Assembly (NCBI GenBank): GCA_037479115.1
Contig: JBBFLK010000002.1
Coordinates: forward strand, 148,040 to 212,039
DNA length: 64,000 bases
Direction: 5' to 3'
Origin: Anaerohalosphaeraceae bacterium
Lineage (GTDB): Bacteria > Planctomycetota > Phycisphaerae > Sedimentisphaerales > Anaerohalosphaeraceae
A model generated the notes under the pieces. That model made no database searches and had not been told where the DNA came from. It saw only the letters and a list, made by a program, of their open reading frames with translations. Shown here piece after piece: positions 1-64,000 of this stretch (the first letter of the stretch is position 1; the number at the start of each line of letters is the position of its first letter). The translations under genes were made by a program, and so were the position numbers.

Positions 1-1238
1 AGGACGCCGCAGGCCCAGCTTTCCAGCGGCCCGCTGTCCTCCAGCGGCTCCTTCGCCCAGCATTGTACAAATGCATTCGGCCCCGGTGCGCAGTAGCCGA
101 CGGAAAAATCGTGCCGCCCCCGTTCAGACCAGCACCGAAGAAAAAGGGTCATCTGGCCCATCGTAAAAAAGGTGTTTCTTCGCCAGCCGCCTTCCTCGGA
201 TACGGGCTCCAGAGACAGGCAATCCTCCACCGTAACCCATTTGGCTGTTTCCCAGACGGCCGCCAGCGAACCGGCAAAATGAACAGCCGTCAAGCGGCGA
301 ACCCAGACGTTTTCCGCATTCTCAATCGTAACGACCATCCAGGAATGATTCTCATCCTTGGGATTGGCCCGATTGTATTCCGACACACAGCGGAGATTTT
401 CCACCCCGATATGATGAATCCGTCCGGGCCACTGGTATTTTTGAACGGTGCCTCCGCCCCACCGCTGCTCGAGGGCCGCCGTCAGCGGGGCATCCAGAAC
501 AATCCGCTCCCCCTCGACGGCACGAATCACCCGGTCCCAACGGATATCCCGCGAACCGGCCTTCCAGTCAAACTGACCTTTGAGCCCGCCGCCGAATCGA
601 TTCATTCCGATATGCTCAATCCACTCCCGCGTGCTCGGTCGGGTAATCATCACTGTATCCCCGACGGAAAGCCCCTCCGTATTCTCCAGACGAAGAGAAT
701 ACGAGCCAACCGGAACAATTTCATCCTGAACCCGAACCGCCTGCCCCACGGACCGGTCATTCTTTCCGGCAATCCGAATAAGGGTTCTGCGGTCCGTGCC
801 GGCGGCAATCAGAACCGTGCCGTTCTCGTCCATTCCCTCGCCGCGCAAGACCACCCCGGAAGAGCGAAGAACCAAACCGCCCTGCAGGATATATCGTCCC
901 CGACGCAGGAGTACGGCCCCCCGAAAGCCGTCATTATTCAAAGGCAGCGAAGAAACATACTCTATGGCCGCCTGAATCCGAGCCGTATTATCCCCCTCGA
1001 CGGGCTCAACAACCACCCGTACAGGGATATTAGGAATCGGTTTATCACCCCCCTCATAACCGCAGTGAGAAAAATCCGGAAGCCGGTTGCCCTGCGAATC
1101 GGCACCGTACTGAAGGGTTTCATTCGAATCAATTTTCAGGAAAAAGTCAGGTGCTTGATTCTCTGCTCCGATGGCTGCCCATGACAAAAAAACCATCGGA
1201 AGCAGCAAACCGGCCGCGGCGGGAAAGAAATTCTTCAT
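1..1238 (-). CDS. Secreted right-handed beta-helix (pectate-lyase-fold) protein, N-terminal part only; gene runs off the window start
   Basis: Absent from the ORF track because it has no in-window stop. The reverse complement from ATG at 1238 reads MKNFFPAAAGLLLPMVFLSWAAIGAENQ (signal peptide), then ...GDNTARIQAAIEYVSSLP...GAVLLRRGRYIL..., which is typical of Pectate_lyase_3-type beta-helix enzymes. I checked the frame at two places and found no stops. The listed + ORF 63..1184 is its Arg/Pro-rich shadow. Confidence 0.75.
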   Translation of the reverse strand, partial: MKNFFPAAAGLLLPMVFLSWAAIGAENQAPDFFLKIDSNETLQYGADSQGNRLPDFSHCGYEGGDKPIPNIPVRVVVEPVEGDNTARIQAAIEYVSSLPLNNDGFRGAVLLRRGRYILQGGLVLRSSGVVLRGEGMDENGTVLIAAGTDRRTLIRIAGKNDRSVGQAVRVQDEIVPVGSYSLRLENTEGLSVGDTVMITRPSTREWIEHIGMNRFGGGLKGQFDWKAGSRDIRWDRVIRAVEGERIVLDAPLTAALEQRWGGGTVQKYQWPGRIHHIGVENLRCVSEYNRANPKDENHSWMVVTIENAENVWVRRLTAVHFAGSLAAVWETAKWVTVEDCLSLEPVSEEGGWRRNTFFTMGQMTLFLRCWSERGRHDFSVGYCAPGPNAFVQCWAKEPLEDSGPLESWACGV

Positions 1239-1473
1239 CGAAATCAACCCTTGCTGATTTTTATGAATTTGTCAAAAGCCAACCTGCCTTGTCCGCTTTC
1301 CGTCTGCACCACAAAAAATTTGAAGAAAGACTGCCTGCGGGAAAAAACATCTAAAACGCATTATACTCCGGCATATCTTAGAAATGAACAAGGCAATCTT
1401 GCGCCCCAAAAAAGAGCATTTCGCGCAAAACATCGGTCCCAAAAAACTCATGCTCGATTGTAACAATTAGGTG

Positions 1474-2952
1474 TCAGGTTTTTTTCAGTGCGTCCAATTT
1501 GGCCTGGAGGATTTGGGAAACGATTTTGGGATTGGCCTGTCCGCCGGATTTCTGGATGACCTGGCCCATCAGAAACCCGAGGGCCTTTTTGGCCTTTTTG
1601 CTTTCCTGCACCACATCCTGCACAGCCTGCGGCTGCTCGGCAATCACAGCATCCACCAACGCTTCAATCTGTCCGCTGTCGCTGCTTTGAATCAGATTCC
1701 TCTCTTTGGCAATCGCTTCCGGATCGCCGCCTTCCCGGGCAATCTGCTCAAAAATCTGATTGGCAGCAGTGGCACTGACCAGTCCTTCCTCCGTCATTTT
1801 GGCCAGTTTGGCCAGCGATTCCGGTGTCATGCGAAGCTGGTCAACCCGGACAGATAATTCATTGGCAATCTTGAGTCCTACCTGCGTCAGCAGATTGCAG
1901 ACCCGCTTGGGTTCGGCTCCGAGCCGCACGGTCCGGTCAAAAAACTCCGCCGTTGCGCGTTCGGCCGTGAGCACCCCCGCATCATAGGCGCTCAGCCCGT
2001 ATTGATTTTCAAAGCGCTTCTGCATCTGAAGCGGCAGTTCGCCCAAACGGCCCTCCAATTCCTTCAGCTCTACCGGCGACAGCCGCACCGGCACCAAATC
2101 CGGCTCCGGAAAATACCGATAGTCGTGGGCCTCCTCTTTTTCCCGCTGCAGAACCGTTACCTCCTGCACATCATCCCAGCCGAAGGTCTTCTTGTTGCCC
2201 ATCTGAAGCGTCTGTCCGGTTTCCAGAAACTCCTCATACTGCCGCTGCGCTTCATAGGCAATGCTCTTTTCCAGCGCCCGGAAACTGTTGAGATTCTTGA
2301 CCTCTGTAATCGGCGTTTTGAAAATCTGCCCGTTCCGCCGGATATGCAGATTCACATTCGGCTCAAACCGCATATGCCCTTTCTGCATATCCCCTTCCGA
2401 AACGCCCAGAAAACGGACAATCCGCCGGAGCTCCTCGGCCATCGCCCGCACTTCCGCCGGGCTGTTCATATCCGGCTCCGTAACAATCTCCAAAAGCGGA
2501 GCTCCGGCCCGATTCAGGTCCACCGCCGTATAGCCGCCCAAATCGTGAATATTCTTGCCGGCATCCTCCTCCAGATGCACCCGTCGGATGCGGACTTTTT
2601 TCATTCCGCCGCCTTCCCCCGGAATCTCGATATATCCATCCTTCCCAATCGGCAGGTCGTACTGGCTGATTTGATAATTCTTGGGCAAATCCGGATAGTA
2701 ATAACTCTTGCGGTCCCACTTGGTAAAGGAAGCAATCTGACAATGCAGGGCCATCGCCGTCAGCACGGCATACTCAAAAGCCGTCCTGTTCATCACCGGC
2801 AGCACCCCGGGCATTCCGATGCAGACCGGACAGACCCGCGTATTCGGCGGCTGCCCGTAAGCCAGTTCACAGCCGCAGAACATCTTGGTGCGGGTTGCCA
2901 AATGAACATGAATTTCCAATCCAACGACTATGGTATATTCTTTTTCAGCCAC
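1474..2952 (-). CDS. gatB: Asp-tRNA(Asn)/Glu-tRNA(Gln) amidotransferase subunit B
   Basis: 492 aa. N-terminus is YTIVVGLEIHVHLATRTKMFCGC, with full-length GatB-like sequence and a C-terminal YqeY-like tail. Confidence 0.95.
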   Translation of the reverse strand: MAEKEYTIVVGLEIHVHLATRTKMFCGCELAYGQPPNTRVCPVCIGMPGVLPVMNRTAFEYAVLTAMALHCQIASFTKWDRKSYYYPDLPKNYQISQYDLPIGKDGYIEIPGEGGGMKKVRIRRVHLEEDAGKNIHDLGGYTAVDLNRAGAPLLEIVTEPDMNSPAEVRAMAEELRRIVRFLGVSEGDMQKGHMRFEPNVNLHIRRNGQIFKTPITEVKNLNSFRALEKSIAYEAQRQYEEFLETGQTLQMGNKKTFGWDDVQEVTVLQREKEEAHDYRYFPEPDLVPVRLSPVELKELEGRLGELPLQMQKRFENQYGLSAYDAGVLTAERATAEFFDRTVRLGAEPKRVCNLLTQVGLKIANELSVRVDQLRMTPESLAKLAKMTEEGLVSATAANQIFEQIAREGGDPEAIAKERNLIQSSDSGQIEALVDAVIAEQPQAVQDVVQESKKAKKALGFLMGQVIQKSGGQANPKIVSQILQAKLDALKKT

Positions 2953-2968
2953 GGATATCCACCGAATT

Positions 2969-3349
2969 CTATCTTATAATTCTCTTATACTCCAATCCAT
3001 TCGGGCCGAAGTTCATCAAAAAACCCAGTCTTAACTTCGTCGCCTTTAAATAATTTAAAACCTGGGCAAAATGGGCTTTTGAAAAACCTTCCGCTGTTTT
3101 GATTTCTATGACAATTTTATTTTCAACAAGAATATCAGCAAAATATTCTCCGATTATTTTCTCCTTAAAATAAACAGGAACGGCTTTCTGCTGCTCTGCA
3201 AGAACCCCGTTTTCATGCAAGGCCAATAAAAAAGCGTTTTCATAAACTTTTTCGAGAAATCCATATCCCAAATCGTTATAAACCTCAAAGGCACTTTTTA
3301 GGATTTTGTCCGTTATATCCTTATATAATAATTCCCTCTGAGGATTCAT
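2969..3349 (-). CDS. GxxExxY family protein (PD-(D/E)XK nuclease-like)
   Basis: 126 aa. Contains GFLEKVY (GxxExxY) and ADILVENKIVIEIK, the family hallmarks. The gene is markedly AT-rich compared with its flanks. Confidence 0.8.
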   Translation of the reverse strand: MNPQRELLYKDITDKILKSAFEVYNDLGYGFLEKVYENAFLLALHENGVLAEQQKAVPVYFKEKIIGEYFADILVENKIVIEIKTAEGFSKAHFAQVLNYLKATKLRLGFLMNFGPNGLEYKRIIR

Positions 3350-3366
3350 TTTATTTTTAATCCGTG

Positions 3367-4833
3367 TTAATCCGCGGCCAATGCCGGCATTCGCATATGC
3401 CAGTCGGTCTGCGACTCAAACATCCGGGCGATTCGCAGCAGCATCGACTCTGTAAACGGGGCTGTCACAATCTGAAGTCCGATTGGAAGCCCCTGTCCGT
3501 CCAGGCCGCAGGGAATACTGACGGCCGGCACCCCCGCCAGATTGACGGCAATCGTGTAAATATCCGCCAGATACATCTGAAGCGGGTCGGCTGTCTTCTC
3601 TCCGAATCGGAAAGCGGTCGTGGGACTGACCGGCATCATCAGGCAGTCCGCCTGCTCAAACGCCCGTGTAAAATCATTCCGAATCAGATTCCGCACCTTC
3701 AGGGCCTTCAGATAATACGCATCATAGTAGCCGCTGGAGAGGGCAAAGGTGCCCAGCATAATCCTCCGCTTGACCTCCGGCCCGAGGGCCTCGTCGCGGG
3801 ATTTGGAATAGACCTCGATGTAATCGCCGGCCCGCGGGCTTCGATAGCCGTAATGCACGCCGTCATAGCGGGCCAGATTGCTGGAGGCCTCCGCCGTCGC
3901 AATCACATAATAGGCGCTGATGGCATACTCAAAATGGGGCATCTGAATCGGCACCAGCCGGGCCCCCAGTTTCTGATAAAGCCGCAGGGCCTCTTCAATC
4001 GCCTGCTGCACCTCCGTCTGAATGCCCTCCAGAAAAGACTCGACAACCGCAATTCGAAGTCCCTCCAACGGCGTTTCCAGCCCGGCTGTATAATCCGGGA
4101 CCGGCGCGGTCTGTTCCGAAACACAGGTGCTGTCGCGCGGGTCGTGTCCGGCAATCACATTCATCAGCACGGCCGCATCCTCTACCGTCTGTGTAATCGG
4201 GCCGATTTGGTCCAGACTGGAACCGTAGGCCACCAGGCCGTAGCGGGAAACTCGGCCGTATGTCGGCTTCAGTCCGACCACGCCGCAGAAGCCCGCCGGC
4301 TGCCGGATTGAGCCGCCGGTATCTGACCCGAGAGCCGCCGCACACATCCGAGCCGCCACCGCCGCCGCCGAACCGCCGCTGCTGCCTCCCGGCACACGCG
4401 ACACATCCCACGGATTGCAGGTCTTTTTCAGCCCGGAATTCTCCGTGCTCGAGCCCATCGCAAACTCGTCCATGTTGGTCTTGCCGACAATCACCGCATC
4501 CGCCGCCAGCAGTTTTTCAATCACGTGACCATTGTACGGGCTGGTAAAATGCTCGAGCATTTTGGAAGCGCAGGTGGTCGGGCCGAACGTGGTGCAAAGA
4601 TTGTCTTTGACGGCTACAGGAACCCCCGCCAAAGGCCCCAGCGGCTGTCCGGAAGCCGCCTTCTCATCCACCTTTCGGGCCTGTTCAAGGGCTGTCTCCT
4701 TCAATAGCGTCAGAAAGGCCCCGACCTGCGGTTCAATTTTCTCAATCCGTGCAAAGAACCGCTCCACCGCCTCCCGGCTTTGCAGTTTCCCGGAAGCAAT
4801 CCGGTCCCGTATGGAACGTACAGTCCACTCCAT
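3367..4833 (-). CDS. gatA: Glu-tRNA(Gln) amidotransferase subunit A
   Basis: Amidase signature GGSSGGSAAAVAA. I chose the ATG at 4833 (MEWTVRSIRDR...), which has a TAAGGA Shine-Dalgarno (SD) sequence and sits 2 nt after the upstream stop. The track ORF extends to 4869. Confidence 0.93.
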   Translation of the reverse strand: MEWTVRSIRDRIASGKLQSREAVERFFARIEKIEPQVGAFLTLLKETALEQARKVDEKAASGQPLGPLAGVPVAVKDNLCTTFGPTTCASKMLEHFTSPYNGHVIEKLLAADAVIVGKTNMDEFAMGSSTENSGLKKTCNPWDVSRVPGGSSGGSAAAVAARMCAAALGSDTGGSIRQPAGFCGVVGLKPTYGRVSRYGLVAYGSSLDQIGPITQTVEDAAVLMNVIAGHDPRDSTCVSEQTAPVPDYTAGLETPLEGLRIAVVESFLEGIQTEVQQAIEEALRLYQKLGARLVPIQMPHFEYAISAYYVIATAEASSNLARYDGVHYGYRSPRAGDYIEVYSKSRDEALGPEVKRRIMLGTFALSSGYYDAYYLKALKVRNLIRNDFTRAFEQADCLMMPVSPTTAFRFGEKTADPLQMYLADIYTIAVNLAGVPAVSIPCGLDGQGLPIGLQIVTAPFTESMLLRIARMFESQTDWHMRMPALAAD

Positions 4834-4835
4834 CC

Positions 4836-5579
4836 TTAATCCCGTTCCCTTCGATGCGATAAAAGCCACTGATACAATTCCGGATTGTCGTACGTTTGGG
4901 TCCAGGAATCATGTTCGGCATCCGGATAAATGGTCAATTTTGCCTTCCCGCCGGCCCGATTGACTGCGTCAACCATCTGCTGGGATTCGCTGAGCGGCAC
5001 GACAGGGTCTTTGGCTCCGTGAAAAGCCCAGACAGGCACTTTCTTGAGGTTGGCCGCCGTAAAAGGCCGCCCTCCGCCGCAGATAGGTGCAATCGCCGCA
5101 AACCGTTCCGGCCAGGCGGAGGCAATCGCCCAGGTACCGTAGCCGCCCATGCTCAACCCGGTCAGATACACCCGGTCCGGGTCGATTTTATAACGCTCCA
5201 GCATCTCATCAATCAGAGCCAAAACTTCCCGCCCTAAAACCGGCCACCACTGCCCTTCCGGACACTGGGGGCTGACAATCACAAACGGAAAGTCCCTGCC
5301 CTGTTCAACGAGTTTGGCGGGCCCATGGGCCTTGACGCGGTTCAAATCGCTCCCCCGCTCGCCGGCTCCGTGGAGAAAAACCAGCAGCGGCCAGGAATCC
5401 TTCTGTTCATAGTCCGGCGGCAGATACAGCAGATAATCCAGCGTAAGGGTTACCTTCCGTTCCAGATGCCGGGCTTTTTGACGTTCCTGCTTTTTCTGTG
5501 AGTTCATCGCCTGTTCCTCCGCTGCTGTCAGCAAACCAACGGCCAATGCCGTCAAAACAAAAAAGAGTCTAAATTGCAT
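4836..5579 (-). CDS. Secreted alpha/beta-hydrolase (carboxylesterase/PHB-depolymerase-like esterase)
   Basis: Signal peptide MQFRLFFVLTALAVGLLTA. LVFLHGAGERG, nucleophile elbow GLSMGGYG, and HGAKDPVVP...AEHDSW suggest a catalytic triad. GAGGAG SD. Confidence 0.8.
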   Translation of the reverse strand: MQFRLFFVLTALAVGLLTAAEEQAMNSQKKQERQKARHLERKVTLTLDYLLYLPPDYEQKDSWPLLVFLHGAGERGSDLNRVKAHGPAKLVEQGRDFPFVIVSPQCPEGQWWPVLGREVLALIDEMLERYKIDPDRVYLTGLSMGGYGTWAIASAWPERFAAIAPICGGGRPFTAANLKKVPVWAFHGAKDPVVPLSESQQMVDAVNRAGGKAKLTIYPDAEHDSWTQTYDNPELYQWLLSHRRERD

Positions 5580-5600
5580 CTGTTTTTCTCCTCATTCCGC

Positions 5601-5909
5601 TTATGCACCGGAATTGTCTTCAAGGATTTTGGGGACTTTGAAATATCCATCGCCGGCATCCGGGGCATTGGCCAGGGCCTGCTCATTGCTCAGCGACGGC
5701 TGCACCGTGTCTTCACGGAACACATTGCAGATGGGCAGGCAGTGTGCCAGCGGTTCCACATGCTCCGTATCCAGTTCATTGAGTTTTTCGATGTATTCGA
5801 CGATGGCCGACAGCTGCACGCTGAATTGGGCGATCTCTTCTTCGCTCAATTCCAGCCGAGCCAGCTGGGCCACCCGACGAACCTGCACTGGGTCAATTTT
5901 GGCTGCCAT
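5601..5909 (-). CDS. gatC: Glu-tRNA(Gln) amidotransferase subunit C
   Basis: The ATG at 5909 gives a 102-aa protein, MAAKIDPVQVRRVAQLARLELSEEEI..., typical of GatC. The track ORF 5601..6044 is an N-terminal over-extension. Confidence 0.9.
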   Translation of the reverse strand: MAAKIDPVQVRRVAQLARLELSEEEIAQFSVQLSAIVEYIEKLNELDTEHVEPLAHCLPICNVFREDTVQPSLSNEQALANAPDAGDGYFKVPKILEDNSGA

Positions 5910-5936
5910 AATCCCTATCTCCAATAGAAGAGGGAA

Positions 5937-5965
5937 TTTATAGCAGAAACCGTCCCGGAAGGCAA
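5937..5965 (-). promoter_or_regulatory. Candidate sigma70-type promoter of the gatC operon
   Basis: Minus strand reads TTGCCT (5965-5960), 17 nt, TATAAA (5942-5937), about 28 nt upstream of the gatC ATG. Confidence 0.4.
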
Positions 5966-6006
5966 CCAAAAACTTCCCTGGCAAAAATGAAGGCAATGCC
6001 GGCAGG

Positions 6007-8250
6007 TCAGTTCTTCGGGTCCCCGTAAAGAACCCCTCGCCCATGTGTGCCTACATAGACTCGGCCAAATTGTTTAGGGTCGCCGGTGATTTGCAGAATC
6101 AACCCCCACTGATGCATGTCGTCATTGATTCTCACCCAGGATCGGGCCGTGTCAACCGAGCGGAATATCCCGTAGTGCCCCTTTACAATCCCAACCAGAT
6201 AGAGAACCGGATACTCCCGCTCGCCCATCGCCTTTCCGAAACCGAAGGCACAGATTCGTTCAACCCCTTCTATCTTTTGAAAGGTTTCGCCCCTGTCCGT
6301 CGAATGAAAAAGTCCGTCATAGGCGGCCAGCCATAAATCCCCCTCCCGTTCGGGTACCGCATACAATCGGTCCTGACCGCCCCGCCAATCACCTCGCCAG
6401 CCGCCTCGCCTCGGAAGTCCGCCCGGCAGATTCAGCGGTTTTTCGGTAAACGACGTCCCTCCATTCGTACTGACAAACAGCCTGCCCTCGAACAAATCCA
6501 TCGCATAAAAGATTTGAGGACTGCTTCCATCTGCAATCACCCGCCGGCCGGCAGGCAATCCTTCACACTTCGCCCAGGTTTTTCCCAAATCAACACTCCG
6601 AAAAGCGGCCCTGCGTTCCGGCGTCCAAATCCAGACGGAACCATCTGCGGCAACGGCAATCGAGCCCCCTCGGCTGTCCGGTTCCGGTTTTTCTGCGGGC
6701 TGCCAGGTTCGCCCCCCATCGAGAGAAAACCCGATACTGCTGTTTTGTTCGCCGGCTCCGCTGCCGACCCTGACAATCATCTCCGGCCGCCGCAGAGCAC
6801 AGGCAAGTCCGGTACAGTTGCCGAATCGCGGATGAGCAAAATTGCCTTCCGGCGCCGGTCTGTCCAAATCCCAGTGAACAAACCCGGCATAATCGCCGAT
6901 GGCCGTAATCAGCGGCGCCCCGACAGGAGGACTGAGCAAATCCAGCGTGACCGTCTGTTCAATCCCCCGGCTCATGACAGACCAGTGAACGGGCCTGCCG
7001 GCATCCGCATCCGTCAGATTGAAGGTTTCATAGCCGCCGTAGCCGGTTGTAAACAGAGCATGATTGGGATTTGTCGGGTCAATTTCCACATCAAACATCC
7101 AGTGAATCACGCTGCTTTGCACATAAGGGGCATTCGAATAATCAAACGTTGAATTTCGCAGCAGCATTGTCCAGGTTTTCCCGCCGTCCGTGCTGCGGAA
7201 GATTTCTTCTCCGCTTTCAAACCGGCAGTACGAACTCACCAGCACCCTTTGCGGATTGGAGGCGTCTACGGTCACAGCTGCATATCCGAAGCGCCTCTGC
7301 TCGGTCGGTTTATCCGGCGTAATCTCGGTCCATTCGCCGGTCTTCGTGTTCCACTTCCACACCGCCCCATCGCTCATCCGGCTGGGTCCCGGCGAAGAAC
7401 CATAGGTAATATAAAGCGTTCCATCGGAGGCCAAAGCCGCGTGTGTCGGACGGTATTGTGTCGGCTGTCCGTCAATCGCCCGCCAGGTTTGCCCGCCGTC
7501 AGCCGTACGAAACAGGTTTTCTTGTCCCATTCTCGACGCACCGACATAAATCACAGAACACCCTTTCCCGACAGAACCGCCGGCGGGGTCAAACAGGACA
7601 AAAATAATTCCGGGATTCTGCGGACGTGCGCCTGGCCGCCTTTCTCCGGTCCCCGGAGTGGATTCTTCCGAAAGCGCCGGAAACGACTCGACCTTTCTCC
7701 ACGTACCGCCGTAATCTTCACTTTTCCACAGCCCGTCATACCGGCTTCCCAAAAACAAAATGCGACCGTTATAAGGGTCCACAGCGAGCCGCTCGCCGCT
7801 GCCCCGCCCGTCTTCATTGGCCCCCAGTTTGAAGGGCAAATCCGTTCGTTCAAACGTCTGCCCCCTGTCTTTTGAGCGCAAAACGGCACCATTCGGATTG
7901 GTCGGCGACGTATAGGTCCCGCAGGCCAGATAAAGCCGATTCGGGTCCGCAGGGTCTAAGGCAAGCCCATCCACTCCCATCAGGTTGACATCATCCAGCG
8001 ACACCCAATCCAAGAGCGGCTGCCATTTCTTGTTCTGCGGACTCCAGCGGTACGCACCGCCCATATCCGTCCGTGCATAAGAGAGTCCCGGCACAGTCGG
8101 ATGAAAAACAAAACCCGTCACAAAACCGCCGCCGACAATCTGTACCGGCTTCCAGTCATACGGTTCGGACGGAAGAATTTCCTGAGCCCCTAAACACAGC
8201 ACCGAACATACCCAAACAGCAAATCCGCCTGTTCTGATAAGAGGTCTCAT
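6007..8250 (-). CDS. GH74 xyloglucanase-like glycoside hydrolase (BNR/Asp-box beta-propellers)
   Basis: 747 aa with a signal peptide. YDWKPVQIVGGGFVTGFVFHP...RTDMGGAYRW and repeated S.DGG.TW Asp-box motifs are characteristic of GH74. Confidence 0.85.
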   Translation of the reverse strand: MRPLIRTGGFAVWVCSVLCLGAQEILPSEPYDWKPVQIVGGGFVTGFVFHPTVPGLSYARTDMGGAYRWSPQNKKWQPLLDWVSLDDVNLMGVDGLALDPADPNRLYLACGTYTSPTNPNGAVLRSKDRGQTFERTDLPFKLGANEDGRGSGERLAVDPYNGRILFLGSRYDGLWKSEDYGGTWRKVESFPALSEESTPGTGERRPGARPQNPGIIFVLFDPAGGSVGKGCSVIYVGASRMGQENLFRTADGGQTWRAIDGQPTQYRPTHAALASDGTLYITYGSSPGPSRMSDGAVWKWNTKTGEWTEITPDKPTEQRRFGYAAVTVDASNPQRVLVSSYCRFESGEEIFRSTDGGKTWTMLLRNSTFDYSNAPYVQSSVIHWMFDVEIDPTNPNHALFTTGYGGYETFNLTDADAGRPVHWSVMSRGIEQTVTLDLLSPPVGAPLITAIGDYAGFVHWDLDRPAPEGNFAHPRFGNCTGLACALRRPEMIVRVGSGAGEQNSSIGFSLDGGRTWQPAEKPEPDSRGGSIAVAADGSVWIWTPERRAAFRSVDLGKTWAKCEGLPAGRRVIADGSSPQIFYAMDLFEGRLFVSTNGGTSFTEKPLNLPGGLPRRGGWRGDWRGGQDRLYAVPEREGDLWLAAYDGLFHSTDRGETFQKIEGVERICAFGFGKAMGEREYPVLYLVGIVKGHYGIFRSVDTARSWVRINDDMHQWGLILQITGDPKQFGRVYVGTHGRGVLYGDPKN

Positions 8251-10703
8251 TGTCCGGCTCCCGGATTGTTTTCTTTTTCCTCAATCTTTGCCTGCCGAAT
8301 GGTCCACTGGACCTTGCCGACCAGCGGGTCAGAGACTAACTCAAACTTCCCCTGTTTTGAAGCCAGCAAAAGCCGCTGAAGATTCTGGTCATCCGGCAGA
8401 CAGACCAGCCCTTGAGCTTCCGTTTTCTCCTTCGCAAAAACCACCAGTTCCAAGTTGGACCAGTCCAGAAAGGCCGTTGATTGGGCCAATTCGATATGCG
8501 GAATCGCTGCTCCCTCGCGTACCAGAAGAACAATCGGCACAGGACCGGCCTGGATGCGATGCCATCCGCCGGAATAAACCCGACCTGTTTGATAGTCTAT
8601 CCACACCCCCGGCGGCAGATACACATTCCGTTCACCCCCGGCCTCCAGCAGCGGCGCTGCCAGCATATCCGAGCCGAACAGATACTCATCATCAATCCGC
8701 CAGGAGCCGGGGTCATCCGGATACTCTACAAACAGCGCCCGCAGCATCGGAAGCCCCCGCTGCGTGCAGTCTTTGGCCTGGGCATAGATATACGGCATCA
8801 GGCGGTACCGCATCTCGGCGGCCTGACGAAACACCTTCGTAAACTCTTGGCCGTATTCCCACGGCTCCGTCGGCGGGACTCCATGGCTTCGGCTGTGGGA
8901 GGAAAACATCCCAAAGGCCGCCCATCGCCGATACAGCTCCTCCGGACAGGCCTTGACAAATCCGCCCATATCGTGGGACCAGAAGGAAAACCCGCACAGT
9001 CCCAGCGACAGGCCGCCGCGCAGCGTGGCAGTCATCGCCGTATCCGTATTGGCCGGGTCGCCTCCCCAATGAAGCGGATACCGCTGGCTGCCCGCCCAGG
9101 CGCTGCGGGCCCAGATAATCGTATCACCGGTAATTTCTTTGGTAATCTCCGCCACCGCCTTGTTGTAGCGAAGCGGATAGAGATTGTGTTCATAAAAACC
9201 CGTCCGACCCGACGCATAAATCCCTTCCAGCGGCGCCGCCTCGCCGAAATCAACCTTCATCACGCTGACGCCCTGACGAAGCAGGCCGGCAATCTTGTCC
9301 TGATACCACCGCACCGTTTCGGGATTGGAAAAATCCAGCACAGCGTCTTCATACGGCAGATTGCCCTTGCGGTCGCGAACAAAAAGCCCTTTTTCGATAA
9401 TCTCCGGGAACAGGGTGTTTTTCGGCACAAAGTACGGCAGCTGCCACAGGCAAACCCGAAACCCCATTTTCTTCAAATCCGCAATCATCTTGACCGGGTC
9501 TTCAAACCGCGACCTGGAAAACTGATAATCACACCGCCAGTCCGTCTCGAACCAGCCGGTATCAAAATGAATCACATCCGAGGGGATTTGATGTTCCCGC
9601 AGTTTGGCCGCCACAGTCCGCCCGTCTTTTTCGGAAAAATACGTAATGCGGCTCATCCAGAAGCCGAACGACCACAGGGGCGGCATCGCCGCCTTGCCGG
9701 TCAGATTGGTGTACTCGTTCAGAATCTCTTTGGGCCGGCCCAAAAAGAAAAACAAATCCAGCTGGTCATCTCCAATCATCATCGTATTGGCGCCGCTGTA
9801 GTATTTGCCGAAATCACAGGTAATCGGAGAGGATGTGTGCAGAAACACCCCATATCCGCGGCTGCTCAGATAAAACGGAATCGGCTTGTACATCGTTTCA
9901 TTCTGCACGCCGTTGCCGTCATCCGTATAAAGAACAACTTTCTGTCCGCGTTTATTAAACTCCGTATAGGATTCGCCGCATCCGAAAATGCCCTCGCTGG
10001 GGGAAAGCCGAAACACGGCCGCAAAACTCGTGGAATAATCCGAGGCCCGCCGGACAAAGCAAAACGGCAGCAGCGGCGTATAGGTCTCGTTCGTATCCTC
10101 CATATGATAAGTCTGTGTAAGAACCCTGCCCTGCGCATCTTCAATCGTAATCCGCCAGGGATTCTCTGTAATCACCACGGCGCCGTAAGCGCTTTTGTAG
10201 CGATGGCCGCCCGCGATTTTTTCATACGTCCAGCCGGTGCGGTCCTGCCGGACGGTGCCGTTGACCAGCATCAAAGAGGGCTGCTCCGGCTGAACCTGAA
10301 AGCGGGAAGAGGCGCGAATCCGGATGGTACGGGGGCTGATAAACTCCAGCGCAAACGGCAGTTCCGGCGATTCGGCATACTCAATCGTTGGAAACTCATT
10401 GGCGGGCACCGGCTTGAGGGCCCCTAACATATTGTTAAAAGCAAAACGCGTAAAGTACTCGTACCGCAGATACTTAAGCGTACCTTTCCCGGTTTCAGAG
10501 TCGAAATCAGTCAGGCGGTCGGCACAATAGTACGTGTTTGTAAAACTGCGAAAATCGCTGCTGATATCCACAACATCATTTAAAAGACGCTGGGTAGGGT
10601 CGGGTGAATGAAAGGGAATCCCGCAGAAACCAGCGGCGGAAAGCAGACAAATGAACAGGCAAGATAACTTCTTATCTTCAGAGCACTTGCAATTTCGTTT
10701 CAT
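8247..10703 (-). CDS. GH31 alpha-xylosidase/alpha-glucosidase
   Basis: GH31 motifs DVIHFDTGWF, MKVDFGEAAP, FWSHDMGGF. The stop overlaps the GH74 ATG (ATGA). The ATG at 10703 has an AAGGAGA SD; an alternative ATG lies at 10727. Confidence 0.88.
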   Translation of the reverse strand: MKRNCKCSEDKKLSCLFICLLSAAGFCGIPFHSPDPTQRLLNDVVDISSDFRSFTNTYYCADRLTDFDSETGKGTLKYLRYEYFTRFAFNNMLGALKPVPANEFPTIEYAESPELPFALEFISPRTIRIRASSRFQVQPEQPSLMLVNGTVRQDRTGWTYEKIAGGHRYKSAYGAVVITENPWRITIEDAQGRVLTQTYHMEDTNETYTPLLPFCFVRRASDYSTSFAAVFRLSPSEGIFGCGESYTEFNKRGQKVVLYTDDGNGVQNETMYKPIPFYLSSRGYGVFLHTSSPITCDFGKYYSGANTMMIGDDQLDLFFFLGRPKEILNEYTNLTGKAAMPPLWSFGFWMSRITYFSEKDGRTVAAKLREHQIPSDVIHFDTGWFETDWRCDYQFSRSRFEDPVKMIADLKKMGFRVCLWQLPYFVPKNTLFPEIIEKGLFVRDRKGNLPYEDAVLDFSNPETVRWYQDKIAGLLRQGVSVMKVDFGEAAPLEGIYASGRTGFYEHNLYPLRYNKAVAEITKEITGDTIIWARSAWAGSQRYPLHWGGDPANTDTAMTATLRGGLSLGLCGFSFWSHDMGGFVKACPEELYRRWAAFGMFSSHSRSHGVPPTEPWEYGQEFTKVFRQAAEMRYRLMPYIYAQAKDCTQRGLPMLRALFVEYPDDPGSWRIDDEYLFGSDMLAAPLLEAGGERNVYLPPGVWIDYQTGRVYSGGWHRIQAGPVPIVLLVREGAAIPHIELAQSTAFLDWSNLELVVFAKEKTEAQGLVCLPDDQNLQRLLLASKQGKFELVSDPLVGKVQWTIRQAKIEEKENNPGAGQ

Positions 10704-10805
10704 CTCTTGTCTCCTTGTTCTTTTCATTATGTCTTCTTACAGATATGGCACCGAAACAGAAGCTTTCTGTGGTTTTTTTAAGATTTTTGAGGAGAAAAGC
10801 AGCAA

Positions 10806-11972
10806 TCAACTCCCTCTTTTGACAAACACACTGCCGGGCAGCTGCTTGACGATACCCTTGAGCTGAAGACTGATAAGGGCGGCGTGGACCTGCCCGGCAG
10901 GCACTTCAACAGAAGCAATGATTTCCTCAATATGGACAGGGGTTTTGTCAAGAACGGCAAAAACGGCCTGCTCAGAATCGGACAGGTTGAGTTGAGAAAT
11001 GTCAAAAAGGGTTGTCTGCACCTTTTGGGCAGCCTGTTCAGCCTTTTGCTGCACGTGCTCCTTCAGTCCCTGCCCCACAATCCCCAACGTATCCATAACT
11101 TCTTCTATGCTGTCCACAAGCCGGGCCCCCTGCTTAATCAGTTCGTGCGGGCCTTTGCTGGTGGGGCTGTCGATACGTCCGGGCACGGCCATCACCTCCC
11201 GATTGTATTCAAGAGCGGCTTTGGCGGTAATCAGGGCCCCGCTGCGGGGGGCGGCCTCCACTACAATTACTCCCATCGATAAGCCCGCGATGATACGGTT
11301 GCGTCCGGGAAAGTTTTCGGAAAGCGGCTCGTAGGTCATCGGCAGTTCGCTGAGCACCGCCCCGTTTTCAGCAATTTTGTCAAACAGCTTCTTGTTCTCA
11401 GGGGGAAAGCAGTGTGCCAGTCCGCACCCCTGCACGGCAATCGTGCGGCCCAAGGCACTCAAAGCACCGCGGTGCGCTGCGCTGTCGATGCCGCGGGCCA
11501 ATCCGCTGACAATCGTCAGCCCCGCGGAGGCCAGCAGATGAGCAAATCGCTCGGCCTGCTCAACCCCGTAATGGGTACAGTGACGACTGCCGACAATCGC
11601 CACGGCCAGACTGTCGCTCCGCTGGAGTGTCCCCTTGACATAGAGCACCGGCGGCGGGTCATCGATGGCCTTCAGTGCAGGCGGATAAACCGGGTCGTCC
11701 CAATGAAGAATCCGGACCCCATGTGCCTCGGCGGTCTGCATTTCTTTTGGGGCATCGAAGAGGTGCCGCGTGCGGGCGATTCGCTCGGCCGTGTGCGGAC
11801 CGATGCCTTCAACCTGACAGAGCGAATGAACCGAAGCGCCGAAGATGCGGTCAAACGTGCCGAAATGCTTCAGAAGCCGCCCAAACAGAATCGGCCCGAC
11901 CCCTTCGGTATAACGAAGCCGAAGCCAGTTTTCGATGCCCTCGGAATGGGTTGTCGGCCGTTCTTCCTTCAT
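10806..11972 (-). CDS. dprA: DNA processing protein DprA (Smf)
   Basis: AIVGSRHCTHYG...GLARGIDSAAHRGAL...VIVVEAAPRSGALITAKAALEYNREVMAVPG. The ATG at 11972 is preceded by a GGAGGAAAG SD. Confidence 0.9.
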   Translation of the reverse strand: MKEERPTTHSEGIENWLRLRYTEGVGPILFGRLLKHFGTFDRIFGASVHSLCQVEGIGPHTAERIARTRHLFDAPKEMQTAEAHGVRILHWDDPVYPPALKAIDDPPPVLYVKGTLQRSDSLAVAIVGSRHCTHYGVEQAERFAHLLASAGLTIVSGLARGIDSAAHRGALSALGRTIAVQGCGLAHCFPPENKKLFDKIAENGAVLSELPMTYEPLSENFPGRNRIIAGLSMGVIVVEAAPRSGALITAKAALEYNREVMAVPGRIDSPTSKGPHELIKQGARLVDSIEEVMDTLGIVGQGLKEHVQQKAEQAAQKVQTTLFDISQLNLSDSEQAVFAVLDKTPVHIEEIIASVEVPAGQVHAALISLQLKGIVKQLPGSVFVKRGS

Positions 11973-12132
11973 CGCCCTTTCCTCCTGTTTTTGCCCCCCA
12001 ACTCTACCCCCGCCGCCCAAAAACGCAAGCAAAAAACGTTCGGTTCAAAAAAAACAGAGCTGTCAAATAAATCAATCTGCCTTTCGAGGCTGCCCAAAAC
12101 GGACTGCCGCTTTGAATCTGCAGGCGCACCTG

Positions 12133-13113
12133 TCAGGACTGGCGTTTGGTTGCCAGCTGGTCGGCGGTCACAGCCAGAACGATAATCGCTCCAATCACAA
12201 CCAGCTGAACATTGGTGGAAATATCCAGCAGCGTCAGTCCGTTCCGCAGAAAGCTGATCAGCAGAGTTCCAATAATGGTACCGGTCAAGGTGCCCCGTCC
12301 GCCGCTCGGAGAGCAGCCGCCGATAATCACGGCGGCAATCACATCCAGTTCCAGAGAAATGCCCGCCGTGGGCTGGGCGGAGCTGGCCCGACTGGTGGTA
12401 ATCATCGCGGCCAGACCGGTACAGGCGCCTGTCAGTGTGTAAATGACCGTCAGGATGCGAGGCACGTTGATGCCGACATGAAACGCCGTCTCCGGATTGG
12501 AACCCACCGCGTAAACGTATCGCCCAAAGGGGGTATAATTGAGAAGAAAGGCCGCCGCCGCAAGCACCAGCACCAAAATCACAACCGATGCAGGAAACGG
12601 CCCGATTGTGCCGATGTCCAGAAAGGTATAGTCCGATACAGCAAAGGGCTTTCCGTCATTCATTAAATAGGTAATCCCCCGGAAAATGCTCATCGTGCCG
12701 AGCGTGACGATAAAAGGCGCCAGTTTCAGCCGGGTAATCAGCGTCCCATTTATCCAGCCGCACAAAGCGCCGAACAGCACCCCGATAACCGTGCCCCAGA
12801 ACATTGCCGAAGCCGTCAGAGGGACATAATTGCCCCCTGCAATCTGCGACCAGGAAGCCCCGCTGAGAAACAGCATCGCCGCCGAGCCGATCATCCCGCA
12901 CAAAGCCAGCATCGAGCCGACGGACAGGTCGATTCCGGCCGCAATAATCACAAAGGTCATCCCCGCCGCCATAATCCCGTTGATGGAGGAGCGGCGAAGA
13001 ACATTGCTGAAGTTCCGGAAAGACAGAAAGTTATCCGGCTCCAGAAAACTCCAAAGCGAAATAATAAAAATCAGCGAACAAAACGGCAGCAGCTGTTTGG
13101 CAAACCGATTCAT
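12133..13113 (-). CDS. Sugar ABC transporter permease (RbsC/monosaccharide CUT2 family)
   Basis: Multi-TM protein with AAGIDLSVGSM motif. The ATG at 13113 has a GGAGGAG SD and overlaps the ATPase stop (ATGA). Confidence 0.88.
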   Translation of the reverse strand: MNRFAKQLLPFCSLIFIISLWSFLEPDNFLSFRNFSNVLRRSSINGIMAAGMTFVIIAAGIDLSVGSMLALCGMIGSAAMLFLSGASWSQIAGGNYVPLTASAMFWGTVIGVLFGALCGWINGTLITRLKLAPFIVTLGTMSIFRGITYLMNDGKPFAVSDYTFLDIGTIGPFPASVVILVLVLAAAAFLLNYTPFGRYVYAVGSNPETAFHVGINVPRILTVIYTLTGACTGLAAMITTSRASSAQPTAGISLELDVIAAVIIGGCSPSGGRGTLTGTIIGTLLISFLRNGLTLLDISTNVQLVVIGAIIVLAVTADQLATKRQS

Positions 13114-14609
13114 CGTCTGGGCTCCTCCACGGCGGCATAATGCATCACTTCTTCCGGGGTGGTTTTTCGGGTTTCCAAATCGGCGACAAGACGTCCGCGG
13201 CGCATCACCAAAATGCGGTCGCAAAGACCGAACAGTTCCGGCAGCTCAGATGAAATCATCAGGACGGCCTTCCCCTGCTCGGCCAGGTCCGCCAGCATTT
13301 GATACACTTCTCGTTTGGCCCCCACATCGATTCCGCGTGTGGGTTCATCAAAAATCAAAAACTGCGATTGGGCCATCAGCCAGCGGGCAATGAGCAGTTT
13401 CTGCTGGTTGCCGCCGGACAGGTCCGCCGCCCGCACGTTGGGCGACGACCACCGGACGGATACTTTTCGTCCATACTCCGCACAAACCGCCTGCTCCTTT
13501 CGCAGACGCAGGAGATACCGCATTCCGATGCGGGGATAGTTCGGCAGCGTCATATTCCAGCCGGCCGGCAGAATGGTGCACAGGCCCGAGCGTTTGCGGT
13601 CTTCCGTCAGATAGGCAATGCCCTGCCGAATGGCCTCGGCGGGAGATGAAATCCGAAGCGGCTTGCCTTGCAGGCGGAAAGTTCCCTCCAACAACGGCTG
13701 AACCCCGAACACGGCGCGGGCCGTCTCGGTGCGTCCGGCCCCGACCAGCCCGGCCATTCCGACAATCTCGCCGGCTCGCACCGCAAAAGAAACTCCCTCA
13801 ATCCCCTCCGCCGTCTTCAGATTTTCCGCTTCAAACAGCACCGCCCCCGGATTCGAGCGGCGGGCCGGATAGTAGTCTTTCAGCTCTCGACCGACCATAT
13901 GACGGACCACTGTAGGGATATCCATTTCAGATGCCGGAGCCGAAGCCGCAACGGCCCCATCCCGCAGAACGGTAATCTCATCCGCCAGCCGAGCCACCTC
14001 CTCCATCCGATGAGAAATATAGATAATCGTCATCCCCAGCCCGCGAAGGCGGCGGATAATCTCAAACAGCCGCTGTGCTTCGGCCTCCGTCAGCGAGGAA
14101 GTCGGCTCATCCATCACAAAAATTCGTGCATTCCGCATCAGCGCCTTGAGCAGTTCAACAATCTGGCACTGTCCGGTCGTCAGGGTCCGAACGGGAGCCA
14201 GCGGATTCAGGTCAAATCCATAGAGCCGGCATTGCTGAACCGTTTGGTCTATCATCGCCTTTCGATTCAGAATGAATGGGATGCGGCCTCGAATTTCACG
14301 CCCTAAAAAAAGATTTTCCGTCACCGTGAGGTCTTCCGCCAGGTCCAGTTCCTGATAGAGCATCGAGATTCCGGCCTCTAAGGCATCCCGCGGTCCGCGG
14401 AAGGTTCGCTTTTGTCCATCCAGATAAATCTCCCCTGCATCGGGCTCAAACACGCCGGCCAGAATCTTCATCAGCGTGGACTTGCCGGCGCCGTTTTCCC
14501 CGCATAGGGCGTGAACCGTGCCCGGCCGAGCGGTAAAGGTCACTCCCTGCAGGGCCTTGACCGGGCCGAAGGTCTTGACGATATTCCGCATTTGCAGTTC
14601 GCCCGCCAA
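13110..14609 (-). CDS. Sugar ABC transporter ATP-binding protein (duplicated ABC domains, RbsA/MglA-like)
   Basis: 499 aa. Walker A is GENGAGKST, and a second ABC half contains LSGGNQQK. TTG start with a perfect AAGGAGG SD. Confidence 0.9.
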   Translation of the reverse strand: MAGELQMRNIVKTFGPVKALQGVTFTARPGTVHALCGENGAGKSTLMKILAGVFEPDAGEIYLDGQKRTFRGPRDALEAGISMLYQELDLAEDLTVTENLFLGREIRGRIPFILNRKAMIDQTVQQCRLYGFDLNPLAPVRTLTTGQCQIVELLKALMRNARIFVMDEPTSSLTEAEAQRLFEIIRRLRGLGMTIIYISHRMEEVARLADEITVLRDGAVAASAPASEMDIPTVVRHMVGRELKDYYPARRSNPGAVLFEAENLKTAEGIEGVSFAVRAGEIVGMAGLVGAGRTETARAVFGVQPLLEGTFRLQGKPLRISSPAEAIRQGIAYLTEDRKRSGLCTILPAGWNMTLPNYPRIGMRYLLRLRKEQAVCAEYGRKVSVRWSSPNVRAADLSGGNQQKLLIARWLMAQSQFLIFDEPTRGIDVGAKREVYQMLADLAEQGKAVLMISSELPELFGLCDRILVMRRGRLVADLETRKTTPEEVMHYAAVEEPRR

Positions 14610-14620
14610 ACGCCGCCTCC

Positions 14621-15610
14621 TTACAATCCCAAGGCCGCCGGAAATTTCTGCTTCATCTCCTCAAGATTCTCCCGCTCGACAATCATACTGTCAATCGGGA
14701 CCTCTTTCGGAACGGTTTTGCCCTCCACGGCCTCAATCAGAATCCGAACCCCTTCATATCCAATCGCAAAGGGGTTCTGCACCACGAGGGCCTCGACCCC
14801 TCCTTTTTCAATCCCTTCCAGCACCACCGGGTCCGAATCAAAGCCGACCATTTTCACCTTGCCGAGCAGATTCTGGTTCTGCAGGGCCTTATAGGCCCCC
14901 ACCGTTGTCGGCTGATTGACGGCAAAAAGCCCCACAACATCTGCATTGCGCATCAGCATATCCACCGTCTTCTGGCGGGAATCTTCCACCGTGCCGAGTG
15001 TATACTGCTCGGCGGCAATCTGCATTTGCGGAAATTCGCGGGCCAGGGTCTCCCGAAACCCCTGAGCACGGGCGTCGGTGGAGGCGGAGTTTTGAATAAA
15101 CTTTGTCAAAATGACTTTGCCTCTGCCGCCGCAGGCCTGCGCCAGGCGACGGGCGGCCTTGGCACCGCCCAGATAATTATCGGTAGCCACAAACGACACA
15201 TAATCCGCCGGGTCGGCCTCCACCGCTGAATCAATAATCACACAGGGAATGCCGGCGGCTTTGACTTTCTGCACGGGACGAGCCAGGGCTTTGGCATCGT
15301 TGGGCCCCAGGACAATCCCGACAACATTTTTCACAATGGCGTCTTCAACCGCCTGGATTTGTTTTTCCCGGTCACTTTCCTGCTCCGGACCTGTCCAGGA
15401 AATGATATAGCCGCGTTCCTGAGCGGCTTTGGCGGCCCCCTGCCGTACAACCTCCCACCACATCGAGGCCGTTCCTTTGGGAATGACGGCAATCGTTTTG
15501 GAAATGGACGCCCTCTGACGCAGCAGGCTGATTTTACGAATAACGCCCGAAGTGAAAAGCACAGCCGACAGACCAAGAATCAAATAAACCGCTGTCTGAC
15601 GCCATTTCAT
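14621..15610 (-). CDS. Periplasmic monosaccharide-binding protein (RbsB-like, Peripla_BP)
   Basis: N-terminal TM/signal sequence. Type-I periplasmic binding fold sequence (IAVIPKGT..., VDGIVLGPND-like, VGFD). ATG at 15610 with a GAGGGAAAGGGAA SD. Confidence 0.85.
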   Translation of the reverse strand: MKWRQTAVYLILGLSAVLFTSGVIRKISLLRQRASISKTIAVIPKGTASMWWEVVRQGAAKAAQERGYIISWTGPEQESDREKQIQAVEDAIVKNVVGIVLGPNDAKALARPVQKVKAAGIPCVIIDSAVEADPADYVSFVATDNYLGGAKAARRLAQACGGRGKVILTKFIQNSASTDARAQGFRETLAREFPQMQIAAEQYTLGTVEDSRQKTVDMLMRNADVVGLFAVNQPTTVGAYKALQNQNLLGKVKMVGFDSDPVVLEGIEKGGVEALVVQNPFAIGYEGVRILIEAVEGKTVPKEVPIDSMIVERENLEEMKQKFPAALGL

Positions 15611-15669
15611 AAACGGTTCCCTTTCCCTCAAATAAAACAGGCAACACTTTACAGCAGACGGCCTGATTC

Positions 15670-15700
15670 TTCAAGAAGGATTCACAGAATCGTCCTTGAA
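15670..15700. promoter_or_regulatory. 31-bp imperfect palindrome, candidate operator in a divergent promoter region
   Basis: TTCAAGAAGGATTC-ACA-GAATCGTCCTTGAA, with 12 of 14 arm positions complementary. It lies between the sugar ABC operon and the acetylesterase gene. Confidence 0.35.
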
Positions 15701-15785
15701 ATATTTTCTTGATGCACGTTTTGGAACAAAGTAGAATAAATTTCCGCCAAACATAATTTTCCCTGTTTTAACAAAGGAGACCCTT

Positions 15786-17741
15786 ATGAAAATACGCAAG
15801 AGCTTCGAATGGATTTTGATTGCAGCTTTTTTGGCAAGTTTCTCTTCAGCCGACGTACGTCTGCCGGCAATTTTATCTGACAACATGGTTCTTCAGCGCA
15901 ACACTGAAGTCGCCGTCTGGGGCTGGGCAGACCCGGATGAATCAATTACCATCACCCACACCTGGCAGCCGGATGTTCAGGTCAGCCAGACGGTAAAGGC
16001 CGGTCCGGACGGGACCTGGAAAATTATGCTCAAAACGCCGGATGCCGGCGGCCCTTATACCTTGACCATTCAGGGCAAAAATAAAATCACTCTTCAGAAT
16101 ATTCTGATTGGGGAAGTGTGGTTCTGTTCAGGGCAATCCAATATGGAATGGCCGACCTCAAGAATAGAAAATGCCGCTCCGGAGATTCAAGCGGCAGCCA
16201 AATATCCCCAAATCCGGCTCTTTCAGGTTGACAAAGCCACGGCTCCGACTCCCCAGCCGGACTGCAGCGGCCAATGGAAAGTCTGTTCGCCCGAAACCGT
16301 TTCTTCCTTTTCCGCCATCGGATATTTGTTTTCCCGCATTCTCTGTGATGAGCTCAAAGTACCTGTCGGAATGATTGGAACCTACTGGGGCGGAACTCCC
16401 GCCGAAGCCTGGACAAGCCGGGATGCCATTGGGGCTTTTCCGGAGTTTGAGCCGCAGGTCAAAGAACTGGACCAAATCAAGCGTCCTGTCCTGACCGGTG
16501 CTCAGATTCGCCAGCTCCAGCAGGAATGGAACGAACAAATCATCCAAAAAGAACCCGGTTTGCCCGGACAATGGTATTCAGAATCGTACGACGACAGCAG
16601 CTGGAAAACGATGCCTGTGCCGGGCCTGTGGAACCAGGACGGTCTGGATAAACTGGACGGAATCGTCTGGAATCGATACACCTTCACGCTGCCGGCCGAC
16701 TGGGTTCAAAAGGAACTGGTGCTGGAACTGGGACCGATTGACGATGTTGATATAACCTGGCTGAACGGCGTAAAAATCGGCCAGACCGATTTTTACAACA
16801 TCCATCGCCGTTATGTCATCCAGCCGGGCACAGCGCGAGCAGGTCAAAATCTGCTGGCCATCCGCATCTGGGACCATATGGGCGGCGGCGGCCTGTACGG
16901 GCGGCCCGAGCAGGTACGGATTTACCCGAAGGATGAGCCGGACAAGGCTGTTTCGCTGGCTGGAGAGTGGAAATACAAACTGAGCATCTCCTACAACGAT
17001 TTGCCCGGCTATATGGACCTGCGGCCGCTGGACCAGAACCTGCCGACGGTCCTGTATAATGCGATGATTGCTCCGCTGATTCCTTATGGAGTTCGGGGGG
17101 CCTTGTGGTATCAGGGTGAATCCAACTGCGGTCGAGGGGAACAGTACAAGCGGCTTCTGCCGGCTATGGTGCAGGACTGGCGAAAGAAATGGGGCCGGGG
17201 CGATTTCCCCTTCTATTATGTACAAATCGCCCCCTACGATTACGGCAATCCGGATGATACAGCCAGTGCTCTCTTGCGGGAAGCCCAGTTCCACATTCTA
17301 TCTCTTCTGAGCAACAGCGGAATGGCCGTGACGATGGACATCGGCAATCCGAAAGACATCCACCCCACCAACAAACTGGATGTCGCCAAACGGCTGGCTT
17401 TGTGGGCACTGGCCAAAACGTACGGCCGGGAAAATCTGGTCTATTCCGGGCCGCTTTATCGGGAAATGAAGATTGAGGGCAATAAAATCCGGCTCTTCTT
17501 CGACCATGTCGGCTCAGGACTCATGGCCAAGGGCGGGCCGCTGACACACTTTGCCATCGCCGGTGAAGACCGAAAATTTGTTCCGGCTGCGGCAGTCATT
17601 GAAGGGGATACTGTGGTGGTTTCCAGCCCGGATGTGCCCAAGCCCGTTGCTGTTCGCTATGGATTTACCAATTCCGCCCAGCCGAATCTGTTCAACAAAG
17701 AAGGACTGCCTGCTTCTTCCTTCCGAACCGACAACTGGTAA
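15786..17741 (+). CDS. Sialate O-acetylesterase-like (SASA/DUF303) carbohydrate esterase
   Basis: 651 aa with a signal peptide. LPAILSDNMVLQR and GEVWFCSGQSNMEWP (catalytic Ser motif) are typical of 9-O-acetylesterases. AAAGGAGA SD. Confidence 0.85.
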   Translation: MKIRKSFEWILIAAFLASFSSADVRLPAILSDNMVLQRNTEVAVWGWADPDESITITHTWQPDVQVSQTVKAGPDGTWKIMLKTPDAGGPYTLTIQGKNKITLQNILIGEVWFCSGQSNMEWPTSRIENAAPEIQAAAKYPQIRLFQVDKATAPTPQPDCSGQWKVCSPETVSSFSAIGYLFSRILCDELKVPVGMIGTYWGGTPAEAWTSRDAIGAFPEFEPQVKELDQIKRPVLTGAQIRQLQQEWNEQIIQKEPGLPGQWYSESYDDSSWKTMPVPGLWNQDGLDKLDGIVWNRYTFTLPADWVQKELVLELGPIDDVDITWLNGVKIGQTDFYNIHRRYVIQPGTARAGQNLLAIRIWDHMGGGGLYGRPEQVRIYPKDEPDKAVSLAGEWKYKLSISYNDLPGYMDLRPLDQNLPTVLYNAMIAPLIPYGVRGALWYQGESNCGRGEQYKRLLPAMVQDWRKKWGRGDFPFYYVQIAPYDYGNPDDTASALLREAQFHILSLLSNSGMAVTMDIGNPKDIHPTNKLDVAKRLALWALAKTYGRENLVYSGPLYREMKIEGNKIRLFFDHVGSGLMAKGGPLTHFAIAGEDRKFVPAAAVIEGDTVVVSSPDVPKPVAVRYGFTNSAQPNLFNKEGLPASSFRTDNW

Positions 17742-17750
17742 TCCCCTCCT

Positions 17751-17804
17751 TGAAAAAAAAGGAACCCGTCAGGCAAAATCAAGCCGGACGGGTTCTTTTT
17801 TTAT
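17751..17804. terminator. Bidirectional intrinsic terminator between convergent genes
   Basis: AAAAAAAA, then a 9-bp perfect stem GAACCCGTC (17762-17770) / GACGGGTTC (17787-17795), then TTTTTTTAT. The hairpin overlaps the last codons of ahbAB. Confidence 0.6.
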
Positions 17805-18740
17805 TTCACGAAGGGTTCTCAAGAGCACGAAATCGTCCAGCCCTGCCGCCCTTTGTGCCTGCTCCACCCAGCCGTTCAGCTCCTCCTCACTGCGGCTGTG
17901 CACCATCGCAAACAGATTATACGGCCAGTCTGGAAAGGTCCGCCGCTGATAACAGTGGCTCACTTGACGGAACAAAGCCAGTGCGGCACCGGCGGCTTCG
18001 ACTCGGTCTTCCGGGACCCGCCAGCAAACCATCGCATTAACACTAAAACCGAGCCGGTAATGATTTAATACGGCAGCGATTCTTTTTAAAACCCCCTTGT
18101 GCATCAATTCGCGAACCGCGTCCAGACAATCCATTTCCGCCGTCCCGGGGCACTGAGCGAACGGGTGCGGAACAACCGGAAATTCGCTCTGCAGAAACAT
18201 CAGAACCCGCTTTTGCTGCTCGTTCAGTGTCACCGGTTCTGACGGTTTTAAACCGCTATCCGCTCTTTCTCGGGCCGGCGGGTCCGCCAGAAAACGCACC
18301 TGAAGTTTGAATGTCCGGATGGCCGGCAGCGCATAAAAAACAAGACCGCAGCGGCTGGACAAGTCATCCAGAATCTGCTGAATCCGTTCATCAGACTCTG
18401 CCTGCAGTGTAAACCAGAGATTAAACACATGGTCCCGCAGGTATTGATGGGACACCCCCGGCAGCTCTCGAACGAGCGTGTTAACCTGCTCCATCCGGTC
18501 AGACGGCACGGAAGCCGTCACAAGGCAGGCCGTTCTGCCCAGCAAACGGGAATCGATTTGTCCGCGAAGCCGGCGGATGAACCCCTGCCCTTTGAGCCGG
18601 CCGATTTCCTTCAGCACCTGCTGCACGGAACAGCCTAATCGCTCTGCAATCAACTGATAAGGTTCCGGGACGACCTCAATTCCCCCTTCGAGAACGGCCA
18701 GCAGGTCTCTTTGAAAAGCGGTCAGCGAGTCGCTGTTCAT
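17769..18740 (-). CDS. ahbAB: Fused siroheme decarboxylase AhbA-AhbB (NirD/L/G/H-like, two Lrp/AsnC-type halves)
   Basis: The ATG at 18740 overlaps the upstream stop (ATGA). The 323-aa product has two repeats of the pattern (LT..Q..L...L......P....IA..LG.....V.......G.IRR...). The track ORF to 19076 is an over-extension into the upstream gene. Confidence 0.8.
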   Translation of the reverse strand: MNSDSLTAFQRDLLAVLEGGIEVVPEPYQLIAERLGCSVQQVLKEIGRLKGQGFIRRLRGQIDSRLLGRTACLVTASVPSDRMEQVNTLVRELPGVSHQYLRDHVFNLWFTLQAESDERIQQILDDLSSRCGLVFYALPAIRTFKLQVRFLADPPARERADSGLKPSEPVTLNEQQKRVLMFLQSEFPVVPHPFAQCPGTAEMDCLDAVRELMHKGVLKRIAAVLNHYRLGFSVNAMVCWRVPEDRVEAAGAALALFRQVSHCYQRRTFPDWPYNLFAMVHSRSEEELNGWVEQAQRAAGLDDFVLLRTLREIKKEPVRLDFA

Positions 18741-19768
18741 GGCTTTCGTTCCTCGATATTTTGAGCCAGCCGACAGACCGGGTCCTGCTGAAGATAATCG
18801 CCGTACACCGCCAGGGCCCGTGCACGACAGCCGCGGCACACCGTCAAATACGCACAGCCCCCGCAGGCCCCCTTGTAGCCGTGCAGATTCCGCAGACGGC
18901 TGAACAATTCCGACTCGCCCCAAATCGACGCAAAATCTCTTTGAAGCAGACTGCCTGCCGACACCTCCAGAAACCCGCAGGGCTGCACATCCCCTCGCCA
19001 GTTGATAAAGACAAAATCTTCGCCCGCCAGGCATCCGGGCACTCTGTCGGCCTTCGGCAGGTTCTGCTGTCGGCACACACGGGCAAACTGCGGCCCGCAG
19101 GTGAGCCGAAGTTCAATCGACAGCCGGCCTTTCATCCGGCCCAGATATTCTAAAAGAGATTCATACTCACGCGGCTCCAGAAGCAGGTCTCGAATGGACT
19201 CGCCCCGCCCAACCGGCACGAGGATAAACGGATTCCAGCAGAAGGCCCCTGATTCCTCCGCAAGCCGGGCAATCCGGTCAATCTGCTCCAGATTCCGCTT
19301 GGTAATCGTCGTGTTAATCTGAAAATCCAGCCCCGCTCTGCGGGCGGCCTGAACGGCCCTCATTGTCGTCTGGAAAGCCCCCGGGCTGTCCCGAAAGGCA
19401 TCATGCGTCTGCGCATCGGCGCCATCCAGCGAAAAAGAAATCGACAGCAGCTCCGCTTTTTTGAGCCGTTCAGCGGCCGCCTCATCCAGATACCAGCCGC
19501 AGGTCGCCGCCGCCATCCGCAAGCCCATCTGCCGGCCTGCCTGAAGAATCTCAAAGAAATCCGCCCGGGCCATCGGCTCCCCTCCGGTTAAGATGGCAAT
19601 GCAGTGCCCGAAGGCAGCCAGCGACCGCAGGATGGAGATGCATTGCTCTGTAGTCAAAGCATCCTCCTGATGTCCGTCGGCAGCCGCGCGGCAGTGCCGG
19701 CAGTGCAGCGGACAGCGCCGCGTAATCTCAAAGGCCGCAATCCGGGGTTTTCTTAACAGTTTATCCAT
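18737..19768 (-). CDS. ahbD: Radical SAM/SPASM enzyme of the alternative heme pathway, probably heme synthase AhbD (NirJ2-like)
   Basis: CPLHCRHC (CxxxCxxC) and a C-terminal Cys-rich SPASM motif (CGGCAYLTVCRGCRA). The AhbC versus AhbD assignment rests on size and on my recollection of Desulfovibrio synteny (radical SAM - hemB - radical SAM), so it is tentative. Confidence 0.6.
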   Translation of the reverse strand: MDKLLRKPRIAAFEITRRCPLHCRHCRAAADGHQEDALTTEQCISILRSLAAFGHCIAILTGGEPMARADFFEILQAGRQMGLRMAAATCGWYLDEAAAERLKKAELLSISFSLDGADAQTHDAFRDSPGAFQTTMRAVQAARRAGLDFQINTTITKRNLEQIDRIARLAEESGAFCWNPFILVPVGRGESIRDLLLEPREYESLLEYLGRMKGRLSIELRLTCGPQFARVCRQQNLPKADRVPGCLAGEDFVFINWRGDVQPCGFLEVSAGSLLQRDFASIWGESELFSRLRNLHGYKGACGGCAYLTVCRGCRARALAVYGDYLQQDPVCRLAQNIEERKP

Positions 19769-20738
19769 TCAGCACTGCCGCAGCTTCTTTGGCAAAATAT
19801 GTTATTATAAAATCCGCACCGGCCCGTTTAATAGCCAACAGGGTTTCGAGCATGGCTTCCCGCCGGTCCATCAGTCCTGCCCTGGCGGCCTGGTTGACCA
19901 TCATATACTCCCCGGAGACGTTATAAGCCGCCAGCGGCACATCAAACCGCTGCCGAGCGGCCGCAATCACATCCAGATACGCCAGCGCCGGTTTGACCAT
20001 CACCATATCCGCCCCTTCTTCTATATCGAGGGCTATCTCCCGCATCGCCTGCCGAACGGAAGCCGCCGGGTCCATCTGATATGTTTTGCGATTGCCGAAG
20101 GCCGGGGCACTGTCGGCGGCCTCCCGAAACGGTCCGTAAAAGGCCGATGCATACTTGGCGGCATAACTCAAAACAGCCGTCTCCGTAAATCCGGCCTCAT
20201 CAAGGGTCTGACGAATCATCCCAATCCGTCCGTCCATCATATCCGACGGTGCCACCACATCCGCTCCGGCACGGGCGTGAGCCAGGGCTGTCCGAGCCAG
20301 GCACTGAAGGGTCTGGTCGTTGTCAATTTTTCCATCGCGGATGATACCGCAGTGTCCATGTTCCGTATAGGCACACAGACAAACATCCGTAATAACGAGC
20401 AAATCCGGCACGGCCTTTTTTACGGCACGAACGGCCCGGCAGACCGCCGAGTCCTCCGCCCATGCCTCCGACCCGTGCGCATCTTTTCGCAAAGGCAGGC
20501 CGAACAAAAGGACAGCCGGAATACCCAACTCGCCGATTTCCTGTGCTTCCCGCACAAGGGTATCCGGGGAAAAGTGAAAGCAGCCGTCCATCGAAGGAAT
20601 GGGCTTTTTGACATTTTCGCCCGGGCAGACAAAAAGCGGATACACCAAATCACTCACACTCAGCCGGGTTCCGGCAGTCAGACGACGCACAGCCGGACTG
20701 GCCCGCAGACGCCGCATTCGCACATCAGGAAATCCCAT
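19761..20738 (-). CDS. hemB: Porphobilinogen synthase (delta-aminolevulinate dehydratase)
   Basis: MRRLRASPAVRRL and full-length ALAD-like sequence. ATG at 20738 with a GGAGCAGGAG SD. The track ORF starts at a TTG at 20762. Confidence 0.93.
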   Translation of the reverse strand: MGFPDVRMRRLRASPAVRRLTAGTRLSVSDLVYPLFVCPGENVKKPIPSMDGCFHFSPDTLVREAQEIGELGIPAVLLFGLPLRKDAHGSEAWAEDSAVCRAVRAVKKAVPDLLVITDVCLCAYTEHGHCGIIRDGKIDNDQTLQCLARTALAHARAGADVVAPSDMMDGRIGMIRQTLDEAGFTETAVLSYAAKYASAFYGPFREAADSAPAFGNRKTYQMDPAASVRQAMREIALDIEEGADMVMVKPALAYLDVIAAARQRFDVPLAAYNVSGEYMMVNQAARAGLMDRREAMLETLLAIKRAGADFIITYFAKEAAAVLNG

Positions 20739-20742
20739 AGTC

Positions 20743-21897
20743 TTACTCCTGCTCCAGTGCAATCTCTTCTTCCGTCAAATAGCACGGCGGCTCATTCCGC
20801 CACAACTCGATATTGGCGCTTCCGTCCAATGAACGAAAGTTTCCGCCGCACAAATCAAACCACCGGCAGCGCCGGCACCGAGGGTCCCGATACTCCTTTT
20901 TGTTCCGCAAAACCATCAGAACCGGTTCGGCCGGGTTGTCCCAGATTTGAGCAAAGGACCTTTCGAGGACATTTCCGAGGGAATAACTCCGCCAAAACTG
21001 GTCAGGATACACCCGTCCGGCCCAGTCCACCGCGGCAATGTTCTGTCCGATGCGGTTGCCGGCCGCCCGCTTCAGCAGCGCCTCCGCATCGGCCGCCCGC
21101 TCCGAAGAGAGCTTCCGCAGCCGCATCAGCAGATACGGCCCGTCCGCATGGTTGCCGACCGTGAGCACTTCATCCGCCTGTCCGGCAGAGGTCCTTTGCT
21201 CCGTACAGGAAAGAATCGAATCCATCGCCTCCCTCACCAAAGCCGCGGAAGGCACGGCTTCCGCCAGGTCTTCGGCACGGCCGGTCCGAATCAAATGATA
21301 AAAGCAGATGCGCCGCACATCCAGGTCCGCCGCAATCTGAAACAGCAAGGGAATCTGCCTGATATTGTCCGCCGTCATTGTGAACCGAATGCCCGCAGGA
21401 ATTCCCGTCCGACGGCAGGCGTAAATCCCTTCTACAGCCGCCGCAAAAGCACCCTTGACCTGCCGAAAATCATCGTGAAACGCCGCCGGCCCATCCAGCG
21501 AAATCCCGACATAACTGACTCCCAAAGCCGCCAAATGCTCGGCCGTCGATTCCTGAATCAGCGTGCCGTTCGTGGATAAAACGGTGCGAAGTCCTTTGCC
21601 GCCGGCATATTCGAGCAGCTCAAATAGGTCCTCACGAAGCAGCGGCTCTCCGCCGCTGAACAGCAGCACCGGACAGCCGAAGTCGGCTATCTGGTCAATT
21701 AAGCATCGGGCCTGTTCTGTAGTCAGTTCCGGTTCCCCTCCAAAGCCCCGAACATGGCTGTAGCAGTGACGGCACGCCAGATTGCACCGCCAGGTACAGT
21801 TGAACACCACAATCGGCTTGTGATTCCGATGCGGCGGATAACGCAGCTCATCCGACCGGCCGGACTTGCCGCAATACAATTTACTGATATTAATCAT
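20743..21897 (-). CDS. ahbC: Radical SAM enzyme of the alternative heme pathway, probably 12,18-didecarboxysiroheme deacetylase AhbC (NirJ1-like)
   Basis: CNLACRHC radical SAM motif and a C-terminal CRRCRWFDLCGG cluster motif. 384 aa. The AhbC/AhbD assignment is tentative. Confidence 0.6.
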   Translation of the reverse strand: MINISKLYCGKSGRSDELRYPPHRNHKPIVVFNCTWRCNLACRHCYSHVRGFGGEPELTTEQARCLIDQIADFGCPVLLFSGGEPLLREDLFELLEYAGGKGLRTVLSTNGTLIQESTAEHLAALGVSYVGISLDGPAAFHDDFRQVKGAFAAAVEGIYACRRTGIPAGIRFTMTADNIRQIPLLFQIAADLDVRRICFYHLIRTGRAEDLAEAVPSAALVREAMDSILSCTEQRTSAGQADEVLTVGNHADGPYLLMRLRKLSSERAADAEALLKRAAGNRIGQNIAAVDWAGRVYPDQFWRSYSLGNVLERSFAQIWDNPAEPVLMVLRNKKEYRDPRCRRCRWFDLCGGNFRSLDGSANIELWRNEPPCYLTEEEIALEQE

Positions 21898-23413
21898 GAT
21901 ATTGAATCAGGGCCTCTGTCAGCCCCTCCAGGGTATGCACAGGAGCTTCAAGGGCTGCCGGAAGATTTTCCTCCAGCAGACGACGGGTCGTGCTCGGACC
22001 GATCGAGGCAATTTTCGCCCCGCTTTGGAGCACAGTTTCTTTCGACACAACCTTTAAAAAAGCGGATACGGCCGAACTGCTCGCAAACAGAATCCAGTCA
22101 ATCTTCCGGCGGCTCAACCGTTCCAGAATTGGTTCAATCTGCCGAGCGGACAGCTCCGCCGGTTCTACTGTATAACTTGAAACCTCCTCCACAATGGCTC
22201 CCTGCCGCAGCAGAGACTTCGGAAGGTCATCCGGAGCAATGGCGGAACGCAGCAGCAGAAATTTCTTTCCGGCCGGCGGCTCTTTTGCAGACAATTCCTC
22301 CGCCAGCGCCTGACCGGTAAACGTCGTCGGAACAAAATCGGCCCGCAAACCGTATTCGCCCAAGGCCCGTGCTGTTTCCGGACCAATACAGGCAATCCGG
22401 GTCCGACCAAAAGCCCGCGCATCTTTCCCCAACTGACGCAATCTTTCCAAAGAAAACTCCACACCGCGCCGGCTGGTAAAAACAACCCAGTCAAACTCCT
22501 CCAGCCGATTCAGGACGGCATCCGCCGCACCGGTTGCGGCAAAGTTTTGCACAGCAAGCACGGGCAACCCCAGCACGTCGGCTCCCAATTCATTCAGGCG
22601 ACGGCTCAACGAACGATTTCCCTCCTCATCCCGGGCAATCAGGACAGTCCTGCCCGCCAGCGGACGACGGCGAAACCAGTCCGTTTCCTCCCGATAGACG
22701 GCTGTCGGTCCAATCAATACGATGGCCGGTGCCTCTATCCCCTCCTGCCGGCAGACGGCGGCAATCTTCTCCAAAGAAGCATGAACTAGACGCTGTTGCG
22801 GCAGACTGGCGTTCTGAATCACCGCCGCCGGAGTATCCGCCGGTTTGCCGTTTGCCAGAAGGGCCGTAGCAATCTGCTCCAGATGGCTCATCGCCATATA
22901 AAAGGCGATTGTGCCGCGAAATCCGGCCAGGAAATCCCAGTCAATCGAAGATTCATTTTTGTCGGGGGCTTCCTGACCGGTCACAAAAAGAACCTGCGAG
23001 CTGAACTGCCGGTCGGTCAGAAACATTCCGGAATAAGCCGCCGCCGCAGAAGCCGCCGTCACGCCGGGAACTATCTCAAAATCAACCCCCGCATGAAGAC
23101 AAGTCTGGACTTCCTCCGCCGTCCTTCCGAAAAAACCGGGGTCTCCTCCTTTGAGCCGTACGACGGTCAGATATTGAGCGGCCTTCTCCAGCAGCAGCTG
23201 ATTGATTTGCTCCTGCGTAAAAGGTTTTTCTCCTGTTCGCTTGCGAACACAAAGGCATTCACAGTTCGGCCGGCAGTCCTCCAGAAGGGCCTCATTGACC
23301 AGACCATCGTAAATCACACAGTCGGCCTGACGGAGAAGCTGCGCCCCGCGCAGGGTAATCAGTGCCGGGTCTCCCGGACCCGCCCCAACAAAATAGATTT
23401 TGGTTTTATGCAT
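21890..23413 (-). CDS. cobA: Bifunctional uroporphyrinogen-III C-methyltransferase / uroporphyrinogen-III synthase (CobA-HemD fusion)
   Basis: N-terminal KIYFVGAGPGDPALITLRG (SUMT). The C-terminal ~250 aa are HemD-like. 8-nt overlaps with both neighbours. Confidence 0.88.
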   Translation of the reverse strand: MHKTKIYFVGAGPGDPALITLRGAQLLRQADCVIYDGLVNEALLEDCRPNCECLCVRKRTGEKPFTQEQINQLLLEKAAQYLTVVRLKGGDPGFFGRTAEEVQTCLHAGVDFEIVPGVTAASAAAAYSGMFLTDRQFSSQVLFVTGQEAPDKNESSIDWDFLAGFRGTIAFYMAMSHLEQIATALLANGKPADTPAAVIQNASLPQQRLVHASLEKIAAVCRQEGIEAPAIVLIGPTAVYREETDWFRRRPLAGRTVLIARDEEGNRSLSRRLNELGADVLGLPVLAVQNFAATGAADAVLNRLEEFDWVVFTSRRGVEFSLERLRQLGKDARAFGRTRIACIGPETARALGEYGLRADFVPTTFTGQALAEELSAKEPPAGKKFLLLRSAIAPDDLPKSLLRQGAIVEEVSSYTVEPAELSARQIEPILERLSRRKIDWILFASSSAVSAFLKVVSKETVLQSGAKIASIGPSTTRRLLEENLPAALEAPVHTLEGLTEALIQYHD

Positions 23414-24326
23414 TCGTTTTCAAAATCTCCAGAGCCCCCTGCTCAATCAGACGCTCGGCCAGACAATCCGCCCATTCTACCGCATTCAGAACCGGCCCGC
23501 AAATCCGCTCTTTCAGGAAAGGATGTCCCTGCGGGCCCGATGCAAACGCCGTCAGCGTAATCTGTTCCTTTTCTATGGCCGCATAGGCCCCGACCGGCGC
23601 ATGGCATCCGGGATGAAGCCGAGCCAGAATCCGGCGTTCCGCCTGGGCCGCTGCCGCTGTAGGAAAATGATGAATTCTTTGGAACAATTCGAACAAATGC
23701 TCGTTCGTTCGAAGAATCTCTACCGCAATCACCCCCTGGGCCGGTGCAGGCAGAAATTCCAGCGGGTCCAATATCAGCCCGTTCCAGCCGGTTATCCCCA
23801 GCCGCTCCAGTCCGGCACGAGCCAGAATGACGGCATCGTAGCGGCCTTCTTCGAGTTTTCGCAGACGTGTTTCGACATTGCCCCGAAGCGGCTCAACCCG
23901 AATATCGGGCCGCCGTCGAAGAATCTGGGCCTGTCGGCGGAGACTCGAGGTTCCCACGCAGGCTGCCGGCGGCAAATCTTCAATCCTCCGGATGGAGCGG
24001 CGAACCAGCAAAACATCCTCCGGAAAATCCCGCTCCAGCACCGCCGCAATACACAGACCATCCGGCGTCTGCGTCGGCAAATCCTTGAAACTGTGAACGG
24101 CAAAATCCGCCGTCCCCTCCAGCAGCGCCTGCTGGAGCCGGGCCGTAAAAAAACCGCTGCCTTCCAGTTTCCACAGCGGAGCATCCGCCTGCTGGTCGCC
24201 CTGGGTTCGGAGGATTTGCATCTCCACAGACAATCCCGGACAGACCTTTTGCAGGGCGTCAATCACCCGCTGGGTCTGAATCTGGGCCAGTTTCGAACCG
24301 CGTGTGGCTGCACGGAGCAGGCTCAT
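23406..24326 (-). CDS. hemC: Hydroxymethylbilane synthase (porphobilinogen deaminase)
   Basis: LRAATRGSKLAQIQT... The ATG at 24326 overlaps the hemA stop by 4 nt. The track ORF to 24422 is an over-extension. Confidence 0.92.
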   Translation of the reverse strand: MSLLRAATRGSKLAQIQTQRVIDALQKVCPGLSVEMQILRTQGDQQADAPLWKLEGSGFFTARLQQALLEGTADFAVHSFKDLPTQTPDGLCIAAVLERDFPEDVLLVRRSIRRIEDLPPAACVGTSSLRRQAQILRRRPDIRVEPLRGNVETRLRKLEEGRYDAVILARAGLERLGITGWNGLILDPLEFLPAPAQGVIAVEILRTNEHLFELFQRIHHFPTAAAAQAERRILARLHPGCHAPVGAYAAIEKEQITLTAFASGPQGHPFLKERICGPVLNAVEWADCLAERLIEQGALEILKTNA

Positions 24327-25606
24327 TCCTTTTGTCTCTTTTTCGGTGGGTCTTCCAGCAGCATCTTCCGCACCACATCCAGCACGCCCAGAAAATCCCC
24401 GGAGGGCTCTTGGCTGCCGCACTGCTTGAGATACGAAATCGGGCCGTGCAGAATCTTGCGGGCCAGCGATTCGGCAAACCGCTGAAGCTGTGCGTGTTCT
24501 GATTTGCTGAAATACCGCTGATAGCGACGGGCTTCCTTTTGAGCCAGCTGCCTGTAGCGGGAGGATAATTCGCTGACAAGATCGGCTGTCTGAAGCGAAT
24601 CCAGCCAGGCTGCAAACCGCTGTGCATGTTCGGCGACAATCCGCTCGGCCTGCTGAATCTGTTCGACCTGAATCGAACGGCTCGCTTCGGTTTGTCGGTT
24701 TAAATCATCCAGATTGAACAAACGAACCTGCGCAATCCCTCCCAGCGCCGGGTCCACATCCCGGGGCATCGCCAAATCGAGAATGACAATCGGCCGGCTC
24801 CGCTGGGCAAGCAGATAGGAATAGTCAGCGACCGTAATCAGCGGGGTCGGCGAAGCCGTCGTACAGACAGCCAAATCCGCCTGCCTGAGCAATTCCCCTA
24901 ACGAAGACAACTCCGCCGGCTGTCCGAACCGGAGGGCAGCGGCCAGCTGACGGGCGGATTCCAGACGCCGGCTGACAATCCACAAACGGCCGATTCCGAC
25001 CTTCACCAAAAGACGGCCCACCAGCTCCGCATTCTCGCCGGCCCCCAGCAGAAGCACCGTAGCCCCCGGCAGGGACATTTCCTTCCAGGCCAGTTCCACC
25101 GCCGCCGCCCCCAGCGAAATAGTCCCGGACTGGAGAATCGTCCGGCTCCGCACTTCTTTGGACGCGCGAAACGCCCGGTGAATCAGCCGATGAAAAAGGT
25201 AGCGCGTGGTCTGTTCTTCATTGGCCAGCGCATACGCCGCCTTCAGCTGGCTGATAATCTGATGCTCGCCGAGCATTTGAGAATCCAGTCCGGCGGCCAC
25301 GGCGAAAAGATGTTCCACCGCCTTTGTGCCGTCATATTCTTTTGAATAAGAACGCCACGGCTCCAGGGCCTCCGGCTGCATTTCGGCAATCAGCGGCTCC
25401 AGCAAACACCGGCTGTCTGCCGACGAATCCATCGAAAGATAAATCTCCGTGCGGTTGCAGGTACAGAGAATCAGCCCTTCATACACGCCGGAGCACCGCA
25501 GGAGGCCGCGCAGCAGATGCCGCTGCTGTTCTTCCGAAAAAGCCAGCTTTTCCCTCGCTTCGTAGGGCGCATCCCGAAAACTGACACCGCAGCAAACAAG
25601 CTTCAT
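24323..25606 (-). CDS. hemA: Glutamyl-tRNA reductase
   Basis: MKLVCCGVSFRDAPYEAREKLAF..., ILCTCNRTE, LLGAGENAE (NADPH site). The ATG at 25606 lies 6 nt after a -10-like hexamer. Confidence 0.92.
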   Translation of the reverse strand: MKLVCCGVSFRDAPYEAREKLAFSEEQQRHLLRGLLRCSGVYEGLILCTCNRTEIYLSMDSSADSRCLLEPLIAEMQPEALEPWRSYSKEYDGTKAVEHLFAVAAGLDSQMLGEHQIISQLKAAYALANEEQTTRYLFHRLIHRAFRASKEVRSRTILQSGTISLGAAAVELAWKEMSLPGATVLLLGAGENAELVGRLLVKVGIGRLWIVSRRLESARQLAAALRFGQPAELSSLGELLRQADLAVCTTASPTPLITVADYSYLLAQRSRPIVILDLAMPRDVDPALGGIAQVRLFNLDDLNRQTEASRSIQVEQIQQAERIVAEHAQRFAAWLDSLQTADLVSELSSRYRQLAQKEARRYQRYFSKSEHAQLQRFAESLARKILHGPISYLKQCGSQEPSGDFLGVLDVVRKMLLEDPPKKRQKE

Positions 25607-25612
25607 AGCGGC

Positions 25613-25641
25613 AGTGTAGCAGAGGCAACCAGAGAAATCAA
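25613..25641 (-). promoter_or_regulatory. Candidate promoter giving a leaderless hemA mRNA
   Basis: Minus strand reads TTGATT (25641-25636), 17 nt, TACACT (25618-25613), 6 nt, then ATG (25606). There is no SD. Confidence 0.45.
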
Positions 25642-25647
25642 CGGCGC

Positions 25648-25686
25648 ATAAAAAAGGTCCGCCGACACCGGTCAGCAGACCTTTTT
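25648..25686 (-). terminator. Intrinsic terminator after the triple-repeat gene
   Basis: Minus strand reads AAAAA, then an 11-bp stem GGTCTGCTGAC / GTCGGCGGACC (two G-U pairs, loop CGGT), then TTTTTTAT. Confidence 0.65.
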
Positions 25687-25698
25687 GTTTGGCAGAAA

Positions 25699-26739
25699 TC
25701 AATACGAAACGGCACCGCCCGGACGAACCATAGCGCGAACAATCTTTTTCCCTTCAAACGTCTGCGTGCCGCGCATCGTCGTAATCTGGCCGGTCAGTTT
25801 CGAATCCGCCAGTTTGCCGTCCAGACTGATTTCAAACGTCCGTTCTCCGAACTCCCGTTTGGCCTTAAACGAAACCTTCGTTCCGTCAAACTCAATCTTT
25901 TCAATCGGAAGGGTCCCGTACAGACCGCTCAGGTCCGGATTCACACGCAGCCGCTGCTTGTAAGAACCCTGGTCTGTCGCAATCTCCAGGTCCCAGCTTC
26001 CTATCAGAGCTTCGCCGAACCGCGCACCCTCGACAGCGATATCCCCCATTTCGGATTTCAGCGTGCCTTTGAGCAAACCGCTCTGTCGGTCAATCGTTCC
26101 TTCAAAGCTGGCTTCCATCTGGCGGTCGCCCATTTTCATTTTCCGCTTGAGGCTCAGGGTGCCCCGTTCGTATTTCACATCCGACACTTCGCTTTCCACG
26201 GGAGCCGACTGCCACTGGCCGGACAAATTGCCTTCTTTGTCCGCCTTGATAATCAGCTTGGCCTCTACATCCATGTCCCCGACCTTATATTTCAAATTCC
26301 AGGTCCCCACCACCCGTGGAAGACGCGGAAGACGGCGGCCTGTCACCTCCGATTCCCCCCGCTCTCCCGAAAGAGTACCGGACAGTTTATCCTCTTCCAC
26401 CTTGCCGGAAAATTTCGACCGGTATTCCTCGCCGCGAAAACGAGAAATCTGCTCGAAACGGAGTTTGCCGTCCTCAAACTGGATATCCTTCAGCTCGGCG
26501 ACTCCCCAGAAACTGATCCAGTCCCCGGTCAGATTGCCGTTTTCATCCCGGCCGAAGGAAACAAGGGCATCCATTTCGCGGTCTTCAAACTTGATTTTCA
26601 GTTCCCAATCGCCCCAAAGCCCCCTGCCGGCCCCTCCCATTCCGGCCGACTGTGCCGCCGCAGGAAAAGACAAAACCGCCGAGATTCCCGCCGTCAACAG
26701 AAGAAAAGACAGACATGAACAGGAAAAGGATGATTTCAT
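25699..26739 (-). CDS. Secreted protein made of three ~100-aa internal repeats (function unknown)
   Basis: The ATG at 26739 has a GGAGGG SD. Signal peptide MKSSFSCSCLSFLLLTAGISAVLSFPAAAQ. There are three repeats, each starting G(D/T/S)W(E/N/D)L and containing ..L(T/S)G.W..., ..F.G......L.G.L....G.....G.R. Confidence 0.75.
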   Translation of the reverse strand: MKSSFSCSCLSFLLLTAGISAVLSFPAAAQSAGMGGAGRGLWGDWELKIKFEDREMDALVSFGRDENGNLTGDWISFWGVAELKDIQFEDGKLRFEQISRFRGEEYRSKFSGKVEEDKLSGTLSGERGESEVTGRRLPRLPRVVGTWNLKYKVGDMDVEAKLIIKADKEGNLSGQWQSAPVESEVSDVKYERGTLSLKRKMKMGDRQMEASFEGTIDRQSGLLKGTLKSEMGDIAVEGARFGEALIGSWDLEIATDQGSYKQRLRVNPDLSGLYGTLPIEKIEFDGTKVSFKAKREFGERTFEISLDGKLADSKLTGQITTMRGTQTFEGKKIVRAMVRPGGAVSY

Positions 26740-26805
26740 AACAAGCCCTCCGAAATCACGGTTCCTTTTTGGCACCGAACCCAACAAAGTTCGGCATCTG
26801 AGGAA

Positions 26806-26834
26806 AGGATACCCCCTATTTCTCCGGAGAGCAA
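26806..26834 (-). promoter_or_regulatory. Candidate promoter of the triple-repeat gene
   Basis: Minus strand reads TTGCTC (26834-26829), 17 nt, TATCCT (26811-26806). Confidence 0.35.
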
Positions 26835-26854
26835 GTCTTTTTTATAGGACAAAC

Positions 26855-27472
26855 CTAAAAGGTTTTCGCCGCTTTACGGGCCTGCTCGAGGGCACGCTGA
26901 ATCGCTTTTTCCGATTCAGCCGGCTCTGCCAGTGTCGGTTCAACCAGAATTGACCCAATCTGTTCAAAACCGATAAACCGGAGGAACAGCTCCACGTATT
27001 TGGTCTGCAAATCAAAGGGACTGTCCGGCGGATAACTGCCTCCGCGGGCATAAATTACCATGGCCGGCTTTCCCCGAACCAGTCCTTCATAGCCATTCTC
27101 CCCAAACCGGAAGGTATACCCCGGCTGCACCAGAATATCGATATATTGCTTCATCCTCCAGGGAATCCCGAAATTCCACATCGGTACAGCAAAAACATAC
27201 TTGTCTGCATTCTTAAAATGCTCGATAACCTTCTCCACTTTATCCCAAACCTGACGCTCCTGTGCCGTGTGCTTTTGGCCGTGCAGAATGGTATATTTGG
27301 CCTGGACCGCCAATCCGTCAAATGACGGAAGTTCGGTTTCAAAAAGATTCAATTTTTCCACAGTATCCGAGGGATGGGACTTTAGGTACGATTCGACAAA
27401 CGCATCCGCAACCTGGATGGATTTCGAACGTTCCTTCCTCGGTGATGCCTGAATGTAAAGAATTCTGCTCAT
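26855..27472 (-). CDS. azoR: FMN-dependent NADH-azoreductase / flavodoxin-like quinone reductase
   Basis: MSRILYIQASPRKERSKS... and PMWNFGIPWRMKQYID, typical of AzoR/AcpD. Confidence 0.85.
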   Translation of the reverse strand: MSRILYIQASPRKERSKSIQVADAFVESYLKSHPSDTVEKLNLFETELPSFDGLAVQAKYTILHGQKHTAQERQVWDKVEKVIEHFKNADKYVFAVPMWNFGIPWRMKQYIDILVQPGYTFRFGENGYEGLVRGKPAMVIYARGGSYPPDSPFDLQTKYVELFLRFIGFEQIGSILVEPTLAEPAESEKAIQRALEQARKAAKTF

Positions 27473-27545
27473 TTCCGGTCTCCTTTCTTTTTTTATCTTT
27501 ACGCTTCGGCCGTTTTGCTGTTCAACCCCCCTTTCCGGAAATTTC

Positions 27546-27577
27546 TTGTAGTCCGACTGTTTTCATTTAGAATGAAA
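27546..27577 (+). promoter_or_regulatory. Candidate mipA promoter with overlapping perfect inverted repeat
   Basis: TTGTAG (27546-27551), 16 nt, TAGAAT (27568-27573). The inverted repeat TTTCATT-tag-AATGAAA (27561-27577) overlaps the -10. Confidence 0.35.
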
Positions 27578-27605
27578 GATTGGAAAAACTATTAAGGAGC
27601 GAACC

Positions 27606-28373
27606 ATGCGGAAAAATTTCTTTCTTATCGTCCTTGTGCTGTCAGCAGTCTCCGCTGCAGAAAAAAACTTCAGCGAATCGGAATCCGTCGGCAAACTCTG
27701 GGCAGGCGGCGGGTTTTTGACTCTCCAAAAACCCTATAAAGGCGTCGAGGCGGAATGCTATGCTCTCCCGCTTCTCATTTATCAGGGCCCCAAATTAACA
27801 TTGTTCGGCCCTGTGGCGACATATTCCCTTTTCGGCGAGGAAAACCGTTGGGCCTTTCAGGGGCTGGCACGTATCCGAATGGAAGGATATAACAACAATG
27901 ACAGCCGATATTTAGACGGCATGTCAGACCGAGACCCCACTGTTGAACTCGGGTTTCGGTACCTTCACGATTTAAATTTTGCCGTGCTGGCACTGGATTT
28001 CAGCCACGACATTTTAGACAAACACAGCGGCTGGGAAAGCCGACTGACTTTGAGAAAGACCTTTCGAGACATACTGGATATTCAATCGCTTAATCTCACT
28101 CCATCTATCGGCGTAAACTGGAGAAACAAACAGTTAAATGACTACTACTATGGTGTGCGGTCCTCTGAATCTGCACCCGGCCGAGATGCCTATAATGTCG
28201 GCGGCTCTCTCGGCTGGCTGACCGGATTGCAGATGAATTATAAACTCTCCGAGAAATGGTCCCTGTTCGGCCTGGCAAACCTCGAATGGCTGGACAATGA
28301 AATCACCGACAGCCCCATTGTAGAAAAAGATTATACCCTCTCCGTGCTCGCCGGTCTGCTTTTTGAATTTTAA
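27606..28373 (+). CDS. mipA: MipA/OmpV family outer-membrane protein
   Basis: Signal peptide, beta-barrel-like alternating pattern, LNDYYYGV motif, C-terminal ...LLFEF. AAGGAG SD. Confidence 0.8.
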   Translation: MRKNFFLIVLVLSAVSAAEKNFSESESVGKLWAGGGFLTLQKPYKGVEAECYALPLLIYQGPKLTLFGPVATYSLFGEENRWAFQGLARIRMEGYNNNDSRYLDGMSDRDPTVELGFRYLHDLNFAVLALDFSHDILDKHSGWESRLTLRKTFRDILDIQSLNLTPSIGVNWRNKQLNDYYYGVRSSESAPGRDAYNVGGSLGWLTGLQMNYKLSEKWSLFGLANLEWLDNEITDSPIVEKDYTLSVLAGLLFEF

Positions 28374-29441
28374 TCAGACATTAAACCGGAAGCAGATGAT
28401 GTCGCCGTCCTGAACGACGTAGGTTTTGCCTTCGAGACGCATCCGTCCGGCGGCTTTGACGGCTTTCTCATCCCCGAGCCGGCGCAAATCCTCATATGAC
28501 ATCGTCTCGGCCCGGATAAAGCCCCGCTGAATATCGCTGTGGACCTTGCCGGCCGCCTCGTGAGCAATCGTCCCCGCCCGAATCGGCCAGGCACGCACCT
28601 CGTCCTTGCCGACCGTCAGAAAGCTGATCAGCCCCAGCGTTCGATAACAGCTTTGCACAAACTGCGCCGAGGCAGGCTTGGTAATCCCCAAATCCTTCAT
28701 AAACTCCGCCCGGCTTTCCGCATCCAGCTGCGCCAGTTCACTTTCAATCTCCGCCGACAGGCAAATCACCTCCGCCCCGTCCGCCGCCGCTCCCAAATCC
28801 ATCGTTTGCCCCAGCTGCTTTTCGCCGACGTTGACTACAATCATCATCGGACGCAGGGTCAAAAACCCCAGCGGCTTAATCAGCTCCAGCTCCTGGGCAT
28901 TCAGAGCCGCCTGGCGGAGCGGCTTTTCCGATTCGAGAATCTGCTGGAGTTTGCGCTGAAGGACCAGCTCCTCCTTATCCCGGGCCTGGGTCTTGGTGGG
29001 CTTGTGCATCTGCTTTTCCAGACGCTCAATCCGGTTGGTCACCAGCTCCAAATCAGCCAGCAGCATCTCGGTCTTCAGCTCCTCCAAATCCTTGCGCGGG
29101 TCAATTCGGTTCCGATACGCCGGCACAGAATCATTCTCAAACGCACGAAGAACGGCCACAAACAAATCCACCGTCCGCAGCTGTCCAAACAGTTTGCGGG
29201 CGGCGGCCCGTCCGTGCTCATCCGTAAAATTCAGCCCCGGAAGGTCCAGACAGTCTATCGTCGCATGCACCGTCTTGGCGGGTTTGTATAACTCCGTCAG
29301 CCAGTCCAGCCGCTCATCCGGCACCGGCACCATCACCTCGTGAATCTCCGGGGCCCCCGGCGGAACGGGCGGTTTGCCGCTGACGGCGGAAACCAATGTG
29401 CTCTTGCCCGACTGAAGCATCCCGATGACTGCTGCTTTCAT
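28374..29441 (-). CDS. ychF: YchF/OLA1-type Obg-like ATPase
   Basis: P-loop GMLQSGKST. Central coiled-coil insert. C-terminal TGS-like region FIRAETMSYEDL...GKTYVVQDGDIICFRFNV. Confidence 0.85.
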   Translation of the reverse strand: MKAAVIGMLQSGKSTLVSAVSGKPPVPPGAPEIHEVMVPVPDERLDWLTELYKPAKTVHATIDCLDLPGLNFTDEHGRAAARKLFGQLRTVDLFVAVLRAFENDSVPAYRNRIDPRKDLEELKTEMLLADLELVTNRIERLEKQMHKPTKTQARDKEELVLQRKLQQILESEKPLRQAALNAQELELIKPLGFLTLRPMMIVVNVGEKQLGQTMDLGAAADGAEVICLSAEIESELAQLDAESRAEFMKDLGITKPASAQFVQSCYRTLGLISFLTVGKDEVRAWPIRAGTIAHEAAGKVHSDIQRGFIRAETMSYEDLRRLGDEKAVKAAGRMRLEGKTYVVQDGDIICFRFNV

Positions 29442-29992
29442 TCTTCACATCCTCGCGGATAAACACTGTTTCCAAAACAATCATACGCCACTACGGCCGG
29501 AAAATCCTCCAGCACCAGCTCCCGAACCGCCTCCGGCCCCAGTTCCTCATAGGCAACAACCCGGCTGGCGGTAATATGCCTGGACAGGAGCGCCCCAAAG
29601 CCGCCCATCGCCGAAAAATGAACCGCCCGATACTGCCGGAGGGCCTGCTGAACCTCTTTGGAACGGTATCCCTTCCCAATCGTCCCCTTCAACCCGGCCT
29701 GAAAGAGAGCCGGCGCAAAGGCATCCATTCGGGCCGATGTGGTCGGACCGGCCGAGCCGATTACACGCCCCGGCGCCGCCGGCGTCGGTCCCACATAGTA
29801 GATCACCGCCCCTTTCAGGTCAAACGGAAGCGGCTGTCCGGCTTCCAAAAGGGCACACAGACGCCGATGCGCCTGGTCGCGGGCCGCATAGACAACCCCG
29901 TTCAGACGCACCCAGTCTCCGGCCCGAAGCCGGCTGATTTGCTCGTCTTTGAGAGGGGTCTGGATTCTTGTTTCTGATAAAGGACTCATCAC
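29438..29992 (-). CDS. Class I (Fe-S) fumarate/tartrate hydro-lyase, beta subunit only
   Basis: 184 aa. GVVYAARDQAHRRL...IYYVGPTPAAPGRVIGSAGPTTSARMD matches the Fumerase_C domain. The stop overlaps the ychF ATG (ATGA). The start is GTG 29992 or ATG 29989. Confidence 0.8.
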   Translation of the reverse strand: MMSPLSETRIQTPLKDEQISRLRAGDWVRLNGVVYAARDQAHRRLCALLEAGQPLPFDLKGAVIYYVGPTPAAPGRVIGSAGPTTSARMDAFAPALFQAGLKGTIGKGYRSKEVQQALRQYRAVHFSAMGGFGALLSRHITASRVVAYEELGPEAVRELVLEDFPAVVAYDCFGNSVYPRGCEE

Positions 29993-30082
29993 CGCTTATT
30001 ATAGAGATGCAAAGACGATTTTCGACAAAATTTCTTCCCCGGAAATCCGAACTTGAACCCCTTTTTTCTTTTGGAAAAAAGA

Positions 30083-30112
30083 TTGCGGTCGGATATCCGG
30101 AAAAGATATAAT
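30083..30112 (+). promoter_or_regulatory. Candidate promoter giving a leaderless sirC mRNA
   Basis: TTGCGG (30083-30088), 18 nt, TATAAT (30107-30112), 6 nt, then ATG (30119). Confidence 0.45.
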
Positions 30113-30118
30113 AAAGCT

Positions 30119-30757
30119 ATGGCCAAATACCCGATTTTTCTGGAAATGGCCGGCCGGCGGGCTGTGGTTATCGGCGGCGGCCCTGTAGCCCTTCGAAAAG
30201 TTCAGGGGCTCGCAGAGGCGGGAGCTCGTGTTACCGTGGTTGCCGAACATATCCTGCCGGAAATCGAGGAAGCCCTCGTCCAGCTGAACGCGGAAATCAT
30301 CCTCAGCCGGTATCACAAGGATTTTCTTGTCTCCGCCGCCCTGGTGATTGCCGCCACCAACAATCCCGACCTGAACCGCCGCATCTATGAAGACTGCCAG
30401 GAACTGGAAATCCTCTGTAATGTGGTGGATCAGCCGGAGCTGTGCGACTTCTTTGTGCCGGCCGTGGTCAAACGCGGCGACCTGCAGATTGCCATCGGAA
30501 CCGAAGGACACTGTCCGGCCTACGCCGGTCATCTCCGGCAGAAATTAGAGGAAATTTTTACGGATACACACGGTCATTTTGTGGACGAACTGGCCAAAGT
30601 CCGCTCCCGCATCATCGAAACCATTCCCGACAGCGACCAGCGGAAAGCCCTGCTGGGCAGACTGGCCAGCGACGAATCGTTTCACTATTTCGCAGAACAC
30701 GGACCGGAAGGATGGCGCCGCCACTGCGACGAAATGATCCGTCAGTGCTCCGCCTAA
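30119..30757 (+). CDS. sirC: Precorrin-2 dehydrogenase / sirohydrochlorin ferrochelatase (SirC/Met8/CysG-N-like)
   Basis: MAKYPIFLEMAGRRAVVIGGGPVALRKV (Rossmann GGGxxA), 212 aa. The track ORF begins earlier, at 30053. Confidence 0.82.
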   Translation: MAKYPIFLEMAGRRAVVIGGGPVALRKVQGLAEAGARVTVVAEHILPEIEEALVQLNAEIILSRYHKDFLVSAALVIAATNNPDLNRRIYEDCQELEILCNVVDQPELCDFFVPAVVKRGDLQIAIGTEGHCPAYAGHLRQKLEEIFTDTHGHFVDELAKVRSRIIETIPDSDQRKALLGRLASDESFHYFAEHGPEGWRRHCDEMIRQCSA

Positions 30758-30784
30758 TCGGACGGCGAAAAAAGAGGACAGGCA

Positions 30785-31246
30785 ATGAATCTGTACCTGA
30801 TTCAGCACGCCCAGGCCTTCCCGAAAGAGCAGTATGCAGACCGCCCCCTCACAGAGGAAGGATACTGGCAGGCCCAGCAGACCGCAGAGTTTGTAAAACG
30901 GCTGGGCATCTCCGTCGGAGCCGTCTGGCACAGCGGAAAGACCCGGGCCCTCCAGACGGCGAAACTCTTTCACGCCGCTGTAAAGGGACCCTGCCCCCTG
31001 GACAAGCACGAAGGGCTTTCTCCCGAGGATGACCCGGAGCCGATTGCCGAGGAAATTGAAAAAGCCCAGACAGACCTGATGATTGTCGGACACCTGCCGT
31101 TTTTGTCGCGACTGGCCGGTTTGCTGCTCTGCGGCAGTGCAGACGCCGAACCTGTGCTCTTCGAAAAGGCCGGTGTGGTCTGTCTGCGGCGAAATGACGA
31201 CGGCCTCTGGCAGCTAAACTGGCTCGTCAAACCGGATATTTTATAA
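30785..31246 (+). CDS. sixA: SixA-like phosphohistidine phosphatase (histidine phosphatase superfamily)
   Basis: By my recollection it aligns with E. coli SixA: LYLIQHAQA...RPLTEEG...SGKTRALQTA...VGHLPFLSRL. The usual RHG motif reads QHA here. Confidence 0.7.
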   Translation: MNLYLIQHAQAFPKEQYADRPLTEEGYWQAQQTAEFVKRLGISVGAVWHSGKTRALQTAKLFHAAVKGPCPLDKHEGLSPEDDPEPIAEEIEKAQTDLMIVGHLPFLSRLAGLLLCGSADAEPVLFEKAGVVCLRRNDDGLWQLNWLVKPDIL

Positions 31247-32902
31247 ATCCGTTTGCCGCTCTGACAGTGCAGGACCAACCGGAGACTCCGACTCCTCCAA
31301 CGGCTCTATCAGGCACCAATCCGGCGATTCCAGCCCCTTGAAATCCCAGCCCGCCCGACAGACATGACAGGTCATCTGGTCCGGCCGCCGCAGGGAACCG
31401 CAATTCAGACAAGTAACCTCTTTTTCTCTGGGCCGCACCAGATGGAATGTAATCCATGCAGGGACCCCGAACAATATTCCTAACGCAAACCATCCACGCG
31501 CAGCCCGGGACGAGCCGCCGAGCGAAAGGGACTTCCTGCGGAGGCAAAGCCCGACCCCAAGACCCACCAAAAGCGAGGGCAGGAGCATCAAAAAGGCCCA
31601 AAAAAACTGCGCAGGAAGACCCATCTGCCGACACCTTCGAAGAATCCCGATAAAACTGTGAGGACGGAGAAACAACGCCCTCATACCGGCCCGCGGCTCG
31701 ATTGCCTCCGCACACAGAAATGACAAACCGTGAAAAACCGCCGGCTGCAGCGAATCGGCAAAAAAGCGGGCGGTTATCGCCAGCGCTCCGTCCCCCCGTT
31801 CGAAAAGTTTGCTCAACAGTACCTCTTGATAATATCCTGAAACAGAATTCGCCGCAGGGGAACGAAACATATCATAACCCGTCATCTGCCCCTGGGCATC
31901 AAAACACTCGACAGCCAAACCGACCCCTTCGGGAGCTGCGGAGGCGGCACAGCAGCCATAATAGACCAGCTGGCCGTTTTTCTCGCGGCACACAGGATAC
32001 ACCCGATATGCAGATAATTTTTCCGGTCGGCCCTCTGTCCGAGAGCCGAACAGACCGACCGGAGCAGGCAAACGTCCGGCAGGACCTTCTATGCAGAGAC
32101 TTTCTTTATTCAGACGCAGGATTTGTCCGTCTGCATCCAGCACAAGCAGCCAGGGCCCCGCCGTATCCAAACGAAAATCAGAAGGAACTGTTTCCCACCA
32201 GCGTCCCGCATAACCGCCGGTTTGTCCTGTCTTCGGCGGCCTCCATCGACGGGCTTCCTGGACAACAACATCAATTTCTCTTCCCTTCTGCAATGAACCA
32301 AACTGAATCGGCTCTATGGAATCTCCCAGAACGGGACCGGCCGAAAACCGCGGTTCCATTCCGCACAAATCTAAATGGAAAAACTGCCGCAGCTGTCTGT
32401 CATAGATAAAAAGCTTTCCCTCCTGTTCGTCTTTATAGAGGAACGGATCACGAAATCGCCCGAGCGATTCTTTCTTTACAGGGCTTATGCCCCCAGGACC
32501 TAAATAATGTGCCGCCCCCTTCTGCCGACGGAGAGTCCCCTCATAGTATTTCCATTCAAACAGACCGCTTTCCGCATCATACTGGAAAACATCCCATCCG
32601 GTTGAAATTTTCCCAATCACCGAACGCCGGGCATCCGACATAGGGGCCCATGCCGGCTCTCCCAATACACTCGCGGGAAGGCCGCTTCCCAAAGAAACCA
32701 AAAGAGAACAGGGGAAAAAATTCGGATCATTTTTTCTATCCATACCTTCCAACATAACCCAAACGGCCTCAATACGGCGAAAATTTGCAGAAGCAATGCC
32801 CTTTCGGCAAAACCAATCCGCCCAGAAGAGAAGGATGGCCCAGAAGAGAAGAACCAGAAAGCCCGTCGTAAAAATCTTCAAACCATTTCCAGTACGTGCC
32901 AT
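31241..32902 (-). CDS. Large membrane protein with C-terminal cytoplasmic zinc ribbon (function unknown; auxiliary component of the adjacent ABC module?)
   Basis: 553 aa. N-terminal TM (FTTGFLVLLFWAILLFWADWF), a ~380-aa soluble region, C-terminal TMs, then CLNCGSLRRPDQMTCHVC. AAGGAGAGGG SD, 11 nt after the upstream stop. Confidence 0.7.
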   Translation of the reverse strand: MARTGNGLKIFTTGFLVLLFWAILLFWADWFCRKGIASANFRRIEAVWVMLEGMDRKNDPNFFPCSLLVSLGSGLPASVLGEPAWAPMSDARRSVIGKISTGWDVFQYDAESGLFEWKYYEGTLRRQKGAAHYLGPGGISPVKKESLGRFRDPFLYKDEQEGKLFIYDRQLRQFFHLDLCGMEPRFSAGPVLGDSIEPIQFGSLQKGREIDVVVQEARRWRPPKTGQTGGYAGRWWETVPSDFRLDTAGPWLLVLDADGQILRLNKESLCIEGPAGRLPAPVGLFGSRTEGRPEKLSAYRVYPVCREKNGQLVYYGCCAASAAPEGVGLAVECFDAQGQMTGYDMFRSPAANSVSGYYQEVLLSKLFERGDGALAITARFFADSLQPAVFHGLSFLCAEAIEPRAGMRALFLRPHSFIGILRRCRQMGLPAQFFWAFLMLLPSLLVGLGVGLCLRRKSLSLGGSSRAARGWFALGILFGVPAWITFHLVRPREKEVTCLNCGSLRRPDQMTCHVCRAGWDFKGLESPDWCLIEPLEESESPVGPALSERQTDL

Positions 32903-32913
32903 AAACCCTCTCC

Positions 32914-33540
32914 TTACAGAGAAGAAGTTCGATAGATTTCCCAGCCCAGAAGCACGGCGGAAACCGTCGCCGTCAAAAAGAGAATCTGAACCTGAACGTC
33001 AAATCCCTTGATGCTCAGCAAACTGAGCAGAATGATAACCAGCCCCAGCGTCCCGAGTGTCGGAAAGACCCGGCTGGACATCCAGCCCGCCGCCAGCCCG
33101 ATTCCATAACAGGCCGTCCCCGCCAAAAAACCGGAAATCAACGAGGAAATCAGATCATCCCGAAAGGCCTCATTAAAAAACGCAAAGTCCCTGAACAGAA
33201 TCATCGAAACAGTGCCCAGGCCTGCTGTAAAAAAGAGGTTCGGAATAAGACCGGCCGCAACCCGAGCCGCAAAAACCTGCCGACGGACCGCCCCTCGACC
33301 CAGCAGGAAAGCCGACAGGCGGCGCATCCGATCAAAATACATCTGCGAAACGCCCAGAACTGCTAATCCCACACACAGAAACGGGTACGGGTACACAACC
33401 CCCCCTTTCAGACGAAGGGCCTCTTCCGTCCCCCGAAAAGCCGCAGAGACGAGCAAAAGAACTGCACCGCCCCATAACAGCAGAAACACCAGATAAAACA
33501 CCCACATATCTTCGATTTCTCTTCGTATCAGCGTCCACAT
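32914..33540 (-). CDS. Polytopic membrane protein, probable ABC-2-type permease component
   Basis: 208 aa with ~6 hydrophobic helices. Located directly downstream of the ABC ATPase. Confidence 0.65.
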   Translation of the reverse strand: MWTLIRREIEDMWVFYLVFLLLWGGAVLLLVSAAFRGTEEALRLKGGVVYPYPFLCVGLAVLGVSQMYFDRMRRLSAFLLGRGAVRRQVFAARVAAGLIPNLFFTAGLGTVSMILFRDFAFFNEAFRDDLISSLISGFLAGTACYGIGLAAGWMSSRVFPTLGTLGLVIILLSLLSIKGFDVQVQILFLTATVSAVLLGWEIYRTSSL

Positions 33541-33559
33541 AATTGCCCTCTCCTTTCTG

Positions 33560-34468
33560 CTAAACCATCTGATAGACCGGCTCCGTTCTTGTGCATTCCA
33601 GAAAGATTTCTTCCAGATTCATCGGAATTTCCACAATCTCCTGCGGCTGCAGCGACTGAACCATTTTCATTTTCAGCGGATTCCAGTTGGCGGCCGTGAA
33701 GACCAGCTCTCGTCCCTCTTTGTGCTGGCGGATTAATTCCGTCAGATAAAGCCGCTCGGGCGCCTGGTCAGAAAAAATCACACGAAATTTTCGGATTCCG
33801 TTTTTCAGCCCCTCGAGGGTGCAGTCCGCCGCCAGCCATCCGTTCACCAATATCCCGATCCGATCCGCAATGCGTTCCACATCGCTGAGAATATGCGAAC
33901 TGAACAGAATCGTCCGCCCCTGACGCTGAATAACATCAATCGCCAATTCAAGAAACTGCCTCCGGACAACCGTATCCAGCCCGAGGGTCGGGTCGTCCAG
34001 AATCAGCAGCTCCGGTTCTGCCGCCATGGCCAACGTCAAATCCAGCTGAGCCCTCATTCCGGCGGAAAGGTCTTTGACCTTCCGATTCATCGGCAGATTG
34101 AATAAACCCGCCAACTCCTCAAAAAGACTCTGATTCCAGCGTCCGGCTAACCCCCTGCACAGGGCAGCCAGACGGCCCGCCGTGTATGTCCCGATTAAAG
34201 GATGTCCTTCTGCCGTATACCCGATTCGTGTTTTGGTCTTTCTGGAAAGCATCTGCGAATCCTGCCCGAAAAGAAAGGCCCTTCCGCGGGTCGGGCTTTC
34301 CAAACCGAGTAAAATCCGTATCAGCGTAGTTTTGCCGGCACCGTTTCGCCCCAAAAGACCGTAAATACATCCCTGAGGAATTTTCAAAGTCACTCCCTTC
34401 AGAACTGCCCGGCCGTCATAATACTTCACCAACCCCTCCGTCTGCACAATAAAGGTGTCCATTTTCAT
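33560..34468 (-). CDS. ABC transporter ATP-binding protein (ABC-2/YtrB-type)
   Basis: Walker A GRNGAGKTT, signature LSAGMRAQL, Walker B LLILDDPT. The ATG overlaps the GntR stop (ATGA). Confidence 0.9.
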   Translation of the reverse strand: MKMDTFIVQTEGLVKYYDGRAVLKGVTLKIPQGCIYGLLGRNGAGKTTLIRILLGLESPTRGRAFLFGQDSQMLSRKTKTRIGYTAEGHPLIGTYTAGRLAALCRGLAGRWNQSLFEELAGLFNLPMNRKVKDLSAGMRAQLDLTLAMAAEPELLILDDPTLGLDTVVRRQFLELAIDVIQRQGRTILFSSHILSDVERIADRIGILVNGWLAADCTLEGLKNGIRKFRVIFSDQAPERLYLTELIRQHKEGRELVFTAANWNPLKMKMVQSLQPQEIVEIPMNLEEIFLECTRTEPVYQMV

Positions 34469-34860
34469 CTCCTTTGTGTATCGATATTGTAGCTTTTTAA
34501 GGTTTCTTCAAACCACTCCTTCAAAAGTTCTGGAGCCACCTTAAGAAGGACGGCCTCGACTACCGCTTGTTTCAGAAAATTGCAGACAATTTCCTTCTTG
34601 GCCGAGTCGCTCAGCCGAGAGAAGATTTCGGACACAAAAGAACCCCCGCCCGGTCTGGTATTTATGAGCCCTTCCTGCTCCAGATATTTATAGGCCTTCG
34701 CAATCGTGTTCGGATTGATAACAAGCTGCACAGCCAGCTGGCGGATTGTCGGCAGCTGTTCACCCGGAAGAAGACGTCCGGAAGCAATCTCCTGCTTGAT
34801 TTGGTCGATTATCTGCTGATAAACCGGCCGTTCAGAATTGGAAACAATTGTGATCTGCAA
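34465..34860 (-). CDS. GntR-family transcriptional regulator, short YtrA subfamily
   Basis: 131 aa. PVYQQIIDQIKQEIASGRLLPGEQLPTIRQLAVQLVINPNTIAKAYKYLEQEGLI (winged HTH) plus a short C-terminus. TTG start with an AAAGGAAG SD. Confidence 0.88.
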   Translation of the reverse strand: MQITIVSNSERPVYQQIIDQIKQEIASGRLLPGEQLPTIRQLAVQLVINPNTIAKAYKYLEQEGLINTRPGGGSFVSEIFSRLSDSAKKEIVCNFLKQAVVEAVLLKVAPELLKEWFEETLKSYNIDTQRR

Positions 34861-34873
34861 AATGCTTCCTTTC

Positions 34874-34900
34874 TTGTTGTACTATTACAACTATTACAAG
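34874..34900. promoter_or_regulatory. Candidate GntR (YtrA-type) operator
   Basis: TTGTTGTACTATTACAACTATTACAAG. It contains the palindrome GTTGTA-ctat-TACAAC and a tandem CTATTACAA x2. It lies between a TTGCAG-17-TAAACT promoter-like pair (minus strand) and the start codon. Confidence 0.45.
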
Positions 34901-35018
34901 TTTAACGAGCCAAGATTTTCCCTGCAACAAAAAAATGGGATTTTTAAAAAAATATTCTTAAATCAAAATAAGAAAAGGGGATATATTAATTAAAAAATGA
35001 GATTCCTCAAATGAAGCA

Positions 35019-37097
35019 TCAACCCTCCCCTCTAAATCCGCCGGGCGGCGACATAGGAGGCGGAAAACCGCCCGGAGCAAAGCCGCCTGGGGTTAATCCG
35101 CCGGGTGTAAAGCCGCCGGGGGTCGGCGACATCCCCGGTTGGGATGTTCGTCCGACAAATACGTCACTCTCGGCCTCTCGTTCAGCCTCCTGAACATCGC
35201 GATAGTTTTTCCGCAGTTCCGCTGTCCAGTTCGCCTGGCGGATAGGAAGTTTTGCAAGAATCCCATCCTCCTGCGCATAAAGCATGCTCACAAACTCCCG
35301 CCGGCGCAGAGCCGTCATTGCACCCGACCAATCTACTTCTGCAATTTGGTCCAAATAGAGATACGGGGTCGTAAAATCAATTTTCTCCGGAACGGAAGCC
35401 GCCGTTGTCCCCATACCGGGGCCTTCCATAGGCATCGGAAATGCAGCGCCCATCGGAGGAGGTACCGCCCCTTCCATCCCGAACCCTGCGCCGGTTTCCG
35501 CAGAAGCGGCGGTCCTTTTGACCTCAACTTCTGAACCGATGAGTTGTCCCGGGAGTACTTCAAACTCATGACTTCTCCAGCGGCCCATATAATATTTGGA
35601 AACGCGCACGTTCACCGCAATCGGGTTGGTTCTGGAAATATCCATCGGGAAAATATGAAGTGTTTTGGGAATCGAAGCAATCAGCGGTTCATTCCTTTTG
35701 GCGACAGTTTCCGCAAACGGCGTCCATAAAACGATTTGATTCTTGAACTCCTGCTGGTCCGGCTTAAACCAGTCCCTGCCGGCAATCGGATTAAACAGGC
35801 CGACTCGAATTCGGTATTGATAGGTTTTTCCCGGCTGAACGGTGTCATCATGAGCCCAAACCAGCAAAGGTTCGGTCCGCTTCCACCAGTCATCCGTCAG
35901 CAATTCTCTCTGGTAATCCCGCCAGATGTCTTCAACCGTTCGCTGGCGTGTTCCCGGTCGAGTTGCCACGCCCGGGGCCCCCATATCCGGAGGCATCACT
36001 CCGGGGCCGCCCGGCTGAGTTCGCCCGGGCTGCGGCTGTTCCCGACCCGGCTGCGGCTGACGTCCCGGCTGGCGTCCCGGCTGCCGCGCTCCTCCGGGCC
36101 CCGGCAAGCCGCCTTCCATCCCTCCCGGAGCCGTCCGGCCCGGACCCGCTCCCGCGGCGCCGGCCGCCTGCTGCTGCGCCAATCGACGCGCTTCATCCCG
36201 CTGCTGCTGAAGCAGCTTCTGGGCTTCTTCCAGATACGGGGGCGGCATCCAATACTGATACCGCGACGTAGCAAAATCATACGGCCGCTGCTGCAGAAGT
36301 GACGCCTGACGAATGCGTTCTTTAAATTGTTCTATTTGAACAGAAACGCCGCCGCCGCTGAGCTCTTCGGTTCGGTACGGCAGCTGGTCAAACAGTTTTT
36401 TATAAGCAATCGTCTGGGGGCTCGGCACCCGCTCCCAAGGCCCCCAAGAGCCGTCCGGAAGCTGTTCTCTACGCTGCAGCTCCACTCGGGCGGCAACAGG
36501 AACCGCCAAAACCGGGTCTTTATGGGCCGGACGAACTCCCAAGCCCATAAAGGCCGATTGAAACTGCTGCACAATCCGCCGGACATCCAGCCGGGCCGAA
36601 ACCGTCACAAAATCCACATCTCCTATCTGGACGGGAACATTCTCATACGGCAGCTCCGGCGTAACCTCTTCCGTCGGAACGTAAGCGGCCGAACGGATAT
36701 AAGCCATCTGAACATCCTGCAGCGGCGGAATCTCCGGCACAGCGTATTCCCGGTCTGTTTCGATCGGCTGACGCCCAATCCCGGGCAGCATCGGGTAAAC
36801 CTGCAGATTCAGGGTCGGAACAGAGGAAGCAAGGAGCCGTTCATAGGAGGGAATAAAATCCGGCAGCGGCAGTGATACCGTCTCCGACGCCCCCTCAATT
36901 CGTTCACGAAGACGTTCCGCTTTCTGAGCCAGCTTATTCTGGGCCGAACCGGGAGATTCCTTGCGCCCATCAATCACCGGACCGAACGGATTTCGAAAAA
37001 CAAACAGCCACAGCAGCCCCAGACTCAGCAGACCGATTCCGGCAAGAATGATTTTATCCAAATGCTGCTCAAGAAGATTTTCTCGTTTTTTGCTCAT
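35019..37097 (-). CDS. Bitopic membrane protein with Pro/Gly/Gln/Met-rich low-complexity tracts (function unknown), third gene of the PilM-like cluster
   Basis: 692 aa. One N-terminal TM (IILAGIGLLSLGLLWLFVF). Central tract PGRQPGRQPQPGREQPQPGRTQPGGPG. C-terminal tract TPGGFTPGGLTPGGFAPGGFPPPMSPPGGF. Confidence 0.75.
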   Translation of the reverse strand: MSKKRENLLEQHLDKIILAGIGLLSLGLLWLFVFRNPFGPVIDGRKESPGSAQNKLAQKAERLRERIEGASETVSLPLPDFIPSYERLLASSVPTLNLQVYPMLPGIGRQPIETDREYAVPEIPPLQDVQMAYIRSAAYVPTEEVTPELPYENVPVQIGDVDFVTVSARLDVRRIVQQFQSAFMGLGVRPAHKDPVLAVPVAARVELQRREQLPDGSWGPWERVPSPQTIAYKKLFDQLPYRTEELSGGGVSVQIEQFKERIRQASLLQQRPYDFATSRYQYWMPPPYLEEAQKLLQQQRDEARRLAQQQAAGAAGAGPGRTAPGGMEGGLPGPGGARQPGRQPGRQPQPGREQPQPGRTQPGGPGVMPPDMGAPGVATRPGTRQRTVEDIWRDYQRELLTDDWWKRTEPLLVWAHDDTVQPGKTYQYRIRVGLFNPIAGRDWFKPDQQEFKNQIVLWTPFAETVAKRNEPLIASIPKTLHIFPMDISRTNPIAVNVRVSKYYMGRWRSHEFEVLPGQLIGSEVEVKRTAASAETGAGFGMEGAVPPPMGAAFPMPMEGPGMGTTAASVPEKIDFTTPYLYLDQIAEVDWSGAMTALRRREFVSMLYAQEDGILAKLPIRQANWTAELRKNYRDVQEAEREAESDVFVGRTSQPGMSPTPGGFTPGGLTPGGFAPGGFPPPMSPPGGFRGEG
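35035..35124 (-). repeat. Tandem 15-bp coding repeat (about 6 units, 4 well preserved) encoding X-P-G-G-Phi pentapeptides
   Basis: Plus-strand units are aaaccgcccggagca / aagccgcctggggtt / aatccgccgggtgta / aagccgccgggggtc (35065-35124), plus degenerate units from 35035. Confidence 0.8.
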
Positions 37098-37160
37098 GAA
37101 AATATCCTGTGCTCATCATTTTCCGTTCGAACAGCTCATCCCGCAGCCGGCCTGTCATCA

Positions 37161-38507
37161 TCAATACCCCGCCGGCCCAAACGGCGCAGCAGAGGCACCC
37201 GCTGCAGATTGTCCCAGCAGGACCTTCACCGGCTCCGGTTTGATTTCATCATAGGCCTTGCGGACAAACAGATACTCGCAAACCAAGTCCACCCGCATCG
37301 CCGCATCGGTTCCGTACCGGTAATAATAATGCGAAGGGCTCTGCTTATCCACTGCGGAAAAAGTACTGGCCAAGATCGTAATCTGATTGTGGCGGCCCTG
37401 ACGAATTTCACCGTTTTCCTTAAACCCCTCCCGATAACTGTGGGGCCTGCTGGAACAAAGTTCTTTCAAAAACGCCTGCGTATAGCGGCTGTCCACAATC
37501 ACCGATACGGCAAAGTGAACTACATCAATGTCCTCGTTGCCGATTCGAGCCGTCCAGGGACGCGAAATCAGCGGGCTGGGCATACCGGGCAGGACATAAG
37601 CCGGCTGGTCAGATGTCATGCTGCCGCCGAATCCGCCAAACCCTCCGAAACGCGGAGACACAACTCCAGGCATCCCCCCGACCCCTCCGGACAGTCCCCC
37701 CGCAGGGACATCCGACACCGGACGCTGAAAACTCACCCCCATCAGCCGTTTAACGGGAGAATCCGCAACCCGCTCCGACCCCGTGTTCATCGCCTCAATC
37801 GCCGCCACTACATCTTCATAAATCCAATAGGCCGTTTGAGCAAACCAGCAGTCGCGCAGGGCCTGCTCGGCCCCCACAAACTGGTACGATTCCCAAAAAT
37901 CATACCAGGCAAAAACCCGCGGATGCGCATACATCGCAATTCGCTCCGCCCGAGCATTGCAAATCGCATTGACCATCGGATTGTCCGCCGCTCCCAACTG
38001 ACCCAATCCGGGCGTTCCTCCCAAAAACTCCCCGCCGCGAACGGCACCGACCGTCCCGCCGCCGGCCGCCCGAATTTCGCTTTCCGAGGGAGCATCGAGG
38101 GCCTTCAGTCGTTCGGTAATCATCTGTTCAATGGCCGCTCGATACCGTCGCCCGAAATCCAGATAGACCTGGGACGATGTGTCCTCGGATTTCGGAAAAA
38201 TTCCGTATTTAATCAGCTCACGCAGCGAGGACTGGATTGACATCCGCTGAACGGCTTCTGCATCCGCCCGATACTGCTGTAGAACTCTCTGAACCTGTTC
38301 GGCCTGCTCTTTCGGAGGGGTCGTTCGAGCCAGACTGTCGAGAGTCTGAGCCATTCGCTCCCAGTCCTGCTTTTTGGTGCTGACGGTTCGTCCAATCAGA
38401 ATCGTCGGAACGAACAGAACCAGCCCGACCAGCAGCAGCCCCGCCGGCAGCAGAAGAGCCGAATATTTTTTCAAATACCCCTTGATGATATCAATTACCA
38501 TATTCAT
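37161..38507 (-). CDS. Bitopic membrane protein with Gly-rich tracts (function unknown; possible PilO analogue), second gene of the PilM-like cluster
   Basis: 448 aa. N-terminal TM (ALLLPAGLLLVGLVLFVPTILIG), a coiled-coil-like segment, GGLSGGVGGMPGVVSPRFGGFGGFGGSM, and a Gly/Ala tail. Confidence 0.75.
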   Translation of the reverse strand: MNMVIDIIKGYLKKYSALLLPAGLLLVGLVLFVPTILIGRTVSTKKQDWERMAQTLDSLARTTPPKEQAEQVQRVLQQYRADAEAVQRMSIQSSLRELIKYGIFPKSEDTSSQVYLDFGRRYRAAIEQMITERLKALDAPSESEIRAAGGGTVGAVRGGEFLGGTPGLGQLGAADNPMVNAICNARAERIAMYAHPRVFAWYDFWESYQFVGAEQALRDCWFAQTAYWIYEDVVAAIEAMNTGSERVADSPVKRLMGVSFQRPVSDVPAGGLSGGVGGMPGVVSPRFGGFGGFGGSMTSDQPAYVLPGMPSPLISRPWTARIGNEDIDVVHFAVSVIVDSRYTQAFLKELCSSRPHSYREGFKENGEIRQGRHNQITILASTFSAVDKQSPSHYYYRYGTDAAMRVDLVCEYLFVRKAYDEIKPEPVKVLLGQSAAGASAAPFGPAGY

Positions 38508-38549
38508 GATTTAGTCTCACATCTGGATGATTGCTTCGCTATGATCTGC

Positions 38550-40943
38550 CTAAAAATCACCGCCGCCTCCGACGCCGCCGGGAGCTGTCGGAACAGCCGT
38601 TGGGAAAAATCCGCCGCCCATACCGCCTGTACTCATTTCCGGCACAACCGGGGCGTCTTTCCATACAAACTTGGCCTGAATCCGAAACCAGGAATCCCGC
38701 AAAATATATTGAGGTTCTCCGAAGGGGCTCTGTTTGACACGGCCCAAGTCCCGGTCCGTATAAGCCGGATTATTTCTAATATCCTCCGGCGTAATATAAT
38801 CCAGCGTTTTGCTGATTTCCTCCTCTGTCATCGGATCGATAAGGACAATCTCCCTGGTGACGCGAGTCGGAACCGCTCCGGTCATCCCGGGCATCATAGG
38901 ACCCGGCGCCGCCGTCATCCCCGGTGCGGCACCGGCCGGCTGAGTTGACGGAACCCGCTCCACCTCCCGGAGAATCCCGATTCCGGCCGGCATCTGCATA
39001 TCCGCCGGGTCCACGGCTCCGGATTCATCCCGAAAATGCCGGATATCGCCTTTGCCGAACAGCTCAAACGGCGTATCCGGAAACAGGGTTTTGAGATTCT
39101 CAAACCGGGTCACCACACCCCATCGTCTCGAGTCTGACCCGACCCCGGGCGGGTCCAGCAATTGAGCAATATTTTTATAAGGACTGTAGCCCTCAATTAA
39201 TACAACAAATCCCGCCTGCGGCGTTGTGCCGGCGGCTCCCATCATGTCTCCGCCGACCATACCAGGCCCCCCGAACATCTCTCCCGGCATCCCTCCGGGC
39301 CGCATGACAGGTCCGCCCATAAAGCCGCCCATCTCTCCGCCGAACCCGCCGCCGGGGCCAAATCCGCTTGCCCCCCGCCGGCTCCCCTGCGGAAAAGCCG
39401 CCGAGGCCAAATCCGGTGCAAACTGAATCTCCAGACGCGTCACAAACATAATTTTTCTTTCTGCACGCGGTATGGAGCGGATAGTCCGGATGTCTCCATT
39501 CACAAACGCCTCGTATAAAGCGGCGATTTCCGGCGTGTTGTCTTTATTTGGAAAACACTTCAAAAGGGTTTCATTCAGGAGAGGAATAATCTGCCGATAT
39601 TTGAACAAATCCAGCTCCTTTTGAACCTGCTGTTCAAACATCGGTTTTTGGCTTTCAAATTCTGAAACGGCTGAATTGATGCTTTGGGCCTGCTGCATTA
39701 CGGCCTGAACCGTCCGAAGGGCTCCGCTCTCGCGGGTGTACTGCTGAAGCAGACGGAAGGTCCAGAGCAGACAAACCAGACTGACCGCCAGAAAAACCCC
39801 GGCTGCAGCCGTAAAGACCCTCGCTTTGCGGGTCCAGGCCATTGCCCGGGCAATTCGGCGAGGCAGAAGATTGGTTTCAATCTTCGATTCGCCCAGCAGC
39901 TGAACCCCCAAACCGTATACCACACCGAACTCAGAAAGATTTTCATGAAACTTGGCCGCGGACACTTCCGGAGAAAGCGTCAGCCGCTCGAAGGAATCGG
40001 GCTTAATCACCGGAAGCCCCAGACTCTGCTGAAGATATTTGGTCAGTCCCTGAAGCTTAAAACCGCCCCCCAGCGCCAGTATGCGTGAAAATCCCTTATC
40101 CCGGCCGGCTCCGCTGGATGAATAAAACCCAAGACTTCGCTGAATTTCACCGGCCAAATCCGTATAAACCGGCTTCATCGCTGTGAAAATCTGCCGCATA
40201 TACTTGCTCATCGGGGCCGTCCGCTTGAGTTTTTCGGCCTTGGCAAACTTCAGCTTAAAGGCGTCGGCAATCGCTTCAGTAAACGTGTTGCCCCCGATTC
40301 GAATGCTGCGCTGCCAGACCGAATCGCGGGTGGCAATCACCAGCGTAGTGTTCTCGGCCCCCATGTCGAGAATAATGGTGGCTTTTCCGGCCGAAGCACT
40401 GATATCCTTCAGGTCATACAGCGCATAATTATACAGAGCAATCGGACTGATTTGCACACAGCTGACACGCAGATTTTCCCGACTGAAAAAGTCCAGCATC
40501 TCGGCGATGACTTCATTTTTGATGGCAAAAATCCCGACTTCCGTATCAGGGCTGTCCGGATTTTTCAGCAGCTGCCAATCCCACTCGACCTCATTGATAT
40601 CAAAGGGAATCTGCTGTACGGCTTCGAGAGGGACGATTTTGGGAATCCGCTTGGGGTCCACCGGCGGCATCTTGACCAGCCGGGCAAAACTGTTTTGACC
40701 GGCTATAGCAATGGCAACCTCTTCCCTGCCGACCTCATTTTCTTTCAGAAACTCTCGAAGGGTTTGTTGAATAGTTTCCCGGCGTTCTTCCGGTGTGACG
40801 TCTGCGGTGGAAAGAATTTTCGAGTGTTCCAGACAGGCAAAGCCCGCTACCTCCAGCCCTTCTGCACCCCGCCGGAGCCGCAAGGCCTTTAATGAGCAGG
40901 TTCCGATATCAATCCCCCAGACCGCATGCGACGCTTTGGCCAT
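38550..40943 (-). CDS. PilM-PilN fusion protein (GspL-like topology) with a long Gly/Met/Pro-rich periplasmic extension
   Basis: Actin-like ATPase motifs WGIDIGTCSLKAL, ILDMGAENTTLVIA, RIGGNTFTEAIA, ILALGGGFKLQGL. TM VFTAAAGVFLAVSLVCLLWTF. ATG at 40943 with an AAGGAAGAAAGGAA SD; the track ORF starts at 40970. Confidence 0.8.
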   Translation of the reverse strand: MAKASHAVWGIDIGTCSLKALRLRRGAEGLEVAGFACLEHSKILSTADVTPEERRETIQQTLREFLKENEVGREEVAIAIAGQNSFARLVKMPPVDPKRIPKIVPLEAVQQIPFDINEVEWDWQLLKNPDSPDTEVGIFAIKNEVIAEMLDFFSRENLRVSCVQISPIALYNYALYDLKDISASAGKATIILDMGAENTTLVIATRDSVWQRSIRIGGNTFTEAIADAFKLKFAKAEKLKRTAPMSKYMRQIFTAMKPVYTDLAGEIQRSLGFYSSSGAGRDKGFSRILALGGGFKLQGLTKYLQQSLGLPVIKPDSFERLTLSPEVSAAKFHENLSEFGVVYGLGVQLLGESKIETNLLPRRIARAMAWTRKARVFTAAAGVFLAVSLVCLLWTFRLLQQYTRESGALRTVQAVMQQAQSINSAVSEFESQKPMFEQQVQKELDLFKYRQIIPLLNETLLKCFPNKDNTPEIAALYEAFVNGDIRTIRSIPRAERKIMFVTRLEIQFAPDLASAAFPQGSRRGASGFGPGGGFGGEMGGFMGGPVMRPGGMPGEMFGGPGMVGGDMMGAAGTTPQAGFVVLIEGYSPYKNIAQLLDPPGVGSDSRRWGVVTRFENLKTLFPDTPFELFGKGDIRHFRDESGAVDPADMQMPAGIGILREVERVPSTQPAGAAPGMTAAPGPMMPGMTGAVPTRVTREIVLIDPMTEEEISKTLDYITPEDIRNNPAYTDRDLGRVKQSPFGEPQYILRDSWFRIQAKFVWKDAPVVPEMSTGGMGGGFFPTAVPTAPGGVGGGGDF

Positions 40944-40995
40944 GATGTTCCTTTCTTCCTTATGCTCCATCCGACGAGGCCGTCTGCAAAAAAAC

Positions 40996-41025
40996 TTGCA
41001 TCCGCCCCGCCGACGATTCTATAGT
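40996..41025 (+). promoter_or_regulatory. Candidate mtaB promoter (near-leaderless)
   Basis: TTGCAT (40996-41001), 18 nt, TATAGT (41020-41025), 9 nt, then ATG 41035. Confidence 0.35.
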
Positions 41026-41034
41026 AAGCCGTCT

Positions 41035-42372
41035 ATGAAACACTTTATCATTCATACGCTCGGCTGCAAAGTCAATCAATATGAAAGCTGCCAGATTGAA
41101 CAATGGCTGCGTTCTCACGGCGTCTGCCCCGCCCCCTCCGGTTCTCCGGCCGACCTGGTTATCGTCAACACCTGCTGCATCACCCAAACCGCTGCTTCGA
41201 AAAGCCGTCAGGCCGTCCGCAAACTCCACAAGCAGAACCCCTCCGCCCTTCTGATTCTTACCGGCTGCCTGTCCGCAGCTACCGCCGAGGAAACCGCCGA
41301 CCTGCCGAAAACCGCCGTCTGGGCCGCCGATAAACATCAGCTGCTGGATATTCTGCGTTCTTTGTCCGACTCATCTGAAGACAGAGTATCCAACGGAATC
41401 AGTAAAACACCATTTTCCTATAAAATCAAGCACAAAAACGACCTGGACATACAACAATTTCCCGACTGCGACCCTTTCGGTCCGCTGAACAGTTTTTCCG
41501 GCCAAACCCGCGCCTTTCTGAAAATCCAGGACGGCTGCGATGTTTTCTGCACCTATTGTATTGTTCCAAAAATCCGCAAAAAACTCTGGAGCAAACCCAC
41601 AGATGTAATTCTTCGGGAAGCAGAGGACCTTCTTGCTGCCGGACATAAAGAAATTGTCCTGACAGGCATCTTTCTGGGGGCATGGGGGCGCAGCACAGCC
41701 CGTCGGAAACACTGGAAGCCTGACGAACCCAACCCTCTTGTCTCTCTTTTGAAACAGATTTTAAAGCTTCCGAATCTTATCCGCCTTCGGCTCAGCTCCC
41801 TGGAGCCGGCGGATGTAACGGATGAACTCATTGAAGTCTATCAACAATATCCGAATCTGGTTCCGCATCTTCATCTTCCCCTTCAATCCGGCTCGGACCG
41901 CATCCTGAAACGGATGGCCCGACAATACACGTCAGAGGAATATTTGAATATCTGCCGAAAACTGCAGGAACGGTTGGACCGACCGGCCATCACGACGGAT
42001 ATTATCGTCGGTTTTCCCGGAGAAACGGAAGAGGATTTCGAAAAAACTGTTGAAGTTTGCCGTCAGGTTGGATTCGCAAAAATGCATATTTTCCCATTCA
42101 GCCCCAGACGGGGTACAGCGGCCGCTCGAATGAAACCGCCTGTCCCCGCGGGAGTCATCCGCAGGCGCGCAGAGAAACTTCAGAAACTGGATAAGGAACT
42201 TCAGGAAAAGTTTCGACGTCAGTTTATCGGCCAGACTGTTCGTGTGATTCTCGAACAGACAAATCCCCCCGCAGGCCGCTGCGACCGGTACTTTATGGTA
42301 GATTGCTCAACCGCCGAGTTTCCTGAGCCGCCCCTCCAGGGGCAAGTCGTTTCAATCCGCCTGGACCGTTAA
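41035..42372 (+). CDS. mtaB: tRNA methylthiotransferase, MtaB-like (radical SAM, UPF0004 + TRAM)
   Basis: MKHFIIHTLGCKVNQYES..., radical SAM DGCDVFCTYC, C-terminal TRAM-like domain. The track ORF from 40795 is an over-extension. Confidence 0.8.
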   Translation: MKHFIIHTLGCKVNQYESCQIEQWLRSHGVCPAPSGSPADLVIVNTCCITQTAASKSRQAVRKLHKQNPSALLILTGCLSAATAEETADLPKTAVWAADKHQLLDILRSLSDSSEDRVSNGISKTPFSYKIKHKNDLDIQQFPDCDPFGPLNSFSGQTRAFLKIQDGCDVFCTYCIVPKIRKKLWSKPTDVILREAEDLLAAGHKEIVLTGIFLGAWGRSTARRKHWKPDEPNPLVSLLKQILKLPNLIRLRLSSLEPADVTDELIEVYQQYPNLVPHLHLPLQSGSDRILKRMARQYTSEEYLNICRKLQERLDRPAITTDIIVGFPGETEEDFEKTVEVCRQVGFAKMHIFPFSPRRGTAAARMKPPVPAGVIRRRAEKLQKLDKELQEKFRRQFIGQTVRVILEQTNPPAGRCDRYFMVDCSTAEFPEPPLQGQVVSIRLDR

Positions 42373-42382
42373 GTCCTGTGTA

Positions 42383-44797
42383 TCACGGCAGTGTGATAGA
42401 GGCACTTTCCTCGAAATCGGTCCATCGCAGCCCAAAGGAAACCTCGCCGTTTCTTGCCGTCAGGGTGGTATTTGAGATTCTTGCGGAATACAGACACCCC
42501 TGAAGGTCTATTCGCAGCCATACCCTGGCTCCTTCCGGGGTACGGACATTTGAACAGGAATAGACCATCCCCCTCCGGTCAGCCCGAAGCGAACCTGCCG
42601 GAAGAGTAAACGTCTGTTCCCCCCACTGGAGGACTACTGATTCATTCCGTAAGTTTCGACTGAGATCCTGAACCGCAATTTCTCCCCAAACCCTCAGAGA
42701 ATCTGTATCCGCTCTTCGGCCTATCTGAACCGCTGCCCGATTCATCCGCAGTTCATTCGCATACCCCCGCATGAGGCGGATAGGAATTCTCGCCGGTCCG
42801 TTGACAATCGATTCATCCGCCTGGCCCCGGAGCACATACGGACCGACCGTCATAGACAATTCCAGCGGACAGCCCAATCCGGTTAAATTCACATTCTGCG
42901 CTCGGAGCAAAAATCTCCGCTGTGCAAAGTTCAGCAGCAGCAGAGTAATCCTGCCCGGCTCTCCTTTACGGTAGCGCTCCGACCAGATAAACCGATTGCC
43001 GGTTGTGTCCCAGACATAATTGCAGTTCTCGGTGTAAATCACCGAATTGTCCCTCAGAGAACTGATTACCACCTCCACATGAGGAATCCCAAGCAGATCG
43101 GAGGGAACTCTCTCAAACGTGCCTGACATCTCTATTGTATCCTGCCCGGCTGTCGTTCCGGCCGTCACCTGACAGCGGCTGATCGTTAAGGCAATCTCCA
43201 AATCCTGCTCCCACCGCCAGCTTCTGTAAAGCCAGTTTTTGGCAAAACAGCCCATATACCCTTCTCCGTCCAGCAGATTCCAGTTCACATCAAACATCGG
43301 CGGCTGCCAATCATAGCTGGCCACCCAGGCAATATGACCGATTTCCAGATCCTCCACAAACTCCCGCAGAGGAGCGGCATAGGTCTCAATGGTCCCATTT
43401 AAAATTCCCGGGTCGCCTTCGATAAACCCCCATTCCCCCAAAATTACCGGAACTGCAGCAGATGCCCGGCTAATCGAATCTCGATAGTAAAGGGTATCCG
43501 ACAGCCAGTGATACGGGTAAATATGGACTGTATAGACTACATTTTCATCGCTCAGCGGGGACTCTGCCACAGGTCCGATAATCTGACACCATCGCGGCGT
43601 ACCGACAAACAACAGCGTCTCCGGTGCATAGGTTCGGATAACCTGAATCAATGTTTCCATATCCTCCTTGACACTCTGCCAGTTTTCCTCATCCGTGCCG
43701 ATATTGTTGATGGGCTCATTAAATAACTCATACATTACATTGGTATCATCCGCAAACCGCGGCGCCATGTACTCCCAGAATTCAATGGCCTGCGGAAGGG
43801 TGTCAAACGTGTTATTGATGTCATGCCAGTCCAGAATGACATACACCCCCTGCCGAATGCAAAAATCCACCACACTGCGAAGCAGCGTGTATAAGTCTTC
43901 ATTCTCCGGATCAAAAGGATAAGGCCAGCCCTGAACCAGATGCGGCGGAAAAATCGGAATGCGAATCACATTGGTTTTCCAGCCGACGCTGCCGCATCGC
44001 ATATCCTCCGGGTCCGTCAGCCGGCTGATCATCTGGACGGCACCGCCCTGCCAACTCTGCAAAAAACCAAGGTCGATTAAAGACACCCCGCGCAGCGTAA
44101 AGTCACCGCCTCCGACCTGTTTGATTCGGTTCCCCTCGGCATACAGCCGCGGCAGCGGAACCGGTGCATCCTCTGTTTCAACCCTGACGTTATCAATATA
44201 AAAATAACCTCCCTGTCCCTTTTCCACATTGCATTGAAGCGCCATCCGCAATTCATACACATCGTTGGTTCTCACGATATTCCCAAGCCGCCAGCTGACC
44301 CGCCAGGTTGCATCCCCCATCCAGGGCCCCCACCAGGCTACATTTCCATCATCAGTTCGCGGCGGCGCGGCTGCTCCGCTGAGAGAGGTTACAACCATTT
44401 GGTCACGGTCTATCTCCTGCCAGTTCCAGACTGACCTATCCATCAGGGCAATCTTGTTGATATTGCACCAGGTCTCGGGGGGCCACTCCGCTGCAATAAA
44501 TGTAATATCCATCGTGATGCGAGCAGCTCCGGCTAAATTCAATACCCCAATCCGCTCGAGTTTCCAGAACTCGCTCGGCCCGACAAGAACTGCCAGACTG
44601 CGGCTGCCGAGTGTGGCTCCGTTGGTACTGGTGCTTAAATCCTGTGTACCGGTCCAGGCACCGGTCCAGCCGTCTAATCCGCTTTCAAAATCGCCGAATA
44701 CCATCTCCTCTGCATCGACCTTACAAAGCAGAAAGAACCAAAGAAGCATCGCGGAACACACGGATAAAAATAAGTTCCTGCCAAAAGGACTTTTCAT
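42383..44797 (-). CDS. Multidomain secreted GH5 glycoside hydrolase (cellulase family) with N-terminal CBM-like and C-terminal beta-rich domains
   Basis: Signal peptide. VILDWHD, NVMYELFNEP (acid/base NEP), HIYPY, GEWGF (nucleophile). Confidence 0.82.
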   Translation of the reverse strand: MKSPFGRNLFLSVCSAMLLWFFLLCKVDAEEMVFGDFESGLDGWTGAWTGTQDLSTSTNGATLGSRSLAVLVGPSEFWKLERIGVLNLAGAARITMDITFIAAEWPPETWCNINKIALMDRSVWNWQEIDRDQMVVTSLSGAAAPPRTDDGNVAWWGPWMGDATWRVSWRLGNIVRTNDVYELRMALQCNVEKGQGGYFYIDNVRVETEDAPVPLPRLYAEGNRIKQVGGGDFTLRGVSLIDLGFLQSWQGGAVQMISRLTDPEDMRCGSVGWKTNVIRIPIFPPHLVQGWPYPFDPENEDLYTLLRSVVDFCIRQGVYVILDWHDINNTFDTLPQAIEFWEYMAPRFADDTNVMYELFNEPINNIGTDEENWQSVKEDMETLIQVIRTYAPETLLFVGTPRWCQIIGPVAESPLSDENVVYTVHIYPYHWLSDTLYYRDSISRASAAVPVILGEWGFIEGDPGILNGTIETYAAPLREFVEDLEIGHIAWVASYDWQPPMFDVNWNLLDGEGYMGCFAKNWLYRSWRWEQDLEIALTISRCQVTAGTTAGQDTIEMSGTFERVPSDLLGIPHVEVVISSLRDNSVIYTENCNYVWDTTGNRFIWSERYRKGEPGRITLLLLNFAQRRFLLRAQNVNLTGLGCPLELSMTVGPYVLRGQADESIVNGPARIPIRLMRGYANELRMNRAAVQIGRRADTDSLRVWGEIAVQDLSRNLRNESVVLQWGEQTFTLPAGSLRADRRGMVYSCSNVRTPEGARVWLRIDLQGCLYSARISNTTLTARNGEVSFGLRWTDFEESASITLP

Positions 44798-45021
44798 TTC
44801 TAAAACTCCCGCTCAACCCCCAACAACTCTGTTTCTTCCTGGCCTTTTTTATTCCTCCCTGCAGACTATTCCTAAAATCCTATCAGCATTTTCGGCACTC
44901 AACTTAATATCTAAGATTCCAATTTTTGGTTAGTTACATAAACAGAAAACCTGACCTGAATCCCCTGCAAATGCCGTCTAAATATGACAATATCTTATAC
45001 TGAATATCACCTTTTTTTATC

Positions 45022-45050
45022 TTGTATATTCCGACGTTTTCGGATACTTT
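45022..45050 (+). promoter_or_regulatory. Candidate carB promoter
   Basis: TTGTAT, 17 nt, TACTTT, about 48 nt upstream of the carB ATG, which has a GGAGAA SD. Confidence 0.3.
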
Positions 45051-45098
45051 ATCCGCCCAAACCAGAACATCTCACCCTTTTCTGCATGGAGAAAAAAG

Positions 45099-48302
<3,204 letters not shown>

Positions 48303-49079
48303 ATGCACCCGCTCCACCAAAAACGAGCCTTTATCTGCGACATGGACGGGGTTTTGTATCACGGAAGCCGCCTGCTGGCCGGCGCCAAAGAGTTTGTCCG
48401 CTGGCTCAAAGAGCAGGGCAAACAATACCTTTTCCTGACGAACTCTTCCTCGCGAACCCCGGAGGAATTAAGCCGAAAACTGGCGGGGATGGGCATCGAA
48501 GTCTCGCCGGAACACTTCATGACCAGCGGGATTGCCACAGCTTCTTTTCTGGCCTCTCAAAAACCCGGCGGCAGTGCCTATATCATCGGCGACAACGGTC
48601 TGCGGCAGCCTCTTCTTGAACAGGGCATTCGCCTCACGGAAGAGAATCCGGATTATGTCGTCGTCGGGGAAACTGCTGCCTACAATTACGCCCAGATTGA
48701 AAAAGCCGTCAATCTCGTCCTCGGCGGCGCCAAACTCATCGGCACAAACCCCGACATCAGCGGTCCTGTAGAAAGCGGCATAGCGCCGGCCTGCCGCGCT
48801 CTTATTGCTCCGATAGAAATCGCCTCCGGCCGACAGGCCTACTTCATCGGAAAACCCAACCCCCTGATTATGCGGCATTCGCTCAAACGGCTTGCCTGCC
48901 GGCGGGAGGAAACCGTCATCATCGGCGACCGAATGGACACCGACATCATCGCCGGTATCGAATCCGAAATCGACACCGTCCTGGTTCTCAGCGGCATCAC
49001 ACAGGAAAAAGATATCCCGAAATTCCCCTATCGGCCCGATTATATCCTCAGCGGTGTGGGGGATATTCCGCTTCTGTAA
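48303..49079 (+). CDS. HAD-IIA family phosphatase (NagD-like)
   Basis: FICDMDGVLYHG (DxDG motif), LTNSS, GDRMDTDI. The ATG directly abuts the carB stop. Confidence 0.82.
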   Translation: MHPLHQKRAFICDMDGVLYHGSRLLAGAKEFVRWLKEQGKQYLFLTNSSSRTPEELSRKLAGMGIEVSPEHFMTSGIATASFLASQKPGGSAYIIGDNGLRQPLLEQGIRLTEENPDYVVVGETAAYNYAQIEKAVNLVLGGAKLIGTNPDISGPVESGIAPACRALIAPIEIASGRQAYFIGKPNPLIMRHSLKRLACRREETVIIGDRMDTDIIAGIESEIDTVLVLSGITQEKDIPKFPYRPDYILSGVGDIPLL

Positions 49080-49143
49080 AGAAAGGTACAGGACATAAAC
49101 AGTCCATATTTCAGGAACTTCAAAAAAATTTTTTATTTTCCTC

Positions 49144-49172
49144 TTGAACCGATCTTCATCATTCGATATACT
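49144..49172 (+). promoter_or_regulatory. Candidate trp operon promoter
   Basis: TTGAAC (49144-49149), 17 nt, TATACT (49167-49172), preceded by an A/T tract (AAAAAAATTTTTTATTTT). The leader ATG follows 7 nt later. Confidence 0.5.
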
Positions 49173-49179
49173 TGTTTCT

Positions 49180-49233
49180 ATGAATAGTATCGCCTTGACA
49201 CAAAAGGAGTATTGGTGGCGGCCGCAGGCTTAG
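49180..49233 (+). CDS. trpL: Candidate trp leader peptide (17 aa, tandem Trp codons)
   Basis: ATG AAT AGT ATC GCC TTG ACA CAA AAG GAG TAT TGG TGG CGG CCG CAG GCT TAG = MNSIALTQKEYWWRPQA*. Too short for the ORF track. Confidence 0.6.
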   Translation: MNSIALTQKEYWWRPQA

Positions 49234-49280
49234 GCCCGCGGTCGGCAGGAATTCTGTTTCCGTTTCCCGAAACATCTCTT

Positions 49281-49312
49281 CGACCCGGCCTCAAACCGGG
49301 TCGTTTTTTATT
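49281..49312 (+). terminator. Attenuator terminator upstream of trpE
   Basis: 8-bp stem CGACCCGG (49281-88) / CCGGGTCG (49296-303), loop CCTCAAA, then TTTTTTATT. It lies 32 nt before the trpE ATG. Confidence 0.65.
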
Positions 49313-49344
49313 CCCGAAACCCGAAAAATAAGGAACTTGTACAA

Positions 49345-50976
49345 ATGACAGATTATAAAACCAGAATCGAACAGGCCAAACCCGGACAAATCATTCCAAT
49401 GGTCCGGGAAATTGAACTGTCCTGCCCGGTGGAATTCTTCGCCCGCCTGAGCGACTACGGCCGGGCCCGCCACTGCTGTCTGCTCGAATCCCGCGATTAT
49501 CTTTCGGAGGCCAAAGGCAACGAACTGACGTTCGGAACTGCCGACCCGGCTCTCTACCTGACCGGCCGGGAAGACCGATTCGAAATCCGGGCCCTCAGCC
49601 CGACCGGCAAACGGATGATTCAATACCTGGCCGAACGCCCGGAACGCTTTGCTTTTTGCAAAACCGTCCAATTTACTCCGGAGGCCGTAACCGGCACCAT
49701 TCAGCGGCTGTCGGGCAAAACCGATGAGCATACCCGCCTCAAAAGTGTCAGCCAGATGGATGTCATTCGGGCCGTGGCCTTCGCGTTCGAGCTGGCCAGC
49801 CCCCCCTTCCGCGTCACCTGCGGACTGCTCGGGGCAATCAGTTATGATTTTATCGACCAGTTTGAAACCCTGCCGCCCAATCAGAATGACCTGCTGAACA
49901 ACCCGGATTATGAGCTGTACTTCGCGGACAATATCTTTCTGATGGACCACCACCAGAGCAAAGGGTACCTGATTGTCAACGCCGTCATTACCAACGGCAA
50001 CCGTCAGGCCATCTATGAAGAGGCCATGGCCCGTTTTGATTCCTATCTGAAACAAATGCGGACAGACCGCCCCGAACCATCCTTCTACGATGGTCCGCTG
50101 CCTTCTCCCGCAACCGACACCCCCCAGCCGGAGTACGAACAGATGGTCCGCACCGCCAAAGAGCATATTCGCAACGGTGACATCTTTCAGGTGGTTTTAA
50201 GCCGGACTATTACGGAACCCTGCCCCGCCGAGCCGCTGGACGTTTATCGCCGACTCCGCCTGCTCAATCCCTCTCCGTATATGTTCTATCTGAATACCGG
50301 CACCACCTGCCTGATTGGGGCCAGCCCCGAGCTGAACCTCCGCGTGAGCGGCAAAAAAGACCGCATCGTGGAAATCCGCCCCATCGCCGGCACCAAACCC
50401 CGCGGCTGGGTGGACGGTGTCATCGACCCCGAAACTGACATGCGCTATGAAGCCGAACTCCAGCTGGACCACAAGGAGCTGGCCGAACACATGATGCTGG
50501 TGGACCTGGCCCGCAACGACATTGCCCGCGTTTCACAGCCCGGCAGCCGTCTGGTCAATGAACTGCTCACGGTCGAACGCTACGAATCCGTGATGCATCT
50601 GGTCAGCAACGTCAAAGGAAAACTGCGTCCGGATTTGGATGCCCTCAGCGCGTACCTGGCCACAATGAATATGGGCACCCTCACCGGCGCCCCGAAAATT
50701 GAGGCAATGAAAATCATCCGCCGGCTTGAAAAGAATAAACGCGGCTACTACGGCGGTGCTGTGATGTACCTGACCGTGGACGGCCAATTCGACAGCTGCA
50801 TCACGATTCGAAGTCTCCAGATTCGGGACCATACCGCCTACATCCGCGCCGGAGCCGGAATCGTCTATGACAGCATTCCGGCCGTCGAATTCGAAGAAAC
50901 CGAAAACAAGGCCAAATCCTGCCTGAAAGCCGTTCGACTGGCCTGTGCGCAAGCCGCCAAACAACTTCAGCCGTAA
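49345..50976 (+). CDS. trpE: Anthranilate synthase component I
   Basis: 543 aa. Chorismate-binding C-terminal region (GAPKIEAMKII..., YGGAVMY, AGAGIVYDS). Confidence 0.93.
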   Translation: MTDYKTRIEQAKPGQIIPMVREIELSCPVEFFARLSDYGRARHCCLLESRDYLSEAKGNELTFGTADPALYLTGREDRFEIRALSPTGKRMIQYLAERPERFAFCKTVQFTPEAVTGTIQRLSGKTDEHTRLKSVSQMDVIRAVAFAFELASPPFRVTCGLLGAISYDFIDQFETLPPNQNDLLNNPDYELYFADNIFLMDHHQSKGYLIVNAVITNGNRQAIYEEAMARFDSYLKQMRTDRPEPSFYDGPLPSPATDTPQPEYEQMVRTAKEHIRNGDIFQVVLSRTITEPCPAEPLDVYRRLRLLNPSPYMFYLNTGTTCLIGASPELNLRVSGKKDRIVEIRPIAGTKPRGWVDGVIDPETDMRYEAELQLDHKELAEHMMLVDLARNDIARVSQPGSRLVNELLTVERYESVMHLVSNVKGKLRPDLDALSAYLATMNMGTLTGAPKIEAMKIIRRLEKNKRGYYGGAVMYLTVDGQFDSCITIRSLQIRDHTAYIRAGAGIVYDSIPAVEFEETENKAKSCLKAVRLACAQAAKQLQP

Positions 50977-50985
50977 GGAGATGCC

Positions 50986-51588
50986 ATGGAACCCGTACGT
51001 GTCCTCTTTATCGACAACTTCGACTCGTTTACCTACAACCTCGTCGATGAGTTCGCCAAACGCAAATGCCCTACGCTGGTCTACCGGGCCGATACCCCCC
51101 TATCCCAGCTGGTCCGCGCCGCCGAACAGTTCCAGCCGGACCTGCTGGTCATTTCGCCCGGACCGGGGAACCCGTCCACTGCGGGCGTCACCCTCGAAGC
51201 CATCGACTATTTCCACAACAAACTGCCCATCTTCGGGGTCTGTCTGGGCCATCAGGCCATCGTGCAGTACTTCGGCGGCACCGTCAGCCATGCCCCCTGC
51301 GTCATGCACGGCAAGGCCTCTCGAATCACCCACAACGGCAAAGGGGCCTTCGAAAACCTCGAAAATCCGCTCCACGCCGGCCGCTACCACAGCCTGTGTG
51401 CCGTCACCCTGCCGGACTGTCTGGAAGAAACCGCCTCCTTTGAAGGGGTCGTCATGGGAATCCAGCACAAAACCCTGCCGATTTACGGCGTCCAGTTTCA
51501 CCCGGAAAGCATCCTGACTCCCGCCGGCGGAAAAGTCATCGAAAACATCCTCAAAATCGCCCTCAACAACAAAAAGAAACACCCATAA
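50986..51588 (+). CDS. trpG: Anthranilate synthase component II (glutamine amidotransferase)
   Basis: VLFIDNFDSFTYNLV, GVCLGHQAI (catalytic Cys), FHPES. Confidence 0.93.
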   Translation: MEPVRVLFIDNFDSFTYNLVDEFAKRKCPTLVYRADTPLSQLVRAAEQFQPDLLVISPGPGNPSTAGVTLEAIDYFHNKLPIFGVCLGHQAIVQYFGGTVSHAPCVMHGKASRITHNGKGAFENLENPLHAGRYHSLCAVTLPDCLEETASFEGVVMGIQHKTLPIYGVQFHPESILTPAGGKVIENILKIALNNKKKHP

Positions 51589-51601
51589 AAGGAGAGCCGT
51601 T

Positions 51602-52621
51602 ATGACCAAAATTACCGAGTATCTCGAAATCATCCTCGAAGGGCACGACCTGACCTTCGAACAGGCCAAGCAGCTGCTGGACACCATCTTCAAGGGCGAC
51701 GTGGCTGAGGTCCAAATCGCCGCCTTTTTGGCGGCCATGCGGGTCAAAAAGGCATCCGTCAGCGAACTGGCGGGGCTGGCCACTTCTCTTCGGGAACATG
51801 CTGTGCCCGTCCGGGTCGGCATCGACAATCTCGTGGACACCTGCGGAACCGGCGGGGCCGCCCTGAAAACCTTCAACATCTCCACCGCCGCCGCCTTTGT
51901 CGCCGCCGGAGCCGGGGTTTATGTCGCCAAACACGGCAACCGCGGCATCACCAGCATCTGCGGCTCCGCCGACGTTTTAAGCGCATTGGGCGTCAATATT
52001 GAAGCCGGTCCCGATACGGTCGCCGAGTGCATTCGCCAGGCGCATATCGGCTTCATGTTCGCTCCGAAATACCACCCCGCCATGAAGCACGTCCAGCCCG
52101 TCCGAAAGTCGCTGGATTTCCGCACCGCCTTTAACATCCTTGGCCCCCTGGCCAACCCCGCCCGTGCCCAGGCGCAGGTCATGGGCGTCGCCGATGTGTC
52201 CCTGATGCCTCGCATCGCCGAAACCCTCAAAACCCTCGGTCTGAAGCGGGCGATGGTCGTTCACAGCAACGGCCTGGATGAAATCAGCACCATGGGCCCC
52301 ACCCGAATTCTTCATCTGATGCCGGACGGCTCTGTTACCGAGGAAATCCTCGACGCCGAGCGCTTCGGCATCCCCAAAGCCGAATTTGACGCCCTGGCCG
52401 GCGGCGATGCCGACACCAACGCCCACATCATCCGCGAAATCCTTTACGAAAAAGCCCCCGGCCCCCGAAAAGATATTGTGGTCCTGAATGCCGCCGCCGC
52501 TATAATGGTAGCCGGCCTGGCCAAAGATTTCGTCGAAGGCATCGAACGCGCCGACCAGGCCATTCACAGCGGAAAGGCCGCCGAATGCCTCGAAAAACTC
52601 ATTGAACTGAGCAATCGCTGA
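51602..52621 (+). CDS. trpD: Anthranilate phosphoribosyltransferase
   Basis: DTCGTGGA, KHGNRGITS and full-length TrpD similarity. Confidence 0.93.
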   Translation: MTKITEYLEIILEGHDLTFEQAKQLLDTIFKGDVAEVQIAAFLAAMRVKKASVSELAGLATSLREHAVPVRVGIDNLVDTCGTGGAALKTFNISTAAAFVAAGAGVYVAKHGNRGITSICGSADVLSALGVNIEAGPDTVAECIRQAHIGFMFAPKYHPAMKHVQPVRKSLDFRTAFNILGPLANPARAQAQVMGVADVSLMPRIAETLKTLGLKRAMVVHSNGLDEISTMGPTRILHLMPDGSVTEEILDAERFGIPKAEFDALAGGDADTNAHIIREILYEKAPGPRKDIVVLNAAAAIMVAGLAKDFVEGIERADQAIHSGKAAECLEKLIELSNR

Positions 52622-52626
52622 CAGGT

Positions 52627-53265
52627 ATGATCTTTACAAAAATCAAAATCTGCGGAATCACAAACCTGGACGATGCCTTAACCGCCGTCGAACTCGGGGC
52701 GGACCTGCTCGGGTTCATTTTCTACCCCAAAAGCCCCCGATATATTGACCCCCAAAAGGCCAGGGATATCATCGCCAAAATCCCAACCTTTGTCGACACC
52801 GTGGCCGTTTTCGTCAATCCGACCTTCCAGCAGGTCCAGGAAACCGCCCAGCAGGGCTGGTTTAATTGGGTCCAGCTGCATGGGGACGAGACCCCCGATT
52901 TCTGCCGGTCGCTCCACTGGCTCAACATCAAGCTGATGAAGGCCGTCCGGGTCAAAGACCGCTCCGATATCGACAAAGCCCTGACCTATCCGACCGATGC
53001 GGTGCTCCTGGACACCTACACCGACGGACTGTACGGCGGAACCGGACAGACCTTCGACTGGTCCCTCATCGGTTATCCGCCCCGGCGCATCTTCCTGTCC
53101 GGCGGAATCGGCCCCCACAATATCCGTCAGGCCCTCGAAGTCGGAACCTACGGCATCGACGTCAACAGCGGTGTGGAAAGCGCCCCCGGCAAAAAAGACC
53201 CTGCAAAACTCAAACAGCTTTTTGACTCCATCAGCCGTATCCACGGCGGAAAGGTCCATATATGA
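52627..53265 (+). CDS. trpF: Phosphoribosylanthranilate isomerase
   Basis: [13 protein letters not shown]...[16 protein letters not shown]..., VQLHGDE. Confidence 0.9.
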
Positions 53266-54449
53266 AATCCAAAGGACGATTCGGTCCCTTCGGCGGCTAT
53301 TATGTGCCGGAGGTGCTTATTCCGGCCCTCGAGGAAATTGAGGCCGCCTTTGAACAATTCCGGGAAGACCCGAACTTCCTGAAAGACTTAAACGCCCTCT
53401 ATACCGACTATGCAGGCCGGCCTACTCCCCTTTATCATGCCCGCCGATTCAGTGAAGAGGTCGGGTTTACAGTCTATCTGAAGCGGGAAGACCTTCTGCA
53501 CGGCGGCGCCCACAAAATCAACAACACCTTAGGACAGGGACTTCTGGCCCGCTATATGGGCAAAACCAAACTCATTGCCGAAACCGGCGCCGGCCAGCAC
53601 GGCCTGGCAACCGCCATCGTCGGAGCCCTCTTCGGAATGGAAACCAAAATCTTTATGGGCGCAACCGACGTCGCCCGCCAGAATGTCAACGTCCACAAAA
53701 TGAAACTTCTCGGCGCCGAAGTGATCCCTGTGGAAGGCGGCACCGGAACCCTCAAAGACGCCATCAACGAAGCCCTTCGATACTGGACAGCCCATGTCGA
53801 AGATACTTTTTATCTGTTTGGAACAGCCGGCGGGCCTCATCCCTACCCGACCATAGTCCGGCACTTCCAGGAACCCATCGGACGGGAGGCCCGGCAGCAA
53901 TGCCTCGAAAAAGCCGGCCGGCTCCCCGACCTTGTCACGGCCTGCGTCGGCGGCGGCTCCAACGCCATCGGCATTTTTTCGGGTTTCCTCAATGACCCGC
54001 AGGTCCAGCTGGTCGGCGTCGAAGGCGGCGGAAAAGGCCTCCACACCACCCAGCACTGCGCCACCCTCTGCACCGGCACGGTCGGCGTCCTGCACGGAGC
54101 CCGTACCTACCTGCTGCAGGATGAAAACGGACAGATTCGCGACACCGAATGCATCTCTGCCGGTCTGGACTACCCGGGCGTCGGGCCCGAACACGCCTAC
54201 CTGAAAGAAACCGGACGCGCCCGTTACGTGAGCGTCTGCGATGAGGAGGTTTTGGATACCTTTTTCCTGTTCTCCCGAATGGAAGGCATCCTGCCGGCCC
54301 TCGAAAGCACCCACGCCCTCGCCTGGCTCGTCCGGCAAAAAGGACTTCTCCCGCCGGATACCATCGCTATCGCCAACCTGTCCGGACGGGGCGACAAAGA
54401 CATCGATATCGTCGAACACCACAGACCCCTGACTGCGAGGTCCCTATGA
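53262..54449 (+). CDS. trpB: Tryptophan synthase beta chain
   Basis: [29 protein letters not shown] (PLP lysine), GGGSNAIG. Confidence 0.96.
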
Positions 54450-55267
54450 ATCCCTATCAGAGTTGCTTTTCCAAACTGAACCGGGCGGCCCTGATTCCCT
54501 TCTTCGTCATCGGCGACCCCTCGTACGACATTTCTTTACAGCTGGTCAAGGCCGCTGTGGACGCCGGCGCCGACATTCTCGAACTGGGCATCCCCTTTTC
54601 CGACCCCGTAGCCGACGGCCCTACCATCCAAAAAGCCGACCTGCGGGCCCTGAAGGCAGGCATCACACCCGCCAAAGCCCTTCAATTTATCCGGGAAATT
54701 ACGGCCTATAAACCCATCCCCATCGGCCTGCTGGTCTATTACAACCTCCTCGTCCAGTACGGAACCGAACGGTTCCTGCAGGATTTTAAAAAAGCCGGCG
54801 GCACCAGTGTCCTCGTGGCGGATTTGTCCATCGACGATGCCGATGAAATCGCCATTCCGGCCAAAAAAGCCGGGCTGGAAACCGTCTTTATGGCTACCCC
54901 CAACACCCCCGACGAACGGCTCCGACGCATCGCCGAAAAAACCACAGGGTTTATCTACACAGTCTCTCTGCTGGGAACTACCGGGGAACGCCAGGCCCTT
55001 TCCAACGCCGTCCGCCCGCTGGTAGCCCGGCTGAAACGGCTGACGGACAAGCCCGTGTGTGTCGGGTTCGGCATCAGCACCCCTCAGCACGCCTGCGAGG
55101 TTGCCCGGGCAGGCGCAGACGGAGTAATTATCGGCAGCCGAATTGTGAAATTTATTGAAGAAGCCCCCGATAACCCGGAAAAAATGCGGGAGAATATTAC
55201 ACGGTTTCTTTCGGAGGTTCGAGCCGCCCTGCCCCCCAAAGGACCGACGGCAAAAACCGACGCCTAA
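54446..55267 (+). CDS. trpA: Tryptophan synthase alpha chain
   Basis: [34 protein letters not shown]. Confidence 0.93.
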
Positions 55268-55617
55268 ACTCCGGAGGGGACGGCCTTGTCGGCCTTGCGG
55301 AACGATTCCAGCGACTGCGGCTCGGCCACTTTCCTATAGCCGAGGGCCTTAATGACTTCCAGCACCTCCGTCCAGGTCGGGAACGGACGCTGGTTGGCCC
55401 GCTTATACTGGTCGATGGCCATCAGAAACTCGAACTGCTCATCCGTCATCTGGCCTTCTTCAGCCAACCGGCGTTCTTCCGTCCGGCGATGTCCCGGACC
55501 GCGCCGCCGGTCCCACCCGCTGCGGCGGTCCACAACATTCTTGCGGCGCTCCACAAAAGTCCGACGCTCCTGAACCGTTTCTTCCTGCGGATTGTTCTCG
55601 TTTATCTTTTCCGTCAT
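55264..55617 (-). CDS. Small Arg-rich protein, function unknown
   Basis: 117 aa. The N-terminal half is [33 protein letters not shown]. The C-terminal half, [35 protein letters not shown], looks like a small helical domain. Its 3' end overlaps the trpA stop by 4 nt (convergent). Confidence 0.6.
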
Positions 55618-55662
55618 TTCATCACACCTGTAAAAAACTGTAGGTTACCGTTTCTTTGCCGC

Positions 55663-55977
55663 TTACTCATCCTGTCTGTCATCTTCCAGCCAGCAGCCGC
55701 TGCCGTGAAAGAAAACATCAAAGAAATGCTCAAACGGCGCCTGCGACGCAATCAGAGAATGGGCCTCATCGAGCACATCTTCCGGCACCAGGACCGCTAT
55801 CCCAGGCGACGCAGCCCCCTCGCTTTCGGGCTGCCGGACTACGGCGGGAATTCCGTTCTCCTCCAGCATTTTCTTATAGTGACGGGCCAAATCCATATCT
55901 TCCGCGAAGGCCACCGTCACAAATTCTCCGAGCGATGTCTTCTGAATCGGCTTATTCGGCTTTTTCGGCTCCGACAT
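55663..55977 (-). CDS. DUF2007-like small protein (putative signal-transducing fold), function unknown
   Basis: The ATG at 55977 has a GGAGCGG SD. FVTVAFAEDMDLARHYKKMLEENGIPAVV...IAVLVPEDVLDEAHSLI fits the DUF2007 pattern from memory. Confidence 0.55.
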   Translation of the reverse strand: MSEPKKPNKPIQKTSLGEFVTVAFAEDMDLARHYKKMLEENGIPAVVRQPESEGAASPGIAVLVPEDVLDEAHSLIASQAPFEHFFDVFFHGSGCWLEDDRQDE

Positions 55978-56073
55978 ATTCCGCTCCAAACACGGACAAT
56001 TCTGAGTTTTTGTCTGACTGCATCGACCCTTTCATCGACCAAGCCGCACACCCAATTAAGCACTTTCCCGCAG

Positions 56074-56098
56074 AAAAAACCCCTGCTTCAGACGGGGG
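56074..56098 (-). terminator. Orphan terminator-like hairpin (minus-strand orientation) with no obvious upstream gene
   Basis: Minus strand reads CCCCCG-tctgaag-CAGGGG followed by TTTTTT. It lies ~100 nt upstream of the DUF2007-like gene start. Confidence 0.3.
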
Positions 56099-56191
56099 CG
56101 GAAGGGTCAAACGGAACAAAGCGTTCATAGGGATTTTTGCGTCTATAGGCCCTCTGGATGCAAAATTTTGCGTTTTTTCGCAAATTTTTTA

Positions 56192-56220
56192 TTGCAAAGT
56201 CGGTCAAATACAGCCACAAT
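56192..56220 (+). promoter_or_regulatory. Candidate promoter of the histone-fold gene
   Basis: TTGCAA (56192-97), 17 nt, CACAAT (56215-20). It sits in an A/T-tract region that contains the perfect palindrome GCAAAATTTTGC (56160-56171). Confidence 0.3.
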
Positions 56221-56296
56221 ACGCCAAAACGTCGTTTAGCGGCACGTGCGTGCTGCTTTTATGGGAACCAAGTAACCTTTTACACGGAGGTGCCGT

Positions 56297-56521
56297 ATGG
56301 CAAAGAAGAAAGCCGCTGCAAAGAAAGCTGCCCCGAAAGGCGGCAAGTCGGAAATGCTGGTCGTCGCCAGCAAAGTCAAGGCCTACATCAAGTCCAAAGG
56401 GATGATGACTGCCAGTGATTCGATTGCGGCCTTGAACGACAAGATTTATCAGCTGCTCGATGCGGCCGTTTGCCGCACCCAGGCAAACCGGCGCAGCACC
56501 GTCAAGCCGCAGGACCTGTAA
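56297..56521 (+). CDS. Bacterial histone-fold protein (Bdellovibrio Bd0055/HBb-like singlet) with N-terminal Lys/Ala-rich tail
   Basis: 74 aa, MAKKKAAAKKAAPKGGKS + EMLVVASKVKAYIKSKGMMTASDSIAALNDKIYQLLDAAVCRTQANRRSTVKPQDL. This gives an alpha1-L1-alpha2-L2 pattern with the RxTVxxxD motif and a truncated alpha3. Strong GGAGG SD and its own terminator. Confidence 0.7.
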   Translation: MAKKKAAAKKAAPKGGKSEMLVVASKVKAYIKSKGMMTASDSIAALNDKIYQLLDAAVCRTQANRRSTVKPQDL

Positions 56522-56577
56522 GAGTCCTGACTGCTTAGGTTCTCCATGCCGCAGGCAGTCGGCAGGCAAAGAATCAA

Positions 56578-56610
56578 AAGCCGCTTCCTCCAAAGAAGTG
56601 GCTTTTTTTT
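56578..56610 (+). terminator. Intrinsic terminator of the histone-fold gene
   Basis: Stem AAGCCGCTTC / GAAGTGGCTT (one G-U pair), loop CTCCAAA, then eight T. Confidence 0.65.
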
Positions 56611-56821
56611 GTCTGGAAACCCCTCTCCCTGTCAAGATAGATAAATTTTTCACCGCTCCATCTGTGTCCCGACATCCTGAACTTTTTTCCCCCATTTTCA
56701 GTAAATTTCATTAGGTCTTTTGCAGATTTATTTTATAATTGATTTATTGTCAGAAGGTGGTAGGATGAGATTACATCTTGAATCTTTTTGAGAAAAAATG
56801 TGTGAGTAAACGGGGTCTGAT

Positions 56822-58162
56822 ATGAAAGTGTTCATGCTTGGTTGGGAGTTTCCGCCTTACATCAGCGGGGGCTTAGGTACCGCGTGCCATGGACTGACCA
56901 AAGCGTTAAGCGATTTGGGAGTCAAAATCACGTTTGTCCTCCCGAAACCGATTGAAACAAAAACGCCCACCCATGTCCAGATGCTCACGCCTCAGCATTG
57001 CCGAGCCACCCGGACGGTCACCCAAACCGCCGAAACCACGCAGGAACTCAAGAACGTTCAGTTCCATACGGTCAGCTCCCCCCTTCAGCCGTACACGACC
57101 CCGCAGCAGTACCAAAAGCGGCTGGAGGAACTTATCCGTCAAAAGCAGCTCCTGTCGTCCCAATCACAGCAGATGCTCGACCAGTGGCTGGAGCAGGAAA
57201 TCGAAGGCCTTTCCGTCAGCCCCGGCCAGTACAGCGGCGATATGTACACCGAAGTGCACCGCTACGCCGCCGCCGCCGTTCGCCTGGCCCTCCAGCAGGA
57301 ATTCGATGTAATTCACGCACACGACTGGATGACCTATCCGGCCGGAATCGCCGTTGCCGCCGTCAGCGGAAAACCGCTGGTCGTGCACGTCCATTCCACG
57401 GAATTCGACCGCAGCGGCGAACACGTCAACCAGATGATTTACGATATTGAACGACGCGGCATCCACGCCGCCGCCAAGGTCATTGCCGTCAGCTATCTGA
57501 CCCGCAACATCCTCCTGACCCGATACGGCGCGCTCGGCGACAAAATCGAGGTCATCTACAACGGCGTAGAGCCCGAAGACAGCAACCGCGTTTCCGCGCA
57601 GCAGGTCGGTATCCGCAGTGATGAAAAAATCGTCCTGTTCCTTGGACGAATCACCATGCAGAAAGGTCCCGAATACTTTCTCATGGCCGCCCGCAAGGTC
57701 CTCGAAGAAATGGAAAACGTCAAGTTCGTCATGGCCGGAAGCGGCGATATGATGCACCGCATCATCGAAATGGCGGCCCAGATGGGTATCGGACACAAAG
57801 TCCTCTTTACAGGCTTTCTCCGGGGCGAAGACGTCAACCGGGTCTATCAGATGGCGGACCTGTATGTCATGCCGTCCGTTTCCGAACCCTTCGGAATCGC
57901 TCCCCTGGAAGCCCTCAACCACGACGTGCCCGTCATCATCAGCAAGCAAAGCGGCGTCGCCGAAGTCCTCACACACGTCCTCAAAGTGGACTTCTGGGAC
58001 ATTCAGGAAATGGCCAACAAAATTATCGCCGTCCTGAAGTATCCGCCGCTCCAGATGACCCTGCGGGAACATGGAAACTTCGAGGTGCGCAAACTCAAAT
58101 GGTCCGGAGCGGCCAAGAAATGTTTGAAGGTCTATCAGGAAGTCACCCAGGTCGCCGTCTGA
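56822..58162 (+). CDS. Glycogen-synthase-like glycosyltransferase (GT4/GT5, GT-B fold)
   Basis: MKVFMLGWEFPPYISGGLGTAC..., HAHDWMT, and a C-terminal E-x7-E-type region (PSVSEPFGIAPLEAL). Confidence 0.8.
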   Translation: MKVFMLGWEFPPYISGGLGTACHGLTKALSDLGVKITFVLPKPIETKTPTHVQMLTPQHCRATRTVTQTAETTQELKNVQFHTVSSPLQPYTTPQQYQKRLEELIRQKQLLSSQSQQMLDQWLEQEIEGLSVSPGQYSGDMYTEVHRYAAAAVRLALQQEFDVIHAHDWMTYPAGIAVAAVSGKPLVVHVHSTEFDRSGEHVNQMIYDIERRGIHAAAKVIAVSYLTRNILLTRYGALGDKIEVIYNGVEPEDSNRVSAQQVGIRSDEKIVLFLGRITMQKGPEYFLMAARKVLEEMENVKFVMAGSGDMMHRIIEMAAQMGIGHKVLFTGFLRGEDVNRVYQMADLYVMPSVSEPFGIAPLEALNHDVPVIISKQSGVAEVLTHVLKVDFWDIQEMANKIIAVLKYPPLQMTLREHGNFEVRKLKWSGAAKKCLKVYQEVTQVAV

Positions 58163-58188
58163 AACTTCATGGAAGGTGAGGGTTTCGT

Positions 58189-59403
58189 ATGCCGTCGGTT
58201 TGCTTTTATTTCCAGGTGCATCAGCCGTTTCGGCTTCGGCACTATACCGTCTTTGACAAATCCGGTAACTACTTCGACGAATTCAAAAACGCCTCCATCT
58301 GCCGCAAGGTCGCCAACAAGTGCTACCTGCCCTCCAACCGGCTTCTGCTGAAGATGATTCGCCGCTATGAAGGACGCTTTAAGGTTTCCTTCAGCATCAC
58401 CGGCGTCGTCATCGAACAATTCCAGAAATACTGCCCCGAGGTCATCAGCACCTTTGATGCTCTGGCCGAAACCGGATGCGTCGAGTTTATCGCGGAAACC
58501 TACTACCACAGTCTCAGCTTCCTTTATTCCCGCAATGAATTTTTCGAACAGATTCAAAAGCATATTGAATTGATGCAGAAACTCTGGGGCCAAACTCCCC
58601 GCATCTTCCGCAATACAGAATTGATTTACAACAACCAGCTGGCGGAAACCATCGAGTCCTTAAATCAGTTTGACGCCGTCATCACGGAGGGCGCCGACCG
58701 CATTCTCGGCCACCGCAACGCCAACTTTGTCTATCGCCCCCCCAACTGCAAGCACCTGAAGCTGCTGTTGAAAAACTACTCCCTGTCCGATGACATCGCC
58801 TTCCGCTTCAGCAACCGCGGCTGGGAGGAATGGCCGCTGGATGCCCCCAAGTTTGCCCGATGGATTGACCAGATTAACGGCTGCGGCCATACCGTCAATC
58901 TCTTTATGGACTACGAAACCTTCGGGGAACACCAGTGGGAGGACACCGGCATCTTCGACTTTATGTACCATCTGCCCGAATACATCCTCCGCCACCCCGA
59001 CAACAACTTTATGACGCCCAGCGAAGTGGTTCGCACTTATCCGGTCATGGACGTGGTCGATGTCCCCCACGTTATCAGCTGGGCCGATATGGAACGGGAC
59101 TTGTCCGCCTGGCTGGGCAACGCCATGCAGTCCAACGCCCTCCACGAAGTTTATAAAATGGAGAAACTCGTCAAGCAGACCCAGGACCCCCAGATTATTG
59201 AGGATTGGAGAAAACTGCTGACCTCCGATCATTTCTATTATATGTGCACCAAGTATTTCTCCGACGGCGATGTCCACAAATACTTCAATCCCTACGAGTC
59301 GCCGTATGATTCCTATATTAATTATATGAACGTGCTTAATCATCTGCGGGAACGCTGCAAACAGGCCCTGACTCAGCAAACCGTCTCCGAACAGGCCTCC
59401 TGA
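58189..59403 (+). CDS. GH57 family alpha-glucan-active enzyme (amylase/branching-like)
   Basis: VCFYFQVHQPFRLRHY, MDYETFGEHQW (GH57 catalytic region). Confidence 0.82.
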   Translation: MPSVCFYFQVHQPFRLRHYTVFDKSGNYFDEFKNASICRKVANKCYLPSNRLLLKMIRRYEGRFKVSFSITGVVIEQFQKYCPEVISTFDALAETGCVEFIAETYYHSLSFLYSRNEFFEQIQKHIELMQKLWGQTPRIFRNTELIYNNQLAETIESLNQFDAVITEGADRILGHRNANFVYRPPNCKHLKLLLKNYSLSDDIAFRFSNRGWEEWPLDAPKFARWIDQINGCGHTVNLFMDYETFGEHQWEDTGIFDFMYHLPEYILRHPDNNFMTPSEVVRTYPVMDVVDVPHVISWADMERDLSAWLGNAMQSNALHEVYKMEKLVKQTQDPQIIEDWRKLLTSDHFYYMCTKYFSDGDVHKYFNPYESPYDSYINYMNVLNHLRERCKQALTQQTVSEQAS

Positions 59404-59428
59404 ACGCCTGCGCGGATTAAAGAATGCA

Positions 59429-61441
59429 ATGGAACTGCACAAAGAAGCCATCCTGGCCGTCAACCTCAGCGACCTGCCGCTGGAGGAGATGCTCAGCCGG
59501 GAATGGCTCTTGACCAACAGCCGCGGGGGTTTTGCCTTTTCCACGCTGGCCGGCTGCAATACCCGACGCTATCACGGCCTGCTCATCGGAACTCCCCATC
59601 CTCCCGCCGCCCGGTTTCTCGGCCTGGCCGCCTGCCTGGAAAAAATCTCTCTCGAAGAAGATTCGCTGGAATTCAGCTGTTTTGAATTCGACCGAACCTT
59701 CCACCCGAAAGGTTACGAACATCTGACCGCCTTCTCCCGCGATATCGGCGTCCACTTCGAATATGAACTCGGTCTGGCCCGATGCACCAAATCCGTTTAT
59801 CTGCACCCCACCGAAGACATCGTCGCCGTCGAGTACGCCTTCAGCCATCTGGTCCGCCCATTCACTTTTTCTCTGCTGCCGCTGGCGGCCATGCGGGATT
59901 TTCACGGCCTCCAAAACGCCGCCCGCCCCATAACCGCTGAAACAAAAAGGCCTCACGCCGTCTGCATTACCGGCCCCTCTGAAGACGACCTTCAGCTGCA
60001 TCTCGTCGTCTCATCAATGACCTTCCGGCCGGCCCCCCATTGGTGGTACCGCTTTTACTACCGCATCGAGGCCCAGCGGGGACAGGACTGTTTCGAGGAC
60101 CTCTGGGCCCCCGGCTGGTACTCCTGCCGCATCGAACAGCCCGGCTCAGTCATTCTGTGGGCCGCCCTGAAGCCTGCCGGTTCCTCCTTCGAACCGCCGG
60201 ACTTTCACCAAATGCTCAAAGACCTCGCCAATCGCCAAAAAGACCTCTGCCGCAGCGCCTTCTCGCGAGACCCCATTCAAAAGGCCCTGTTTATCTCTGC
60301 GGGGCAATTCGTGGTCGAACGAACCATTCAGGGACGCACAAGCCCGACTATCCTGGCCGGCTATCCCTGGTTTCTCGACTGGGGACGGGATGCCTTCATT
60401 GCCCTGCCGGGTCTTTGCCTGAGCACGGGCCGTACCGACACGGCCGCCGGCGTTCTGCAGACCTTTGCCGAGGCCGTCAGCGAAGGAATGATTCCCAACC
60501 GCTTTGACGATTACGGCGGACCGGCCCATTACAACAGCATCGACGCCTCGCTCTGGTTTGTCGAAGCCGCCTACCAATGGCTCCAACAAACGCAGAACCA
60601 ATCCTTTTTCGAAAAAAATCTTCTGCCCGCCGTTCTGCAAATCCTCAGCGGATACCAGGAAGGGACCCGTTTCGGCATCCACGCCGACGCCGACGGTCTT
60701 ATCACCGGCGGCGACCCGCAGACGCAGCTGACCTGGATGGATGCCAAATGCGGCGATGTGGTCTTTACCCCTCGATACGGCAAGGCCGTGGAAATCAACG
60801 CCCTCTGGTATGACATCCTCTGCCGCACAGCCGACTACTTCCAAAACCGAAACCGCTCCAAGGCCGAGTTTTTCGCTGCTCGCGCAGAACTGGTCAAACA
60901 GAATTTCAGCCGGCTTTTCTGGAATGAACACACCGGCTGCCTGAATGACTGCATCCTCCCCGACGGCACCCCCGACCCGTCCATCCGTCCCAATCAGATT
61001 TTCGCCGTCTCCCTCCTTCACAGCCCCTTGTCGCCCAACCGCCAGAAACGCGTGGTTCAAATTGTCCAGCAGGAATTGCTGACCCCCTACGGCCTTCGGA
61101 CCCTTAGCCCGCGCGACCCCCGGTACATCGGACGCTATGAAGGAGATATGTTCCGCCGCGATGCCGCTTATCATCAGGGAACCGTCTGGCCTTGGCTGAT
61201 GGGGGCTTTTCTGGAGGCCTTTCTGAAAGTCCACAACAACAGTCCGCAGGCCCGCAAGCAGACCGCCGCCATGCTTTCTCCTTTGATTCATCATTTTGCC
61301 AACCACGCCTGTCTGGGCAGCATTTCGGAAATCTTCGATGGGGACGCACCGCACTATCCACGCGGATGTCCCGCCCAGGCCTGGAGTGTGGCGGAAGTCC
61401 TGCGTATCTGGCTGCTCCTTCAGCAGGCCGCTTCGTCCTGA
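59429..61441 (+). CDS. Amylo-alpha-1,6-glucosidase / glycogen debranching enzyme (GDE_N + GDE_C, archaeal type)
   Basis: EWLLTNSRGGFAFSTLAGCNTRRYHGLL, GYPWFLDWGRDAFIAL, AQAWSVAEVLR. Confidence 0.85.
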   Translation: MELHKEAILAVNLSDLPLEEMLSREWLLTNSRGGFAFSTLAGCNTRRYHGLLIGTPHPPAARFLGLAACLEKISLEEDSLEFSCFEFDRTFHPKGYEHLTAFSRDIGVHFEYELGLARCTKSVYLHPTEDIVAVEYAFSHLVRPFTFSLLPLAAMRDFHGLQNAARPITAETKRPHAVCITGPSEDDLQLHLVVSSMTFRPAPHWWYRFYYRIEAQRGQDCFEDLWAPGWYSCRIEQPGSVILWAALKPAGSSFEPPDFHQMLKDLANRQKDLCRSAFSRDPIQKALFISAGQFVVERTIQGRTSPTILAGYPWFLDWGRDAFIALPGLCLSTGRTDTAAGVLQTFAEAVSEGMIPNRFDDYGGPAHYNSIDASLWFVEAAYQWLQQTQNQSFFEKNLLPAVLQILSGYQEGTRFGIHADADGLITGGDPQTQLTWMDAKCGDVVFTPRYGKAVEINALWYDILCRTADYFQNRNRSKAEFFAARAELVKQNFSRLFWNEHTGCLNDCILPDGTPDPSIRPNQIFAVSLLHSPLSPNRQKRVVQIVQQELLTPYGLRTLSPRDPRYIGRYEGDMFRRDAAYHQGTVWPWLMGAFLEAFLKVHNNSPQARKQTAAMLSPLIHHFANHACLGSISEIFDGDAPHYPRGCPAQAWSVAEVLRIWLLLQQAASS

Positions 61442-62334
61442 GTCCCCTCCGGCGAACCGGACTTCTTCGGCTTCTTTCGAGTTCGTCTGTTCGGCAGATA
61501 ATCCATCAGGAGATACACCTTGCGGAATACCGACGACGGCAGCTTCTGCTTCAGCATTCGCCGGGCCTCCGACAAGCTCGTCCGCTGGGTTAGATGTGTC
61601 AGCAGGACAAACTCATTGTTCATCTTTTCCAGAAGCGGCCCCAGCTCCTCAATATGCATATGCCGCCCCGCCTCCGCCCGGCCGGCATGTTCCTCTTCAT
61701 AAAAGGTGCATTCCGCAATTAACAGCCGACTGTTGGAAATATAATCCAGCTGCGAAAAGTCCACATACTGGGTATCCCCCAGATAACTGACCAGCGGAAT
61801 CTCCAGCGGCCGGTCTATTTCGATTCCCTGCCTCTTTAATTCTACCAATTGCGGACCCGTTAACCCCTTATATTCCTCTCGGAGTTTTTTTCGCCGTTCC
61901 AGAACAGAAAACCCAACCGCCCCAACCGTGTGCTTTGTAGGGAAAACCCTCACAAACAGATTCGGTTTTACCGAATATTCCTCCCCCGGCCCCACCGCAA
62001 CAAGATTGCCTTTTATTCGGCTTCCATCCAGCTTGCTCCAGGCATTGAGAATCTGTCGAATCGGGCCGAGCGTATTCGGCGGAGCCAGAACCGTCCCCGG
62101 CGAAAGACCGCAAAACTGGCGATGCGAAAGATAATAGGCAATCCCCGCCGCATGGTCCATATGGCCGTGCGTCAGGAGCACATGATTAATAGGAATCACC
62201 TGGTCGGGGGCTTTGCCGATGTCAAAGCAGACATCCAGCTGCGGCATAGCAACCACCGTTTCCTCACCGGCGACCGAATACCCCAAAACATCCAGATTGC
62301 CTATTTGTATGTGGGCCAGATTATGACTGGGCAT
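61420..62334 (-). CDS. MBL-fold metallo-hydrolase, RNase Z/ElaC-like, with basic C-terminal tail
   Basis: VLLTHGHMDHAAG (HxHxDH). Length is typical of short RNase Z. Tail NRRTRKKPKKSG. The 3' end overlaps the debranching-enzyme gene by 22 nt (convergent). Confidence 0.75.
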   Translation of the reverse strand: MPSHNLAHIQIGNLDVLGYSVAGEETVVAMPQLDVCFDIGKAPDQVIPINHVLLTHGHMDHAAGIAYYLSHRQFCGLSPGTVLAPPNTLGPIRQILNAWSKLDGSRIKGNLVAVGPGEEYSVKPNLFVRVFPTKHTVGAVGFSVLERRKKLREEYKGLTGPQLVELKRQGIEIDRPLEIPLVSYLGDTQYVDFSQLDYISNSRLLIAECTFYEEEHAGRAEAGRHMHIEELGPLLEKMNNEFVLLTHLTQRTSLSEARRMLKQKLPSSVFRKVYLLMDYLPNRRTRKKPKKSGSPEGTQDEAAC

Positions 62335-62355
62335 ATCCTGTTCCTAAAAAAACGA

Positions 62356-62384
62356 ATCGTAGAAAAAACAACCTTCTCTGTCAA
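62356..62384 (-). promoter_or_regulatory. Candidate promoter of the MBL gene
   Basis: Minus strand reads TTGACA (62384-79), 17 nt, TACGAT (62361-56). An AGGAA SD precedes the ATG. Confidence 0.45.
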
Positions 62385-62396
62385 CTTTTTCCTCCC

Positions 62397-62425
62397 TTGA
62401 ACTGCCCTCCTCCACTCGCTATCCT
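62397..62425 (+). promoter_or_regulatory. Candidate promoter giving a leaderless mRNA for the DUF434-like gene
   Basis: TTGAAC (62397-402), 17 nt, TATCCT (62420-25), 6 nt, then ATG 62432. Confidence 0.45.
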
Positions 62426-62431
62426 GAAAGA

Positions 62432-63169
62432 ATGCCTGACAAACGCACCCATCGCGGTCCCCATCCGGAAGATAAGCGGCTCTTCGCCGCCGACCAAATT
62501 CCCCTTCTCCAAAAGGCCGTCAGCCATTACTCCTGGCTCCTGACCCGCGGATATGCCCAGACAAGCGCCCTGAAACTGGTGGGCGACCACTTTTCCCTCG
62601 ACAGCCGACAGCGGCTGGCCGTGATGCGTTCCGCCTGCTCCGACACCCAGCGAATCCTGCGAAAGCAGAAAGAAATCCCCCTTTCAAACCTTGCAAACCG
62701 CACGCTTCTGCTCGACGGATACAATATTCTCATCACCCTCGAAGCAGCCCTCAGCGGCGGAGTGCTTCTCGTCGGTCAGGATGGATGCATCCGGGACTTA
62801 TCCGGTCTTCACGGGACATGGAGGAAAGTTTCGGAAACCCTTCCGGCGGTCGAACTGGCCGCAGAAACCCTCAAAAAGCTAAACCCCAAAGAAGTCCTCT
62901 GGCTCCTGGACCGTCCTGTGTCGAACTCCGGCCGGCTGAAAGTCCTCCTCGAAGACTTCTTCAAAACTCAAAACCTCCCCTGGCAGGTCGAAATCCATCA
63001 AAACCCGGACCAGCTCCTCCGGCAAACCCCTTCGCCGGTCGCTACAAGCGACAGCGCCGTTCTGGACGAATGCCCCGGCTGGTTTAACCTGACTCGGGAA
63101 GCACTGAATCATTTGCCCTCCTCTTCCCTATTTCTCATCGACCTGAGCGCGACGAATGAAGAGAAATAA
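62432..63169 (+). CDS. DUF434-like protein with a C-terminal PIN/NYN-like half (function unknown)
   Basis: HRGPHPEDKRLF...SWLLTRGYAQTSALKLVGDHFSLDSRQRLAVMR resembles the DUF434 pattern from memory. The C-terminal half contains LLLDGYNILI...WLLDRPVSNSG. Confidence 0.55.
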   Translation: MPDKRTHRGPHPEDKRLFAADQIPLLQKAVSHYSWLLTRGYAQTSALKLVGDHFSLDSRQRLAVMRSACSDTQRILRKQKEIPLSNLANRTLLLDGYNILITLEAALSGGVLLVGQDGCIRDLSGLHGTWRKVSETLPAVELAAETLKKLNPKEVLWLLDRPVSNSGRLKVLLEDFFKTQNLPWQVEIHQNPDQLLRQTPSPVATSDSAVLDECPGWFNLTREALNHLPSSSLFLIDLSATNEEK

Positions 63170-63179
63170 ATGCTTGCCG

Positions 63180-63207
63180 TTGCTTACGGATAAAATTTGG
63201 ATATAAT
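63180..63207 (+). promoter_or_regulatory. Candidate leuS promoter
   Basis: TTGCTT (63180-85), 16 nt, TATAAT (63202-07). Confidence 0.4.
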
Positions 63208-63275
63208 ACGTTTTTTCAATCAAATCATTCATTGCTGATAAATAATGTAGGGTTTGACCAGTTTAGAGAATTCTT

Positions 63276-64000
63276 ATGGAAAACGGCCGATACGACTTTC
63301 TTGCGATCGAAAAAAAATGGCAGGATTATTGGCTTCGCAATAAAACTTTTAAGGCCCCGGACGGCCGACCCCTTCCAAAAGGCCAGCAGCCCCCTCAGCC
63401 CGACCCGAAAGCTCCGCTTCACGAACGCCCCAAGTACTACGTCCTCGATATGTTTCCCTATCCGTCCGCCCAGGGGCTCCATGTCGGCCATCCGGAAGGA
63501 TACACCGCCAGCGATATTGTCGCACGGTACAAGCGAATGAAGGGCTACAATGTCCTCCATCCGATCGGCTGGGACGCCTTCGGGCTGCCTGCCGAACAGT
63601 ACGCCGTCCAGACCGGCACCCATCCGGCCGTCACCACCCAGCGGAATATCGAAAACATGCGACGCCAGATTCAGGCCCTCGGTTTCAGCTATGACTGGGA
63701 CCGACAGGTCGATACCACCGATATCCGCTATTACAAATGGACTCAATGGATTTTCCTGAAGTTCTACAACAGCTGGTTCGACGAAAAACTCCAGAAGGCC
63801 CGACCGATTGAAGAGCTGCCGATTCCGGAAGAAATTGCTGCCCAGGGCGAGAAAGCGGTCCGGAAATACATCGATGACCACCGGCTTGCCTACGAGGCCG
63901 AAGCCCCGGTCAACTGGTGCCCGGCTCTCGGAACCGTGCTGGCCAATGAAGAAGTCGTCGGCGGCGTCAGCGAACGCGGCGGCTATCCGGTCATCCGAAA
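63276..64000 (+). CDS. leuS: Leucyl-tRNA synthetase, N-terminal part (runs off the window end)
   Basis: Not in the ORF track because there is no stop in the window. The ATG at 63276 reads [19 protein letters not shown]...[22 protein letters not shown] (HIGH motif)...[16 protein letters not shown]. Confidence 0.93.

Follow-up and report, generated by a model that had tools for sequence, protein, structure and literature searches.

A three-gene operon conserved in Sedimentisphaerales

In a 64-kb stretch of DNA (hereafter the window) from an Anaerohalosphaeraceae bacterium (Sedimentisphaerales, Phycisphaerae), we identified an operon of three genes, here called G1, G2, and G3 (Table 1). The three open reading frames (ORFs) all lie where a preliminary description of this DNA had placed them on the minus strand, and every motif and low-complexity string quoted there was found in the translations. 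The gaps between the genes measure 42 nt (G1-G2) and 63 nt (G2-G3), and a scan of the operon for promoters and terminators yielded signals no richer than in shuffled sequences. The public annotation, in agreement with the preliminary description, starts G1 at 40943, nine codons after the first ATG, giving a protein of 797 aa, and describes the three products only as "PilM" and two hypothetical proteins. Each protein harbors one hydrophobic transmembrane (TM) segment, and most of each is predicted to be periplasmic. Among the 48 genes of the window, G1 to G3 alone contain segments with a Gly/Met/Pro fraction of at least 0.6; the runner-up gene reached 0.48.

Table 1. Features of the operon and its divergent neighbor; nt positions refer to the window
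Feature	Position	Strand	Remarks
MiaB/MtaB-like radical-SAM methylthiotransferase, divergent neighbor	41026..42372	(+)	PF00919 + PF04055
Operon of three co-oriented genes	40943/40970→38550, 38507→37161, 37097→35019	(-)	tight spacing
G1, PilM-PilN fusion	38550..40970	(-)	806 aa from first ATG
G1 cytoplasmic actin-like PilM domain	39903..40925	(-)	aa ~16-356; PF11104, TIGR01175, PDB PilM
G1 I-E-T-N-L-L-P, PilN N-terminal signature	39861..39881	(-)	aa 364-370
G1 TM helix	39747..39809	(-)	aa ~388-408; Kyte-Doolittle 19-residue peak 2.34
G1 periplasmic part	38553..39740	(-)	aa 411-806
G1 low-complexity tract 1, Gly/Met/Pro/Phe-rich	39213..39392	(-)	aa 527-586
G1 low-complexity tract 2	38865..38951	(-)	aa 674-702
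G1 Gly-rich C-terminal tail	38553..38648	(-)	aa 775-806
G2, bitopic protein	37161..38507	(-)	448 aa
G2 signal-anchor TM helix	38388..38459	(-)	aa ~17-40
G2 disordered Gly-rich loop	37980..38060	(-)	aa 150-176; pLDDT <50 at 155-169
G2 disordered Gly/Phe/Met loop within alpha/beta domain	37608..37724	(-)	aa 262-300
G3, bitopic protein	35019..37097	(-)	692 aa
G3 periplasmic domain A, alpha/beta	36138..36755	(-)	aa ~115-320; terminal long helix 286-316
G3 disordered Arg/Gln/Pro/Gly-rich linker	35937..36137	(-)	aa ~321-387; pLDDT 42-46
G3 periplasmic domain B, beta-rich, Ig/FN3-like	35148..35936	(-)	aa ~388-650
Disordered Met/Gly/Pro insert in G3 domain B	35388-35510	(-)	aa 530-570
G3 Gly/Pro/Phe/Met-rich C-terminal tail	35022..35135	(-)	aa 655-692; pLDDT 34-40

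The trio is conserved across one order, the Sedimentisphaerales, including the cultured Sedimentisphaera salicampi and S. cyanobacteriorum. The order G1-G2-G3 was fixed wherever the contig permitted (64, 68, and 66 of 68 species-level loci) and also in loci L001-L004. A MiaB-like gene lies divergently beside G1 in 47 of the 68 loci, that is, on most contigs reaching that far, and in L001-L004. By position, it is a conserved neighbor of the trio. Gene clustering over the 68 loci returned, besides the MiaB-like gene, only GH2, fumarase, siroheme synthase, and YchF as recurrent neighbors; in the window, GntR/ABC genes follow the trio downstream.

As previously described, no pilin, PilB/PilT, PilC, secretin, or prepilin peptidase gene was detected in the 64-kb window, and none was present within ±10 kb of 72 related loci. 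In the window, Pfam profiles were run on plausible genes with ORFs of at least 150 aa, and only housekeeping or carbohydrate genes came up; a regular-expression search for the prepilin N-terminal motif in all six frames gave nothing credible. Similarly, no secretin gene, including a pilQ directly downstream, and no ATPase or pilin gene was recurrent in the 68 loci, and no dcw, peptidoglycan, copper-resistance, or gspD-K genes were found near the trio in the window or the related loci. The trio thus stands alone in all 72 loci, never embedded in a pilBCQ/pilin locus. This agrees with the label "orphan" given to it earlier, but the label says less than it seems to because in ordinary pilus systems, too, pilMNOP(Q) operons often lie apart from the pilB, pilC, and pilin genes. 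Our literature search returned no paper that pairs PilM with Phycisphaerae and none on this operon.

G1 is a PilM-PilN fusion

G1 is 100% identical to a protein annotated [quoted passage not shown] (P0001), and the homologues that match it over its full length comprise ~730-845 aa. Its cytoplasmic domain matched PF11104 (E 2e-37, aa 19-355, 129 bits for a cutoff of 27) and TIGR01175 (PilM; 151-154.5 bits, over the 133-bit cutoff), and the PilM chains 3jc8, 2ych, and 5eou of the PDB matched at E values between 3e-27 and 2e-18. No variation was seen in the signatures for nucleotide binding, DIGT, DMGAENT, and GGG: D21/G23 (phosphate-1), D202/G204 (phosphate-2), and G301-G303 (adenosine) were found in all 60 sequences compared. 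The actin-like domain probably binds nucleotide.

INLLP is the motif by which PilN binds PilM. In G1, residues I364, N367, L369, and P370 of this motif occur in every sequence compared (60/60), L368 occurs in 57/60, and the alignment with the PilM:PilN(1-12) chimera 5eou extends over the same stretch. A "PilN-like coiled coil" had been proposed for the region that follows; no Pfam PilN match was obtained, and the PilN identity of G1 is instead based on the invariant I-x-x-N-L-L-P (aa 364-370) that stands right before the TM helix. With PF11104, TIGR01175, the PDB PilM chains, and this motif in agreement, G1 is a real PilM-PilN fusion of the GspL-like kind, as had been suggested.

The best-scoring NCBIfam family for G1 was NF045709 (Amuc_1101_fam), despite a score below cutoff: it gave 230 bits for an equivalog cutoff of 650, with only model positions 45-449 of 608 aligned. 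On the actin-like domain alone, this family scored 195.5 bits versus 154.5 for generic PilM, and it also outranked PilM for two full-length homologues (246 versus 147 for that of S. salicampi and 237 versus 148 for P0455).

The periplasmic part of G1 consists of three conserved blocks (aa 411-526, 587-673, and 703-774) with disordered tracts between them. Pfam and NCBIfam profiles, including PilN (PF05137) and GspL_C, gave no match to aa 361-806. An exhaustive search of 1.84 billion representatives for remote kin of this half, such as the C terminus of Amuc_1101, recovered the same clade only, namely, 170 clusters (50% identity) all belonging to the same family. Across the family, mean identity amounts to 71% for the cytoplasmic domain, 41-61% for the periplasmic blocks, and 18-22% for the tracts, and this far better preservation of the cytoplasmic domain fits a conserved cytoplasmic partner.

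G2 has a predicted fold resembling PilO and Amuc_1100

The TM helix of G2 is a signal anchor without a Cys, and G2 is therefore no lipoprotein. Neither G2 nor 55 members of its family matched any Pfam or NCBIfam family, including PF04350 (PilO) and T2SSM, and searches of G2 against PDB sequences by phmmer and profile hmmsearch were equally empty. The AlphaFold2 (AF2) model (mean pLDDT, 84.3; pTM, 0.76) consists of long helices and an alpha/beta domain. When it was compared by Foldseek with 350,542 PDB chains, Amuc_1100 and PilO chains made up 12 of the 23 top matches. Amuc_1100 (6lad/6kny/6laf) was matched with probabilities of 0.57-0.94 and TM-scores on the target of 0.41-0.54, and PilO (2rjz/5uvr/3jc8_O) with probabilities of 0.95-0.99 but weakly (E 0.04-0.15; TM-score ≤0.49). 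The structural matches of G2 are weak overall (E 0.01-0.1; TM-score ≤0.54). As modelled, G2 appears structurally PilO/Amuc_1100-like, and its topology and helices suit the PilO/GspM plan, in which an N-terminal TM helix and a coiled coil precede a ferredoxin-like core. The loop at aa 262-300 (pLDDT <50 at 271-279 and 281-296) keeps its site among homologues, with variable length (17-42 aa) and sequence. An hhalign comparison of the three family alignments revealed no paralogy between the G1 periplasmic part and G2 and no kinship of either with G3.

G3 and the periplasmic part of G1 define two new protein families

G3 starts with a TM helix (aa ~15-35 or, more broadly, 13-36) that serves as signal anchor and lacks the Cys of a lipobox. 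Searches of G3 and 61 family members against Pfam and NCBIfam returned no family, including PilP and GspC (T2SSC), and phmmer and profile hmmsearch found no match to G3 among PDB sequences. Profile searches thus gave no strong PilO or PilP match for either G2 or G3, in line with their earlier description as bitopic proteins with a single TM helix each and no recognizable motif. The AF2 model of G3 has a mean pLDDT of 78, with 369 residues at ≥90, and shows two confidently folded domains. Its Foldseek comparison with the PDB gave nothing above a probability of 0.15 save trivial short matches, and the weak matches included Ig/FN3-type ones. The predicted fold of G3 is a confident one without a solved relative. 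Two new protein families are thereby defined, one formed by G3 and its homologues and the other by the periplasmic domain of G1.

Domain B of G3 contains an invariant block formed by W414, H416, D417, Y428, R429, G433, N436, and P437. The long central tract between the two domains had been taken for a Gly/Met-type sequence; it is mainly Arg/Gln/Pro-rich, and in homologues, where it measures 54-118 aa, 37% of its residues are charged. The C-terminal tail has a Gly+Met+Pro fraction of at least 0.5 in 31 of 61 homologues and at least 10% Met in 36 of 61.

The low-complexity tracts are predicted to be disordered

In the AF2 models of G2 and G3, segments of pLDDT <50 and low-complexity tracts are exactly the same stretches. 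All conserved residues of the trio fall in folded domains. The tracts are 18-22% identical, versus 41-71% for the folded blocks. The tracts keep their position and their Gly/Met/Pro bias among orthologues but not their sequence, and such poor sequence conservation is typical of linkers. Tract 1 of G1, for instance, ranges from 39 to 75 aa and contains at least 10% Met in 37 of 60 homologues, for a background of 3.8%. In several of these periplasm-facing tracts, Met accounts for 11-14% of residues, a 3- to 4-fold enrichment over a background of 3.5%; the spacing of the Met residues, previously called regular, is irregular. The Gly/Met/Pro segments may serve as flexible spacers that would allow the folded modules to span a periplasm of variable width, and the trio is an unusual instance of multiple Met/Gly-rich disordered inserts within periplasmic scaffold domains.

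A probable divergent platform within the type IV filament superfamily

The explanation that best accounts for these data, and that we consider reasonably probable, is that the trio encodes a Sedimentisphaerales-specific platform in the inner membrane that belongs to the type IV filament superfamily (the type IV pilus/type II secretion kind) and is composed of PilMN, PilO, and a GspC- or PilP-like component, the remaining parts lying elsewhere. In such a platform, G1 would combine PilM and PilN in a single GspL-like chain, its actin-like domain being tethered via INLLP and the TM helix to the periplasmic domain. G2 would be the PilO/GspM/Amuc_1100-like partner, whose helices and alpha/beta core would mediate its pairing with periplasmic G1. 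G3, with the topology of GspC (a signal anchor and beta-sandwich domains on long linkers), would extend from the platform to some component of the outer membrane. Genes for the ATPase, platform protein, (pseudo)pilins, and secretin would lie at other sites of the genome, and the disordered loops and tails would act as flexible spacers among the folded modules. Of this picture, our data cover the identities of the domains, the topology, the predicted fold of G2, the conservation of the operon, and the disorder; a G1-G2-G3 complex, partners at other genomic sites, and the cargo or function are inferences. Since G2 appears to be PilO/Amuc_1100-like and G1 scores best against Amuc_1101, the trio would be a diverged yet orthodox PilMN/PilO platform rather than a recruited scaffold, and this weakens the proposal in the preliminary description that a PilM/PilN scaffold had been diverted to another use.

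Alternatively, a PilM/PilN-type scaffold could have been recruited, along with two novel partners, into an autonomous trans-envelope assembly that is unrelated to pili or secretion, spans the periplasm, and has the disordered tracts as its main working parts, e.g., as an elastic tether or gel. The solitary operon in every locus examined, the clade restriction of G3 and of the G1 periplasmic domain, both without known relatives, and the presence of trio-specific tracts at conserved positions are all in agreement with this. We nevertheless regard it as unlikely, given the modelled likeness of G2 to PilO/Amuc_1100, the invariant PilN motif and PilM nucleotide-binding signatures of G1, which groups with the MUL2B family, the frequency of unlinked pilMNO operons in ordinary pilus systems, and the linker-like divergence of the tract sequences.

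A role in division or envelope morphogenesis, with G1 as an FtsA-like membrane-tethered actin homologue whose divisome partners in the periplasm would be G2 and G3, is very unlikely. The lineage is FtsZ-less and mostly FtsA-less, ftsZ having been lost in all planctomycetes and ftsA in most, including Phycisphaerae (PMC12673574). PilM and FtsA share a common fold, G1 gave weak Pfam FtsA (39.9 bits) and MreB domain matches within the actin-like superfamily, the operon has housekeeping genes on its flanks, and strong conservation marks the cytoplasmic domain. However, the reading of G1 as FtsA, also raised earlier, was rejected because the FtsA equivalog TIGR01174 scored only 28-32 bits, far under its 175.85-bit cutoff, whereas pilM scored above its own. 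Furthermore, an invariant INLLP and a PilO-like protein such as G2 appears to be are typical of pilus/secretion systems, G1 is attached by a TM helix after a PilN motif and FtsA by an amphipathic helix, the periplasmic domains are limited to one order while FtsZ loss is phylum-wide, and no dcw or peptidoglycan genes lie close to the operon.

Finally, Met-rich motifs of CopA, PcoC, and CueO bind Cu(I), and the preliminary description, from the spacing of the Met residues, had suggested the same here, in agreement with the Met enrichment and periplasmic location of the tracts; periplasmic copper or metal handling is nonetheless highly improbable, and Cu(I) binding was rejected because the Met bias is missing from many orthologues (even in the Met-richest tracts, at least 10% Met occurs in only ~55-60% of them, the remainder carrying Arg/Gly/Thr-rich tracts at equivalent sites), with no conserved MxxM/MxM register, His, or Cys, no copper-resistance genes nearby, and conserved residues confined to the folded domains.

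Relationship to pilus and secretion platforms

With the type IVa pilus alignment subcomplex PilM-PilN-PilO-PilP (in, e.g., Pseudomonas, Myxococcus, and Thermus), the trio shares a PilM fold above cutoff, INLLP followed by a TM helix, a predicted PilO-like fold in the next gene, and the order M-N-O-(fourth component). It differs from them in that PilM and PilN are fused and that no Pfam PilN, PilO, or PilP match was obtained. PilP is a small lipoprotein with a beta-sandwich domain binding the N0 domain of PilQ, whereas G3 is a signal-anchored protein of 692 aa. Unlike type IVa operons, the trio has no pilQ downstream and contains large disordered inserts.

The trio also resembles GspL-GspM-GspC, the assembly platform for type II secretion. 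Like GspL, G1 joins a cytoplasmic domain of the actin-like type to a periplasmic one through a single TM helix; G2, like GspM, is bitopic and apparently of the PilO type; and G3 matches the topology of GspC, a bitopic protein with a TM helix at its N terminus and, in the periplasm, beta domains that contact the secretin. However, there were no Pfam T2SSL, GspL_C, T2SSM, or T2SSC matches (1 of 55 members reached GspL_C with an E value of 0.12, which is noise), and the cytoplasmic domain of G1, unlike that of GspL, is of the PilM type with INLLP kept.

The Akkermansia MUL2 system is the closest described relative

MUL2 of Akkermansia muciniphila (Amuc_1099-1102, beside the secretin-like Amuc_1098) is required for mucin uptake. 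Amuc_1101 is the PilM-like MUL2B and Amuc_1102 the pilin-like MUL2A, with Amuc_1100 and Amuc_1099 as further components. Akkermansia MUL2 is the closest described system to the trio, and the trio is the nearest planctomycete relative of MUL2 found here. Both reside in PVC-superphylum hosts and comprise a PilM-like protein that continues, past its own domain, into a C-terminal TM helix and a periplasmic extension, followed by a gene for a bitopic helical and alpha/beta protein, Amuc_1100 being the top structural match of modelled G2. The gene after that is, in either system, one whose function is unknown (PMC13174399, PMC5332112).

The two systems are nevertheless distinct. G1 reaches 230 bits for a 650-bit cutoff, and its ~400-aa periplasmic part is unmatched in the Amuc_1101 family; G2 and G3 have no sequence match to NCBIfam models of the Amuc_1100/1099 type. 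Unlike MUL2, where Amuc_1101 has the pilin-like Amuc_1102 upstream and Amuc_1100, Amuc_1099, and the secretin-like Amuc_1098 downstream, the trio loci harbor no pilin-like gene upstream and no secretin gene downstream. For the two folded periplasmic domains of G3, no counterpart was detected in the described MUL2 proteins, and the Gly/Met/Pro disordered tracts are no described MUL2 feature.

Sedimentisphaerales are abundant anaerobic polysaccharide degraders. To our knowledge, the molecular players of "selfish" macromolecule uptake in Planctomycetota are still unknown. The mode of macromolecule uptake and division without FtsZ are both open questions in planctomycetes (PMC12673574). We therefore mention, as a speculation that we hold to be rather unlikely, that the trio might be the Sedimentisphaerales counterpart of MUL2 in a PVC-wide, type IV filament-derived machine for importing large glycans into the periplasm, in which PilMN, PilO, and G3 would assemble as a multimeric ring and its many disordered Gly/Met/Phe/Pro loops would make up a cohesive FG-nucleoporin-like or Met-rich low-complexity mesh gating or cushioning a periplasmic conduit. 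If the MUL2 link holds, the trio is a pointer to a glycan-uptake apparatus shared in the PVC superphylum; if it fails, the trio is a well-delineated divergent pilus/secretion platform. Its presence in the cultured S. salicampi and S. cyanobacteriorum makes the system open to experiment.

A PilM-PilN fusion is encoded with two membrane-anchored proteins

The trio consists of three adjacent minus-strand open reading frames, found exactly as in the preliminary description and separated by gaps of 42 and 63 nt (see the table). The publicly annotated start of G1, which that description shared, lies at 40943 and yields a protein of 797 aa (P0001, 100% identical), which comes from an Anaerohalosphaeraceae MAG (Sedimentisphaerales, Phycisphaerae, Planctomycetota). 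All the motifs and low-complexity strings quoted there were found, and the observation as a whole stands, far beyond what chance would give. A single strongly hydrophobic segment is present in each protein (residues ~388 to 408 in G1, ~17 to 40 in G2, and ~15 to 35 in G3). These positions give G1 a cytoplasmic N-terminal domain and ~400 periplasmic C-terminal residues and make G2 and G3 signal anchored, with nearly all their mass outside the cytoplasm. Neither G2 nor G3 carries a lipobox cysteine. Three antisense frames overlie the trio (up to 392 aa, with Arg/Pro/Ser-rich translations) and look like by-products of the G+C-rich low-complexity coding sequence on the opposite strand rather than genes.

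Coordinates of the trio and of features in its surroundings
Feature	Sequence	Position	Strand	Length or remarks
G1	window	38550-40970	minus	806 aa
G2	window	37161-38507	minus	448 aa
G3	window	35019-37097	minus	692 aa
G3 TM helix	G3 model			first element
G3 alpha/beta domain	G3 model	aa ~115-320		long helix at its end
G3 linker	G3 model			~65 residues, disordered, Arg/Gln/Pro/Gly
G3 beta-rich domain	G3 model	aa ~388-650		disordered Met/Gly/Pro insert, 530-570
G3 C-terminal end	G3 model			disordered tail
Antisense frames	window	37062-38240; 35736-36875; 40452-40892	plus	
MiaB/MtaB-like gene	window	41026-42372	plus	divergent from G1
Four Pfam-less ORFs	window	29999-33540	minus	177, 182, 553, and 208 aa
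DprA gene	window	10806-12032	minus	~23 kb from trio
DprA gene	L002	1-427		~10 kb upstream of trio
GH2 gene	L001	15799-18312		convergent with G3
GH2 gene	L002	15878-18376		convergent with G3
Two TadE/G-like genes	L004	2169-4944	plus	PF13400
Heme cluster	window	17769-26787	minus	
Pfam-less ORF of heme cluster	window	25699-26787		362 aa

Residues ~16 to 356 of G1 form a PilM domain (PF11104, E 2e-37). The PilM model TIGR01175 scored 151.5 bits, above its 133-bit cutoff, and the PilM chains 3jc8, 2ych, and 5eou of the PDB matched with E values of 3e-27 to 2e-19. In 60 family sequences, the nucleotide-binding signatures of the actin fold do not vary. Directly after this domain and before the TM helix lies the peptide IETNLLP (residues 364 to 370), of which all 60 sequences keep the I, the N, the second L, and the P; INLLP is the conserved N-terminal peptide by which PilN binds PilM. 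Because the PilM domain is followed by the PilN motif and a TM helix, and because 5eou, a chimera of PilM and residues 1 to 12 of PilN, aligns across this stretch, G1 is a genuine fusion of PilM and PilN, built overall like GspL, as first proposed.

Among NCBIfam families, G1 scored best with NF045709 (the "Amuc_1101 family PilM-like pilus complex protein") rather than with generic PilM, although its 230 bits are far under the 650-bit equivalog cutoff. This preference held for the actin domain alone (195.5 versus 154.5 bits for PilM) and for two distant full-length members (246 versus 147 and 237 versus 148 bits). The periplasmic half of G1 (residues 411 to 806) matched no family in Pfam or NCBIfam. 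Exhaustive searching of 1.84 billion representatives with phmmer yielded only 170 clusters for it, which all belong to the G1 family itself and are in many cases fragments. At the level of sequence, this half is a clade-restricted invention. Its three conserved blocks (41 to 61% identity) are set apart by tracts of only 18 to 22% identity.

G2 resembles PilO and Amuc_1100 in its predicted fold

No sequence relative of G2 was found in Pfam, NCBIfam, or the PDB with the window protein, a 55-sequence profile, or each individual member. The AlphaFold model built on the 55-sequence alignment was confident (mean pLDDT of 84.3, pTM of 0.76) and shows a TM helix running into long helices, followed by an alpha/beta domain; its low-confidence segments coincide exactly with the low-complexity tracts (155 to 169, 271 to 296, and 439 to 448). 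When the model was searched with Foldseek against 350,542 PDB chains, none matched with E <1e-3. The list was headed by Amuc_1100 of Akkermansia (6lad, 6kny, and 6laf; probability of 0.57 to 0.94, TM score on the target of 0.41 to 0.54) and by PilO (2rjz, 5uvr, and 3jc8_O; probability of 0.95 to 0.99), which together made up 12 of the 23 top matches. Since 5uvr is the PilO core alone, the match reflects more than long helices. At the level of its modeled fold only, we read G2 as a PilO/GspM/Amuc_1100-type partner.

G3 likewise had no sequence family or PDB relative, whether as a single sequence, as a profile, or as each of 61 members. In its model (mean pLDDT of 78), 369 residues reached at least 90, and Foldseek returned only low-probability Ig/FN3-type matches. 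With its N-terminal anchor and periplasmic beta domains on linkers, G3 is reminiscent of GspC, by analogy rather than by demonstrated homology, and its topology is unlike that of PilP, a small lipoprotein.

The operon is conserved across Sedimentisphaerales and unlinked to other pilus genes

Full-length G1 homologues (~730 to 845 aa) are abundant, with more than 2,000 clusters matched, the best 120 of which were all 52 to 87% identical. For G2 and G3, 207 and 120 homologues were detected, all annotated as "hypothetical" and, where a source was named, labeled Planctomycetota or Phycisphaerae. Cultured members include Sedimentisphaera salicampi and S. cyanobacteriorum. The trio is also present in complete genomes, namely those of S. 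salicampi (ARN57607.1) and S. cyanobacteriorum (AQQ09208.1) and the MAG chromosomes OY775912.1, CP070830.1, and CP070728.1. Some operon-bearing contigs (L016, L019, L026, L029, L032, L039, L040, L068, L070, and others) are labeled as "uncultured Pirellulales," "Gimesia maris," "Blastopirellula marina," "Bacteroidaceae," or "Desulfobacterales" MAGs. They show 34 to 47% identity to G2 and probably represent taxonomic mislabels or binning contamination rather than true occurrence outside Phycisphaerae.

Four loci found through homologues (L001 to L004) share one order: a divergent MiaB-like radical-SAM gene, a PilM-like gene (730 to 778 aa), two Pfam-less genes (401 to 468 aa, then 613 to 647 aa), and unrelated genes. 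When a single genome of each GTDB species was scanned with the alignment of G2, 68 further loci were found, in which tblastn detected G1 in 64, G2 in 68, and G3 in 66, with unchanged order and strand wherever the contig allowed. The divergent MiaB-like gene was present in 47 of them. Clustering of the flanking ORFs of these loci revealed no recurrent pilin, ATPase, platform protein, peptidase, or secretin; the other commonest neighbors were a GH2 enzyme (23 loci), then a fumarase subunit, siroheme synthase, YchF, and histidine kinases. Across the 68 and the 4 loci, the trio is thus clearly not routinely embedded in pilBCQ/pilin loci.

The absence of pilus genes reported for the 64 kb was borne out by Pfam scans and by a regular-expression search of all six frames for the N-terminal signature of prepilins, neither of which revealed a credible candidate. 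Among plausible genes of at least 150 aa, all Pfam assignments were to housekeeping or carbohydrate functions (gatA/gatB, a GH31 enzyme, a BNR protein, DprA, a sugar ABC transporter, the siroheme-type heme cluster, YchF, fumarase, GntR with an ABC transporter, a MiaB-like enzyme, a GH5 enzyme, carB, the trp operon, and glycogen genes). In ordinary pilus systems, pilMNOP(Q) operons are commonly unlinked; the "orphan" trio is unlinked, not necessarily partnerless.

The trio is probably related to an Akkermansia pilus-like system

The nearest described system is MUL2 of Akkermansia muciniphila (Amuc_1099 to 1102), which adjoins the secretin-like Amuc_1098, is abundant in the envelope, and is needed for mucin uptake (PMC5332112, PMC13174399, PMC12418764). 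Both loci encode a PilM-like protein with a TM segment and an Amuc_1100-like second gene product. The trio differs from MUL2 in that G1 falls under the Amuc_1101 family cutoff, pilin-like and secretin neighbors are missing, and the third protein is different and much larger. In profile tests, PilM was the one family above cutoff; the tests with PilN (for the periplasmic part of G1), PilO, PilP, GspL/M/C, and FtsA profiles failed. Given these failed tests and the differences from MUL2, the trio should be filed as a variant of the type IV filament alignment/assembly platforms, with no named subfamily besides PilM. It contains two protein families without known relatives. Our literature search found no paper pairing PilM with Phycisphaerae and none describing the operon.

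We favor, with some reservation, a diverged PilMN/PilO/GspC-like platform related to MUL2. With the PilN peptide of the same chain clamped to it, the PilM domain of G1 would serve as the docking site for a motor or platform in the cytoplasm, as its 71% conservation suggests. The periplasmic part of G1 would pair with G2, like PilN with PilO or GspL with GspM, in keeping with topology and the G2 fold, and G3, judging from its topology, might carry the assembly on toward the outer membrane. The preliminary interpretation is partly right. Its GspL-like scaffold is retained in this platform, whereas the autonomous novel assembly built on it there appears rather unlikely. A division role had been raised for a lineage lacking FtsZ; planctomycetes have lost ftsZ throughout the phylum and, in most species, ftsA too (PMC12673574), but G1 failed the FtsA profile test, and we consider this role improbable. 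According to the same 2025 review, the molecular players in planctomycete macromolecule uptake are unknown (PMC12673574).

The low-complexity tracts are conserved in position but not in sequence

Among 48 plausible window genes, only G1, G2, and G3 contain 25-residue windows with a Gly+Met+Pro fraction of at least 0.6 (next best, 0.48); the unusual composition is therefore a property of the trio and not of the genome at large. Across homologues, the tracts keep their alignment positions and are all predicted to be disordered, but vary greatly in length and sequence. Methionine reaches at least 10%, against a background of ~3.5%, in 37/60 sequences for the first G1 tract, 36/58 for the G1 tail, 33/61 for the G3 insert, and 36/61 for the G3 tail; in other orthologues, the corresponding tracts are charged or rich in Arg/Gly/Thr. 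Conservation thus extends to the flexible insert itself, often biased toward Gly/Met/Pro, but not to a motif. This argues against a specific Cu(I) site, and copper handling, with the Met bias missing in many orthologues, is very improbable. It favors instead a spacer or entropic role, which we infer for the tracts. A cohesive Met/Phe-Gly "sticker-spacer" mesh has a low probability. Demonstration of a functional disordered mesh, or of a link to glycan uptake, would substantially raise the importance of the trio.

Other features of the loci

The MiaB/MtaB-like gene (UPF0004 and Radical_SAM) encodes a methylthiotransferase and shares with G1 a very short intergenic region of 56 to 83 nt; the pairing may be inherited synteny only. 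The GH2 (beta-mannosidase-like) gene directly follows G3, in convergent orientation, in its 23 loci. In the window, GntR/ABC genes take its place, with a GH5 cellulase on the far side of the MiaB-like gene. Downstream of the GntR regulator and ABC ATPase, on the same strand, are four consecutive Pfam-less ORFs, of which the 208-aa one is hydrophobic and permease-like; together, they probably form a GntR-ABC-permease operon.

DprA, linked to natural transformation, was the only gene with a tie to competence or pili observed in the vicinity of the operon, a weak sign because DprA is widespread. In L004, from a Sedimentisphaerales MAG, two adjacent TadE/G-like genes lie just past the MiaB-like gene and do not recur in other loci. 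Another feature of the window is a contiguous, siroheme-dependent heme cluster (alternative, Ahb type) encoding NirD/L-like AhbA/B (AsnC_trans_reg2), two radical-SAM/SPASM enzymes, HemB, a fused CobA-HemD, HemC, HemA, and one protein without a Pfam match.

Follow-up and report, generated by a model that had tools for sequence, protein, structure and literature searches.

The window analyzed here, a stretch of 64,000 nt from an Anaerohalosphaeraceae bacterium, carries the tryptophan biosynthesis operon trpEGDFBA (Table 1). Its host is Phycisphaerae/Sedimentisphaerales-like (Planctomycetota), with a genome resembling a metagenome-assembled one, so that the planctomycete affiliation considered in the original prediction is supported. 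Upstream of trpE, a promoter-like pair of hexamers with a 17-nt spacer is followed after 7 nt (TGTTTCT) by the ATG of a mini-ORF, which contains two adjacent Trp codons and ends in TAG (49231-49233). Both the hexamer pair and the mini-ORF had been called in the original prediction and are borne out, the former being returned independently by a consensus promoter scan. The same arrangement is seen in relatives, where the -35 box reads TTGACA or TTGACT at 17-nt spacing and is likewise preceded by T/A-rich tracts. A second possible reading frame of about 39 codons, which would start at TTG 49212 or GTG 49215 behind an AAGGAG motif (49204-49209) and run through the terminator, contains zero Trp codons; its Shine-Dalgarno (SD)-like motif recurs among relatives only in the near-identical locus L001, and we regard it as incidental.

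Table 1. Features of the trp leader and operon in the window.
Feature	Position	Strand	Basis	Remarks
UP-element-like A/T-rich tract	49121-49139	+	sequence reading	adjoins -35 box upstream; putative function
-35 hexamer TTGAAC	49144-49149	+	sequence, consensus scan	unchanged in L001 despite diverged spacer
-10 hexamer TATACT	49167-49172	+	sequence, consensus scan	hexamer intact in L001
Leader-peptide ORF MNSIALTQKEYWWRPQA	49180-49233 including stop	+		17 codons; ATG 49180 is the predicted transcript 5' end (leaderless)
Tandem sensing codons TGG TGG	49213-49218	+		align with UGGUGG(U/C)GG of relatives
Segment 1	49219-49229	+	RNAfold	5' strand of anti-antiterminator hairpin 1:2
Segment 2	49232-49245	+	folds	pairs with segment 1 (49234-49244) or, as antiterminator, with segment 3 (49232-49245)
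Segment 3	49280-49291	+	fold and duplex energies	antiterminator 3' strand; spans entire terminator 5' arm and first 3 loop bases
Intrinsic terminator	49281-49309	+	terminator scan, fold	8-bp stem (7 G-C pairs), 7-nt loop, T6
SD-like TAAGGAA of trpE	49329-49335	+	sequence reading, anti-SD duplex	
Operon trpEGDFBA (regulated)	49345-55267	+	Pfam matches, ORF map	
trpE	49345-50976	+	Pfam match, ORF map	
trpG	50986-51588	+	Pfam match, ORF map	
trpD	51602-52621	+	Pfam match, ORF map	
trpF	52627-53265	+	Pfam match, ORF map	
trpB	53262-54449	+	Pfam match, ORF map	
trpA	54446-55267	+	Pfam match, ORF map	

As expected of an attenuator, a short leader ORF with clustered codons for Trp, the end product of the operon, is separated from the first structural gene by an intrinsic terminator, and the antiterminator pairing 2:3 is, in silico, mutually exclusive with this terminator. 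Segment 1 begins at the base right after the second Trp codon, and RNAfold reproduces the predicted hairpin 1:2, with 7+3 bp, a local dG of -22.9 kcal/mol and the loop UUAG, which holds the stop codon 1 nt 5' of segment 2. Equally confirmed is the 8-bp terminator, whose arms CGACCCGG (49281-49288) and CCGGGTCG (49296-49303) are followed by T6 at 49304-49309; it has a dG of -15.1 kcal/mol, and its T6 ends 35 nt before trpE. The alternative pairing of segments 2 and 3 is real as well, although the prediction had misjudged its size, 8 bp with one bulge having become 12 bp, interrupted by two single-base bulges, between 49232-49245 and 49280-49291. Folding energies, proposed at the outset as a check, show that this pairing is not negligible: the fold of 49232-49292 in the 2:3 state has -22.6 kcal/mol and the duplex alone -18.1 kcal/mol. 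As both strands are GC-rich, the duplex stands only marginally above chance, the same value being reached by 4% of segment 2 shuffles (p about 0.04, z about -2). For the complete leader, the fold is more stable than those of its shuffles (z = -2.5).

When segment 1 is masked, the two alternative states come out nearly isoenergetic, at -26.1 to -28.4 kcal/mol for the terminator and -24.6 to -25.6 kcal/mol for the antiterminator. At equilibrium the terminator state is thus favored by 1.5-2.8 kcal/mol, so antitermination must depend on kinetics. In the folded transcript preceding segment 4, 8 of the 8 bases of the terminator 5' arm are paired upstream. The masked folds match the predictions of the attenuator model, with segment 1 within the footprint of a stalled ribosome and a terminating ribosome over segment 2, given a footprint size assumed from E. 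coli. Judged from the window alone, the significance of the promoter and of the 2:3 pairing is modest.

The comparative analysis covers 31 related Phycisphaerae trpE loci with sufficient upstream DNA, with TrpE identities from 98% to 41% and from at least two orders. A mini-ORF of 15-27 codons with 1-3 Trp codons is found in all of them (31/31), the Trp codons forming a WWW run in 21. They lie directly 5' of a hairpin, followed by a terminator with a U-run, and hairpin 1:2 and the antiterminator are also present throughout (31/31). The first Trp codon follows the ATG at nine distinct distances, ranging from 7 to 18 codons, and at each of them the promoter-proximal ATG is kept in frame. One locus, L081, was considered as a leader-less exception, but its leader was located about 450 nt upstream of trpE, with an insertion in between. 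In an alignment of 29 sequences, helix 1:2 is 89% paired and helix 3:4 94%, the latter showing double-sided changes at 6 of its 10 pairs, while helix 2:3 is 87.6% paired, as opposed to 25-49% when its partner is slid by 1-3 columns. RNAalifold independently yields 1:2 and 3:4 from this alignment; the 2:3 duplex has z < -2 against shuffles in 24 of 30 leaders and a dG comparable to that of 3:4. The check for conservation and covariation, another suggestion made with the original prediction, thus bears out the logic of alternative 1:2, 2:3 and 3:4 pairings of the classical trp attenuator in the window, as it is conserved with compensatory changes in the helices in 31/31 Phycisphaerae relatives.

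A covariance model, R1, built from Phycisphaerae leaders with the window and its closest relative L001 left out, matches the window at 49207-49312 with 35 bits (E = 4.7e-5), its sole significant match in the 64 kb. A weak match on the reverse strand (17753-17872, E = 0.38) resembles an ordinary terminator, and the one further candidate examined for a leaderless mini-ORF attenuator, at 14656 on the reverse strand, was rejected as it lies inside a 336-aa ORF. Could the element nevertheless be a chance co-occurrence of a short TGGTGG-containing ORF with an ordinary terminator? Every single element is short, and promoter and terminator scans of a 2.5-kb stretch show no enrichment over shuffles. 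The conservation in all relatives, the covariation and the match of the held-out model, however, effectively refute this explanation, to which we assign next to no probability.

Comparison of the window with L001 shows conserved promoter hexamers and a conserved leader amid flanks that have diverged by about 45%. Two substitutions fall within hairpin 1:2, one in the loop and one in a bulge, and the paired positions are spared. L001 has a single Trp codon (TGG CGG, peptide ending YWRRPQA) and the window two, so this lineage may have a weaker or decaying sensor. Most relatives, moreover, possess an accessory helix P0, in which codons 2-6 are paired with sequence just 3' of segment 2 and 9 of 12 pairs of these N-terminal codons covary; in the window, the best equivalent duplex (49180-49210 with 49245-49278, -7.1 kcal/mol) is no better than shuffles. 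A possible repeat of the P0 3' arm beyond the terminator was dropped from consideration, as it rises above shuffles (z <= -1.8) only in L005, L012 and L088 and does so without covariation. The missing P0, the reduced number of Trp codons, the marginal z-score of the 2:3 duplex and a promoter weaker than in most relatives would all fit a constitutive or decaying partial terminator, descended from a functional attenuator and no longer sensing Trp efficiently. Yet the leader is much better conserved than its surroundings, the substitutions avoid paired positions, WWR(R)P variants occur with intact structures elsewhere (L010, L087, L090, L093), and two Trp codons suffice in the trp leader of E. 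coli. We therefore consider decay improbable.

Where would transcription of the leader start? Among the 31 related loci, 28 have near-consensus -35 and -10 boxes set exactly 17 nt apart, mostly with an extended -10 TG, and the promoter ends 6-10 nt short of the leader ATG. The window and L001 keep the 17-nt spacer and this geometry with a weaker match of 9/12, compared to 10-11/12 in most relatives; the window promoter, which is without the extended -10 TG, is the weakest of the set. Between the two, the hexamers are intact although spacer and upstream DNA have diverged. An SD sequence 5' of the leader ATG was found neither in the window nor in its relatives by anti-SD duplex energies, which average -2.0 kcal/mol for leader ATGs versus -4.5 kcal/mol for the corresponding trpE ATGs (Wilcoxon p = 6e-5), the respective values for the window being +0.3 and -5.1 kcal/mol. 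Promoter geometry, hexamer conservation and SD absence thus support the proposal, also part of the original prediction, that the leader mRNA is leaderless, with its start site at or near the ATG.

A true Trp attenuator could also operate on a transcript that is not leaderless, arising from a promoter farther upstream or by read-through from HAD-hydrolase/carB, with internal, SD-independent initiation at the mini-ORF. The upstream gene (stop at 49079) has no convincing terminator in the window, and read-through is therefore possible; a scan yields about as many 9/12 promoter sites in shuffled sequence, and where the gap behind the -10 box measures 9-10 nt, the transcript may have 1-3 nt ahead of the AUG. 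Against this, the leader ATG leaves no space for an SD, nor is there an SD-like sequence; the conserved promoter position in the relatives has been described above, and in L001 the upstream gene is followed by a terminator-like hairpin. We consider this alternative unlikely, if less so than decay of the sensor.

Other classes of leader find little resonance in the window. At gathering thresholds, no Rfam family matches anywhere in the 64 kb, and a search of 49080-49360 at E <= 10 returns only sub-threshold, terminator-driven matches, RF00513 (Trp_leader) not being among them. A T-box riboswitch was rejected, as no Rfam family reaches threshold in the window and no T-box occurs among the weak matches. 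Attenuation by TRAP (mtrB) as in Bacillus was dismissed as well: it calls for 9-11 (G/U)AG triplets spaced by 2-3 nt, and 49180-49312 contains three, about 20 nt apart. RF00513, with a gathering threshold of 41 bits, matches none of 10 Phycisphaerae loci, while the positive controls from Vibrio (L036) and Pectobacterium (L050) score 58.9 and 63.7 bits.

We conclude that the leader is probably a ribosome-mediated Trp attenuator with a leaderless start, which would match trpEGDFBA transcription to the amount of charged tRNA-Trp available. A sigma-70-type promoter would start the transcript at, or about 1-3 nt from, the ATG at 49180, and ribosomes would load on the 5'-terminal AUG, translating the leaderless mRNA before RNA polymerase has left the leader. 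When Trp-tRNA is scarce, the ribosome is expected to stall with the UGG codons in its decoding site, covering segment 1, such that segment 2 would pair with segment 3 once the latter is transcribed, taking kinetic precedence over 3:4; with the 5' arm of the terminator occupied, the polymerase would continue into trpE. When Trp-tRNA is plentiful, the ribosome would arrive at the UAG in the loop of 1:2 and cover segment 2, so that the terminator hairpin (49281-49303) and its U6 could form and transcription would end prematurely near 49305-49312. In untranslated transcripts, 1:2 and 3:4 would form and likewise lead to termination.

Instead of, or besides, such attenuation in cis, the peptide or the RNA could act in its own right, be it as a TnaC-like arrest peptide responding to free Trp or after the Sinorhizobium peTrpL/rnTrpL model. 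A WWWP(A/V)G ending directly before the stop and a peptide start of MRQINRKNT are found in many of the relatives, and trans functions of a Trp attenuator RNA and its peptide are documented in S. meliloti (PMC6614838, PMC7298713). The conservation of the peptide is, however, accounted for by RNA pairing, as its C-terminal codons are part of stem 1:2, covarying with segment 2, and its N-terminal codons lie in P0. Distant members share nothing but the Trp run, as in ...YWWRPQA of the window, ...RWWWCNPSGG of L023 and ...GWWWSCSGG... of L048, and a TnaC-type sensor induces in the presence of Trp, the opposite of what a biosynthetic operon requires. Action of this kind is thus very improbable as the explanation, while a trans role is conceivable as an added function of the leader.

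How does the Phycisphaerae attenuator relate to known systems? Like gammaproteobacterial trpL (RF00513), it has tandem Trp codons directly 5' of segment 1, in a mini-ORF of about 14-25 codons whose stop codon falls between segments 1 and 2; it also shares the mutually exclusive helices 1:2, 2:3 and 3:4 and a U-run terminator that closely precedes trpE. The elements are spaced so similarly that R1, although derived from Phycisphaerae leaders only, scores gammaproteobacterial leaders with 30-40 bits, its match in the Vibrio locus lying at the exact RF00513 site. The two differ in phylum and in the predicted 5' end of the transcript, where the Phycisphaerae leaders have the AUG at or next to the end and no SD, whereas in E. 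coli the trpL start codon is preceded by a 5' UTR of about 26 nt that includes an SD. In the promoter spacer, comparison of the window with L001 revealed no conserved operator-like sequence, and thus no TrpR-type repression is evident.

Leaderless leader peptides for Trp or other amino acids are already known in bacteria, from Deinococcus deserti (PMC4007540) and Corynebacterium (PMC5784534). In D. deserti, trpEGD is preceded by a leader peptide whose mRNA was mapped by dRNA-seq to start 1 nt ahead of the initiation codon; for this genome, 14 leaderless leader peptides are predicted, this one included (PMC4007540). There, in another phylum, the start was measured, whereas for Phycisphaerae structure and conservation are in hand and the start is placed by promoter geometry. 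In C. diphtheriae, the ilvB leader peptide is encoded on a leaderless transcript, while no start site was found for the trp leader, MTNMNAHNWWWRA (PMC5784534). The latter shares a WWW-R motif with the Phycisphaerae leaders, in spite of the different phyla; the Corynebacterium loci L064 and L069 are not among the R1 matches at E <= 1. Trp-dependent attenuation has been demonstrated experimentally in C. glutamicum and S. venezuelae, as cited in PMC4833913. A ribosome-dependent attenuator upstream of trpE(G) is likewise constituted by trpL of S. meliloti, where termination yields the leader as a discrete small RNA and for which alone the trans functions (rnTrpL/peTrpL) are documented (PMC6614838, PMC7298713).

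The leader characterized here is a well-supported new instance of a known attenuator type. Its mechanism is classical, making it an extension of a textbook principle rather than a conceptual surprise. Full-text literature searches found no such attenuator described for Planctomycetota, in agreement with what had been surmised for this group. Leader-peptide attenuation and, by implication, functional coupling of transcription and translation would thereby be extended to this phylum, specifically to Phycisphaerae, in a form that is unrecorded in Rfam or the searched literature. It would also be the third phylum-level example of leaderless leader peptides, after Deinococcus and Actinobacteria, and supports the idea that leaderless initiation suits co-transcriptional sensing.

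In a wider reading, which we put forward tentatively, as possible rather than probable, the leaders form an old, class-wide Phycisphaerae family of leaderless Trp attenuators in which the regulatory decision needs 70S loading on a 5'-terminal AUG, with P0 as gate and lock in most members, though not in the window. P0 could serve both as a one-shot gate for leaderless initiation and to lock the leader in its terminated state. As a model from one group recognizes the other, the family may share ancestry with gammaproteobacterial trpL. If this reading is true, the loading of 70S ribosomes while the polymerase is within about 100 nt would provide direct genetic evidence that transcription and translation are obligatorily coupled, and this in a PVC phylum whose cell plan once cast doubt on coupling. 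The roughly 30 natural variants, with covariation for all three helices, could seed a new RNA family and improve the annotation of metagenome-assembled genomes. For the organisms themselves, the prediction is that charged tRNA-Trp tunes trpEGDFBA in these uncultured anaerobes, which would be relevant to inferring auxotrophy and cross-feeding from metagenomes.

The DNA just upstream of trpE is best read as a classical ribosome-mediated Trp attenuator, the reading best supported by masked folds, energies and conservation in 31/31 Phycisphaerae loci, as judged from sequence throughout. The predicted promoter pair, its spacing from the ATG, the leader ORF with adjacent Trp codons, hairpin 1:2 and the terminator all lie where the original prediction had placed them, and a consensus scanner agrees on promoter and terminator. 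The ORF reads ATG AAT AGT ATC GCC TTG ACA CAA AAG GAG TAT TGG TGG CGG CCG CAG GCT TAG, its stop codon falling in the 4-nt loop of 1:2. By Pfam, the genes downstream are trpE, trpG, trpD, trpF, trpB and trpA (49345-55267), and those upstream carB and a HAD hydrolase; trpC, the indole-glycerol-phosphate synthase gene, is absent from this operon and must thus be located elsewhere.

Features of the predicted trp leader (window coordinates unless another locus is named)
Feature	Position	Strand	Basis or remark
-35 hexamer TTGAAC	49144-49149	+	sequence reading of 48900-49600; consensus scan
-10 hexamer TATACT	49167-49172	+	17-nt spacer after -35; sequence reading; consensus scan
Leader ORF, encoding MNSIALTQKEYWWRPQA	ATG 49180	+	7 nt past -10 box; sequence reading
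Trp codons TGG TGG	49213-49218	+	sequence reading
Segment 1, CGGCCGCAGGC	49219-49229	+	pairs with segment 2
Segment 2, GCCCGCGGTCG	49234-49244	+	pairs with segment 1
Terminator, CGACCCGG / CCGGGTCG and T6	stem 49281-49303	+	sequence reading; consensus scan
P0, example in a relative	L095:1307-1448		leader nt 5-17 with nt 69-81

The pairing logic would be that of E. coli trp. Under Trp-tRNA starvation, a ribosome would stall on the Trp codons and hide segment 1, whereupon segment 2 would capture segment 3 and polymerase would proceed into trpE; a ribosome at the UAG would cover segment 2, allowing the terminator to form, and untranslated RNA would adopt 1:2 and 3:4 and terminate. The folds are consistent with this scheme. 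The predicted fold of the 133-nt leader has -47.1 kcal/mol (z = -2.5 versus shuffles) and consists of 1:2 and 3:4, whose local energies are -22.9 and -15.1 kcal/mol, respectively. The antiterminator is found in the fold of 49232-49292, where segments 1 and 4 are absent (-22.6 kcal/mol), but as a helix of 12 bp (49232-49245 with 49280-49291) instead of the predicted 8 bp; the 2:3 duplex alone has -18.1 kcal/mol, a value reached by 4% of shuffles. Placing a ribosome mask over the stop codon covers segment 2, and the terminator alone forms. With segment 1 of the full-length RNA masked, terminator and antiterminator states lie close together (-26.1 to -28.4 versus -24.6 to -25.6 kcal/mol), the former being slightly preferred, so that read-through must rest on 2:3 forming first; published E. 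coli energies reportedly have the same slight preference.

The alternative helices are also borne out by covariation. In relatives, the 2:3 duplex ranges from -11 to -24 kcal/mol, with z < -2 in 24/30 leaders and a stability equal to that of 3:4. In A1, an alignment of 29 leaders, 89% of cells are paired for 1:2 (3 pairs changed on both sides), 94% for 3:4 and 87.6% for 2:3 (6/10 pairs changed on both sides in each), pairing of the last being 25-49% with the partner slid 1-3 columns; these counts are conservative, as MAFFT misaligns the most divergent leaders. RNAalifold predicted 1:2 and 3:4 independently. In every lineage, segments 1 and 3 are alike, as are segments 2 and 4, and since this likeness is kept while the actual sequences of segments 1 and 3 differ (CGGCCGC... 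and CGACCCGG in the window lineage, GGCCUGYNGG and GCAGCCUGUYGG in others), it represents covariation at the level of helices.

The Trp mini-ORF and its hairpins recur in all Phycisphaerae loci with enough trpE-upstream DNA (L001-L014, L023, L048, L081-L093, L095, L120). The window TrpE shares 98% identity with its counterpart from an uncultured Phycisphaerae MAG (L001) and 65-73% with those encoded on several Sedimentisphaerales-like contigs from MAGs and metagenomes, Sedimentisphaerales being an order in Phycisphaerae, Planctomycetota. MAG labels were used as deposited; the Pirellulales labels of some records are treated cautiously because they interleave with Sedimentisphaerales records. 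A typical relative encodes M(R/K)QINRKNTGNWWWPAG before the stop, and the window's YWWRPQA end aligns with the WWRP variants of L087 and L090. The distant L023 and L048, with TrpE only 41% identical, have the leaders MTVAVCKSLFRWWWCNPSGG and MSFTGHAHRLGWWWSCSGGRGLCA. L081 was considered as a leader-less exception and ruled out: its leader, MYRIAEHWNYWRWPDG, is present, and an AT-rich insertion of ~300 bp with internal repeats (TTTTGATTT-like motifs; L081:1180-1500), resembling a small insertion element or repeat, lies between terminator and trpE. The post-terminator spacer, from U-run to trpE ATG, measures 51-53 nt in ~20 loci (e.g. L005:2948-3000, L006, L007, L012, L088) and carries a conserved block, UUUGUAUUU..(U/G)AUUUGCG(A/G)AUAGAAA; that of the window has 35 nt and is unlike it. 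Contigs with archaeal or CPR labels (Nanoarchaeota, Nanohalarchaeota, Methanosarcinales, Falkowbacteria, uncultured archaeon; L015-L022) encode TrpE 45-54% identical to the window's, nearer than L023, L048 or any scanned bacterium outside Phycisphaerae, which may be due to lateral transfer or mis-binning; no Trp leader precedes trpE in any of them.

Could the sensor be decaying in the window lineage? This is possible, as the window has two Trp codons and L001 one, its second being CGG (L001:2836-2889, leader MNSIVVTQKEYWRRPQA). Since L010, L087, L090 and L093 likewise carry WWR(R) variants, the last Trp position seems to have drifted from UGG to CGG repeatedly. Against decay, the leader is strongly conserved relative to its flanks: between window and L001, the promoter spacer and the DNA upstream of -35 have heavily diverged, whereas both hexamers and the leader are nearly unchanged, with two substitutions in hairpin 1:2, one in the loop and one in a bulge. 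This comparison reveals no conserved operator-like sequence in the promoter, and attenuation may therefore be the sole control.

The transcript is predicted to be leaderless, as originally proposed. In 28/31 related loci the leader ATG lies 6-10 nt past the end of a promoter that agrees with the consensus at 10-11/12 positions (for L009, L081 and L091, all among the 28, agreement is at 8-9 positions or was judged by eye), with a spacer of exactly 17 nt and usually TG at the extended -10 position; the promoter of window and L001, TTGAAC/TATACT with a gap of 7 nt, matches at 9/12. No SD-like sequence fits between -10 box and leader ATG, while nearly all loci have AAGG 7-12 nt upstream of the trpE start, the mean anti-SD duplex being -2.0 kcal/mol for leaders versus -4.5 kcal/mol for trpE (p = 6e-5). 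This geometry, the conserved hexamers and the missing SD are as expected for a working promoter whose transcript starts at the AUG or beside it; the main alternative is a true attenuator with another start. Such a 5'-terminal AUG would have the sensing ribosome load directly on the nascent 5' terminus. Elsewhere in the window, TATAAT ends 5-8 nt before each start codon of two divergent ORFs at 29989-29992 (-) (183/184 aa) and 30119 (+) (212 aa), which may yield further leaderless mRNAs. At 49204-49217, the window leader ORF contains a perfect SD-like AAGGAG (49204-49209) followed by out-of-frame TTG 49212 and GTG 49215 that open a ~39-codon frame through the terminator; ribosome recruitment or pausing there could in principle occur, but the motif is probably incidental, being missing from relatives other than L001. 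A minus-strand promoter-like TTGGCC-16-TATAAT (10/12; 49352-49379 (-)) within trpE codons 3-12 faces the attenuator and is probably a chance match, as its codons are not conserved in relatives.

Most relatives possess an accessory helix, here named P0, in which leader codons 2-6 (e.g. GGCAAAUUAACCG) pair with the 12-13 nt directly following segment 2 (CGGUAAUUUGCU). It has compensatory changes in 9/12 pairs and duplex z-scores of -2.7 to -4.8 versus shuffles in ~20 loci, and is absent from the window (49180-49280) and L001. P0 may hold untranslated leaders in the terminating fold and prevent repeated initiation, or act as a gate on leaderless initiation; together with 2:3 it would topologically be a pseudoknot. 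In E. coli, the ribosome-binding site of trpL pairs with a distal part of the leader in a comparable way. P0 pairing makes the peptide N-terminus (MRQINRKNT) look conserved, and a function of the peptide itself is unlikely, since RNA pairing explains the conserved residues and the Trp run is all that distant members have in common.

R1, a covariance model trained on 25 Sedimentisphaerales leaders with window and L001 left out, matches the window at 49207-49312 (35 bits, E = 4.7e-5; next in 64 kb, E = 0.38) and recovers held-out L001, L010 and L048. Together with covariation and the 31/31 loci, this excludes chance co-occurrence of the elements. RF00513 (Rfam Trp_leader) has no match at gathering threshold in the window, none on 49080-49360 even at E <= 10 and none in 10 Phycisphaerae relatives, its positive controls, L036 (Vibrio) and L050 (Pectobacterium), being found. 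Unexpectedly, R1 also gives 30-40 bits to trp leaders of Gammaproteobacteria (L036:2621-2723, L056:2775-2881, L034:2707-2805 and ~40 other loci), scores that equal the window's own, and in Vibrio L036 its hit is at exactly the place matched by RF00513. These leaders are similarly built, with UGGUGGUGG, a hairpin at once and a terminator at the same distance; the cross-match shows the same architecture and is compatible with common descent and convergence alike.

In 2010, Proteobacteria and Actinobacteria were described as the only groups with known leader-peptide systems, with a first Firmicutes case proposed (PMC2965389). Later work found leaderless leader peptides in Corynebacterium (PMC5784534) and mapped them in Deinococcus deserti, one for trpEGD among them (PMC4007540). 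Our literature search found no description of such an attenuator in Planctomycetes or Phycisphaerae, in line with the original prediction. Thus, the mechanism is ordinary; what is new is the phylum, a leader outside Rfam coverage and a set of ~30 natural variants.

What the first reader, a model, noticed from the sequence alone, without database searches (positions are those of the whole stretch)
56297..56521. Monocistronic bacterial histone-fold gene carrying a eukaryote/H1-like Lys/Ala-rich N-terminal tail
Seen in the sequence: the 74-aa ORF has a strong GGAGG SD, a promoter-like TTGCAA-17-CACAAT and its own terminator, which is consistent with high expression.

Residues 19-74 (EMLVVASKVKAYIKSKGMMTASDSIAALNDKIYQLLDAAVCRTQANRRSTVKPQDL) fit a helix-loop-long helix-loop layout. 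They include the histone L2/alpha3 signature R-x-T-V-x-x-x-D and a truncated alpha3. From memory, they resemble the Bdellovibrio histone Bd0055 (..LVVTSKVKK.IK.KG.MNTS......GRKTV...D), which coats DNA in an unconventional mode.

The N-terminal 18 residues (MAKKKAAAKKAAPKGGKS) form a Lys/Ala tail. I do not recall such a tail in Bd0055. It resembles H1/Hc1/actinobacterial-HU tails.

Inference: this may be a tailed bacterial histone and possibly a major nucleoid protein in this organism.
Basis: partly seen in the sequence, partly recalled or inferred. Interest (0 to 1): 0.8.

Follow-up and report, generated by a model that had tools for sequence, protein, structure and literature searches.

The report
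Lysine-tailed bacterial histone, HLp-type, Planctomycetota
This small gene is a real bacterial histone with a lysine/alanine-rich N-terminal tail, but it belongs to the already described "face-to-face" histone family of Planctomycetota, where such positively charged tails are common, so it is a good example rather than a new kind of protein.

Summary
The 74-aa ORF (56297-56521, +) is real. It has a 7-nt Shine-Dalgarno, a promoter conserved across related genomes, and a strong terminator.

Pfam and NCBIfam give no hit. The sequence nevertheless matches solved bacterial histones: HLp of Leptospira perolatii (9QT0, E=7e-18; family profile 6e-27) far better than Bd0055/HBb (2e-5; 3e-9).

It carries the face-to-face (FtF) signature that Bd0055-type histones lack: R60, N64, R66, T68 and D73, all invariant in the clade. 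The best reading is therefore an HLp-like histone predicted to form tetramers and wrap DNA, not a Bd0055-like DNA coater.

The 18-residue tail (7 K, 6 A) is translated and predicted disordered. Among relatives its length ranges from about 4 to 40 residues.

Schwab et al. 2024 already reported FtF histones in Planctomycetota and stated that bacterial FtF histones commonly carry positively charged N-terminal tails. I found no experimental study of a planctomycete member or of any such tail.

Orthologs occur in at least 362 species-level genomes. In the best-matching loci (mostly Phycisphaerae/Sedimentisphaerales) the gene sits in conserved synteny.

Verdict: observation confirmed, interpretation partly right, new member of a known kind. 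High abundance and tetramer formation remain untested.

The parts
56159..56184 (+). Conserved A/T-rich palindromic region upstream of the -35. It contains TGCAAAATTTTGCG, which overlaps the inverted repeat TTTGCG-TTTTTT-CGCAAA. It may be an UP-element or operator, or part of the divergent promoter region.
   Evidence: Nearly invariant columns in the 12-locus alignment, consensus TGCAAAATTTTGCA. The terminator scan flagged the inverted repeat on both strands. Its function is not tested.
56192..56220 (+). Promoter: -35 TTGCAA (56192-56197), 17-nt spacer, -10 CACAAT (56215-56220), preceded by a T-tract.
   Evidence: Sequence. TTGCAA is invariant in 12 loci. Of 33 loci matching the pattern, 32 have a 17-nt spacer. 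It falls below the generic consensus-scan threshold.
56238..56257 (+). 5' UTR stem-loop, AGCGGCAC-GTGC-GTGCTGCT, 8 bp.
   Evidence: RNAfold gives -12.6 kcal/mol. A hairpin sits at the same place in most of 24 orthologous leaders, with different stem sequences (alignments). The statistics are modest: median z = -1.36. No Rfam family matches.
56259..56268 (+). Conserved leader box TTATGGGAAC (consensus TTATnGGAAC), function unknown.
   Evidence: Invariant or nearly invariant columns.
56287..56293 (+). Extended Shine-Dalgarno GGAGGTG, ending 3 nt before the ATG.
   Evidence: Sequence. The GGAGG core is conserved upstream of the start in nearly all loci.
56297..56350 (+). Codons 1-18: the Lys/Ala-rich N-terminal tail MAKKKAAAKKAAPKGGKS (net +7), predicted disordered.
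   Evidence: pLDDT is about 48-53 and there is no secondary structure over residues 1-16. All 120 closest homologues carry a tail of 12-28 aa, nearly all starting MAKK (a few gene calls have extra upstream residues); median length 18, median K+A fraction 0.79. Length varies by in-frame indels.
56351..56521 (+). Codons 19-74 plus stop: the histone fold. Alpha1 is about residues 17-33, L1 34-38, alpha2 39-64, L2 65-70, and alpha3 is a single turn at 71-74. It carries the FtF signature R60/N64/R66/T68/D73.
   Evidence: phmmer against PDB: 9QT0 (HLp) 6.9e-18, 8CMP (HBb) 2.3e-5, 9F2C (HTkC) 0.054. Family profile: 6.2e-27, 2.7e-9 and 2.5e-6. AF2 secondary structure. Invariant columns. Residue map.
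56527..56562 (+). First 3' UTR hairpin.
   Evidence: RNA fold of 56522-56625: -43.6 kcal/mol, z = -5.18, and none of 200 shuffles folds as well.
56576..56614 (+). Intrinsic terminator: 12-bp stem followed by T8.
   Evidence: Terminator scan and fold. A hairpin plus T-run follows the gene in 44 of 80 related loci, with different sequences.

Best explanation
The gene encodes a face-to-face (FtF) type bacterial histone. It is the Phycisphaerae/Sedimentisphaerales (Planctomycetota) counterpart of Leptospira HLp.

Inferred mechanism, by homology to HLp:
- Two monomers form a histone-fold dimer through their crossed alpha2 helices.
- Two dimers close into a ring-shaped tetramer through the C-terminal end of alpha2, loop L2 and the one-turn alpha3. 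The residues involved are R60, N64 and R66 against Q72 and L74 of the opposing dimer.
- DNA is bound non-specifically on the outer rim and wrapped around it. The DNA contacts are A24-S25-K26, K28, K32, T38 and S67-T68.

Inferred role of the tail: each monomer adds an 18-residue disordered Lys/Ala tail that starts a few residues before the 'paired ends of helices' DNA contact (A24-S25-K26). A tetramer therefore carries four tails and about +28 extra charge next to the DNA. The tails most likely raise affinity and neutralise charge, and may bridge neighbouring DNA segments, as the K/A-rich tails of H1, Hc1 and mycobacterial HupB do.

The gene is an independent unit with a conserved promoter, structured leader, strong SD and terminator. 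This is consistent with, but does not prove, high constitutive expression as a nucleoid-organising protein.

Shown: gene reality, family membership by sequence, signature residues, tail conservation and disorder, and conservation of the regulatory signals.

Inferred: tetramer formation, DNA wrapping, tail function and abundance.
For: - Sequence: HLp (9QT0/1/2) E=6.9e-18 with the single sequence and 6.2e-27, 96.9 bits, with the family profile. HBb scores 40.3 bits and the archaeal FtF histone HTkC 30.8 bits.
- Signature: the FtF profile positions 48/52/54/56/61 (R, N, R, T, D; PMC11390915) map with identical spacing onto R60/N64/R66/T68/D73. All five are invariant in 27 clade members. R-x-x-x-N-x-R-x-T is present in 85 of 92 complete singlet representatives at 50% clustering.
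- HLp residue map: 7 of 9 DNA-contact residues are identical. [quoted passage not shown] Both RD-clamp residues are identical.
- The HTkC R45A mutant, which changes the arginine I equate by family alignment with R60 here, is reported to behave like the dimer histone HBb (bioRxiv 10.64898/2025.12.06.692711). This makes that arginine diagnostic.
- Fold: AF2 gives helices 17-33 and 39-64 plus a turn at 71-73, with a disordered N-terminus. This matches the published description of HLp.
- HLp is a tetramer in solution and in crystals, and its DNA complexes indicate wrapping.
- Tail: conserved composition and the start MAKK across 120 close homologues, the SD placed directly upstream, and in-frame length variation.
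- Genomic setting: chromosomal, with conserved synteny in about 65 of 83 loci, a conserved promoter and leader, and terminators.
Against: - No multimer prediction or experiment was possible, so the tetramer is inferred from residues only.
- Three of the six HLp interface positions differ: S52->A63, T61->Q72, F63->L74. Q72 is invariant and L74 nearly invariant in this clade, so the interface geometry could differ.
- Foldseek found no PDB match for the monomer model. The model is of only moderate confidence (mean pLDDT 70.8).
- Pfam and NCBIfam give no histone hit.
- No expression or abundance data were available. No HU or other nucleoid protein was detected in the 64-kb window, but that covers only a small part of a genome.
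- The role of the tail is entirely inferential. The HLp work did not address tails: its N-terminal 6-7 residues were simply not resolved.
Confidence: 0.72

Rival explanations
1. It is a Bd0055/HBb-like 'bacterial dimer' histone. It would stay dimeric and bend DNA or coat it end-on rather than wrap it.
For: There is significant similarity to HBb (E=2.3e-5; 25/55 identical core residues). Both have the truncated alpha3 and the alpha1 lysines. Three of the six HLp tetramer-interface positions are substituted.
Against: HLp scores far higher: 96.9 against 40.3 bits. R60 and N64, which the dimer class is characterised as lacking, are present and invariant, whereas HBb has S and D there. L2 reads R-S-T, not the R-K-T described for bacterial dimers.
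Confidence: 0.15
2. It is an FtF histone but not the main nucleoid protein. It would be a lower-abundance or condition-specific DNA-binding factor, with HU or another protein doing the bulk of DNA packaging.
For: Not all FtF histones are dominant. HTkC transcript levels are 34-fold below those of HTkA. Some related genomes carry a second paralogue (L028 and L058 come from one assembly). The structured leader could mean regulated rather than constitutive expression.
Against: The gene persists in at least 362 species-level genomes. Its promoter, 7-nt SD and terminator are conserved. [quoted passage not shown]
Confidence: 0.25
3. The tail is an annotation artefact. Translation would start at the internal Met20, giving a tail-less histone of about 55 aa.
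For: An in-frame ATG lies at codon 20. For HLp, the longer annotated N-terminus was judged wrong on the basis of SD position.
Against: Here the SD argument points the other way. GGAGGTG ends 3 nt before ATG 56297, and none of the SD cores searched for (GGAG, GAGG, AGGA) occurs in the 18 nt before codon 20. All 120 close homologues keep an in-frame K/A-rich tail, nearly all starting MAKK, with indels in multiples of three. Many homologues have V, I or P instead of M at position 20. Short-tail orthologues start at the same SD-proximal ATG.
Confidence: 0.02

Closest known systems
HLp, the face-to-face (FtF) histone of Leptospira perolatii (PDB 9QT0, 9QT1, 9QT2; Nat Commun 2025, PMC12701072)
   Same: It is the best match by sequence (E=6.9e-18 with the single sequence, 6.2e-27 with the profile; 32/55 identical core residues). 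The helix layout is the same, including the one-turn alpha3. The RD clamp is identical, as are the tetramer residues R49/N53/R55 (here R60/N64/R66) and 7 of 9 DNA-contact residues.
   Different: HLp has only about 7 disordered N-terminal residues, against an 18-residue K/A tail here. Interface positions S52, T61 and F63 are A63, Q72 and L74 here. The genomic neighbourhood differs: SMC, MAP and DUF350 in Leptospira, against DUF2007 and orf117 upstream and glycogen-type genes downstream here. The phylum also differs.
Tailed bacterial FtF histones surveyed by Schwab et al. 2024 (PMC11390915), for example D0LYZ1 of Haliangium ochraceum and E1WYC3 of Halobacteriovorax marinus
   Same: They belong to the same family. 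The paper lists Planctomycetota among the FtF phyla. N-terminal tails are described as common and mostly positively charged. Published bacterial lengths of 51-127 aa bracket this 74-aa protein.
   Different: That survey found no tail sequence conserved across bacteria. Within this planctomycete clade the tail has a recognisable form, MAKKKAAKK... with K+A around 0.8, and in some relatives it contains PAKKA-type repeats. I did not compare directly with D0LYZ1 or E1WYC3.
Bd0055 / HBb of Bdellovibrio bacteriovorus, 'bacterial dimer' histone (PDB 8CMP, 8FVX)
   Same: It is a homologous alpha3-truncated histone fold with the same alpha1 motif (LVV-SKVK) and the same R-x-T-V-x-x-x-D.
   Different: HBb lacks the tetramerisation R and N, having S and D instead. 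It is dimeric and bends or coats DNA. It has essentially no tail. Its similarity is much weaker (40 against 97 bits).
HTkC, the archaeal FtF histone of Thermococcus kodakarensis (PDB 9F2C)
   Same: It belongs to the same FtF class and is detected with the family profile (E=2.5e-6). It has the same conserved arginine that controls tetramer behaviour.
   Different: It is archaeal and tail-less at about 59 aa. It is reported to form different higher-order complexes from HLp.
Lys/Ala-rich DNA-condensing tails of linker histone H1, chlamydial Hc1 and the mycobacterial HupB/MDP1 C-terminal region
   Same: The composition and the presumed physics are the same: disordered K/A (and P) repeats that neutralise DNA charge. 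This rests on established knowledge; for MDP1 I saw only the abstract of PMC5974015 listed. Some relatives carry perfect PAKKA or KKAAPA repeats (P0155, L064).
   Different: There is no detectable homology: no Pfam hit to the H1, Hc1/Hc2 or HU families. Here the tail is N-terminal and fused to a histone fold rather than to a winged-helix or HU fold. The resemblance is compositional only.

Membership tests
Bacterial face-to-face (FtF) alpha3-truncated histones (Schwab 2024; HLp) | Histone fold with alpha1, L1, long alpha2, L2 and an alpha3 reduced to about one turn | tested here: met
   The AF2 model has helices at 17-33 and 39-64 and a turn at 71-73. There is a gap-free alignment to the HLp crystal sequence. 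Foldseek gave no hits, so there is no independent 3-D match.
Bacterial face-to-face (FtF) alpha3-truncated histones (Schwab 2024; HLp) | Conserved dimer-dimer residues R48 and N52 of the FtF profile (R49 and N53 in HLp) | tested here: met
   R60 and N64 sit at the right spacing and are invariant in 27 clade members. The definition is from PMC11390915 and PMC12701072.
Bacterial face-to-face (FtF) alpha3-truncated histones (Schwab 2024; HLp) | RxTxxxxD motif / RD clamp in L2-alpha3 | tested here: met
   R66, T68 and D73 are invariant and map to HLp R55 and D62.
Bacterial face-to-face (FtF) alpha3-truncated histones (Schwab 2024; HLp) | Conserved solvent-exposed lysines on alpha1 (profile K16, also positions 12, 14 and 20) | tested here: met
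   K28 corresponds to profile position 16, and K26 and K32 to positions 14 and 20. All are nearly or fully invariant. They equal the HLp DNA-contact residues K15, K17 and K21.
Bacterial face-to-face (FtF) alpha3-truncated histones (Schwab 2024; HLp) | Groups by sequence with bacterial FtF histones rather than with bacterial dimers | tested here: met
   Profile against PDB: HLp 96.9 bits, HBb 40.3, HTkC 30.8.
Bacterial face-to-face (FtF) alpha3-truncated histones (Schwab 2024; HLp) | Torus-shaped homotetramer, predicted or solved. This is the formal definition of the class. | not testable with these tools
   Only monomer prediction was available. Three of the six HLp interface residues are substituted, so this still needs testing.
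Bacterial face-to-face (FtF) alpha3-truncated histones (Schwab 2024; HLp) | Wraps DNA around the tetramer | not testable with these tools
   This needs biochemistry. It is inferred from HLp.
Bacterial dimer histones (Bd0055/HBb type) | Lack of the FtF residues R48 and N52, with no oligomer larger than a dimer | tested here: not met
   R60 and N64 are present, whereas HBb has S and D at these positions.
Bacterial dimer histones (Bd0055/HBb type) | RKTxxxD motif with lysine after the arginine | tested here: not met
   Here the motif reads R66-S67-T68, and S67 is invariant in the clade.
Pfam CBFD_NFYB_HMF (PF00808) / DUF1931 (PF09123) histone-fold families | Score above the Pfam gathering threshold | tested here: not met
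   hmmscan at E<=10 returned only two sub-threshold unrelated families, and NCBIfam returned none. This is a coverage gap in the profiles. The homologues carry no precomputed Pfam domain either.
Linker-histone / Hc1 / HU-C-terminal K/A-rich DNA-condensing domains | Detectable homology of the tail to these families | tested here: not met
   There is no Pfam hit. The resemblance is compositional only, with a K+A fraction of 0.72.

The most novel reading that the evidence does not exclude
The Lys/Ala tail may be a functional module rather than a passive charge patch. It could act as an H1-like or HupB-like DNA-bridging and condensing arm attached to a wrapping histone tetramer. Its length would be tuned by repeat slippage: about 4 to 40 residues among orthologues and paralogues, including PAKKA-repeat and Cys-containing variants. 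Its lysines could also be modified, for example by acetylation, which would give these bacteria a primitive tail-based form of chromatin regulation evolved independently of eukaryotes and Asgard archaea. Some genomes carry a syntenic 'core' copy plus a non-syntenic copy with a different tail, which would then amount to histone variants.
Probability: 0.25. Interest if true: 0.65.

Novelty: new member of a known kind. Interest (0 to 1): 0.3.

Why it matters
Bacterial histones are a young field. Only HBb and HLp have been characterised structurally, and no tailed bacterial histone or planctomycete histone has been studied experimentally in the literature I could search.

This locus is a clean, typical example of the large Phycisphaerae/Sedimentisphaerales branch of FtF histones. 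It has an unambiguous start site, an 18-residue K/A tail, and strongly conserved expression signals. A cultured relative exists (Anaerohalosphaeraceae bacterium U12dextr, L079).

It would be a good candidate for asking what a basic tail adds to a wrapping bacterial histone. It also shows that current Pfam and NCBIfam models miss this whole branch: the source names I saw for its members are 'hypothetical protein' or, in one case, an evident misannotation.

It does not change the current picture of bacterial chromatin.

Tried and rejected
- Pfam and NCBIfam scans of the protein gave no histone family. I rejected this as evidence against the fold, because the sequence matches to solved histones are strong.
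- A Foldseek search of the AF2 monomer against PDB gave 0 hits. This is uninformative for a 74-residue, two-helix, non-globular monomer. I could not run a multimer prediction.
- The generic sigma-70 scan found 0 promoters. Conservation across related loci superseded this.
- Rfam gave no hit on the leader and 3' UTR (sub-threshold noise only) or on the whole window. The window has no tRNAs.
- I considered Bd0055-type membership and rejected it on the R/N signature and the scores.
- I considered an internal start at Met20 and rejected it.
- I looked for a second histone copy or an HU gene in the window by tblastn and found none.
- I looked for a known family or structure for the conserved divergent neighbour orf117 and found none.
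- I considered a functional link to the downstream glycogen-type genes (GT4/5, GH57, GDE). Synteny is conserved, but a terminator separates them and I see no mechanistic rationale. I treat it as clade-level synteny only.
- I considered reading the leader hairpin plus U-run as an attenuator, or the GGA motifs as CsrA sites. This is speculation and was not tested.

Full report
**Observation.**
The window contains the ORF exactly as described: 56297-56521, + strand, ATG start, 74 aa, MAKKKAAAKKAAPKGGKSEMLVVASKVKAYIKSKGMMTASDSIAALNDKIYQLLDAAVCRTQANRRSTVKPQDL.
GGAGGTG (56287-56293) is a 7-nt match to the anti-SD and ends 3 nt before the ATG.
- The proposed promoter, TTGCAA (56192-56197), 17 nt, CACAAT (56215-56220), is present. 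It matches only 8 of 12 consensus positions, so the generic scan did not report it.
- A 12-bp stem plus T8 terminator lies at 56576-56614. With a second hairpin at 56527-56562, the 3' UTR folds at -43.6 kcal/mol, z = -5.18.
- The upstream neighbours are on the opposite strand. The next + strand gene starts 300 nt downstream, after the terminator. The monocistronic reading is therefore sound.

**Is it a histone?**
Pfam and NCBIfam give no histone-fold or DUF1931 hit. However, phmmer against all PDB sequences finds only four distinct sequences at E<=10, all prokaryotic histones:
- HLp of Leptospira perolatii (9QT0/1/2): E=6.9e-18.
- Bd0055/HBb (8CMP, 8FVX), two entries: 2.3e-5 and 5e-5.
- HTkC (9F2C): 0.054.

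A profile of 27 clade members sharpens these values to 6.2e-27, 2.7e-9 and 2.5e-6. An AlphaFold2 monomer model has mean pLDDT 70.8. It shows a disordered N-terminus, helices at 17-33 and 39-64, and a single turn at 71-73. This is the layout published for HLp, whose alpha3 is truncated to the final four residues. Foldseek returned no PDB match for this tiny non-globular monomer, so there is no independent 3-D confirmation.

**Which kind of histone?**
The literature separates two bacterial classes of alpha3-truncated histones.
- 'Bacterial dimers' (Bd0055/HBb) lack profile residues R48 and N52.
- 'Face-to-face' (FtF) histones use these residues to close two dimers into a torus-shaped tetramer (PMC11390915). 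HLp is the solved bacterial example. It is a tetramer in solution and in crystals, and its DNA complexes indicate wrapping (PMC12701072).

The window protein carries the complete FtF signature with exact spacing: R60, N64, R66, T68, D73. All five are invariant in the clade alignment. Mapping onto HLp with an offset of +11 gives the following:
- The tetramer residues R49, N53 and R55 are identical here. HBb has S and D at the first two positions.
- Both RD-clamp residues are identical.
- 7 of 9 DNA-contact residues are identical (A24, S25, K26, K28, K32, T38, T68).
- The hydrophobic dimer core is identical or conservatively substituted.
- Three interface positions differ: S52->A63, T61->Q72, F63->L74.

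In the archaeal FtF histone HTkC, mutating R45 is reported to produce HBb-like behaviour. I equate that arginine with R60 here by family alignment. The protein should therefore be filed with HLp, and the expected mode is tetramer wrapping, not the Bd0055 filament or bending mode. Tetramer formation itself could not be tested with the available tools.

**The tail.**
Residues 1-18 have 7 K and 6 A and a net charge of +7. They raise the protein's net charge from +4 to +11.
- The tail is translated. The SD sits directly upstream. All 120 closest homologues carry a tail of 12-28 residues, nearly all beginning MAKK (a few gene calls have extra upstream residues); median length 18, median K+A fraction 0.79. 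Length differences are in-frame. Position 20 is often not Met in the homologues.
- Across 80 related genomic loci the tail ranges from about 4 residues (MAKKKES...) to about 40 ([40 protein letters not shown]).
- Among diverse family representatives clustered at 50% identity, 42 of 78 complete singlets have a tail of at least 10 residues with net charge at least +4. These include perfect PAKKA repeats.

This is already in the literature. [quoted passage not shown] Their length data (51-127 aa against about 55 aa without a tail) bracket this protein, and they compared two such tails with the H3 tail. The tail has no detectable homology to H1, Hc1 or HU tails. The resemblance is compositional.

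**Distribution and context.**
- Relatives are encoded in at least 362 species-representative genomes. Nearly all of the best 80 are labelled Planctomycetota, Phycisphaerae, Sedimentisphaerales or Anaerohalosphaeraceae; several MAGs carry a Pirellulales label and a few carry other labels.
- The window is nearly identical to a Phycisphaerae MAG contig, CALEDR010000028.1, where the protein is 99% identical.
- Synteny is conserved in about 65 of 83 loci: orf117 and DUF2007 on the opposite strand, then the histone gene, then GT4/5 glycosyltransferase, GH57 and a glycogen-debranching-type enzyme.
- Some loci fall outside this synteny and carry different, sometimes Cys-containing, tails. One assembly has both kinds (L028 and L058), which indicates paralogous variants.

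**Regulatory region.**
The 12-locus alignment shows an invariant TTGCAA preceded by a T-tract, a CAnAAT -10 at a fixed 17-nt spacing, and an upstream TGCAAAATTTTGCA palindrome. Among the 33 loci that match the pattern, 32 have the 17-nt spacer.

The leader of about 70-76 nt contains three elements:
- a hairpin whose stem sequence changes between loci while pairing is kept (window 56238-56257, -12.6 kcal/mol);
- a conserved TTATnGGAAC box;
- the extended SD.

The statistical support for the hairpin is modest (median z = -1.36), and no Rfam family matches. These features fit a strongly and perhaps post-transcriptionally controlled gene. They are not evidence of abundance.

**Mechanism proposed.**
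Homodimers would form via crossed alpha2 helices, and two dimers would close into a torus via R60, N64 and R66 against Q72 and L74. About 50-60 bp of DNA would be wrapped on the basic rim. That figure is the footprint Schwab et al. proposed for FtF histones from Haloferax data; it has not been measured for HLp or for this protein. Four disordered K/A tails emerge next to the alpha1 N-terminal DNA contacts (A24-S25-K26). They would add about +28 charge per tetramer, increasing affinity and charge neutralisation and possibly bridging DNA. The steps from 'tetramer' onward are inference from HLp and from general knowledge of basic tails.

**Novelty and score.**
The gene is real and the histone call is right, but the family, its presence in Planctomycetota and its positively charged tails are all published. 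No planctomycete member and no bacterial histone tail has been characterised experimentally in the literature I could search. That leaves room for the more interesting reading, in which tails act as tunable or modifiable chromatin modules and paralogues act as histone variants. I rate that reading at about 0.25. Overall this is a new member of a known kind, interest about 0.3.

Noticed in passing
window 56159-56293; loci L004-L083 upstream of the histone start: The non-coding leader is highly conserved: T-tract, TTGCAA, 17 nt, CAnAAT, then a 5' UTR of about 70-76 nt. The UTR contains a hairpin whose stem sequence varies while pairing is kept, a TTATnGGAAC box and an extended SD. Upstream lies a TGCAAAATTTTGCA palindrome. 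In distant short-tail orthologues the hairpin loop shows AAGGAUU, which resembles a CsrA site (speculative). There is no Rfam match.
   Followed up: partly
window 55264-55617 (-), orf117: A 117-aa protein with an Arg-rich N-terminal half (ERR/DRR repeats) and a conserved C-terminal segment ([41 protein letters not shown]). It has no Pfam, NCBIfam or significant PDB match. It is found next to the histone gene, in the same arrangement as in the window, in 67 of 83 loci at 45-100% identity (mostly 62-89% outside the window's own near-identical contigs). A functional link is unknown.
   Followed up: partly
window 55663-55989 (-), DUF2007 protein: A small DUF2007 protein ('putative prokaryotic signal transducing protein', 26.8 bits against a cut-off of 25.7) lies immediately divergent from the histone promoter. 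It is co-conserved with orf117 in 68 of 83 loci.
   Followed up: partly
loci L047, L058, L062, L064, L065, L067 (outside the conserved synteny): These look like paralogous histone variants with different tails. Some have longer PAKKAA-repeat tails of up to about 40 residues. Others have Cys pairs just before the fold (…KCSCKEV, …KCECKEV, …[12 protein letters not shown]). One assembly (CAXXSL01) has both a syntenic and a non-syntenic copy.
   Followed up: partly
representative proteins P0134, P0183, P0185, P0255, P0262: These are FtF-like histone folds, mostly doublets, with hydrophobic N-termini that resemble signal peptides (for example MRHLAISLALVLFASATSFAAGAQRKPK). That would be odd for a DNA-binding protein.
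   Followed up: no
representative proteins P0128 (2240 aa), P0133 (3501 aa), P0158 (2429 aa, 12 matched stretches): Giant proteins score E of about 1e-11 to 1e-14 against the 74-aa query. In P0158 twelve stretches matched, the best one to query residues 12-45 (tail plus alpha1). This is probably low-complexity or repeat matching, but I did not examine it.
   Followed up: no
protein P0110: One close homologue is named 'sulfur transfer complex TusBCD TusB component (DsrH family)' by JGI, which is evidently a misannotation. All other source names I saw for the family are 'hypothetical protein', and no Pfam domain is precomputed for any of the 120 listed members.
   Followed up: no
window 35064-35123 and 36012-36083: Short GC-rich tandem repeats, with periods of 15, 21 and 12 and 2.3-4 copies, presumably inside coding sequence. 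I did not examine them.
   Followed up: no
window 52627-55267 and 56822-61441: The flanking genes are ordinary metabolism. trpF, trpB and trpA lie upstream. A glycogen/starch-synthase-like GT4/5, a GH57 enzyme and an amylo-alpha-1,6-glucosidase-type (GDE) enzyme lie downstream. The GT-GH57-GDE block stays linked to the histone gene across the clade.
   Followed up: partly
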